A stretch of DNA of 35,331 nucleotides from a virus. Its lineage: Duplodnaviria; Caudoviricetes. Location of the stretch: IMG/VR virus record IMGVR_UViG_3300036805_000138, positions 1-35,331 of that record, one strand, 5' to 3'. The stretch's first letter is position 1. Each line of letters begins with the position of its first letter. The position numbers were made by a program, and so were the translations under genes. Shown in pieces: positions 1-35,331 of this stretch. The notes beneath the pieces are model-generated. The model worked only from the letters and a program-made list of their open reading frames with translations. It searched no databases and had not been told where the DNA came from.

Positions 1-40
1 GTAGGTGACTAATTATGTTGAATCGAGAGGAGAGTAAGTA

Positions 41-832
41 ATGAGTACGGTACCAGCGCAGACAACGGCTACGCGAGTAACGACAGTGGTCGCTGTCGTG
101 GTCGTAGCGTTCATTGCTGCGCTGGTGAGCTACTTCCATGTGGCGCAGATAGCAGCTCAGTCTGGTGAAGCGTGGCGTAGCTGGCTGTTCCCGGCAATGT
201 ATGACGGGCTTATGGTAGCCGCGTCGATGGTGCTACTAGAACGTAAGCGGGCACAAGAGGACACCAGCTGGCTTGGGTGGGGTGCTTTGGTGTCGGGGGT
301 GTTGCTGTCTCTCGGAGCGAACATCGCTGATGCTATCAAGCACAACAACCCTATCTGGCTGGCTGGCAGTGCGCCAGTGGTGTTTTTTGTGGCGTTCGAG
401 CTGTTGCTTGATTTCCGGAAGAGGCGTGGTGCTAAAGATGCCGACCAGTTGCAAACACCAGCAGTGCCCACAGTCCAAGTCCAGCCAGAAACACCAGTTG
501 CCAGAGCATACGTGCCTACACCACCTGTAGTTACCTCGCCAGCACTAGAGCAGGAAGTAAGCAGAGAACGGTCAGAAGATATTCCACGGGTCAGTGTCCC
601 ATCAGTAGCCAGAGTAGAGCCAGCAGTACAGAGCTACCCCAAGCCAGTAGCAGTGGCACCCAGGCAGCGACAAGCAGTGTCAGCAGGAGCGTCAGGAGCC
701 AAGGTGACCGCGGCTGACGTGCGTGCCTGCCAGAGCGCACACCCGAGCTGGACCAACGCACAAGTAGCTAAACGACTGGAGATCTCGGTGGAGACGCTGT
801 ATCGGCGACTGAAAGAGGCTAGAGCGTCATGA
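41..832 (+). CDS. DUF2637-like (SpdA-type) membrane protein with C-terminal HTH
   Basis: Four N-terminal TM segments with AFIAALVSYFH, LFPAMYDGLM, SLGANIA and GSAPVVFFVAFELL motifs; Pro/Val linker; C-terminal HTH TNAQVAKRLEISVETLYRRL; SD GAGGAG upstream. Confidence 0.8.
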   Translation: MSTVPAQTTATRVTTVVAVVVVAFIAALVSYFHVAQIAAQSGEAWRSWLFPAMYDGLMVAASMVLLERKRAQEDTSWLGWGALVSGVLLSLGANIADAIKHNNPIWLAGSAPVVFFVAFELLLDFRKRRGAKDADQLQTPAVPTVQVQPETPVARAYVPTPPVVTSPALEQEVSRERSEDIPRVSVPSVARVEPAVQSYPKPVAVAPRQRQAVSAGASGAKVTAADVRACQSAHPSWTNAQVAKRLEISVETLYRRLKEARAS

Positions 833-2301
833 CAGAGGCACTGCTGGACGGGTGGTGGCGTCTGCTGCATGCTGGCGCGAGACATCCGAGGGCATCGGCA
901 CTGGCGCTGTTCTGGTCCTATCTGACGCTGCCAGGGTGGCTGCTGGGGGCTGGTTTGGCTGTCATAGTGGGCTCTATCGTCGCAAGCGGTGCTCGCCGTA
1001 GGCTCGCACCGACCCTAGCAGATGATGTCAAGTTCGTCTATCGCAAGGCTTACCTGCGTTCCAAGTGGCGCAAGCTGTGCCGCTCAGCTGGACTGGAGGA
1101 GGCGCGCAAGGGTCCGACTGGCACTGAGGGCGTCGCGTTGCACCGGCCGCGGCTGTGCCACGCACACTTCTGGCAGCTGCCACTGACACGGCAGCGCTGG
1201 CTGACTCGGATCGTTCAGACACCGACTGGCATGCGCCTCACTGTCGATGGCACCACTGTCGGGATGCCACTGGAGGCGTTCGAGGGCAAGGCCGGTAACA
1301 GCATCTGCAGTACCACCCATGCCAAGGGTGTCCGGGCTTACGAGCACCCCGACTACAGTCATTTCACTAATATTGATCTGACTTTTGGTGAGCCGTTTAA
1401 GCAGACTGTGTCGCATAAGTCTCTTCCGACTTCCAAGACTCCTGGGTTTGTCAACACCGGTAAAGATGCTCAGCACAGGTTGGTTCGAGTTAACCAGCTG
1501 GTGCATTGGTTGTTGATCGGTGCTTCGCGTTCGGGGAAGTCTTCGGAAGTGTGGATGCGTTTGAAAGGTTTGGTTGACCAGAAGATACCGTTTTTGCTGT
1601 ACTGCATCGACCCTAAGGGTGGTATGGAGCTGTTCAATCTGGAGGGCCGAGCATTTGTGTATGAAGACAATATTCTGAACTGCAAGCTGTTCGTAGAGAA
1701 TGTGCTGAAGGCTCTTGCTGTTCGGCAGTCGGAGATGAAAGCTGCTGGCCAGCGTAAGTGGAAGCCTGATCTGAATCCGTGTTGGCCTCTAGTGGTTATT
1801 CTGATCGATGAGATTATTACGTTCATGGGGATGCTCAAGAAGCAGAAGATTAAGATCAACGGTCAGGATGTGGCTGCGGAGGATGCTCTGCGTTTCTTGC
1901 TGACTCAGGGTCTCGGCATTGGTTTTGTCTGCATCGGGTGTAGTCAGCTCAGTCAGAAAGAGGGCGGGCTCGGTGTCCTACGTGACCTGTTCTCTGATAT
2001 CACGATGTTTCGGGTTACCTCCGATGAGCAGGTGACCGCTGCTGGTTTCAAGCCTTCGCTGCATCCGGCACACAAGATTCCGATCGGTGACCAGTTCGCC
2101 GGCCAGGCGTACATGAAGACCGAGGACGGGTCGATCCGGCATTACCGTGCGGGCTGGTGCCCCGATGAGGAGCGGGAGCGTATTACTCAAGGTATCCATG
2201 AGTGGTCTAAGAAATACTGGGCTGCTCCGGTGGTTCTGCCTGAGACGATCGAGTTTGTGTCCGATGAACTTGAGCTAGTGACGAACGGAGTAACAAAGTA
2301 A
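829..2301 (+). CDS. FtsK/SpoIIIE-family DNA translocase (TraB-like)
   Basis: N-terminal TM; HWLLIGASRSGKS Walker A; IDPKGGMEL; VVILIDE Walker B; ATGA coupling to the upstream gene. Confidence 0.88.
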   Translation: MTEALLDGWWRLLHAGARHPRASALALFWSYLTLPGWLLGAGLAVIVGSIVASGARRRLAPTLADDVKFVYRKAYLRSKWRKLCRSAGLEEARKGPTGTEGVALHRPRLCHAHFWQLPLTRQRWLTRIVQTPTGMRLTVDGTTVGMPLEAFEGKAGNSICSTTHAKGVRAYEHPDYSHFTNIDLTFGEPFKQTVSHKSLPTSKTPGFVNTGKDAQHRLVRVNQLVHWLLIGASRSGKSSEVWMRLKGLVDQKIPFLLYCIDPKGGMELFNLEGRAFVYEDNILNCKLFVENVLKALAVRQSEMKAAGQRKWKPDLNPCWPLVVILIDEIITFMGMLKKQKIKINGQDVAAEDALRFLLTQGLGIGFVCIGCSQLSQKEGGLGVLRDLFSDITMFRVTSDEQVTAAGFKPSLHPAHKIPIGDQFAGQAYMKTEDGSIRHYRAGWCPDEERERITQGIHEWSKKYWAAPVVLPETIEFVSDELELVTNGVTK

Positions 2302-2471
2302 TGGAATTGCGTAAGTTTTTCGATGAAATGTCTGTCTGTGCCGCTAAACAAGAGCAGCTCGGAAAAGTTGATCAAGCGCAACAGACGCGTGATCGACGCA
2401 ATAAACTATGGGATATCGGTGTACGAGGTGAAGTTAAGTATCGTCAAGGCCGGGGTTTACGAGGAGAGTAG
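2301..2471 (+). CDS. hypothetical 56-aa protein (MELRKFFDEM...), absent from ORF track
   Basis: TAATG overlap with the FtsK stop, SD GGAG, open to TAG at 2469-2471. Confidence 0.6.
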   Translation: MELRKFFDEMSVCAAKQEQLGKVDQAQQTRDRRNKLWDIGVRGEVKYRQGRGLRGE

Positions 2472-2473
2472 CA

Positions 2474-2593
2474 ATGACACGCAATTCGTTTGACAACCAC
2501 AAGAGTGAGCAAGCTAAGCGTAATGAGACTCGTCAGTTCGATCGGAACATTCGGTCATGGGAGCGAGCGAAATCACCGAAGGACAAGAAATGA
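2474..2593 (+). CDS. hypothetical 39-aa basic protein (MTRNSFDNHK...)
   Basis: SD GAGGAG; ends in an ATGA overlap with the next gene. Confidence 0.55.
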   Translation: MTRNSFDNHKSEQAKRNETRQFDRNIRSWERAKSPKDKK

Positions 2594-2766
2594 GGATAGA
2601 TCGAAAATCCAACGACTCGCCGCTGCCGAGTAAGGATGAAATGGCGGCTATCACTGAGCACTGGGTTGCCTATCCTGAGTGCGGCGGTGGCGATGTGGTC
2701 GAAAAGCATTCAATCGTGACCGGTGACTTTTCGCTATCGTGCAGTGAGTGTGGTCGGTCGATATGA
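2590..2766 (+). CDS. small zinc-ribbon-like protein
   Basis: YPECGG...LSCSECG; ATGA coupling at both ends (start revised from 2557). Confidence 0.55.
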   Translation: MRIDRKSNDSPLPSKDEMAAITEHWVAYPECGGGDVVEKHSIVTGDFSLSCSECGRSI

Positions 2767-3227
2767 GTCGGCGACCTGGAGTTATCTACGAATTTTGGGG
2801 GTATGACCCACGATCACTCCTTAGCGGAAAATTGAAGATCGTCTGCTTATATGTAGGACAGACTAGACAACGGCCAGAGACTCGTCGTGATCAACATCTT
2901 TATGGCGGTCTTGGATCACCACCTAAAGTTTGGGCAGATTTAGTTACCGAGTGGAAAGTCACATGGAAGCGGCGTAAGACGTATCAATTTTGGCTAGACT
3001 TACGTGAGGCATGGCGAATCGCTGCTAAGAAACCACAGAACAACATCATGCTGAATACCATGAACCCGAAGCGAATCAAACCATGGGATGCGAAAGAACT
3101 TCGTAAGATGCGTGATGCTCTTGGCGGTACTGAAGTATTGATCGCCAGAGCACGAGGTCAGACCAGAATGTTTGCCAGGATCCATCGAGATAGTGTTAAT
3201 AGTCAATGGAAGGAGTGGACAGCATGA
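2763..3227 (+). CDS. GIY-YIG-like nuclease
   Basis: GVIYEF...LYVGQT...R..QH...E..I...KP.NN pattern; ATGA-coupled. Confidence 0.65.
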   Translation: MSRRPGVIYEFWGYDPRSLLSGKLKIVCLYVGQTRQRPETRRDQHLYGGLGSPPKVWADLVTEWKVTWKRRKTYQFWLDLREAWRIAAKKPQNNIMLNTMNPKRIKPWDAKELRKMRDALGGTEVLIARARGQTRMFARIHRDSVNSQWKEWTA

Positions 3228-3433
3228 TTAACTTAGCGGCAGTAATCGGTGCCGCGATACTCAGCGCTGTGCTTGGCTATTTGTTCTGTCATGTACAGCT
3301 AGAGCATCGACGCCACATGCACGAGCTACGTAAAGCTGCGCCAACGATTCGTAAGACCGCGTACAAGCTTGGAGCGCTGCTGATGGTTCTTGTGATCGGT
3401 GGTTTCACTATCTGGACTGGAGTGTTTGGATGA
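3224..3433 (+). CDS. small two-TM membrane protein
   Basis: SD AAGGAG, ATGA overlap, two hydrophobic segments. Confidence 0.7.
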   Translation: MINLAAVIGAAILSAVLGYLFCHVQLEHRRHMHELRKAAPTIRKTAYKLGALLMVLVIGGFTIWTGVFG

Positions 3434-3591
3434 ATCCTCTTGATGCGATATTCGGAAGTTATGCTGGTGAGCGTGACGAAGAGGCTATCGCGGTTGGTCT
3501 CCGAGTTCAGTACCCGTGGCGTTACACGAATATCTGGACTGGCGCTATGCGGTCGAACAAACCAGCGAGCGAGACTAGGCAGGAGAAATAA
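3430..3591 (+). CDS. hypothetical 53-aa protein (MNPLDAIFGS...)
   Basis: ATGA overlap upstream and TAATG overlap downstream. Confidence 0.55.
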   Translation: MNPLDAIFGSYAGERDEEAIAVGLRVQYPWRYTNIWTGAMRSNKPASETRQEK

Positions 3592-3785
3592 TGGACAACG
3601 ACTATATGGTTCTTGAATGGACTTCTCTGCTTGGGCCTGATGACGACCCAACATGGTTTGACTGGCAGAAGCTTTGGGAAGTTGAAGCGAACAAAACTGC
3701 ACATCGCATGAAGTTGTGCCAGCGTCGAGCTGCGTTCTGCGCACAGATGTCACAGAAAGCTGATGAATATGATGAACACGTATAA
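3591..3785 (+). CDS. hypothetical protein
   Basis: SD AGGAG, coupled start. Confidence 0.6.
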   Translation: MDNDYMVLEWTSLLGPDDDPTWFDWQKLWEVEANKTAHRMKLCQRRAAFCAQMSQKADEYDEHV

Positions 3786-4248
3786 CGAAACTGACCTAGA
3801 GCTGATACAACGGTATGGCGCGCTGGAGGTCATTAGACAGCATGGCGAGGACGCAGCAATTCATGCGATCGCACTAGCTTGCTTGCGTGACAGTGGTATG
3901 TCGGCGCCTGTTGCTTACAACACCGATCGAGCGACGCTCATACCTCCGTCAGCTCCTGAGCCCACGCTGCTCTATCCGACGTGGGTGGCCGATGAGAGGC
4001 CAGCCCCGTATCGCTCACGACTGCGGTACCTGCCTGCTGTAGTGACTATCACGATTGCGTGCGCTCTGGTGGGCATTCTGGTCTGGTTGATCGTGAGCAT
4101 ACTGACTGCGGTTGCTGCTGCTGTCGTGACTTACTCCAGCGTGCTGATTGGCGGTGTCGTGCTACTTGGGTTGGTATGGGTGTTGAGCCTGTTCGGTGGT
4201 GGTCGTGGTCGTAGCTTCTCGGGAACGTTCCAAGGTAGGCTGCACTGA
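3763..4248 (+). CDS. membrane protein (two C-terminal TMs), possibly Spd-like
   Basis: Long hydrophobic stretch followed by a Gly/Arg tail; lies in the FtsK operon. Confidence 0.65.
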   Translation: MNMMNTYNETDLELIQRYGALEVIRQHGEDAAIHAIALACLRDSGMSAPVAYNTDRATLIPPSAPEPTLLYPTWVADERPAPYRSRLRYLPAVVTITIACALVGILVWLIVSILTAVAAAVVTYSSVLIGGVVLLGLVWVLSLFGGGRGRSFSGTFQGRLH

Positions 4249-4343
4249 TGACTGCTGAAGAGATCCACGAGCAGATGAAAGAACTACTCGGGCAACCCTA
4301 TGAAGTACTTGCTGACTGGTCTCTGGTAGATCCTAATGAGTGA
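4248..4343 (+). CDS. 31-aa hypothetical peptide (MTAEEIHEQM...)
   Basis: TGATG overlap upstream and GTGA overlap downstream. Confidence 0.45.
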   Translation: MTAEEIHEQMKELLGQPYEVLADWSLVDPNE

Positions 4344-4756
4344 CCGCTACCAGGCTCGGTTGCTGCGGGCACAGAGACGGATGTCGCATCGGTGGCATCC
4401 GGTCGGTGTGTACTTCGATATTGTCGATGGCCACAAACGACGTAAGCCTGCGCCACGAAGAGATCAGGAGGATGGTCGTGGGGCTTGACAGTTGGACAAG
4501 AACAGCAGCAGAGCAGCGCTATCGTGCTCGTGAAGGGGCGCCGAAAGGATCGTCTCGGTCTGCGGTTGAGAAGACTAAAGATCGGCTTGCCGGCCACAAA
4601 GACTGTGCTTGTGGTTGTGGCAAGAGAGGCACAATGTTCCGCGGTGGCAAGATGTATGACAGCGCGTGTGCCAGAGCTCAAGATCGGATGGGTGGTCCGA
4701 AGGATCGGACGCCTCCGCTAGCGAGATCGCAGAAGCATGGCCGCTGGGATAGCTGA
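4340..4756 (+). CDS. basic Cys-rich (CACGCG) putative Zn/DNA-binding protein
   Basis: CCGH..GC, CACGCG...SAC motifs; GTGA coupling. Confidence 0.5.
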   Translation: MTATRLGCCGHRDGCRIGGIRSVCTSILSMATNDVSLRHEEIRRMVVGLDSWTRTAAEQRYRAREGAPKGSSRSAVEKTKDRLAGHKDCACGCGKRGTMFRGGKMYDSACARAQDRMGGPKDRTPPLARSQKHGRWDS

Positions 4757-4955
4757 ATCGGGTGATGTAGCCGGTAGGCTACTCTCCGCAGCCATGTTAG
4801 AACTTCCTGAAGATCCATTGACCGGCAAGCTTCCTGAGCTGCTGTGGGAGACGCCGATCTTTGACGAGACCATGGCGTGGTTTCTTAAAGAACACGGAAT
4901 CAACGCTCCCCTGCGGGAGCCGCTGGCGCTGTCCTGGTCGGGCCACCGGGCTTGA
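4737..4955 (+). CDS. hypothetical protein
   Basis: Last ORF of the plus-strand operon, plausible composition. Confidence 0.4.
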   Translation: MAAGIAESGDVAGRLLSAAMLELPEDPLTGKLPELLWETPIFDETMAWFLKEHGINAPLREPLALSWSGHRA

Positions 4956-5331
4956 GATGGTGCCGACCTGTGGACACCGAACGCACCCGTCCAGGTCGCA
5001 ACACAGACAGCGCCAGTACGGCAGCGAGCATCAGCACCCCGAAACTTCGCAGCACCGCTGCAGCAGCGAACTGGTGAGCTAGTGATGCCGCGCCGACCGC
5101 GGCGACCAGCACAGTGAGCCCGATCTTGGCGCGTACCCATCGGTAGCGCAGCAGCCGCGGCCCAGAGGCCAGCACCGCTCCGCTGCCCATCGTCAGCCCC
5201 GCAGCGAACACCAGCACGGCCAGCGCCCGTGGCGGCAGTGTCGTCAGCAGTGCGCAGCTGAGCATCCCGAACCACAGTGAGCCTGTGATCAGGTGGACAA
5301 CGAGGACGAACCGACGCGCGATGATGCGTAG
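4900..5331 (-). pseudogene. DUF2269-like membrane protein, canonical start apparently missing
   Basis: The frame of the 121-aa ORF stays open 22 codons upstream of the ATG (LRIIARRFVLVVHLITGSLWFG); LLRYRWVRAKIGLT and LSVLRP match the family pattern. Confidence 0.45.
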
Positions 5332-5629
5332 CTAACGATGTGACCACACGCCCAGCTACGCACTACACTTGGTTACTATGTGTGCTGACTGCGCAGTCAG
5401 ATGCGTTACCGTCCTTCTATGGTGGTCAACTTCAGGTGTTACACAGATTTTGGTCTGTCACTGCGAACCCCACATCCAAGCTGAGTAGTCAGACGCAGAA
5501 ATGGGTACTCGGGCGCAGCCACAGCCGCACCACACAATGTCAGCATCCGGAGCGCGCACCACGTAGCGTGGTCGTCTGCAGGTGTAACACTGTCCGTCGT
5601 CGCAGCGATGATTGATCAGAGGCCCTGAC

Positions 5630-6061
5630 ATGATCGTCCTCTCGCCTAGCTCAGTCCTGCTGAATGAGATCACCTCAGCGCACTTCAACCATCGCTGGAA
5701 TGCCTGCGTCTTGCTGGCCACAACCATATGGAGCAAGGGCTACGCAGCATGCACTCCCGAGGAGCAAGAGCAGTGGCTGAGTCGGTTGACCGAGTATCTG
5801 GAGCTGTCACGTAACGCGTGGCGCAGCACTGCCTTGGCGAGGCACTGTGATCTCCCAACCGTTGGCGATATCGCGCCGGGGTGCGGCACCGAAGCCCAGC
5901 CAGGTTTGCAGGGAGTGCAGCAGAGCTTCGACGTTCTCACCACACAGGCTCGTGGTGCAGGCCCCGACGGCGTGCGGATCGATGATCAGAGTGTTGCCGG
6001 TGTAGCGGAAGGACAGGTTGGTGAAACCCGCGACGCCATGGAGCTGGCAGGTAGCCGGTAG
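5630..6061 (+). CDS. hypothetical protein, paralog of 7682..7909
   Basis: TTIWSKGYAAC-TPEEQEQWLSRLTEYLELSRNAW aligns with TEIWAVGLSSCDTEAEREQWRTRVIKYLQMSQTVW. Confidence 0.65.
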   Translation: MIVLSPSSVLLNEITSAHFNHRWNACVLLATTIWSKGYAACTPEEQEQWLSRLTEYLELSRNAWRSTALARHCDLPTVGDIAPGCGTEAQPGLQGVQQSFDVLTTQARGAGPDGVRIDDQSVAGVAEGQVGETRDAMELAGSR

Positions 6062-6085
6062 GACAAGTCTGTTACGCTCTGCCAC
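5807..6085 (-). CDS. small hypothetical protein (TCQLHG...FTNL...IDPH..G.C)
   Basis: SD GAGGAG upstream; resembles, from memory, small Pseudonocardiaceae hypothetical proteins. Confidence 0.5.
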   Translation of the reverse strand: MAERNRLVLPATCQLHGVAGFTNLSFRYTGNTLIIDPHAVGACTTSLCGENVEALLHSLQTWLGFGAAPRRDIANGWEITVPRQGSAAPRVT

Positions 6086-6185
6086 GACATGACTCCTCTG
6101 TGAGTTTGGGTGCAGGTCACAGGGTAGCCATGTTGATGTTGTCTCCGCACCCGCTGACCCCCGATCGGTTGCCCAGACAGCAGCG

Positions 6186-6220
6186 GCCCCGCTAGCTGCG
6201 TTCAGCTAGCGGGGCTTTCT
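6186..6220 (+). terminator. intrinsic terminator-like hairpin
   Basis: Perfect 13-bp stem GCCCCGCTAGCTG-cgtt-CAGCTAGCGGGGC followed by TTTCT. Confidence 0.7.
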
Positions 6221-6255
6221 GCGTATCCTTTCGTCTACCTCGACGTTAGGAACGC

Positions 6256-7584
6256 ATGACAACTTTGCCGCTGGTCGGTGATGATGTTCTCGTACCGCTG
6301 GTGACGGGCGGCATGCAGCGATATCGAAACTTCGACTATGCCGCGTCCACTCCCTGCCTGGTGTCCGCACATCGCGCTGTTGAGAAGTTGTTGCCCTGGT
6401 ATAGCTCAGTGCACCGCGGCGCCGGCTGGAAGTCGCAAGTCACTACCCGAGCATATGAAGACGCCCGATGGGTAGTGCGCAGATTTGTCAATGCTCGTTT
6501 AGATGATTGCGTGTTGTTCACTCGCAACACTACTGATTCCATTAACTTACTGATCTCCATGCTGCCACAAGACGCCGTTGTAGTGACTTGGGCATCGGGA
6601 CATCATGCCGCGCTACTGCCGCCACGGCGTCGCTCTGTGGTCACGCTACCAATCCCAACCAGCTCTAATAACGCTCTAGAACAACTTGAGCAAGCATTGC
6701 AATCGTGGCCAGCGCTCGTGGTGGTGACAGGCGCAAGCAATGTCACTGGCGAGATCTGGCCTTATCATAAGATCACCGAACTAGCTCACCAGTATGGCGC
6801 CCGAGTGTTACTTGATGCTGCTCAGCTAGCGCCACATCAGTTGATTGATTTAACAGCTAGCGATGTGGATTACGTTGCGTTCAGTGGCCACAAGCTCTAC
6901 GCGCCCTACGGTGCTGGCGTGCTGGTTGGACGATGTCACTGGTTGGAGGAGGGCGAGCCGTTCCTAGCTGGCGGTGGGGCGGTGGACTTCGTCCGGCTTG
7001 ACGACGTGCTGTGGTCTGAGTTGCCAGATCGTCAGGAGGCTGGTTCTCCGAACGTACTGGGAGCTGCAGCAATGGCTCAAGCCTGCCGAACCCTGATGAC
7101 GGTCGATATGCAGAAGTTAGCCGCGCGAGAAGCTATGCTGATCGACGTATTGCGCGCTGGGCTAGCCGCGATACCGGGCGTCCGATTCTATCGAATGTGG
7201 CCGGCTGGTTGCCCGCAGGTCGGGATACTGACGTTCACTCTCGATAGCGTGCCCTATGCAAAGTTAGCTGCAATTCTGTCTGCGGAGTATGGCATCGGTG
7301 TCCGGCACGGCTGCTTCTGCGCTCACCCACTGATGATGCATCTTCTTAACATTAGTGAAGACGAAGCACTAGCCATCGCTGATGATCGACGGTTAGGGAG
7401 AACTACTCAGGTGCCTGGCGCAGTGCGCGCGTCAGTAGGTCTAGGGACGACAGTAGAAGACGTACTGGCATTGATTACAGCAGTAGAAGAGATCGCAGTC
7501 GGATACATCAGGTGGGACTACCAGAGCACTCCAGACGGAACCGACTGCGTACCCGCGTCAGATCCGCGTCAGTATCCGCTGTAG
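6256..7584 (+). CDS. class V PLP aminotransferase / cysteine desulfurase-like (SufS-type)
   Basis: FDYAASTP, YSSVHRGAG, FTRNTTDSIN, LDAAQ, FSGHKLYAP (PLP Lys), VRHGCFCAHP (catalytic Cys), VRASVG. Confidence 0.9.
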   Translation: MTTLPLVGDDVLVPLVTGGMQRYRNFDYAASTPCLVSAHRAVEKLLPWYSSVHRGAGWKSQVTTRAYEDARWVVRRFVNARLDDCVLFTRNTTDSINLLISMLPQDAVVVTWASGHHAALLPPRRRSVVTLPIPTSSNNALEQLEQALQSWPALVVVTGASNVTGEIWPYHKITELAHQYGARVLLDAAQLAPHQLIDLTASDVDYVAFSGHKLYAPYGAGVLVGRCHWLEEGEPFLAGGGAVDFVRLDDVLWSELPDRQEAGSPNVLGAAAMAQACRTLMTVDMQKLAAREAMLIDVLRAGLAAIPGVRFYRMWPAGCPQVGILTFTLDSVPYAKLAAILSAEYGIGVRHGCFCAHPLMMHLLNISEDEALAIADDRRLGRTTQVPGAVRASVGLGTTVEDVLALITAVEEIAVGYIRWDYQSTPDGTDCVPASDPRQYPL

Positions 7585-7681
7585 TCAAAGCGCGCTACAT
7601 AGCCAGCGCGCGTACGCTTGCAGAACGCCTGAAGAAGTCCGGGTATCACTGTCGGCTACCCAACCTTCGGAGGCAGCTCTC

Positions 7682-7909
7682 ATGTCTGCAGTCGCTGTGA
7701 TGTCCCGCGTGCTACCGCAAGAGATCATCGAAGCACTGTCCCGCCCGGATGACGAAGCCCGATTTGCCCTGTGTGCTCTGTACATCACGGAGATCTGGGC
7801 AGTGGGGCTGTCTTCCTGCGACACTGAAGCCGAACGCGAACAGTGGCGAACTAGAGTGATCAAGTATTTGCAGATGTCTCAGACCGTCTGGGAGTCAGCG
7901 CAGCTGTAA
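7682..7909 (+). CDS. hypothetical 75-aa protein, paralog of 5630..6061
   Basis: SD GGAGG; visible alignment with the 5630 ORF. Confidence 0.7.
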   Translation: MSAVAVMSRVLPQEIIEALSRPDDEARFALCALYITEIWAVGLSSCDTEAEREQWRTRVIKYLQMSQTVWESAQL

Positions 7910-7958
7910 CAAGCTAGGGTGCGCGCATCCGTTAGCGTCCGGCGACGTTAGGTAGGAC

Positions 7959-8609
7959 ATGCGCACACCTAGAAGCCTGATAGTGATCATAAGTTCTGTC
8001 CTGCTCGCTGGCGCGGGGATGGGCATCGCTGTCGCCGACCCTGCAGGCCCTTGCGCGCCTGGCCGTACGCTGGTCGGGCTGTTCTGCCTGCCTGATTCCA
8101 ATGCGGCGCCAGCACCTGCACCGGCTCCTGAATCCCCAGCACCGCAGCCAGCGCCGGCTAAACCTGCACCGCCAGTGCATAGAGCTGCGCCGCGGCCGGC
8201 ACCAGTCGCTCCGCCACCACCAGCTGCTCCTGCACAACCAGTGCCACCGCAGTCGACATCTCCCGAGTGCCCTGCTGGCAGTGTGGCTGTCGGGCTGCTC
8301 TGTCACGAACTGTCGCCATCAGGACTGCCGACTGCTGATCAGGAACGCCTAGCGTTGGTGCGGTTGTGCCTGCAGATCCGTGCTGGTCAGATCATCGGTG
8401 CGCAGACTGGTGGGCCTATTACCACTCCGGACAATTCGGCTGTCAAGGCAGAGCTGGTCTGTGACATCACTAAGCCATTGCCGCCCGTTGTGGTAGTGCC
8501 TCCACCAGCGGAGACAGCGCCAGCGCCTGCTCCTGCCACACCTGGACAGCCTCCGACTGCAGAGCAGAACCTGCAGAACAACCCCACTCCCGTCACTGTG
8601 ACTCACTGA
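7959..8609 (+). CDS. secreted Pro/Ala-rich protein
   Basis: Signal peptide ending in AVA|D; repeated Cys motif CAPGRTLVGLFC / CPAGSVAVGLLC; PAPAP tracts. Confidence 0.7.
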   Translation: MRTPRSLIVIISSVLLAGAGMGIAVADPAGPCAPGRTLVGLFCLPDSNAAPAPAPAPESPAPQPAPAKPAPPVHRAAPRPAPVAPPPPAAPAQPVPPQSTSPECPAGSVAVGLLCHELSPSGLPTADQERLALVRLCLQIRAGQIIGAQTGGPITTPDNSAVKAELVCDITKPLPPVVVVPPPAETAPAPAPATPGQPPTAEQNLQNNPTPVTVTH

Positions 8610-8654
8610 TCATGCTATTGTCGCGGTTAATCACTTCGACAAAGGGGACTGCAC

Positions 8655-8987
8655 ATGGCCATTGTTCAAAAGATGGTGGATGACATCGACGGCACTGACG
8701 CGCAGCGTGAGTTTACGTTCGCTGTGGATGGCACCCACTATGCCCTTCACCTGCACGAAGACAACATCAAGGGCTTCCACGCAGCGGTGGATGAGTACGT
8801 AGAGAAGGCTCGCAAGCTCGGCAAACTGCCTTCGGCCAGCAAGGCCAGTCACGCTTCAGGGTCGATGCGTGCCAGTCGTGAGCAGACTGCAGCCATCCGG
8901 GAGTGGGCTCGCAAGGCTGGTTACAACGTCAGTGACCGCGGCCGTATCCCTGCTGAAGTGCAGAAGGCTTTCAGTGAGCTGGCTTAG
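8655..8987 (+). CDS. lsr2: Lsr2 nucleoid-associated protein / xenogeneic silencer
   Basis: VDDIDG...FAVDG..Y.L.L dimerisation domain; [23 protein letters not shown]-binding domain with RGR. Confidence 0.95.
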
Positions 8988-9096
8988 GGGCGTCTTGGCC
9001 GCGGTGTTCGTGGCCGGCGCGCTGGCAGTCGGTGCTGCGTCGTTCGTCGCTCCCCAGGACCCCTGCACCGAGTTCACCTGTGGTGGGGTCGTCTGA
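8974..9096 (+). CDS. 40-aa secreted/membrane peptide [40 protein letters not shown]
   Basis: GTG after GAAGG, overlaps the lsr2 end, signal-peptide-like, followed by the terminator. Confidence 0.5.
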
Positions 9097-9123
9097 TAGC
9101 TTCATCCCGTCAGTTTCACTGCG

Positions 9124-9156
9124 AAGAGCCCAGGACGTACGGGTCCTGGGCTTCTT
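9124..9156. terminator. bidirectional terminator between the convergent arms
   Basis: 10-bp stem AGCCCAGGAC/GTCCTGGGCT flanked by AAG and TCTT, at the point where both strands converge. Confidence 0.7.
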
Positions 9157-9289
9157 ACGTCACTAACCACACATAACGACACCAAACGTCGGGACAAACA
9201 AGCTCAACAGGTCTGACGTCAAGCCATCGGACATCGATCCAATACCTGTTTTTGCACTGTGGGTAGATGGCCTCACAGTCAGTATTCAC
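9155..9289 (-). CDS. 44-aa zinc-ribbon-like protein (MNTDCEAIYPQC...CPDVWC)
   Basis: GTGA coupling; stop abuts the terminator. Confidence 0.45.
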   Translation of the reverse strand: MNTDCEAIYPQCKNRYWIDVRWLDVRPVELVCPDVWCRYVWLVT

Positions 9290-9441
9290 CAGCCCCAGCC
9301 GGTCGACGCGGGCGGCTGGGGTCCTGGTCCGTTGGGTGTGCCGTAGTCAGGCCCTCCGTAGTACGGACCGCCGCTAGGTGGTACCGGATGGCCGTCAGTA
9401 GGTAGTGGTAGCGCTGAGGTGAAGATCTCTGAGATGGTCAT
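9286..9441 (-). CDS. 51-aa Pro/Gly-rich peptide (MTISEIFTSA...STGWGW)
   Basis: ATGA overlap with the amidase stop and GTGA overlap downstream. Confidence 0.45.
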   Translation of the reverse strand: MTISEIFTSALPLPTDGHPVPPSGGPYYGGPDYGTPNGPGPQPPASTGWGW

Positions 9442-9971
9442 GACTGACTCAAGATCCTTCGGTAGAGGTCGTCCGGACTGATCAGATTAGCCGCTCTAGC
9501 ACCAGCGTCGACACAGATGCCAGCGTAGCTGTAGCAGTCGGCGACCAGCGCTGAGCACACCCGCCAATTGTCCTGCTGAAACACCTTGTCGAGCTGTGAT
9601 TCAGTGCGCAACTTCATGATCTCCAGTGTGAAACCGATGTACGAAGCGTAGTCATACGGAGTGCCGACCATCGCTTGAGCCTTGGCGATGATCGACAGCC
9701 GCTGATCATCACTGAGTGATTCATGGATGTTCCACACTGCGTCAGGGTGGCTGTCTGCTGATACTGTTCGAGCTACCAGCGTGTGTCCCTCAACTATCTG
9801 GCCGTTACCAATGTAGACGAAAGCATGGCCTGACCATGAGTTAGTTGCATGGCGCACCAGTTCCCCGACGATGCCGACACCATGACTCACCCCGTAGCAG
9901 CCAGGCGCCACTACAGAACCATCACGGGCGATGTAAGGCGCCAGCTCGGACAGCACAACTGGTGAGATCAC
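9438..9971 (-). CDS. permuted papain-like NlpC/P60 (YiiX/YebB-like) amidase
   Basis: WSGHAFVYIG.GQIVE, AQAMVGTPYDY, CSALVADCY, ISPDDL. Confidence 0.8.
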   Translation of the reverse strand: MISPVVLSELAPYIARDGSVVAPGCYGVSHGVGIVGELVRHATNSWSGHAFVYIGNGQIVEGHTLVARTVSADSHPDAVWNIHESLSDDQRLSIIAKAQAMVGTPYDYASYIGFTLEIMKLRTESQLDKVFQQDNWRVCSALVADCYSYAGICVDAGARAANLISPDDLYRRILSQS

Positions 9972-10114
9972 CGCAGCGCACTTACGACAGCATCGCCACC
10001 GTTTGGCGGGTTAGGGCAGAAGCCAGGTGTGTCACCGCACATCGTCATACTTCCGATCGCGAGCCCACTGGTGATCACAAGTGTCAGCACTGCCGCTACC
10101 ACGGTATGTCTCAT
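9968..10114 (-). CDS. 48-aa secreted/membrane peptide MRHTVVAAVLTLVITSGLAIGSMTMCGDTPGFCPNPPNGGDAVVSALR
   Basis: Fills the intergenic gap, GTGA-coupled to the amidase, signal-peptide-like. Confidence 0.5.
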   Translation of the reverse strand: MRHTVVAAVLTLVITSGLAIGSMTMCGDTPGFCPNPPNGGDAVVSALR

Positions 10115-10123
10115 GCCATCAGG

Positions 10124-10483
10124 CTACGTCGCTGTTGGGTCGTTAGGCTCGTCTGCAGTAACAGGCGGCACGAGCGGCTGGTACTTCGCGGTGTTGGGCT
10201 CTGGTGGTGCCGGGATCTGGCCACCTTGAAAGATCTTGTCTGACCGCGGTGGCTCTACGGGTGGCGACACGATCGGCACTCCAGGCGTGGCTTTCGGTTC
10301 AACCGGCAACACACCAGGGGTATCTGATGCTGTGTTAGGGACAAAGAACACTGACAACGGAGTGAGCACCGCAGCGGCAACGATCGCCCACGCTGGCAGG
10401 TGATGCTGAAAGGGAGCAGCGCCGAGTACTGCGGTAGCCGCTGCAAAGACAGTGGCAACGATTGTCTTGTCATAGGGAGTCAT
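10124..10483 (-). CDS. holin-like protein (2 TM + Pro-rich tail)
   Basis: TGATG coupling with the endolysin stop (start revised from 10546); ends its TM region with VFFVPN. Confidence 0.6.
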   Translation of the reverse strand: MTPYDKTIVATVFAAATAVLGAAPFQHHLPAWAIVAAAVLTPLSVFFVPNTASDTPGVLPVEPKATPGVPIVSPPVEPPRSDKIFQGGQIPAPPEPNTAKYQPLVPPVTADEPNDPTAT

Positions 10484-11451
10484 CAGACGGTTGCTCTCGT
10501 TTCGAGACACAGCGTGGCGCCCTCTGGGCATGACGTCAGATCCCAAGTAATCACTAAGTGCGTAGTGCCATCTTTGACCTCTTGAAATACTCGTGATGTG
10601 AGGTTGTCTTTATTCGGCGTCAGCACCTTGTCGTCCCAGGTCCAAGCATTGATGCCGGCAGTGTCGCTCTGTGCATAGACGTCTATCTGACCAGCACCAG
10701 TCATCGCTACTGTTGATGCCGAAAGCCAAGCGAGTCGTCGGTCTGCTGACACTGATCCGGTAGGGCAAATGATAACCTTGCGGCCTTGCCCGCTGATAAA
10801 CCATTGCTGCATGTTGTCATCCTCCTGGGAGGGTTTCGATACTACAGAAAATACCGCACAGAATGTTTCGATGTCATAGCCGTCAGCGCTGTTGACGTCA
10901 TCATTGCCGAATGGTGGCACGTAGATCGGACCACCGCTGGTGCCGTCAGTGAACTGGTGACCTATTTTGTTCGGATATGCGGGATTGACACCATAGCCAG
11001 CGATAATCAGTTTCATGTTGTCCGGTTTGTTCAGCCACAGTGAATTGAGATCACTAGTATTGCCGTAACCGATGACCCGTGCTGGATCACCGATCCACTC
11101 AGCCAAGCCAGCAGCCAATCCGTTGATGCTGGCTGAGTGGTCACCCGTGATCTCACCGCCCCAAGACTCGACATCGATCATGATGACTGCCTTGTCGTGT
11201 GGCGGGACGATCAAGCTCTGAATCGTGGCGAGGCCGTCTTGCCAGTTCGGCCGGTACACCATGTAGATGATCAGCAGCCGCAGCTTGCCGGATTCCAGAG
11301 CCTGACGTGCCCACGCATAGTTCTCTACGAACTTTCGATCTTTGTAGGTGCCGTCATTAGCTCGGATAGCGAGCACCTGATAGGGGTAGGTGTCATCGAC
11401 AGCACACTGAAATTCTGACACATCTGACCACAGAACGTCAGACATCGTCAC
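10483..11451 (-). CDS. endolysin, GH25-like muramidase with C-terminal domain
   Basis: WSDVSEFQ, IRANDGT..D, MIDVESWGG, IGYGN..DL, HQFTDG, PPFG..DVNSADG; SD GGAGG. Confidence 0.8.
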   Translation of the reverse strand: MTMSDVLWSDVSEFQCAVDDTYPYQVLAIRANDGTYKDRKFVENYAWARQALESGKLRLLIIYMVYRPNWQDGLATIQSLIVPPHDKAVIMIDVESWGGEITGDHSASINGLAAGLAEWIGDPARVIGYGNTSDLNSLWLNKPDNMKLIIAGYGVNPAYPNKIGHQFTDGTSGGPIYVPPFGNDDVNSADGYDIETFCAVFSVVSKPSQEDDNMQQWFISGQGRKVIICPTGSVSADRRLAWLSASTVAMTGAGQIDVYAQSDTAGINAWTWDDKVLTPNKDNLTSRVFQEVKDGTTHLVITWDLTSCPEGATLCLETRATV

Positions 11452-11460
11452 CCTCCGTAG

Positions 11461-11514
11461 AACGAAAGAAAGCGCGGGGCCAATGCCTCACTAAGAGAGA
11501 CACCGACCCCGCGC
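11461..11514 (-). terminator. strong intrinsic terminator upstream of the endolysin
   Basis: Minus-strand RNA GCGCGGGGUCGGUGUCUC-loop-GAGGCAUUGGCCCCGCGC-UUUCUUUC; 18-bp stem that is complete only with G-U pairs on this strand. Confidence 0.8.
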
Positions 11515-11528
11515 ACAGTAGTACTGAG

Positions 11529-11945
11529 TTAAGAGGTAGCCGGCGCTCCTGGTGCCTGTGTGCCAGTGACATCAGCCTCTGGTGTAGTGCTGCCTGCGTC
11601 AGGAGTAGTCCCTGCCGCTTCAGTGCCCGCGGCAGGAGGAGGCGCTGCAGCGCCAGTATCCGGCGTGGGGTTGGCCAGCGTCTGCAGCTGGTCGGCCAGT
11701 GGCTTCAGCCGAGCTACCACGCTGTTCTCTGTGTCGGCTTTGGCCGTGAGATCAGCCTGATGCTCAGCAGTGAGCTTCGTAATAGCGTCTTCGAGTTCGG
11801 TCACCAGGTCATCCACAGCGGACATTGTCGCCTTCCATGAGACTAGTGCGGCTTGCATTTCAATGAGCAATTCAGTGAGATTGTCGATCTGCGGTGTGAT
11901 ATCAGGTGTAGGTGCTACTGGAGTTGACCTAGTGAACGGCCACAT
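11529..11945 (-). CDS. coiled-coil protein with low-complexity tail (lysis region)
   Basis: Heptad pattern; coupled to the upstream gene. Confidence 0.6.
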   Translation of the reverse strand: MWPFTRSTPVAPTPDITPQIDNLTELLIEMQAALVSWKATMSAVDDLVTELEDAITKLTAEHQADLTAKADTENSVVARLKPLADQLQTLANPTPDTGAAAPPPAAGTEAAGTTPDAGSTTPEADVTGTQAPGAPATS

Positions 11946-12274
11946 CAGAGAATGTTGCCGACAAGATTCTTCAGCGAGTCCACTGCATTAGCTGGTGCTT
12001 TGAGGATAGTGCTGATAGTGGACACCGGAGTCACCAGCGGAGTCGCCTGCACAGCGACAGTCTTAGCACCAATGAACACCATCACACCAGCTACCACAGG
12101 AGGCAGGAGCTTCAGCAAGCCCACCAGCGCGCCACCCTTGGGTGCAAGAGCTTTGGGAACCAAGCCACTACCCAGTGCAGCGGTGAGAACGGTCGTAGCG
12201 ATGCCGACACCAACGCCGACGATGTTGGCGATGTCATGAACAGGGTGTGTGGTAGTTGGATCGGGAGCAGTCAT
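11945..12274 (-). CDS. holin-like membrane protein
   Basis: Two TMs, A..VTPV motif, SD GAGGAG. Confidence 0.6.
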   Translation of the reverse strand: MTAPDPTTTHPVHDIANIVGVGVGIATTVLTAALGSGLVPKALAPKGGALVGLLKLLPPVVAGVMVFIGAKTVAVQATPLVTPVSTISTILKAPANAVDSLKNLVGNIL

Positions 12275-12963
12275 GCGGATCTCCTCTTGAGGTTACCGAT
12301 TTTGGTGTGCCGCGGTAGCGACAGTCTGTGAGCATTACGGATCGTAAAGCAATCAACAATCGCACAAGGAATGCCGGCCAGTGCGATGAGCCATCCTACT
12401 ATGAGAGTGATTTCAATAGCTAGTAATGCTATCTCGCTATGCGCGACGTAAAGTAACTCCAGTGGGCTTGCTATCAGTAGTGTGATCGCCAGTGCGTCAA
12501 GAATGTACAACCACCAGATCAACCGAATAGGCCGAGCAGCGAGTTTCGGTGCAACCCGGCGTGCGGTGTAGTCTTCAACATCAACGTCAGCGACGAACCC
12601 GAGTGTGCAGATCGCTAGTACTTCATACTCGTCTCGGACGACGACATCCCACTCCCAGTACCGGCCTTCCTGACTGATGCACTCTGCGGTCACGGTCACC
12701 ACAGAGCCTCGAACGGCCGGCGCGAGGTGTTCGATGGTCTGCTTGACACCCAGTGACACACCCGGCAGTGCTGGCATCACGGCCAGCTCGCACAGTCGCA
12801 GTAGCCACGCGGTTGCGAGGATGTGGGGCTTCCACCGTGACTTACCCAGGCAGCGGTAGCCGGTCGACGCGAGGTGGTTGCGTCGGACCCGGCAGCGCAC
12901 CACACGCCGTGTGCCGGCCGCGCTAGGTAGCTGGACTGTGGCTTCGGGGAGGTAGGTAGTCAC
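12271..12963 (-). CDS. hot-dog fold thioesterase (FlK-like) fused to two TM helices
   Basis: ILATAWLLRLCELA, SLGV...IEHLAPA..G..VTVTA; hydrophobic C-terminus. Confidence 0.7.
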   Translation of the reverse strand: MTTYLPEATVQLPSAAGTRRVVRCRVRRNHLASTGYRCLGKSRWKPHILATAWLLRLCELAVMPALPGVSLGVKQTIEHLAPAVRGSVVTVTAECISQEGRYWEWDVVVRDEYEVLAICTLGFVADVDVEDYTARRVAPKLAARPIRLIWWLYILDALAITLLIASPLELLYVAHSEIALLAIEITLIVGWLIALAGIPCAIVDCFTIRNAHRLSLPRHTKIGNLKRRSA

Positions 12964-13005
12964 CGAGCTATCTAACGAGTCAGCGCCACGACAGGCAACG
13001 CCGGG

Positions 13006-13440
13006 TCATGAAGAGATCTTCAAAGTGATCTGGTCGCGTGGGCACAAGACCGTACCGGGTGTCGGAGATTGGCCCACCACCACACCGGCAGGCGCACCAG
13101 CGACGAACGCGGGCTCTGTAACGACGTTGAAGAACCCTGCTGAGGTCAGGAAGCTGCGCGCATCAGCCTCAGACCGTACGACGCTGGCGACATTCGGCAG
13201 GTTCTTGGAGTTGCGGCACGACGAGCTGGCCGGTGTCGTGCTCAAGGTCGGCAGGAAAATTCCGACACCGATCAACGCAAGCCCGACAACCGCAGCTGCG
13301 CACCTGCCCCACAGTGGGACACTCGGTATCGTCACTTCTTTGGCGGTGATGCCGCCCCCGATGACAGCAACAAACAGGAAGACCAGGCCAGCGATCAGCT
13401 CAAGCACTTGTGGTGTTGGGATGCTCATTTGACTAGGCAA
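13006..13440 (-). CDS. membrane protein with C-terminal PASTA domain
   Basis: Two TMs, then LPNV...ADARSFL..AGF...GVVVGQSPTPGT....QITL.IS. Confidence 0.75.
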   Translation of the reverse strand: MPSQMSIPTPQVLELIAGLVFLFVAVIGGGITAKEVTIPSVPLWGRCAAAVVGLALIGVGIFLPTLSTTPASSSCRNSKNLPNVASVVRSEADARSFLTSAGFFNVVTEPAFVAGAPAGVVVGQSPTPGTVLCPRDQITLKISS

Positions 13441-13808
13441 TGCGCGTTCGGTAGCTGAGCTTGCTGAAGCGCATTTGCATAAACGTCCAGTGCGGTTTCA
13501 TAGTCAGCGACACTCGCCTCGTAGTTTGCTAGTGCTTGTGTCTTGGTCAGGTTTTTAGGCGAGTTCGGCGCGTCAGAGAGAATAAGAATTAGATTATAGC
13601 GGTCAATAACGGCTTGCTTATTGCTCACTGTGACAGCGAGCGACGCAGCATCTCTGGACTTCAGAGCCAAGATAGTGTCTTCTACAGCCTGACCGCCACA
13701 CATGACATAACGAGTTTGTGATTCATTATACGCAGCGGTGTAAAACACAGAGCAGATCGCCAGCAGGATGACAATAGCGCCGAGGATCTGTGCTCTATAT
13801 TTTATCAT
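13425..13808 (-). CDS. single-TM coiled-coil protein, paralog of 14132..14545
   Basis: TM, C...RD.A, ALD.YANAL, LP...C. Confidence 0.7.
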   Translation of the reverse strand: MIKYRAQILGAIVILLAICSVFYTAAYNESQTRYVMCGGQAVEDTILALKSRDAASLAVTVSNKQAVIDRYNLILILSDAPNSPKNLTKTQALANYEASVADYETALDVYANALQQAQLPNAHCLVK

Positions 13809-13880
13809 CGCGCACCGTGATCACCGCGCGTCCCGTATAGCCGATGAGAAAACCGCCGACAGCCCACACAAGACTCATCA

Positions 13881-14135
13881 TCATTTAGCGGCTTCCTTGC
13901 TGTTTGTGCTCGGTTTCTTGCTCAACGCCAACGCACCTCCGACGACAGCACCGAACACGCCATTGATAGAAGAGTCAGGCTGATAGCCATGAATAACAAA
14001 CTGAGCAAAGAAATTAGCAGCCCATACGAGCGAGATCAATACGACAATAACATTCGACAGTGACTTAGGGATCACGGACTCGCGCCTTCCGAGTTGAGAG
14101 GATGGTGCGGCCCCCAGATGTGTGATCATAGTCAT
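13881..14135 (-). CDS. small two-TM holin-like protein
   Basis: Two hydrophobic segments and a basic tail; ATGA coupling at 14135. Confidence 0.6.
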   Translation of the reverse strand: MTMITHLGAAPSSQLGRRESVIPKSLSNVIVVLISLVWAANFFAQFVIHGYQPDSSINGVFGAVVGGALALSKKPSTNSKEAAK

Positions 14136-14545
14136 CTCGCTTGAGATATGCATTGGTTTACTGGGAGTGGGTTGCTGTGTACCGCATCCTGACTAGCGCT
14201 CAAAGCATTGACATAATTGTCTAATGCTACATTAAACTTGTTAATCGCTGCTTGATCTATCTCACGTTTATTAGCAAGCTGAGCATCAGTTTTAGAGTCA
14301 TCTTTCGCGACTGTCGCTGTAAGATCACGTAGACTAGCCCATACGCCCTTGCTGGCGTTCCGCGCATTGTTATTAGCTATATCACGAGTACGGAATGCTT
14401 CAGTCACTGCTTGAGCATAGTCACGCGAACATCCTACTTCGTGCGACAGTCGAACATTGTTAACCGATAAAACGATAGCCAAGAGCATGAGAATGCCACC
14501 GACAGCTACTCGCAGCACCCCGTAAGCCTGATGTCGCGAGATCAC
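14132..14545 (-). CDS. single-TM coiled-coil protein, paralog of 13425..13808
   Basis: TM, C...RD.A, ALDNYVNAL, LP...C; SD GGAGG. Confidence 0.7.
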   Translation of the reverse strand: MISRHQAYGVLRVAVGGILMLLAIVLSVNNVRLSHEVGCSRDYAQAVTEAFRTRDIANNNARNASKGVWASLRDLTATVAKDDSKTDAQLANKREIDQAAINKFNVALDNYVNALSASQDAVHSNPLPVNQCISQAR

Positions 14546-17500
14546 TAAATAACCTCCGTGTCACCTTGAGTCATACCTGATACGTCGGTGTCTCCGACTG
14601 CCGTGCCACTCAATGCTGTATCGCCTGCTGTTGAGCTGCTGACCAGCACGGTGTCTTGACTGAGCTGCGTCAGAGCCACCGCACCCACCGCAACGGTGTA
14701 GGTCAGTGTGATCGATCCGACTTGTGGTGGCCATGGTGGTGGGGTGTAGACCGTCGCTGCCAGGACAGCGCTGGCCAGCGTGAGTACTGAGACATCAGCG
14801 AATTTCAGTTGCCGAGCTGCCAGCAGTGCTGAGCTGGTGGTGGTCGCTGTCAGCGCCGCGGTATCGGACCGGTGTGCCAGCGCGAGTACCGATGTGCTGG
14901 TCGATGCGCTGACTGACGCAGTGTCAGTGCGAGTAGCGGTAACCAGGGCTACGGCAGTGGTCGAACTGGCCAGTGCAGTGGTATCGGTGCGGTGTGCGGC
15001 CAGCGTGGCTGAGCTGGTCGTTGCGGCACTGACCGTGCCAACGCCGCCGACCACAGCGGAGACAGCAGCGCCGGCAGTCGTCGTGCTGGCCAGCGCGGCA
15101 ACATCTGTCCGTGTTGCTGTCAGAGTCGCTGTGCTGGTTGTCGCCGAGCTAACCGCACCAGTCTGAGTTCGGGTGCTGGTAACCGTGCTAGCCGCAGTGG
15201 TGGTGCTGGCCAGCGCTGCGCTGTCAGTTCGGGTAGCGGTAACCAGAGCGGTGCTGGCCGCGCTGCCGGTAGCCGCACCAGGCCCTACCGCCAGAGCGGA
15301 AACACTGGCGCCGGCCGTCGTAGTAGAACTGACTGAGACAACGAAAGCAGCGCTGACGGCTGCAGCGCTGGTAGTCGCAGCAGTGACCGCAGCGGTGTCA
15401 ACCCGAGTCGCGGTGACTGTGCTAGCTGCAGTAGTCGAGCTGGTCAGCGCAGTGGTGTCGGTCCGGCTCGCTGTAATCGCTGCACTGTCGGTTGTTGCGC
15501 TGGTCAGTGCTGCGCTATCGGTACGAGTCGCAGTGACCGACGCATTAGCTGTTGTTGAGGTGACGACAGTAGTCGTGACCGCGAGGACTTCGACCGCGAC
15601 GATCGAATAAGTCTGAGTAGGAGTAGTAAGTCCTACTGTCTTCGATCCTGCTGAGCTAGCGTCAGCGTGGAACCCACCATAGACAGTGTATTTAGTGGAA
15701 AGGAAGTTGTAGGTTTCTTCAGTGAATGCCCCAGCGCCAGTACGCCATACCCGAGACGTACCGTCAGCAGCATTAAAGTCGGCGTCGAACACCACCACAG
15801 CAGAATGCGCGGCTGTTGTTGTGATGGCGAGTGTCGGTGCGGCTGAAGCCCCATTGCCTATCGCTGTGTTCCCGATGCCAATAGACGACGAGAACCGATA
15901 GACAGTGAAGCCCCACTCTTTCGTACCGCCTGCGTGTGCGATAGAGAAAGTAAATGTCTCTGCAGTTGTCGCGGTCGCAGTCCACGCATAGAGCGTATTG
16001 CGACCCGTGACATTGACCATGGACTGCTGCAGAGTCCAAGTAAGGCTGGTACCACCAGTCGGTGTTGAGATGGTCTCAGTCGTGAAACAGGTGGCGAAAG
16101 CGACTAATACGTCTCCGACAGCAGTAGTGACAGAGACTGTCTTCGGAGTCGTGGTAGTCGTCCACGAGCCTTCGTATTTAGTGTTGAAGACTGGAGCTAC
16201 AGGAGCTGCCGAAGCCCCGGTGACTGTGGCGCTGACTGTCGTTGCTGAGGTCAACGCTGCGTTGTCAGTACGAGCTGCCGCAACTGAGCTGCCTGCGGTG
16301 CTCGTGCCGGTCAGTGCGGCACTGTCAGCTCGGGCTGCCAGTGTCACGGCAGCCGCGGTGCTCGTGCTGGTCAGAGCTGCTGTGTCAGTCCGGCTCGCTG
16401 CTGAAGTGAACCCAGCAGTAGTAGTCGGGCTGGTAATTGCCGGCCCTACAGGAGTCGCTGAGACGCTGGCAGCAGCAGTCGTGGTCGTACTGACGGCTAC
16501 GGCATAGACCGCGGTGACTGTCGCGCTAGCTGTCGTGGTTGCGCTGAGCCCAGCAGTGTCCGTGCGTGCTGCGGTGATCGAAGCAGCTGCAGTGCTGGTA
16601 CTGGTCAGGCTGGCGGTGTCGGTACGTGACGCTGCTGAGGTGAATCCGGCAGTAGTAGCGGCAGTGACTGAAGCTGGATTGATAGCAGTTGCAGCAACTG
16701 ATGCACTAACCGTGCTGCTGGAGGTAAGCGCGGCGCTATCACTGCGCGCCCCGACAACACTAGACGAGGCTGTGATCGGAGCACTGATGTCAGCTGCGTT
16801 TGAAACAGACGCGACAACACTGCTAGCCGCAGTCGTAGCAGCAGCAATATCAGCAGTGACAGGAGGCGCTGGCGGAACAAACGGTAGAATCTCTAGCGCG
16901 ACTATATTGCTGAAATCCGAAGCGCCCCAGGTACCACCTAGAGTGGTTGCGCCAGGGTTAGTAGTGCGCGCAGCAGCTTTCCACGCGGTGATGTGCACAC
17001 CATTGGTGGTGTCGTTGGTGTCACCGCCAGTAAGAAGTGAAGTAGCGCCATTTAGCGTATACGCTGCAGCCGTGGTTGGGTCATCACTGATGCCATAGAC
17101 CTGAGAGTTCGGCGTAGTGGTGGTGATGCTGACGGTGCCGGTCGTAGTAGAGCTCAGAACAGCGCTGGCAGTCGCCGCACCAGACTGGCTGGTAGCAGCA
17201 TTGTTCAGCACCCGCACAGCCAGCATAGAGCCGCCGGACAGGTTGGTGAACGTTGCGGTAACTGTTATCGCACCAGGCGCGGTAGCTAGATAACAGGTGC
17301 TGATTCTCGCGACACCACCGTTGATGCTGACACCCGTAGCGACGACAGGATTAGTCCAGGTATGGCTGCCTGAGTCGGAGACTGTCACTCCGACTGGCTG
17401 AGTCGAGCCGTAGCCGCCGACTACTAGCACAACCAGCAGCGAGCCGGCAGGAGGTGAGAATGACGCGCTCGTTGCATTACCGTTGGTAGTGCTGGTGACT

Positions 17501-17613
17501 ATCGCAGGTGTCGACGCATCTTCTGCTATTGCAGTAAATATCTGCGGAACAGTTCGCCAGAACGGCGAGTAGTTGAACTGTATCCTGTTGGGCAGACCGC
17601 CGACCCGGCCCAT
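14545..17613 (-). CDS. large Ala/Thr/Ser-rich fibre/adhesin-like virion protein
   Basis: 1022 aa; two beta-rich globular domains separated by ~20-aa repeats (RTDxAALTSxTTAxAxVTA). Confidence 0.7.
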   Translation of the reverse strand: MGRVGGLPNRIQFNYSPFWRTVPQIFTAIAEDASTPAIVTSTTNGNATSASFSPPAGSLLVVLVVGGYGSTQPVGVTVSDSGSHTWTNPVVATGVSINGGVARISTCYLATAPGAITVTATFTNLSGGSMLAVRVLNNAATSQSGAATASAVLSSTTTGTVSITTTTPNSQVYGISDDPTTAAAYTLNGATSLLTGGDTNDTTNGVHITAWKAAARTTNPGATTLGGTWGASDFSNIVALEILPFVPPAPPVTADIAAATTAASSVVASVSNAADISAPITASSSVVGARSDSAALTSSSTVSASVAATAINPASVTAATTAGFTSAASRTDTASLTSTSTAAASITAARTDTAGLSATTTASATVTAVYAVAVSTTTTAAASVSATPVGPAITSPTTTAGFTSAASRTDTAALTSTSTAAAVTLAARADSAALTGTSTAGSSVAAARTDNAALTSATTVSATVTGASAAPVAPVFNTKYEGSWTTTTTPKTVSVTTAVGDVLVAFATCFTTETISTPTGGTSLTWTLQQSMVNVTGRNTLYAWTATATTAETFTFSIAHAGGTKEWGFTVYRFSSSIGIGNTAIGNGASAAPTLAITTTAAHSAVVVFDADFNAADGTSRVWRTGAGAFTEETYNFLSTKYTVYGGFHADASSAGSKTVGLTTPTQTYSIVAVEVLAVTTTVVTSTTANASVTATRTDSAALTSATTDSAAITASRTDTTALTSSTTAASTVTATRVDTAAVTAATTSAAAVSAAFVVSVSSTTTAGASVSALAVGPGAATGSAASTALVTATRTDSAALASTTTAASTVTSTRTQTGAVSSATTSTATLTATRTDVAALASTTTAGAAVSAVVGGVGTVSAATTSSATLAAHRTDTTALASSTTAVALVTATRTDTASVSASTSTSVLALAHRSDTAALTATTTSSALLAARQLKFADVSVLTLASAVLAATVYTPPPWPPQVGSITLTYTVAVGAVALTQLSQDTVLVSSSTAGDTALSGTAVGDTDVSGMTQGDTEVI

Positions 17614-17616
17614 GGG

Positions 17617-18399
17617 TTAGTTCACATCGGAATGTATGGCAATCGGGTTGGTCAGACCACCGGCAGGAGAGCCTAAGCCAGCTCGAAATGGCGCTGGCCC
17701 AATATAGCCAGTGTTATTCAACGCCCAGTTGGAGAAAAACGTATTGACTAAGTTGGTCTGCGTACCTAATGCCTGCCCCAATAGGTACTGAGTCGCTGGC
17801 GGTGCGCCATAGGTAGCACCGGTCTGAGTCACTGTCTCAGTGTAGCTAGAGATATCGATATCTGTGTCGGGATAAGCGTAAAGAAACAGATTCGATGATC
17901 CGGTGGTAGCGCCCATGATGACATGAAACTCTATCCGGTGCCACACATTGATGTCCAGCACTGTGGTCATGTTCACTTTGTTCGGTGTAGCAGCACTGTC
18001 CTGAATCTGTAATACAAGAGAGCTGACATTTAGCCAGACACTCGCGGCCACACCCGATGCATTAGCTATTGCAAACAGGCACAAATCATTAGTAGTCGGT
18101 GTTGCTGAAGTAAGATAAAAATAGAATCGTGTCCAGATCTCTGTTTGGTTTCCGACCGTTGTAAGCCACGCAACGTACGGCCTCGGACTGCCGCTAGTGA
18201 CAGCAACACCCATGATGTACTCAGCGGTGGGACGACTGTTGATATATCCATTAATTGCTAAGCTGCCGTATTGTAATTTAATGTTGCCACCAGTGCCGGT
18301 AGCATCAAACGGATTGTTACCAGAAACTTGTGCCGAGTTGGTAACTGTGATAGTAGCGCCATTTGGGCCGCCATCGAAGTTGTGCTGTACGGCCACCAT
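17617..18399 (-). CDS. minor tail protein, concanavalin/LamG-like beta-sandwich
   Basis: IWTRFYFY, NVWHRIEFHV motifs; position in the tail module. Confidence 0.55.
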   Translation of the reverse strand: MVAVQHNFDGGPNGATITVTNSAQVSGNNPFDATGTGGNIKLQYGSLAINGYINSRPTAEYIMGVAVTSGSPRPYVAWLTTVGNQTEIWTRFYFYLTSATPTTNDLCLFAIANASGVAASVWLNVSSLVLQIQDSAATPNKVNMTTVLDINVWHRIEFHVIMGATTGSSNLFLYAYPDTDIDISSYTETVTQTGATYGAPPATQYLLGQALGTQTNLVNTFFSNWALNNTGYIGPAPFRAGLGSPAGGLTNPIAIHSDVN

Positions 18400-18848
18400 T
18401 ACTGCTCGATGTAAAGGTTGATACGCACAGGAGACGCTAATGACGAAGTAGCTCGAAGTGCGCGCAGCACAGAGATTGGTTGATACAGTTCACGGCCGAA
18501 TGGCCAGATAATCGAGTACATGCCAGGTAACGGAATGGTGTATGTCGGGAGCGTACCTGCTGCGAAGCTGGTTGGCTCAACAGTGTCATTGATCTTCACC
18601 GTTCCGAGTACAGCCGCGACACTCTGATCTGTACCTGCTTTCTGCGCTGTCACAGTAGTACCCGTGCCAGTAACAGTGTACGTGCCCCACTCAATAACCA
18701 AAGTACCAGCAGCGGTAGCACCACTAGTAATTTCCAAAGCATAGACAACAAACGGCATCGTTGACGCGCTCGGAATCTCGATCAATGTTTTAGCAGTAGC
18801 TGCCACCATGGTAGCCGAACCAGTGGTGATGACATACTGAATCGCCAT
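18399..18848 (-). CDS. minor tail/structural protein
   Basis: TGATG coupling and SD GGAGG at 18848; Thr-rich beta composition. Confidence 0.6.
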   Translation of the reverse strand: MAIQYVITTGSATMVAATAKTLIEIPSASTMPFVVYALEITSGATAAGTLVIEWGTYTVTGTGTTVTAQKAGTDQSVAAVLGTVKINDTVEPTSFAAGTLPTYTIPLPGMYSIIWPFGRELYQPISVLRALRATSSLASPVRINLYIEQ

Positions 18849-19063
18849 CAGCCAACCTCCCCGCACTGGTGAACCACGGGGCCGTCAGCACCTGCGATCA
18901 TGCGCAGCCCGATCACCATGCCATCATTGATCGTTTCGTGAATGTGGATTCCCGAAGGCACATGCGTGCCACAGCCAGTGCAGGTGTAGTCAACGCCGGC
19001 ATGCTGCACGAGAGGCGTGTCTGTGATTTGGATCGGAACAGGAAACGGCTTGAATTTACTCAC
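18848..19063 (-). CDS. 71-aa CxxC protein (MSKFKPFPVP...)
   Basis: GTG overlapping the upstream stop; CTGC...HQC. Confidence 0.5.
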   Translation of the reverse strand: MSKFKPFPVPIQITDTPLVQHAGVDYTCTGCGTHVPSGIHIHETINDGMVIGLRMIAGADGPVVHQCGEVG

Positions 19064-19595
19064 CAGGCAACAGCCCCGCCACCGCACTGAACACACTGTT
19101 AACCGTGAACACCAGGTTAGAATCGGTCTCCTGCTTCTGTGCTGTGCCAGTTGCGGCACCGACACCATTGCCAGCCCACGGGATAGAGAACGTTGTCGCA
19201 GTCAAGTTCGTCACCGCCCAGGTGCCGTTAGCATTGGTGTTGACCAGGTGATTGAGGATCTCCACGACATCGCCGTTAACGTAGCCATGTGATGCCGACG
19301 TAGTGATGACAATAGGATTAGCGTTCGTCGATGACGCGATACTCAACGGAGAGAACCAGCTCAACGCACTGCTAGGATCAGCGGCGACTGATGAAGTGAA
19401 TGAAGTAAGCACGCCATCAGGACTGGTAAGAATACGTGTAGCCAGCTGCCGACGCTTCACCCACGCGTTAGTCGTCAGCGTGCCCTGAACTTCGGTAGAG
19501 ACATTGATAGCAGCACGCATCATCGCCGCACGAACACGACTAACAAATGATGTATCGGCGACGAGCTGAGCACCTTGGCCCAATGTTAGTGCCAT
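19056..19595 (-). CDS. minor tail protein with E1-FCCH-like beta-barrel insert
   Basis: IASSTNANPIVITT...HGYVNGDVVEI...NANGTWAVT...TTFSI. Confidence 0.6.
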   Translation of the reverse strand: MALTLGQGAQLVADTSFVSRVRAAMMRAAINVSTEVQGTLTTNAWVKRRQLATRILTSPDGVLTSFTSSVAADPSSALSWFSPLSIASSTNANPIVITTSASHGYVNGDVVEILNHLVNTNANGTWAVTNLTATTFSIPWAGNGVGAATGTAQKQETDSNLVFTVNSVFSAVAGLLPGE

Positions 19596-19637
19596 TCAGC
19601 AACCTTCCTAGAATAGCTTCAAAGCTTGTTGCAAGTA

Positions 19638-20024
19638 TTATGCAGCTAGCGGAGTGTAGCTGAGGGTAATTGTAGTAAAGTTAAGAGTGCTGCCGTTTAT
19701 CACTGCCTGAGAAGAAGTGAGCGCAGCGCTTTGCAAAAAGTTGCCAGCCGTAGCGGCATCCCAGAAGCTAACGTATGCGATCGTCTCTGTAGCAGTCATA
19801 GAATAACCTGATATTGACGCTAGTGGCATCGATCCCGATGCTATCGTTCCCCACGTAATCGGGTTTCTCGTGGTCACAGCACTAGCATTAGAAGTACCCG
19901 CCGCGCCAGGGTCTCCAGCGTTAGTGTGGAGCTTCATATAAACTGTAGTAATAGCCGTCCATGTTGTAGCCTTATAGACTCCGAGTATCGATGCTGCTGT
20001 TGCTGCAGCCAGTCCTGTGGCCAT
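19638..20024 (-). CDS. small tail-fibre-associated protein
   Basis: YMKLHT..GDPG.AG...ETI.YVSFWDAATAGNFL motif typical of actinophage tail genes. Confidence 0.7.
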   Translation of the reverse strand: MATGLAAATAASILGVYKATTWTAITTVYMKLHTNAGDPGAAGTSNASAVTTRNPITWGTIASGSMPLASISGYSMTATETIAYVSFWDAATAGNFLQSAALTSSQAVINGSTLNFTTITLSYTPLAA

Positions 20025-20149
20025 CAGTCATCATCCTTCGGTGGGATCGGTAAACCGTCATCATCGAACGTCGTACCAGGAGGATGCGTGACAGTTGCGA
20101 CAACTTCTATCTGCAGCTCAGACTCAAACATCGCTGGTTCTTCAGACAT
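20024..20149 (-). CDS. 41-aa acidic peptide (MSEEPAMFES...PPKDDD)
   Basis: SD GGGAG; TGATG overlap with the next gene. Confidence 0.55.
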   Translation of the reverse strand: MSEEPAMFESELQIEVVATVTHPPGTTFDDDGLPIPPKDDD

Positions 20150-20157
20150 ACCACTCC

Positions 20158-20577
20158 CTAGTCATTATCAGCATCGAAAGACACCTCGAAGATCTCATCT
20201 ACTATTCGAGCGACATAACCCGTTACCGGATCGGTCAGCTCAGCCTGTATCAGCACCAGCGGACACCGCCAGGTTTCTGTCTGAGCCGGCGTGATGTGCA
20301 GCTGCACCTGGTCGATCGGCTGAGACGTCATGATGGCGTTCGTGCCGGCTGTCGCCACTCCGTCAGTACCCGTCGGTGTGGTATTCCAGGTAGCCACGAT
20401 AGGATCAAGCATCCGGTAATGGTAGATTCGGCGACCGAGTACCCGACGCTGATACCGGGCGCGAGCCACGCCAGTCACTTTGTAGCCGGTGACATTCATC
20501 TGCAGGCCGGTGCGCACGTCGATCAGGTTGCTGGCAATGATCCAGCAGTCGGTGCCTTGTCGAATGATGTCGGACAC
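20158..20577 (-). CDS. minor tail protein (BppU N-terminal-like)
   Basis: IRQG...VQLHITPAQT..W...QAELTDP pattern. Confidence 0.55.
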   Translation of the reverse strand: MSDIIRQGTDCWIIASNLIDVRTGLQMNVTGYKVTGVARARYQRRVLGRRIYHYRMLDPIVATWNTTPTGTDGVATAGTNAIMTSQPIDQVQLHITPAQTETWRCPLVLIQAELTDPVTGYVARIVDEIFEVSFDADND

Positions 20578-21086
20578 TAGAAGTCCCCGATTATAGTCGA
20601 AGGGCCTAGATTTGTGACGGTAATGGCAGTTGGTACTATAGCGTTAGCATTGCCTGTACCAGCAATACGAACGATAGATCCAGCGAAGTAATCCAACTCT
20701 GCAGCAGTTGTCTTGTAAAGTAGTGATACATGCCCATGATTAGGTTGTGGTGAAACGTAAACACCGAAAGCCGCTGCTTCACCAATAATAGTGCCCGATA
20801 CGCTGGTGAGCCTTACTCGCATAGTGATGTCAGTAGCCGCTACTGTGACAGTGAAAGCACAATAGAAATCTATCTGAAAAACACTGTTAGCAGCGAGTGA
20901 GAGCGTCTGAGTGTCACAGACGATTGACTCAATAGTGTTGACAGCTGAACTGATACCAGTACGGCGTTTACCTCCGAGAATGCCGAGAGCATCGACACCA
21001 TTAGCTAGGTTTTGTATCGCTAGTGGACCGTTCGGAGCGTCTGAGAGAGCTGGATAGGGCAGTGCTAGTTTAGACGTGTTCGGCAT
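20577..21086 (-). CDS. minor tail protein
   Basis: N-terminal T..LALPYP..SD.PNGP.AIQNLA..VD motif common in actinophage fibres. Confidence 0.7.
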   Translation of the reverse strand: MPNTSKLALPYPALSDAPNGPLAIQNLANGVDALGILGGKRRTGISSAVNTIESIVCDTQTLSLAANSVFQIDFYCAFTVTVAATDITMRVRLTSVSGTIIGEAAAFGVYVSPQPNHGHVSLLYKTTAAELDYFAGSIVRIAGTGNANAIVPTAITVTNLGPSTIIGDF

Positions 21087-21095
21087 CTGCCCCTC

Positions 21096-21800
21096 TTAAA
21101 CAGCGTAGGTAACAGCATGTGGTAGAATTGCACAGCAAAGAGCCCCGACGATGTGCCAACATCTCGGGGCCATGACTCAACCTGAGAGAGCAGGTCAAGT
21201 AATGTCAGAGTATACCAGTGTCGAGCGTTGGCTACCAGTTACCAACTGGAAAGATATCTATGAGGTCAGTGACTACGGTCGCGTGCGCAGTCTAGACCGA
21301 TGGGTGCCTCAACGAAATAGAGGACCACGATTCTGGTCTGGCTGTATACTTGAGCAATACACCCTTGGAGAAGGATACAAAGCAGTAAAGCTACAGTTAT
21401 CAGGATTACGAATAAATCGATACGTACATTCACTCGTTCTCGAAGCATTTGTTAGCTCATGCCCAGTTGGACAAGAATGCCTGCACGGTCCAAACGGTCA
21501 ATTAGACAATACTTTAGCTAATCTATCCTATGGCACAAGAACTCAGAATATGCATGATAAGCGGCGTGATGGCACTAATTACAACAGCAATCGTGTTTAC
21601 TGTCCCCGAGAGCATAAACTAATAACACCTAATCTTGTTCAGTCCCACTTTCCCCGACGTACTTGTCTTGCGTGTCAACGAGTGCGATCTGCATTATACC
21701 AAAAAGGCTGGACTAAAGAAGACTTTAGACTGCGTAAAGATGAGTTTCAAGCAATCACAGACAGGTATTACGCACGTATCATGAGTTAGACAGCGTAGGT
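21096..21800. repeat. 15-bp direct repeat bracketing the HNH insertion
   Basis: TTAAACAGCGTAGGT (21096-21110) vs TTAGACAGCGTAGGT (21786-21800), 14/15 identical. Confidence 0.8.
21202..21789 (+). mobile_element. NUMOD4-HNH homing endonuclease, antisense to the tail operon
   Basis: ERWLPV...YEVSDYGRVRS (NUMOD4); VHSLVLEAF...CLH......DN...NL.YGT..QN (HNH); flanking direct repeat. Confidence 0.88.
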
Positions 21801-23033
21801 CAGCTGCAAATATGGGCGGTAGGATGCGCTGAAGCCATAGCCGCGGAAACCCGAAGCTGAGTCACTGAAGTTATACGAACCACCTAGTACTGAGTTAGCG
21901 TTGCTGTTAATGATATTTGCTATCTGCGACGAGATGTCAAAGCCGTTCCAACTGTTGACCTGCCATAGATTCTTGATGTCGTCACCACCGAACCCATTAT
22001 TCGGGAACGTACCAGCGATTGTTGCGGTCGTGCTCCATCGGTAGGTGAGGTCAGCTGGGATGCTGCTGCCAGCGAAGCAGTACAGAAACATCTGAGCGCT
22101 AAGGACAGTGGCACCGGCTAGATCAGAGCGCATCGTCGTTGCATCGAACGTCCACATGTGCGCTTCGTTGCCATTGCTACGTCCCGACAGCGACCAGGTG
22201 TAGAGGTTGTTGTCGCCGTCAGGTGTACTGATTGGTGAGCCCGAGCCGTTGTAGGAGCGGGAGCCGGTAGCGGGATAGACCTTGACAAACGTCTGCTCAC
22301 CCGATGCTGGCCCTAGCTCAGCTATCCGCATCCACGAGCCAGCCTGCAGTACTGCTGGCGTCGCGTTAGAGGTGTTCTGCCCGAAGCGGTACTGCAGCAG
22401 CCCGCCAGTGTCCGACGTAGCAAACCAAGCTTTCGGATGCTGTACTGCGGAGGTAGTCCAGCCGAAGGTCTCCTGTGAGGAGGCATCACCATAAGAAGTC
22501 ATCGTATCAAACAGCAAGTGAGTAAAGCTGGTGTCTTGAGTTCCCCAGTTAGACCACTTACACGTCATATTCGGAGGACCAGTCCACGCAAATTTGATAT
22601 CAGACGCACTCGTCGCGGCATAGAATATGCAGCCATCGACAGCATACTGCGTATTCTCATCGAGTAAGAAGTTCAACGTACCAGCGTCCTGCATAGCCGT
22701 ACTCGACACTGGCGTACTGACATCACTACGCAATGACCGGTAACGAATAGGGTCGATAAATGTGATGTTACTGGAGTTGCCGATATTGCCCATAATGATG
22801 TAGCCACCAGGAGCCTTGAGCAACAACACCGTTCCTAGCGTAAGACCGTTCGGTGCGCACACCGACAGATTGCGATAGGTAACCGGCCCTACAGTGACCG
22901 TGTTGGACAGCGACGTCGCATCCCACTGTGTTAACAATCCACCAGCGACATTCTGCGCCAAAGTCGGATCAGGAGGTACCGAGCTAGGAGTGATGAACAG
23001 TCGCGTCAAGCCGAATGCATCGGGGACAGTCAC
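21786..23033 (-). CDS. minor tail / receptor-binding protein
   Basis: 415 aa, beta-rich, downstream of the hub gene; SD GGAGG. Confidence 0.7.
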   Translation of the reverse strand: MTVPDAFGLTRLFITPSSVPPDPTLAQNVAGGLLTQWDATSLSNTVTVGPVTYRNLSVCAPNGLTLGTVLLLKAPGGYIIMGNIGNSSNITFIDPIRYRSLRSDVSTPVSSTAMQDAGTLNFLLDENTQYAVDGCIFYAATSASDIKFAWTGPPNMTCKWSNWGTQDTSFTHLLFDTMTSYGDASSQETFGWTTSAVQHPKAWFATSDTGGLLQYRFGQNTSNATPAVLQAGSWMRIAELGPASGEQTFVKVYPATGSRSYNGSGSPISTPDGDNNLYTWSLSGRSNGNEAHMWTFDATTMRSDLAGATVLSAQMFLYCFAGSSIPADLTYRWSTTATIAGTFPNNGFGGDDIKNLWQVNSWNGFDISSQIANIINSNANSVLGGSYNFSDSASGFRGYGFSASYRPYLQLTYAV

Positions 23034-23044
23034 TACACCTCCGT

Positions 23045-23073
23045 TTGCACGACAGTGCAGTCTGTGGTATTAT
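23045..23073 (+). promoter_or_regulatory. conserved antisense promoter, copy 1
   Basis: TTGCAC-17 nt-TATTAT containing CAGTGCAGTCTGTGGTA. Confidence 0.75.
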
Positions 23074-23116
23074 AGTGATCACAATAATTAAGCACTATCT
23101 GAAAGGCAACTCACGC

Positions 23117-23875
23117 ATGTCTGTCTTGTGGACTACACTACTTGTGATTTTCTTTTTAGCCGCGATCTGTGCCCATGAAGCAGCACATGCACTAGCGCTT
23201 CGTAAATTAGGTTATCAAATTGTTGAAGCAGGACTTGGGCTCCCATTCCCGCCCCAATTAACTTTGCAGCCATCTAAACGAGTCCCATTTAAGCTAACAC
23301 TGTCACCATGGCTTCTCGGTGCTTACGTATCACCCGATCAAAAACAACAAAAAGAAATCGAAGCACTACCTTATCAAGACATTGCTTGGTATTCTGGCGC
23401 CGGAGTAGTTGCTAACTTTCTTATTGGTGGAGTCATGTGGGGATTTATTGACATTTACGAAAGTCACTGGCTTAAAGCAGCGATTGTGATTTTGTCAACA
23501 ATAGGTCTATGGTTCGGACGACGACAGTTCACAGCTTACATTCTACCCGTGCTCGCAATCCCTTTACTCTTTCTATTTGGGCACGCCCTTGCTACCACTG
23601 TAGGACAGCCTCAGGGTATCATCGGTCTAGGCGCAGAAATGGTTATGCCGAGTTGGTATGCTGCGTTTACATTTGCTTTCTCACTAACAATGGCTCTCGG
23701 AATACTAAATCTACTTCCGATATTCCCTTTTGATGGCGGTCGTATCACAAACGCAGCGATCATTCGTTTATTCGGAGAAAAATCAGCATCGTGGTTCCGC
23801 AACAGTACTGCCGTACTGGCCATGTGTCTTCTTGTTTATTCTGTAGTGGCTGACTTCGTTTGGCTCGCTCACTGA
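23117..23875 (+). CDS. site-2 protease (peptidase M50) membrane metalloprotease
   Basis: HEAAH, AG...NF, NLLPIFPFDGG; SD GAAAGG; AT-rich. Confidence 0.88.
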   Translation: MSVLWTTLLVIFFLAAICAHEAAHALALRKLGYQIVEAGLGLPFPPQLTLQPSKRVPFKLTLSPWLLGAYVSPDQKQQKEIEALPYQDIAWYSGAGVVANFLIGGVMWGFIDIYESHWLKAAIVILSTIGLWFGRRQFTAYILPVLAIPLLFLFGHALATTVGQPQGIIGLGAEMVMPSWYAAFTFAFSLTMALGILNLLPIFPFDGGRITNAAIIRLFGEKSASWFRNSTAVLAMCLLVYSVVADFVWLAH

Positions 23876-24234
23876 TCGACAACCACCGCAACAGCCAGCA
23901 CCCGGTAGGTCAGCGAGCCATCACCGGTCACTGTTGAAGTCATCCGAGACAGCTCCGTGACCGGCAGCGGTGCGTTGGCCACCGCACTGCCGACTGCTGA
24001 CATCGGTGCGATGTGACTGCCCAGTACCGGAGCCCAGATCGTGCCGTCTGGTGAGGTCTCCATCGACACGTCCAGCGTGGCACTGCCAGTGACCGCGGTG
24101 ATGCACACCCACAGTTCGATGTCGGCGATCGGCAGCTCCACGAAGCTGGCTGAAGTGTAGGTGCCGGCAGACCGAGGCGCCAGCGGCAGCAGCAGCGTAT
24201 CGAGCGGGACGTTGATGCCAGGCGGCAGCGGCAC
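23869..24234 (-). CDS. virion structural protein, paralog of 34898..35260
   Basis: Shared DT......R.AGTY.S, LWV...AV.G..TLDV...TSPDG..W, M.A.GSA..NA. Confidence 0.75.
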   Translation of the reverse strand: MPLPPGINVPLDTLLLPLAPRSAGTYTSASFVELPIADIELWVCITAVTGSATLDVSMETSPDGTIWAPVLGSHIAPMSAVGSAVANAPLPVTELSRMTSTVTGDGSLTYRVLAVAVVVDQ

Positions 24235-24250
24235 GCAACCTCCTCTTCGA

Positions 24251-25450
24251 TTAAAGAATCCCCAGCCCCAACGACAGACCTTCAGTAGCAGTCGGGATGC
24301 GCGTCGTAATCGTGCCGAGCTGGTTAGCCACGAGTGGGATCATGATGGTGTCCAGCATGCAGCGCTGCAGCGGGAAGCCAGGGCGCACGCTGACATCGAG
24401 CGGATCGTTGCACTCCAGTGCCGGGTTGCAAATGGTCGAGATGGTGAACGTCTCTGGCAACGCGATGTAGCGCCGTAATAGCACCTCGCCAGCCAGCTCG
24501 ACATCAGCGTCTACCTGTAGCAGTGGTGAGCTATAGTAAGTCGGGCTAGGGCCGAACTGAGGGAATGTCTTTTTGTTCCATGCTAGTGGGCTGTTCGGAT
24601 CGGCATTAAAAGTGACGATGAAATCTGTGATGCTCGACGGGTCCGATCCATATGCTGTCACGATGTTGTGCACGTCAGTGCGCTTGACAACGCGTTTGAT
24701 AGAGGAGATCGCACCACCACTACCGCCTTGTAGAGTAGCAACAGGATGGCTGAAATCGAACTTCAGAGAATAGACAATCATCTCGCCAGCATTGTTAAAC
24801 CGAATAGCCGCATAGTAGAACTTGATGAGCTGCGCCAGATAAGCATAAGCGTCATCTTCGACTATCTGGTCACCGATGATAGTAGTCGCATCGGGATCAT
24901 ATCCTGACCAGTAGATCGGTACCCGAGCGTCAAGATACATCCCGTAACCATCGGGAGACAGGCCAGGATACGTGGCTTGCTGCGGTATGGCTATCCCGTT
25001 GACGAGCCGCTGGAAGACGTTGCGGTGTGAGTCTCCATTGTTGAGGGGTAAAGGGAAAACCAATTTATTTTGCTGTAATTGGGCGATGCGGTCGAGGGCG
25101 GTGATGACAATGGGGCCGTATGGAGCGTCATCTTGACTAGCTTGCTCGATGCGGTGGTATCCGAGAGGCACGTACTCACGGTCTCCATTAGCGAACTCGA
25201 TACCGCGCTCAATGTAGATCTCCTGTCCGAACGGCTGCACCTGGTCCCAGTATGCTCCTGGGATCGTGATCGTCAGGGTACTCTTGATGTCGGACAGTGA
25301 CTGGATAGTCACATTGCCAGAGATCACCGGCACCTCTGTGCCAGTCGGGTTCGTCCCGAACTGCGGCACCGGATTGCATAGAACAGCCCGTACTGCGATC
25401 TTGTGCGGTCCCTGCAAAGCACTGAGGAACCGTGACGAGACCGAATGCAC
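24251..25450 (-). CDS. DUF5047-family minor tail (baseplate hub/Tal-like) protein
   Basis: VSSRFL.AL...H, PFGQEIYIERG.......EYVPLG..RI, FG..P.YYSSPLL, NPALE..D. Confidence 0.8.
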   Translation of the reverse strand: MHSVSSRFLSALQGPHKIAVRAVLCNPVPQFGTNPTGTEVPVISGNVTIQSLSDIKSTLTITIPGAYWDQVQPFGQEIYIERGIEFANGDREYVPLGYHRIEQASQDDAPYGPIVITALDRIAQLQQNKLVFPLPLNNGDSHRNVFQRLVNGIAIPQQATYPGLSPDGYGMYLDARVPIYWSGYDPDATTIIGDQIVEDDAYAYLAQLIKFYYAAIRFNNAGEMIVYSLKFDFSHPVATLQGGSGGAISSIKRVVKRTDVHNIVTAYGSDPSSITDFIVTFNADPNSPLAWNKKTFPQFGPSPTYYSSPLLQVDADVELAGEVLLRRYIALPETFTISTICNPALECNDPLDVSVRPGFPLQRCMLDTIMIPLVANQLGTITTRIPTATEGLSLGLGIL

Positions 25451-25462
25451 TATACTAACTTA

Positions 25463-25606
25463 ATGGTTTGGTGCGGACCTCTTGATTTCACCAGTAACCC
25501 ATACATCGTTGACTGCCCCTGTCGTCGTTGTCAACGTGGCAAACGCTGCAAAGTAATGGCAATGTGGATTGAGAGATATGAGCTTTATCAAGTGCTTACT
25601 AAATGA
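25463..25606 (+). CDS. 47-aa Cys-rich protein (MVWCGPLDF...CPCRRC...C), leaderless, absent from ORF track
   Basis: TATACT at 25451-25456, ATG 6 nt downstream; ends in an ATGA overlap. Confidence 0.55.
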   Translation: MVWCGPLDFTSNPYIVDCPCRRCQRGKRCKVMAMWIERYELYQVLTK

Positions 25607-25642
25607 AGATAAAGAATGGTTACATCAGCATGGTTGGAGTGG

Positions 25643-25843
25643 TTAAAGTCTCAGCCACGCCGGGTCAGGGTTACTGCAGGCCGAGCCGTCCTTGTGCTGC
25701 GGGTGCTGCCACTCGGTACACTGGCGACAACACATGGTTTTCGGAGGCTCGCAGATCGAACCATGTGCTGAGCAGCACAGGCCAGCGTAGTTACCTGCTG
25801 GTAGCGACTGACGCAACTTCTCACGCTGCCATCGGTAAATCAC
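25643..25843 (-). CDS. 66-aa Cys/His-rich protein
   Basis: CCSAH...CEPP..MCC.QC.E..H; GTGA-coupled to the upstream gene. Confidence 0.5.
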   Translation of the reverse strand: MIYRWQREKLRQSLPAGNYAGLCCSAHGSICEPPKTMCCRQCTEWQHPQHKDGSACSNPDPAWLRL

Positions 25844-26184
25844 AATGATTTCCTCACAATGTAATCCCGGTGTGCGTGTTGTGCTTTCCTTAACTCAATA
25901 TCTGGATGATGCTCACCGACAATGCCATCAAAAACTACTACAGCAGCCATTATAGTGATAATAAGCCCAATACAGCCAATTGTGATTGATGCTGCAGCCC
26001 AGCCTGCTGTGTCTATATGCTGTAATGCACCCTCAAAACCTGTGTAAGCTCCTAAAGCAATAAAAGCTAAGAAAAACAATAAGAATGCAGCAAAGATACG
26101 CACCCAACGCTTGTACGCCCGTAGTGATGTTCGTGCGTCATCAAGTGCATCAAGTAAATGCTGCTCTTCCAATGGGTCATCCAT
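25840..26184 (-). CDS. two-TM membrane protein, AT-rich moron, probably leaderless
   Basis: TAGAAT 6 nt before the ATG, no SD. Confidence 0.7.
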   Translation of the reverse strand: MDDPLEEQHLLDALDDARTSLRAYKRWVRIFAAFLLFFLAFIALGAYTGFEGALQHIDTAGWAAASITIGCIGLIITIMAAVVVFDGIVGEHHPDIELRKAQHAHRDYIVRKSL

Positions 26185-26207
26185 GAAACTATTCTATCGT
26201 ACTGACA

Positions 26208-27626
26208 TTACGAAACACCTACCAGCGCGTCAGCAGGAGTGCCTTGCAATGCAAGCACCGCTGACCATGTTGCATTAGCCGCTAGCTCAGTGCTCCAGTC
26301 AGTGTAATTAGTGATCAAAGTTGCCCACGTGACTGTAGTGCCAACAATACTGAGATCCGGCATGCTAACCTCAGTCAATGGCACAGTAATCGTATTGCGA
26401 TGAGACAAATGTGCTGGCTTGACGTAGTTGTAGGTCCCGACTCCCGCATACATACTCTTCAGCGCTAAATTCACAGGCGTCTGCAGCAGCATGATGATGC
26501 CTAGTGACAGCACCAAATCTACTGCCGCTATCTCGACATCATCCTGTGTGAACAGCGAGATAGTGACAGTGCGCGGCGAGTGCAAATCAGTCGACGCAAT
26601 GGCAGTACGCTTGCCGACGATCGGAAAGAAGCCAAGACGTGTGGTGCGTTCCGTCTCCTCCCAACCGATCAGCATGACCGATCGGTTGAGGTAGGGAGCG
26701 CTAGGAAACTTCAGCCACACCAGACTCATCGCTGGGGTGATGCTCGCGCTCGTGCGGGTCACGTAATCGGCGTTGCGCAACGCCACCGCAGCACCGTAGC
26801 TGATGACAGAGGTTCCACCAGTCACTGTGAACACTCCCGAGCTGACTGCAGCCGGCGTGGTGAGCAGCTGGTAATCCCAGACCATGCCGGCGTCCAGGCC
26901 AGCGGTGCTCACTGGCTCACCGATCTCGGTAGCTCCTGAAATCGTGGCTACGCTCGTCCAGTCGTCGGCTTTCCAGCCGAGGTAGAGCACCGCAGTCCAC
27001 GTTGACTCAACACCGGCCATCGGTGGGTAGGTGATGTTCTGCGCACTCGGATTGAGCTGGTAAGCGGTTGCGGCCGGCGTGCGCTCACAGTTGCGGAAGC
27101 AAGCCATCTGAGCGATCACGTCGCTGCCAGACGTACCCGTGACACCACCTGTGACACTGACAGTCGGCGTAGATTCGCTGGTCAGAGCCCGTTTACCGAA
27201 CAGCCCGATGTTGTCGGTCTGCATCATGACAGTCCAGCCCGTGGGGCACACCACTGTGCCAGTGCCAGAGTTTCTGATGCTCGCCCAGATCACCAGTAGG
27301 TCACCTTCGGCGTAGCCCACTGGCACAGTCGGGGACACTGCGACACCGCTAGCGCTGACCGCGGTGCTCGACGCTACGAACGTCGGCAAGTTCAGGTCAA
27401 CTGCAGACACCCGGTAGTAGTTAACCACACCAGGGCTAAACTCGTAATCGATCAAGCTAGCTGCAGTGTTCACAATCGTCACTGCGCTGCCACCACGCAC
27501 CTGCGTCCAGTGGATCTGATCCGTTGAAACTTCAAACAGCGCTACGTCCGCTGTCGCAGGCAGCGAGGTCGCCGACAGCAAGACTCTTGCGGTGGTGTCG
27601 TCGTAAGACGTCGTTAATGTCGCCAT
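26208..27626 (-). CDS. distal-tail (Dit)-like protein with inserted beta domain
   Basis: First large gene after the TMP; W.QVRG, DYEF.PG...YYRV, VWLKFP..P.LN. Confidence 0.7.
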   Translation of the reverse strand: MATLTTSYDDTTARVLLSATSLPATADVALFEVSTDQIHWTQVRGGSAVTIVNTAASLIDYEFSPGVVNYYRVSAVDLNLPTFVASSTAVSASGVAVSPTVPVGYAEGDLLVIWASIRNSGTGTVVCPTGWTVMMQTDNIGLFGKRALTSESTPTVSVTGGVTGTSGSDVIAQMACFRNCERTPAATAYQLNPSAQNITYPPMAGVESTWTAVLYLGWKADDWTSVATISGATEIGEPVSTAGLDAGMVWDYQLLTTPAAVSSGVFTVTGGTSVISYGAAVALRNADYVTRTSASITPAMSLVWLKFPSAPYLNRSVMLIGWEETERTTRLGFFPIVGKRTAIASTDLHSPRTVTISLFTQDDVEIAAVDLVLSLGIIMLLQTPVNLALKSMYAGVGTYNYVKPAHLSHRNTITVPLTEVSMPDLSIVGTTVTWATLITNYTDWSTELAANATWSAVLALQGTPADALVGVS

Positions 27627-28375
27627 GTGTCTCGCATTCTTATGTCAAGACGTTTATGGCATTTTGCACAACGCGCTGTATAATGCGTCATATCTACACT
27701 ATAGATTAGCCCTGTTGAGGCATCAATTTTGTCATTAGAATCTGTGTGATCATAAGACCAATGCAATGCTCTATTACCACACTGTTCTGCGCACATATGC
27801 GCTGACGCTAGACCAAGACGTTTACGCATTCTATTATGCATAGCAATGTACGTAGCTGAATTTCCAAGCCATTTATAGTGTGCTTCGTCAGGTTGCCCAA
27901 ATGGTCCCGCAGTTCGATGTACATCACCATATTTGCGTAAACGCTCTAAATGCATTTGACAATAGCTACGTCCGTAATGAGATTTTCCACAGCCGTCAAT
28001 AGAACAAATGCCACGAGGTGCACGAAATTCTGCCGAGCCTACTGACCCAGTTACGAGCCAACGTGAGTAATGCCCTGAACACCACCCCCGAGAGTGCGCT
28101 TTACGTTCACATCCATCAAGAGAGCAAAATCCAGGAGATCGGTCTATTGGCTCAAACTTCCCAGCATTATGAAGATCAGTCCGCAACTTTTGATAATGCT
28201 TTGAGCAAACTTGACGCGCCAAAACATGACGCTCGCAACCATCAACAGAACAGACTCGGGTAGTCTTGATGACTAGCCCCCTTCCGGTGAGGTCGGACAG
28301 GTGGGTCAGGGCCTGGCCAGGAGCGTCAACTCCTGCTAGGCCCGTTTCACTATACAGGAGAGTCAGTGAGGCCAC
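27614..28375 (-). mobile_element. HNH-like endonuclease with three CSxDGC..C..H zinc repeats
   Basis: CSVDGC/CSLDGC/CSIDGC repeats; C-terminal C...CG..A.HWSYDH...RCAKCH; AT-rich. Confidence 0.7.
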
Positions 28376-28428
28376 GGAAAAATACTCCAGTCCTCTAGTT
28401 CACCCGTACGGAGTAACAGCTAGCTTTG

Positions 28429-28449
28429 CAGTGCAGCGTGTGGTAGTGT
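28429..28449 (+). promoter_or_regulatory. conserved antisense promoter, copy 2
   Basis: CAGTGCAGCGTGTGG-TAGTGT, ATG 7 nt downstream. Confidence 0.7.
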
Positions 28450-28456
28450 CTAGTCT

Positions 28457-28693
28457 ATGATTGAAATTCCTATTCGACAACAATTGTTACAACAACTAGT
28501 TAACTATCTCATGTGTTTAAAGCCACAACCTAAGTCCATATGGGTCGTTATGGACTATAAAGATTACAACCCATTCACCGGCCATATCTGCTACACAAAA
28601 CAATATGCTCAATACTTTGCTGATAAATTAAAACTCAAAGATCCAGCATACGCAACACTTATTGGCGTAGAAGAATGGGAGATTGAAAGTTAA
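28457..28693 (+). CDS. hypothetical AT-rich protein, leaderless
   Basis: Begins 7 nt after the -10 element. Confidence 0.7.
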   Translation: MIEIPIRQQLLQQLVNYLMCLKPQPKSIWVVMDYKDYNPFTGHICYTKQYAQYFADKLKLKDPAYATLIGVEEWEIES

Positions 28694-28715
28694 GTACCGC
28701 TAAGAAAGGACCAAA

Positions 28716-28880
28716 ATGACTGAGCACGAAGCTTACGAGCGAGCCAAGGAGCAAGCAAAGTCGCATGACACATCTCGATGTGGAGGAGCATGGAGGGCGC
28801 ACACAGATCCTGATGAACGTCGAGCATGCATTGCTAAAGAAGATATGCGTCCTCGTTGGTATCAGAGAAAGCAAGCATAA
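28716..28880 (+). CDS. 54-aa hypothetical protein (MTEHEAYERA...)
   Basis: SD GAAAGGA; TAATG overlap with the next gene. Confidence 0.6.
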   Translation: MTEHEAYERAKEQAKSHDTSRCGGAWRAHTDPDERRACIAKEDMRPRWYQRKQA

Positions 28881-29191
28881 TGAGACGAGATCAACCCAAC
28901 GTTAGTGATACTGAAGCCATGCAGCAAGCTTGCCCAATGTGTCACCAACCCAGTGGATCGCCATGTGTCTACGTACGTCCAGCAATGCATGACTCACGTA
29001 GTAGATCTGCAGACGTGCAGCGTAGATTAAGTAGAGTTGGCACACCGACGAATATCGTACATCATGATCGTCGTAGAGTAATTATAGAAGCGCGTAGTCG
29101 CGAGTTCGATACTCAACTCAATAAAGAACGTGAAGAAAGTAAACAACGACAATCGTGGGTATCTGCGCTGTCTGCCATAATTAATAGCTAA
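28880..29191 (+). CDS. zinc-finger protein (CPMC..PSG.PC...H..R)
   Basis: Phage Zn-binding motif; coupled start. Confidence 0.6.
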   Translation: MRRDQPNVSDTEAMQQACPMCHQPSGSPCVYVRPAMHDSRSRSADVQRRLSRVGTPTNIVHHDRRRVIIEARSREFDTQLNKEREESKQRQSWVSALSAIINS

Positions 29192-29341
29192 ACGAAGTGC
29201 AACGCAGCTAGCCGGATCATGCTCACGCTGATCAACTGGCTGGTGCAGCTCGTGGCACACCGCACCACAGTCACACAACGTGGAGCACTGCCGCGTAACC
29301 TCCCAGTGCTGGTGTCGGCGTGCGCGGCGGTGCTGAGGCAT
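29027..29341 (-). CDS. Cys/His-rich hypothetical protein
   Basis: C...CDCG.VCHE.H; TGATG-coupled to a 36-aa ORF at 29341..29451. Confidence 0.35.
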   Translation of the reverse strand: MPQHRRARRHQHWEVTRQCSTLCDCGAVCHELHQPVDQREHDPASCVALRLAINYGRQRRYPRLSLFTFFTFFIELSIELATTRFYNYSTTIMMYDIRRCANST

Positions 29342-29447
29342 CAGTCGCCACTATGAAGGAGCCAACACGGCGGGTGCGCGCACCCAACCGTGCTAGCTTG
29401 ATCCCTCATCGTTTTGATGTATGGCAGAGACTCGACCAACTGCCCGA

Positions 29448-30632
29448 TCATACGATAGACCCGCGGCCCATGCGCGCGGCGACCGCGACACCTTGAGTCA
29501 TCATGCTGATCTGGCTGGTGACCATGTTCTGCAGCTCCGTCTCTCCGATCTTTACGGTGACCTGATGGAAGTGGTTGCCGCCCATGACAGCGTTCGGTGT
29601 GATGAAGCCACTGCCACCCATGCGCAAGATCTCGGGACCATGCTCACCTACCAGATAGCTTCGGCCACCCATCACCGGGCCGCCAGCAGCTTTGCCACCA
29701 CCGAACAGTGATGAGAAGAAACCGCTGATGCCATGGATAATGCCGCTGAAGAACCCACCAATGCCGCCACTGCTGCTAGTCGTTCCGCCAGTAGCTCCTG
29801 CAACACTACCGATCGCACCAGCACTGCTCGTGATGCCACTGAGGCCGGCAAGAATAGGGGCTATGAAGTTCATGATGCTGCCGAGCCAGCCCATCAGTAT
29901 CTGCAACAAAGGCAACAAACTGATCAGGATATTGGCAAAACTGGTAAACAGTGAAATCATAGTCGGCAGCATGGACTCAATGATCGGCAGAATCCTTGCG
30001 CCCATACCAGAAAACGCAGTCATCCAGTTCTGTATCGCTGCTATCACCTGTGGCTGCAGCAAGAACTGAACCAACTTCTCACGCAAGTCACCTAGTGAAG
30101 TAGCGATGCCGCCCAAACCAGTACCAAGAATAGGAAAGTATACTTGCGCTAACTGAGTAACATCACCTGAGAAACCAGCCCAGAAACCTTGCTGAATGAT
30201 GCCGTACAAATTCTTTAGCTGCGGTTCGAGCAATCGCACCGACATAACAGCATCTTTCATGGCGGGTGCCATATTGCGTGTTGCCGCGACAAACTCTGCC
30301 GGTGATGCCGCACTAATGGCGGTCGAGAAATTAGCCATCGCCATCTGTGCAATATTGATCGGGTTTACTAATGCCAACAAGAAACCAGGAATAATAAGAA
30401 ATATCTTAGCTATCTTGCCCAGCGCATTGAACACGCCATTGACCAACGGCTTGATATTGCCGGTTAGCGCAGCTCCGAACATCTTACCAACATTAACAAC
30501 TGCGTCGCCCATTTTGCCGAGAATCGCAGTTGCTTGTTTCGTTGACGCAATAAGATTGCTAACAGATCCCTTGAAGTTGATAAAGACAGTGCGCTGAGTT
30601 GCCATCGCACCGCTAGCAGAGGCAGCGGTCAC
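29448..30632 (-). CDS. tape measure protein (short, 394 aa)
   Basis: Amphipathic helical repeats; C-terminal AAGGPV.GGRSYLVGEHGPEI; SD AGGAGG; downstream of the tail chaperones. Confidence 0.8.
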   Translation of the reverse strand: MTAASASGAMATQRTVFINFKGSVSNLIASTKQATAILGKMGDAVVNVGKMFGAALTGNIKPLVNGVFNALGKIAKIFLIIPGFLLALVNPINIAQMAMANFSTAISAASPAEFVAATRNMAPAMKDAVMSVRLLEPQLKNLYGIIQQGFWAGFSGDVTQLAQVYFPILGTGLGGIATSLGDLREKLVQFLLQPQVIAAIQNWMTAFSGMGARILPIIESMLPTMISLFTSFANILISLLPLLQILMGWLGSIMNFIAPILAGLSGITSSAGAIGSVAGATGGTTSSSGGIGGFFSGIIHGISGFFSSLFGGGKAAGGPVMGGRSYLVGEHGPEILRMGGSGFITPNAVMGGNHFHQVTVKIGETELQNMVTSQISMMTQGVAVAARMGRGSIV

Positions 30633-30647
30633 TTACTGCGCCTCCTT

Positions 30648-31568
30648 TTAGCCTGAGTAAAGTTTAGCCATAAATGACGGATGCGCACTGTACAAATCGC
30701 CTGGCTGTACCAAGTTCGATCCTGCTGCTTCATCGTAGCCACGTGACTCAGGACCTGAGTCCGGCATATATGCAGTGTTGCTTAGCGGATCGGCACCAAG
30801 TTGGCCAAAGCGGTTACCGACATCATTAAGGCCACTAGCGTTATCTTGAGCAACTGTCGTCCACCCGCCTAAGTTACTCCATTGCATGCCACTGTCACCA
30901 GCTAACTCATCTTGCCCGAGTGTGCTCACGCCACCAATATCAGACCACACCGAATCATCAAACTTATTGCCGTAATCTTGCTCTTGCTGAGATGGAAAAT
31001 CAGATGGCTTAGTCAAAGCATCGCCAGTGTCGGTGCTGCTATCTTTATGACTCCAACCAGACAATGATTTATCCATCGCCTGTTGAGTAGCCTGCTGCGC
31101 GGGGTCATCAGACATAGGCGAGCCACCCATAGCCATTGATGTACTCTGGCTCCAAGGACTGAAAGACGCAGGAAACCCACTAGTCGATGACGAACTAGCA
31201 CCATAAGAAGGGAGCATATTCTGCGTATTGTCATCAATAGGTGGCGCACCCGATGGCATATTAGCTTCAGGTGGTGCATTATCCGATATCGCTGATTTCA
31301 TGTTATTAAGCATATCTCCAGGCAGCGAATTATTAGCCCCAAACATGCCTGACAAACTATTAGGATCCAAGTTAGTGCTGTACGAGTCAGAGTAAGTGTT
31401 AGCGCCTTCGATTGGCTGCTCTGGCCCCACTGTGGCGCCGGCAACACCTGTGTTCAGCCCTGCATCACCAGGATCAGGTGAGTCGAACTGATAAGCTTGA
31501 CTATCTGATGCAGCTTCTGAACCTCCGAAAGCATCCCCAGTGTCCGCGTCACCAATCGGATCGCTCAT
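30648..31568 (-). CDS. acidic Ser/Asp/Gly-rich disordered protein of unknown function
   Basis: 306-aa ORF ATGA-coupled to the chaperone extension. Confidence 0.7.
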   Translation of the reverse strand: MSDPIGDADTGDAFGGSEAASDSQAYQFDSPDPGDAGLNTGVAGATVGPEQPIEGANTYSDSYSTNLDPNSLSGMFGANNSLPGDMLNNMKSAISDNAPPEANMPSGAPPIDDNTQNMLPSYGASSSSTSGFPASFSPWSQSTSMAMGGSPMSDDPAQQATQQAMDKSLSGWSHKDSSTDTGDALTKPSDFPSQQEQDYGNKFDDSVWSDIGGVSTLGQDELAGDSGMQWSNLGGWTTVAQDNASGLNDVGNRFGQLGADPLSNTAYMPDSGPESRGYDEAAGSNLVQPGDLYSAHPSFMAKLYSG

Positions 31569-31735
31569 CCGCTCATCTGCCTACCTTCGGGATCTTCCTT
31601 TTCACTCTGTTTATTCAGTATCTCAACAGCGGTCACAATGGTTCGCCAATCTTGATCAAACCAGTCACTAGGTGAGCCACCCGATGCCAATGCAATAGAG
31701 ATGATAAGCCGAGTCACCGACCCGGCTGGGTAGGG
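31565..31735 (-). CDS. tail assembly chaperone -1 frameshift extension (gpT-like)
   Basis: -1 frame PYPAGSVTRLIISIALASGGSPSDWFDQDWRTIVTAVEIL...; stop overlaps the next ATG. Confidence 0.7.
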   Translation of the reverse strand, partial: PYPAGSVTRLIISIALASGGSPSDWFDQDWRTIVTAVEILNKQSEKEDPEGRQMSG

Positions 31736-31986
31736 GTTGTATCAGCACCATTGACGTCGAGGTCAAGGTCTACTGAAGTCTCCCACTCAGCCAGCGTGCC
31801 TACAAACTTGCCTTGCCGCCGTGCGGCAATGTGGCTCACCGAGTACATATCAGACATTCTCGGATCAGCTTCGAGGCGAGCCATGTTGTTATTGCGATCT
31901 ATTTTCTCCCAGACCACGATGTCGCGACTACCCACTATAAGATCGTAAGACTCGCCATTGTCCGGATTGATCCGTATCGTCATCAT
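31714..31986 (-). CDS. tail assembly chaperone (gpG-like)
   Basis: Position after the tail genes; RDIVVWE; ends with TTPTQPGR. Confidence 0.7.
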   Translation of the reverse strand: MMTIRINPDNGESYDLIVGSRDIVVWEKIDRNNNMARLEADPRMSDMYSVSHIAARRQGKFVGTLAEWETSVDLDLDVNGADTTPTQPGR

Positions 31987-32507
31987 CAGACGCTGGCGCC
32001 GATCACTGTTATTTCATAAGAGACTGGCGTCGTACCTGCTGAGTTGGCGATCTGCAGTAAGTCAGTCGAGCTAGCGGTTATTGGGTAGGCCGTAGCATCG
32101 GCGGTCCCGGCTATCCACATTGCGGTAGCACCTGGTCGCAGAATCGTGGTGTGCGTCGTCGCGCCGAACAGGCCGGTCATGGTGGTCGTGCCACCACCAA
32201 CGACCACGTTGTTAGTGTTGGCTGCCGCGGCTGAGACAATCAGGGCCTTGATCCGGGCGAAGGTCAGCGTCGCGCCCGAGCTAGGATCAGCCAGCGCGCC
32301 GGCAAAGTCGATGTTCTCCGTCGCACTGGCCGTCAGTGTGCGGAACGACCACCACGCGGTGTCAGCCGCGCCAGCGACCGTGCCACTGATCAGCGATGCA
32401 CCGTAGGACTTCGACCAGTTAGCGCTGACTGTGGAGCCGGTGATCGGGTTGCTGGCGATCGTCGCTGATACCGACAGGCTGATCACTGTGGAGAGTGCCA
32501 CAGACAC
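31986..32507 (-). CDS. tail-associated structural protein
   Basis: RTL.ASATENID.AG.L.DP.G.TLTFARIKAL, DLLQIANS; SD GGGAGG. Confidence 0.7.
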   Translation of the reverse strand: MSVALSTVISLSVSATIASNPITGSTVSANWSKSYGASLISGTVAGAADTAWWSFRTLTASATENIDFAGALADPSSGATLTFARIKALIVSAAAANTNNVVVGGGTTTMTGLFGATTHTTILRPGATAMWIAGTADATAYPITASSTDLLQIANSAGTTPVSYEITVIGASV

Positions 32508-32517
32508 CTCCCTTGTG

Positions 32518-32542
32518 TTGACAGTGCAGCGTGTGGTAGTAT
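32518..32542 (+). promoter_or_regulatory. conserved antisense promoter, copy 3
   Basis: TTGACAGTGCAGCGTGTGG-TAGTAT, ATG (32550) 7 nt downstream. Confidence 0.75.
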
Positions 32543-32549
32543 GTTAGCT

Positions 32550-32744
32550 ATGAGAAAATTTGAGTTCAATGTACGACGTGATTCTGGTGCCCATCCATCT
32601 TTACCCACAGAGACAATCACAGTCGAAGATGCGTCGCTACTGCAAGCACGATATCGTGCCAGTGTTGAATACGCTGCAAACAATAAAATAGACCCTACAT
32701 CGCCAGATATTAAAATGGAACTAATATCTTACACTTCGGATTAA
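32550..32744 (+). CDS. 64-aa hypothetical protein, leaderless
   Basis: Start revised from 32541; stop overlaps the major tail stop (TTAA). Confidence 0.65.
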   Translation: MRKFEFNVRRDSGAHPSLPTETITVEDASLLQARYRASVEYAANNKIDPTSPDIKMELISYTSD

Positions 32745-33205
32745 CCAACCCGAGTGAACGTCGGCACACCAAGAATAAGCATGGTGATTGATGTTTCCTC
32801 AATGGTGCGCAAGTCACCACCCACAGTTGGCGCCTTAATCACACAAGTTCCTGACCATCGTACGTGCTCACCGACGACATCAGGCATATGATCGAGCACG
32901 AAAGCAGCATACGCGCGGCTGTTGTTCCATAGATAATCAGAGATCCCACCAGCTCGCCAGTCAGCAAAGAACTTCACCTGCAAAGCGTAATCGTTATCAG
33001 TTTCAGTCCTGAATTCGCTAAGGTTCCCTCCGTAACTCCAGGTCTTAGTCCCGTCTACCGTGTTATTAAGAATGCTCCAGTTATTCAGCTGCATTGATTG
33101 GTCCACTCCATTAAGAGTGAACACAACAATTTTTAACCGTCTGGTGTGAACTAATAACCCACTGGGCGCAGTGATCGGACCACCATAGTAGATTGGGGCA
33201 GTCAT
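32741..33205 (-). CDS. major tail protein
   Basis: Position after the tail terminator; W.G.....AP.VGG...T.E...I.M...G.P.F. Confidence 0.7.
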   Translation of the reverse strand: MTAPIYYGGPITAPSGLLVHTRRLKIVVFTLNGVDQSMQLNNWSILNNTVDGTKTWSYGGNLSEFRTETDNDYALQVKFFADWRAGGISDYLWNNSRAYAAFVLDHMPDVVGEHVRWSGTCVIKAPTVGGDLRTIEETSITMLILGVPTFTRVG

Positions 33206-33217
33206 TTGCGCCTCCAG

Positions 33218-33246
33218 TTGACTGACAGTGCAGTGTGTGGTATTAT
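33218..33246 (+). promoter_or_regulatory. conserved antisense promoter, copy 4
   Basis: TTGACT-17 nt-TATTAT containing CAGTGCAGTGTGTGGTA; ATG 7 nt downstream. Confidence 0.8.
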
Positions 33247-33253
33247 CTAACTC

Positions 33254-33484
33254 ATGCCATGGAGAGATGAACTACTCAAATTAGCAAATCGTTACTATGA
33301 TGAAGCGCATGTTTTAGAAAAACGAGCTGTAGAACGAGAAGTTAATGATGCTCGATCTACCAGCGCTACAGTGATGTGGGCGCAAGCAGACTGTTACCAC
33401 GAAATCTACAGCGAGCTATGCTCACTAGTTTCTCGCCTTGATCCACGTCCTGGCGCGCCAGAAGGTCCTGCTAAGCCTTGGTAA
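33254..33484 (+). CDS. 76-aa helical hypothetical protein, leaderless
   Basis: Exactly fills the gap between two structural genes. Confidence 0.7.
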   Translation: MPWRDELLKLANRYYDEAHVLEKRAVEREVNDARSTSATVMWAQADCYHEIYSELCSLVSRLDPRPGAPEGPAKPW

Positions 33485-33486
33485 AA

Positions 33487-33873
33487 TTACCTAGTGTTTA
33501 GCTCCATTTGACAAACAGTGATATAACACGGCAGCGGACCGCTAGGACTCGGATACGTGCCTGGCCCTGACGACAGCACAACCCCTGGCGTATAACGCTC
33601 CACAGCCTCAGTAATCGCCCCTACCAGAGTCAGCAGCTGGTCAAGCGCATACTGTGACACGCCAGTCACCAGATACAGGCTCCACTGCACTGTGAGCGGC
33701 TGGCCGCCCACACTGGCCTCCCCGACGTAACCCAACCGCGGTGGCCCGACTACCACTGCCGGTGGGCTGATCGGGGTAGCGATGTTAGTACTGATCCGGA
33801 TGCCAGGGATAATGATCAACGCAGCAGCGAGCCGTTGAGTAGCGTCAGCGATCGGTGTCAGCGCAGCAGTCAT
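33487..33873 (-). CDS. tail terminator-like protein
   Basis: L..IPGIR......ISPPAVVVGPP...LPCY; SD GGAGG. Confidence 0.7.
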   Translation of the reverse strand: MTAALTPIADATQRLAAALIIIPGIRISTNIATPISPPAVVVGPPRLGYVGEASVGGQPLTVQWSLYLVTGVSQYALDQLLTLVGAITEAVERYTPGVVLSSGPGTYPSPSGPLPCYITVCQMELNTR

Positions 33874-33898
33874 CTGGCGCCTCCGATATCATCCTAAG

Positions 33899-34132
33899 AT
33901 GAAAAACGCATGCCATGCGAAATACGGACATAAGATAGTGCATATACAAAGTGGCTGTCATACTTACCCATGGCCGCTGTACAATAGCTACGGAAGATAC
34001 ATAAACAGCCATCGAGATGTTATTACTTGTTGGATTTGCCTACGCAGTGAAGCGGGCGTAATCGTACGAAATCCCGCTAGAAAACTTGCTGAATTAGGTC
34101 AATTTTTAAGCGAGGCCGCCCATGATCCCTAG
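33899..34132 (+). CDS. 77-aa hypothetical protein (VH...C...ITCWIC), probably leaderless
   Basis: TATCAT 6 nt before the ATG; AT-rich. Confidence 0.55.
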   Translation: MKNACHAKYGHKIVHIQSGCHTYPWPLYNSYGRYINSHRDVITCWICLRSEAGVIVRNPARKLAELGQFLSEAAHDP

Positions 34133-34438
34133 CTGCATATAGATGTCGGGATCGACGCGCATCACCATGCCGCTGCCAACGTCTCCTAGCCCCACCAAGC
34201 CGTCCGGCGAGATCCGGCGCACGAACCACCGGGCAGCGAGCCGGATAGTGCCGAGCTGCACATCCAACGGCACCGTCCAGCTTCCGTGATAGTCCAGATC
34301 TGGCCGGTGGGCCTGGACCCAGACCATCGCTGAGTCCAGGGTCCGCTGCAGTGCTTCGTCATCATGCGGGGTCAGCGCGTTGTCCAGCGTTTGGTCATTC
34401 TTCAGTGCTTCCAACGTCACCCACTGAACCTGAGCCAT
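34106..34438 (-). CDS. head-tail connector/adaptor
   Basis: VPLDVQLGTIRLAARWF.RR.SPDG...DPDI. Confidence 0.8.
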   Translation of the reverse strand: MAQVQWVTLEALKNDQTLDNALTPHDDEALQRTLDSAMVWVQAHRPDLDYHGSWTVPLDVQLGTIRLAARWFVRRISPDGLVGLGDVGSGMVMRVDPDIYMQLGIMGGLA

Positions 34439-34905
34439 CAGCGCTTAGACGTATCTGTCTTCGGTGGTGTCGATGTCGAGTACCGCGGTGTACTGGTCGT
34501 ACCGCCAGCATCTTTTGCTGCTGGTGCGTCGGTCCTGACTGCCTTGCTCTCGCGAGTCTGCCGGCCGCGTGGTGTCTTGCCGTCATCCTCAGTGGTCTCA
34601 TCATCTGCTTCAGGATCGCCCTCGAAACCGAGTGCAGTCAGGTTCTTTCGAGCTGCCTTCACCCGCTCGTTATTGCCCTGCCGTGTGGCGTTACGGTGCT
34701 CAGAGAGAGCCTGGCGGATCTGGCCGGCGCGCTGGTAGTCAGAGCCCAGCTCCTGAGCCTTCCGGATACCAGGGTCACTCTCCGGGTCAGCGTCACTGAG
34801 ATCAGCTCCTGGTGCTGGGATGTCGGTCACCGCTTCCGAGCCCGCAGTCTCCGGATCTGGCAAGACATACTTCTCTGGTCCTGTGTCAGTGTCGTCGTCA
34901 GCCAC
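34438..34905 (-). CDS. acidic low-complexity head-associated protein
   Basis: GTG overlapping the upstream stop; TGATG-coupled to the connector. Confidence 0.6.
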   Translation of the reverse strand: MADDDTDTGPEKYVLPDPETAGSEAVTDIPAPGADLSDADPESDPGIRKAQELGSDYQRAGQIRQALSEHRNATRQGNNERVKAARKNLTALGFEGDPEADDETTEDDGKTPRGRQTRESKAVRTDAPAAKDAGGTTSTPRYSTSTPPKTDTSKR

Positions 34906-35260
34906 CAGGCACCACCAATACCTCGACACGGAAAGTCACGGTTGGTGCCCCTGTGCCACCAACCGTGGCCAGCACCTGAATATACTCAGCGGGTACGTAG
35001 GCGTTGCTCTGTGCACTGCCTATCGCGGTCATCTGTGTGATAGCTGAGCTGGTCAGTGATGTCCAGGTCGAACCGTCTGGGCTGGTCTGCAACACGACAT
35101 CTAGCGTCTGCGTGGTGCCACCCACCGCTGAGGCGAACACCCACAGGCCGACGTTGCTGGTCGCGCCAGGGTTAGCGATCGGCCCCGATGAGTACGTGCC
35201 AGCCGCTCGCAAGGTGGCTACCGGTATCGCGGTATCCACCAACATAGGTCTTAGCGACAC
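34898..35260 (-). CDS. putative capsid decoration protein, paralog of 23869..24234
   Basis: SD AAGGAG; beta-rich; position upstream of the connector. Confidence 0.65.
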   Translation of the reverse strand: MSLRPMLVDTAIPVATLRAAGTYSSGPIANPGATSNVGLWVFASAVGGTTQTLDVVLQTSPDGSTWTSLTSSAITQMTAIGSAQSNAYVPAEYIQVLATVGGTGAPTVTFRVEVLVVPGG

Positions 35261-35273
35261 AAGATAGCGCTCC

Positions 35274-35330
35274 TTAGATCAGTGTCGAGGTAAAGTCATA
35301 CGGGCTTGTGCCGGTTATCAGCGTATTCAA
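35274..35330 (-). CDS. 3' end of an upstream gene (...LNTLITGTSPYDFTSTLI*), possibly major capsid
   Basis: Open frame from the window edge; stop adjoins the next SD. Confidence 0.35.
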   Translation of the reverse strand: MNTLITGTSPYDFTSTLI

Positions 35331-35331
35331 T

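Follow-up and report, generated by a model that had tools for sequence, protein, structure and literature searches.

The window analysed here, a stretch of 35,331 nucleotides of a Caudoviricetes genome (IMG/VR record IMGVR_UViG_3300036805_000138), carries four plus-strand cassettes at junctions of the virion operon, each with a promoter-like head followed by a cargo. Head 1 (23038..23073) starts with CCTCC, the Shine–Dalgarno sequence (SD) of the minus-strand tail gene at 21786-23033, and continues with a -35 TTGCAC, the box (23053-23060), TGTGG and the -10 TATTAT. Its cargo (23117..23875) has a leader and encodes an M50 (site-2-type) metalloprotease (Pfam PF02163, E 1.7e-22); the protease identity given in the initial annotation is thus kept, but the start lies at 23117 and not at 23015. 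The last 7 nt of this gene overlap, in antisense orientation, the end of the gene at 23869-24234, and its junction is empty in three relatives (G001, G002, G003), with a population-contig joint 23034-23881. Head 2 (28414..28456; box 28429-28436; -10 TAGTGT) lies upstream of the leader of the distal-tail gene, without an adjacent CTCC. Its cargo (28457..29191) consists of three orphan ORFs, 28457-28693 (leaderless), 28716-28880 and 28880-29191, and stops 257 bp before the tape-measure stop. This slot holds other cargo in relatives and is empty in G004, with a population-contig joint 28452-29191.

Head 3 (32507..32549; box 32522-32529; -10 TAGTAT) starts with the CCTCC that is the SD of the gene ending at 31986, whose likely start is GTG 32501. 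It precedes a 64-aa leaderless orphan (32550..32744) whose stop overlaps that of the major tail gene by 4 nt. All seven boxed alleles of this slot (7/7) carry different cargo families; population contigs show the empty state as a joint 32500-32741 and have loose ends at 32557/32559. In head 4 (33211..33253) the CCTCC is the SD of the major tail gene and is followed by a -35 TTGACT, the box (33226-33233) and the -10 TATTAT; its 76-aa leaderless orphan (33254..33484) stops 2 nt from the stop of the gene at 33487-33873. This junction is empty in G001 and G004, with a population-contig joint 33246-33486. Three of the four cargoes are therefore leaderless (ATG 28457, 32550 and 33254), the protease being the exception. 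Their AT-richness and the overlapping or abutting stops (23869-23875, 32741-32744, 33484/33487) are as first described: GC is 0.46 for the protease, 0.35/0.50/0.46 for the three-gene run and about 0.41 and 0.47 for the two single orphans, compared with 0.48-0.65 in ten flanking virion genes.

Other plus-strand inserts are found in the same region. A supposed partial copy of the motif at 21113 falls under the cut-off of our position weight matrix (PWM) and is part of a NUMOD4-HNH endonuclease insertion (21095..21789), which has a half-box promoter (21113-21128), is flanked by a second copy of the tail gene's 3' end and is not a full member. Two box-less leaderless antisense inserts had been missed. 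One (25451..25606; -10 TATACT; ATG 25463) carries a frameshifted homologue of a boxed cargo found at a different junction in G004. The other (33881..34132; CTCC; -10 TATCAT at 33887; ATG 33899) has the same cargo in G003 and L019; five relatives have boxed alleles with different cargo in its slot, which is empty in G004. ORF 25603-25848 was not counted as cargo, as it is probably the shadow of a conserved minus-strand ORF.

Anatomy and spread of the shared head

The 17-mer reported in the initial annotation was recovered as four exact plus-strand copies, at 23053, 28429, 32522 and 33226. None of 100 shuffles reached four, and a shuffled window gave on average 0.67 matches even with 3 mismatches allowed. 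Each copy leads into a TAnnnT -10, and the minus-strand CCTCC stands directly upstream of three (at 23038, 32507 and 33211) and is not adjacent to the one at 28429. The 17-mer is the core of a larger promoter-like head, TTG-nnn / CAGTRCAG-nn-TGTGR-TAnnnT / ATG. In the window and 12 relatives, 54 boxed cassettes were counted across 12 virion-gene junctions. Their heads are composed of a -35, the box, an extended -10 and a -10 on the plus strand, fused to the minus-strand SD of the neighbouring virion gene, an anatomy that looks strongly promoter-like. An ATG or GTG start follows the -10 by 6-7 nt in 49/54 cassettes (null 3.3%), and the back-to-back SD (CTCC upstream) occurs in 47/54 heads compared with 3/20 non-virion sites. 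TTG is present at -35 in 37/54 heads, and just 12/54 match at least four positions of TTGAC; because the sites were selected by box match, any comparison of box and -35 conservation is partly circular. The distance from box to -10 is fixed at 7 bp or exactly 10 more: 14 class II sites have a second TGnG/TAnnnT exactly 10 bp further on, and three of them have no intact proximal -10. Within the box, invariant columns are interleaved with free ones, and position 4 is A or G even within one slot and one genome.

No terminator-like site was found in any of the four window heads or in the head alignments. None was found on the plus strand after the four window cargo stops either, by a scan that is weak for high-GC actinomycete hosts. 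A generic sigma70 promoter scan was uninformative (18 matches, with 14.3 in shuffles).

Based on these sequences, the promoter-like head appears to be confined to one phage clade. In an IMG/VR scan 43/45 rows fall in 14 contigs of this clade; all eight loci with at least 87% identity score 37-41 bits, and none of 72 distant loci exceeds 9.7. The clade is uncultured and its hosts are likely soil actinomycetes. It includes one complete relative (G001), and several contigs are perhaps from related samples. Of 78 PWM sites, 74 are oriented against the virion operon and none lies inside core genes (140 of 260 kb), so the motif is not as frequent inside genes as at the junctions; GTDB yields just single scattered matches, and neither result refutes the initial proposal. 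The exact 23-nt motif gave 34 single matches there, with no title naming an actinomycete and two titled just "bacterium". This result disfavours a host regulon with the exact 23-nt form and does not address a looser host site. Head 4 gave a single weak Salmonella phage match (E 3) among cultured phages, a GTDB search for a host or prophage with the major tail protein gave no relative, and a search for further relatives with the DNA polymerase recovered G001 alone.

In G001, which lacks an integrase, the box also heads an early-type accessory cluster and, in weaker form, precedes the helicase, DNA polymerase A and SSB-like operons. G004 has just 2 boxed sites in 19 kb. Among antisense leaderless starts in virion gaps, 22/63 are without a 7/8 box; these 22 include every one of the 7 listed for the capsid|protease slot.

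Cargo diversity and turnover

The 51 cargo proteins analysed fall into 39 families in 12 slots. The junctions are indeed swappable, as the corresponding positions in relatives are empty or hold different cargo, and population joints agree. Empty alleles are on record at all four window junctions; in these the virion genes are coupled or nearly so, and in filled alleles they have a separate SD. Turnover is also seen at the box-less capsid|protease slot, where 8 sequences show, by eye, about 6 types of cargo.

Two cargo families each occupy two different junctions, with homology that begins in the motif and ends at or near the cargo stop. Upstream of the box the sequence is slot-specific (59-82% identity vs 22-60%), and downstream of the -10 it is far less so. 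Heads of different slots share up to 39 bp of identity, and 7/1028 cross-slot pairs have at least 25 bp in common. In pairs from the same slot, identity extends beyond the -10 in 33/89 and into the cargo in 4, and some swap points lie downstream of the ATG, within the first codons. In G008 and L112 two cassettes stand in tandem, and a head of the major-tail type is found in the distal-tail slot (joint 29340-33212). Based on these cases, two cargo families and whole heads appear to have moved between junctions.

Cargo stops lie at most 80 nt from, or inside, the end of a virion gene in 30/45 cargoes, and just one of 54 heads (L129_134) has no ORF. Stop–stop overlaps are common among convergent genes. 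Here a 4-nt overlap occurs in 12/45 cargoes and was set aside as a target site, since the stops of other alleles fall between -14 and -35 or between +4 and +10. Comparison with Pfam (53 proteins) yielded only two DNA methyltransferases, with scores close to or below the cut-offs, and weak indications of zinc ribbons; PHROGs (49 proteins) gave 4 weak matches, all of unknown function, and PADLOC (16 proteins) 1 weak match.

A putative switch and its alternatives

The explanation that we favour, with somewhat better than even confidence, is that these are moron-type cassettes and that the shared head is a clade-specific early or middle promoter for the housekeeping RNA polymerase of the host, likely switched off by a protein that binds CAGTRCAG. 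We infer the promoter start site, the timing and the choice between repressor and activator from sequence. The cargo ATG would be the transcription start of a leaderless mRNA, so that the cassette would need no leader. The built-in SD may stand in for the translational coupling that the insert breaks, which would make a coupled junction a safe landing slot. New cargo would be acquired downstream of a head already in place, through joins at microhomology or without homology, on the left between the -10 and the first codons and on the right at the stop of the virion gene, and would then spread among relatives by ordinary recombination via the flanking core genes. Heads and cargo might occasionally hop between junctions through the 25-39 bp of head identity. 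One common operator would shut off all heads together ahead of virion synthesis; this would be useful because the promoters face the late operon without a terminator, and it would not be universal because 22/63 antisense leaderless starts lack the box.

The initial annotation had left open whether the motif is an operator or the recombination handle of a cassette-shuffling system. The constant spacing, at 7 bp or with exactly 10 bp added, suggests a site read by a protein, and together with the interleaved invariant and free positions it favours the operator; the box is likely a protein-binding switch for the cassette genes and only occasionally a recombination handle. A dedicated handle is only partly borne out, by the cross-junction moves that start in the motif. 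The cassette head is not an obligatory handle, because a box-less slot turns over its cargo and some swaps lie inside the first codons. That the core is mainly a handle, its likeness kept by exchange or copying and not by a DNA-binding protein, is in our opinion distinctly unlikely. This reading would explain the two cargo families with homology from motif to near the stop, the loss of slot specificity past the -10, the 39 bp common to different slots, the double cassettes and the relocated head, and a PD-(D/E)XK exonuclease is present in G001. Yet interleaved free and invariant columns are unexpected under homogenisation, at least 25 bp are shared in just 7/1028 cross-slot pairs, same-slot identity often passes the -10 (and loose ends lie at 32557/32559), and the capsid|protease slot, which has no box, also holds varied cargo. 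In addition, neither tyrosine nor serine recombinase (PF00589 or PF07508) was found in three records (0/3), the complete G001 included. The 252-aa gene beside the G001 exonuclease could not be named as a recombinase (atlas score <0.9).

Most likely the box is a shut-off operator, and a repressor is modestly preferred to an activator. An activator site, by sigma adaptation or appropriation of the PafBC, SARP or T4 MotA type, would make cargo and replication genes a middle class that a phage factor switches on; we regard this as possible but rather unlikely. The position of the box at about -27 to -20, constant with respect to a canonical TAnnnT, the scarcity of TTGAC-like elements (12/54), the boxes on replication operons and the similar binding positions of PafBC and AfsR (PMC8635444, PMC10936776) all speak for it. 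Against these stand the TTG retained at -35 in 37/54 heads, the strong extended -10, the missing PafBC GTC triplet and SARP 11-bp direct repeat, and class II, in which an additional turn separates the box from the leaderless -10 and 3/14 sites have a broken proximal -10. The regulator search gave no candidate tied to the box: no WhiB regulator was found, and HTH_17 had a single sub-threshold match, in G003 only. An RHH-like 64-aa protein of G001 (59761-59955) is kept as a lead only, as its fold matches all have E >1; a different palindrome lies upstream of its gene. Further candidates in G001 are an HTH protein (715-1053), DUF7341/7340 (53964-54593) and Lsr2. A reading of the box as a parS site was rejected by eye, because the motif, unlike the parS consensus, is not palindromic.

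Another hypothesis, which we consider very unlikely, is that the heads serve mainly to produce antisense RNA or collision with late transcription, an excludon-like timer in which cargo is incidental. The orientation of 74/78 sites, the 30/45 cargo stops close to or inside virion gene ends and the lack of terminator-like sites after the window cargoes would suit such a timer, although the terminator scan is weak for actinomycetes, ORF-less heads are rare (1/54) and empty junctions are common, with just 2 boxed sites in 19 kb of G004. A bolder form of the switch reading, speculative and in our view unlikely, sees the head as a mobile junction adaptor. It would repair the translation of the interrupted virion gene, take any ORF leaderless, hop via box recombination and subject a dozen antisense promoters to one switch of the phage; cargo expression and virion-operon silencing would then be a single timed event.

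How a moron can first become lodged in a virion operon whose genes are tightly coupled, and leave that operon intact, is an old open point. The alleles described here, with junctions recorded as empty, filled, double and relocated, offer a concrete entry route in which one head would provide a leaderless promoter together with the SD that is otherwise missing. In addition, the box marks accessory genes precisely (39 mostly orphan families, including DNA methyltransferases and the M50 protease), which are candidates for host-takeover or counter-defence screens, and the head, a putative clade-specific and probably switchable actinomycete promoter, is readily assayed in reporters.

Comparison with known systems

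The closest known systems are lambdoid morons and T4 PeSL cassettes, but the cassettes here have no evident terminator. Morons, found in lambdoid phages and in other tailed phages (HK97 gene 15 type; Tab of JBD26), are single accessory genes with their own promoter, located between virion genes and generally opposite to late transcription (PMC2839356; PMC10884400). The present cassettes likewise lie between genes that are adjacent in relatives, as the empty alleles at the four window junctions indicate, and, again as in morons, their GC content (0.35-0.50) is below that of flanking genes (0.48-0.65). Unlike classical morons, no terminator of their own was found, by a scan weak for high-GC hosts, and the cargo stops abut or overlap virion genes. 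They also differ in occupying at least 12 junctions with one promoter family, in being mostly leaderless with a back-to-back SD, and in that the complete relative has no integrase, so that a logic of prophage-borne expression is not evident; a TraB-like gene is present in it. PeSLs of the T4-type phages RB49 and phi1 have consensus sigma70 promoters, a stem-loop terminator and an SD, and lie mostly in hyperplastic regions (Arbiol et al. 2010, PMC2839356). The repeated promoter element before ORFans, the cargo inserted, deleted or replaced between relatives and the short homology usable for exchange are common to both, whereas the heads here lack a stem-loop and a leader, contain a spacer box that departs from the consensus and stand antisense within the virion core. 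Recombination between PeSL elements yields mini-circles; the tandem cassettes and cross-slot moves seen here would be an indirect sign of such exchange. Integrons and other site-specific cassette systems differ in their dedicated tyrosine or serine recombinase, which was found in none of the three records.

Sigma-adaptation promoters, as known for PafBC (PMC8635444), SARP/AfsR (PMC10936776) and T4 MotA, carry a specific box between -20 and -30 whose spacing to a TAnnnT -10 is constant, and our heads share this placement. The PafBC consensus is tGTCgg(N10)tA(N3)T with a conserved GTC (PMC8635444), whereas the corresponding positions here read RCAGTR. At SARP targets two direct repeats are spaced by 11 or 22 bp, and 8 bp separate the 3' repeat from the -10 (PMC10936776); the latter distance is similar here, but the upstream repeat copy is absent from class I head alignments (by eye). 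In contrast to sigma-adaptation promoters, the TTG at -35 is often retained and no such factor was identified. Finally, Cluster O mycobacteriophages have a genome-specific motif, a 17-bp palindrome that is orientation-free and often inside genes, together with leaderless SigA-like promoters, one of them backwards in the structural operon (PMC4351075). The combination of a genome-specific repeated motif and leaderless promoters in a (likely) actinophage is the same, whereas the box described here is asymmetric, always at the promoter position and never inside core genes.

The antisense head and its distribution

The cassettes, each a promoter-like head with antisense cargo between virion genes, form a real, clade-specific system. 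The 17-mer that the initial annotation had placed on the plus strand at 23053, 28429, 32522 and 33226 was found in four copies at exactly these positions (0 of 100 shuffles reach four, even with three mismatches allowed), and the annotation's claims on SD, cargo GC and stop geometry hold; of the partial copy at 21113, only the 3' half is present, fronting an HNH insertion. Over the window and 12 relatives (G005 was left out, its cassettes being identical to those of G001) the head consensus is CTCC / TTG-nnn / (T)GR-CAGTRCAG-nn-TGTGR-TAnnnT / 6-7 nt / ATG, with the box CAGTRCAG as its core. Almost all sites of at least 13 bits in the head matrix (74/78) point against the virion operon. The motif might have been equally frequent inside genes or in host genomes, yet none of the 78 sites lies within core genes (140 of 260 kb), and a scan of GTDB with a degenerate 23-nt pattern yielded 34 matches, all single and in unrelated taxa. 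The same scan of IMG/VR gave 45 rows, 43 of them within 14 contigs of the clade, with L105 and L110 unplaced. A search with gene 31986-32507 gave 80 loci; the motif is present at 37-41 bits in all eight loci of 87-99% identity (one being the window itself), while none of the 72 at 36-55% exceeds 9.7 bits.

In 49 of the 54 virion-region cassettes ATG or GTG stands at offset 6 or 7 and in two at 16 or 17, as compared with 3.3% of random positions. In the window, ATG follows the -10 by 7 nt in three cargo genes, the leadered M50 protease being the exception. Leaderless mRNAs from TAnnnT promoters are frequent in Streptomyces (21% of primary TSSs; PMC4895711). CTCC lies 8-13 nt upstream of the box in 47/54 virion-region cassettes vs 3/20 sites elsewhere. 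At 14 sites (class II), mostly in the accessory cluster upstream of terminase, TGnG/TAnnnT is repeated exactly 10 bp further, and at three of them the first -10 is not intact. In G001 the helicase, DNA polymerase A and SSB-like operons have weaker motif copies ahead of them. Such heads are also found on two endonuclease inserts in sense orientation, in G002 and G008, which by eye look endonuclease-VII-like.

Slots, cargo and gene setting

The 54 cassettes are spread over 12 virion junctions, and their 51 translated cargo proteins fall into 39 families (blastp E 1e-3, with possible under-clustering of short proteins). Nearly all are orphans, the named ones being two DNA methyltransferases and the M50 protease. 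The related-phage comparison proposed in the initial annotation showed cargo swapped or absent at the same junctions, and before the major tail gene it differs in 7/7 boxed alleles. Where a slot is empty, the neighbouring genes overlap or lie very close together (gap -1 to 8 nt, or 42 nt in the distal-tail slot); where it is filled, the downstream virion gene has an SD of its own and frequently starts with GTG. Contigs from two soil DNA runs, one of which may be the window's source, gave empty-allele joints (23034-23881 and 32500-32741) and replaced-cargo joints (33246-33486 and 28452-29191). About 150 bp at 29184-29345, 88-95% conserved in relatives whose distal-tail slot is filled, likely form a small minus-strand ORF rich in Cys; at 7907-7931 lies an inverted copy of a palindromic word found at 29371-29395.

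The window also holds two HNH genes. The NUMOD4-HNH gene (21095-21810), missing from the same junction in 4/4 relatives, is bordered by an imperfect direct repeat corresponding to the final 20 nt or so of tail gene 21786-23033; its first ATG, at 21151, falls within a hairpin predicted to be strong (-31 kcal/mol over 70 nt), and its start is likely near 21202. The second (27614-28454, minus strand) has taken over what was once the start and leader of the distal-tail gene, which now starts at 27626; 28359-28454 matches the 5' end of the relatives' distal-tail gene, and the joint 27605-28359 is the empty allele.

The window is a 35-kb tailed-phage fragment whose minus strand carries the virion genes, head-tail connector through endolysin. 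Lsr2, TraB (whose sole plasmid match is Micromonospora) and the top named terminase matches (Rhodococcus and Mycobacterium phages, 33-35% identity) suggest an actinomycete host; a GTDB search with the major tail protein found no prophage. The left part holds Lsr2 (8655-8987) and a cysteine desulfurase-like class V aminotransferase (6256-7584), both kept in G001 and G002, and Lsr2 could silence the AT-richer cargo. It also holds a DUF2637 and FtsK/TraB-like pair (41-2301; G001 2738-5091), of a type characteristic of plasmids and integrative elements in actinomycetes; in a phage whose complete relative lacks an integrase, this pair possibly indicates a phage-plasmid or hyphal spreading. A 1022-aa protein with Ser/Thr/Ala-rich repeats of 20-aa period (14545-17613), without family match, is probably a tail fibre or adhesin. 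At 29448-31568 a variable acidic ORF of 306 aa precedes the 394-aa ORF that gives the tape-measure match, and this two-gene split is found in all close relatives. In G001, antisense genes for a ferritin-like protein (665 aa) and then an MbnB/TglH/ChrH RiPP-modifying enzyme (45410-48403; L135:9410-12403), conserved in G003, lie just upstream of terminase.

Regulatory site or recombination handle

The initial annotation took the 17-mer for either an operator or a recombination handle. One possible option is that cargo moves through the head: two cargo families are each present at two junctions, and their homology extends from the motif as far as the cargo stop or close to it; positions upstream are slot-specific and those downstream much less so; heads of different slots share up to 39 bp; and some double cassettes exist, one bearing a head typical of another slot. 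Some moves appear head-borne, but an obligatory handle is not upheld. The capsid|protease slot has a different promoter in 8/8 sequences (G001 39580-39615 and seven relatives). This conserved antisense promoter has an inverted, GC-rich repeat in its spacer, its -10 is close to consensus and its ATG is leaderless. The slot still holds about six cargo types, and 22/63 antisense leaderless starts in virion gaps are without a box matching at 7 of 8 positions. Identity between same-slot alleles with different cargo passes the -10 in 33/89 pairs and enters the ORF in four, loose contig ends agree with swaps inside cargo, and at least 25 bp are common in only 7/1028 cross-slot pairs. Three records, including the complete G001 (71,198 bp, terminal repeats), yielded neither an integrase nor a serine recombinase. 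A protein-read site is favoured by the alternation of invariant and free columns, by fixed spacing and by the shift of exactly 10 bp. We therefore take the box to be primarily a regulatory site and secondarily a handle.

For the putative box-binding protein a repressor is preferred, since the -35 TTG, extended -10 and -10 are kept and the promoter should fire unaided, and since promoters without terminator that face the late operon would need shut-off. G001 encodes an Arc-like protein, which is no more than a lead: its leaderless 64-aa RHH/Arc-like gene (59761-59955, minus strand; L136:8566-8757) is preceded by a perfect 16-bp palindrome, one half of which resembles the -35 region of portal|terminase-slot heads.

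Relation to known systems

Our search of non-subscription literature returned nothing on the clade or on such SD-bearing heads, and the motif strings had no match in the text searched. What is new is the box, together with the leaderless head that carries an SD and the series of alleles. PafBC (PMC8635444) and SARP (PMC10936776) sites have a similar position but do not match the box in sequence, and the repeats of Cluster O are palindromes that often lie within genes (PMC4351075), unlike the box, which is never in core genes here. Morons are defined in PMC6316719 and PMC10884400. The arrangement here works like lambdoid morons and T4-type PeSL cassettes as described in PMC2839356; the terminator or stem-loop that is a feature of both was not seen here, and for this reason we set the present cassettes apart as a variant form.
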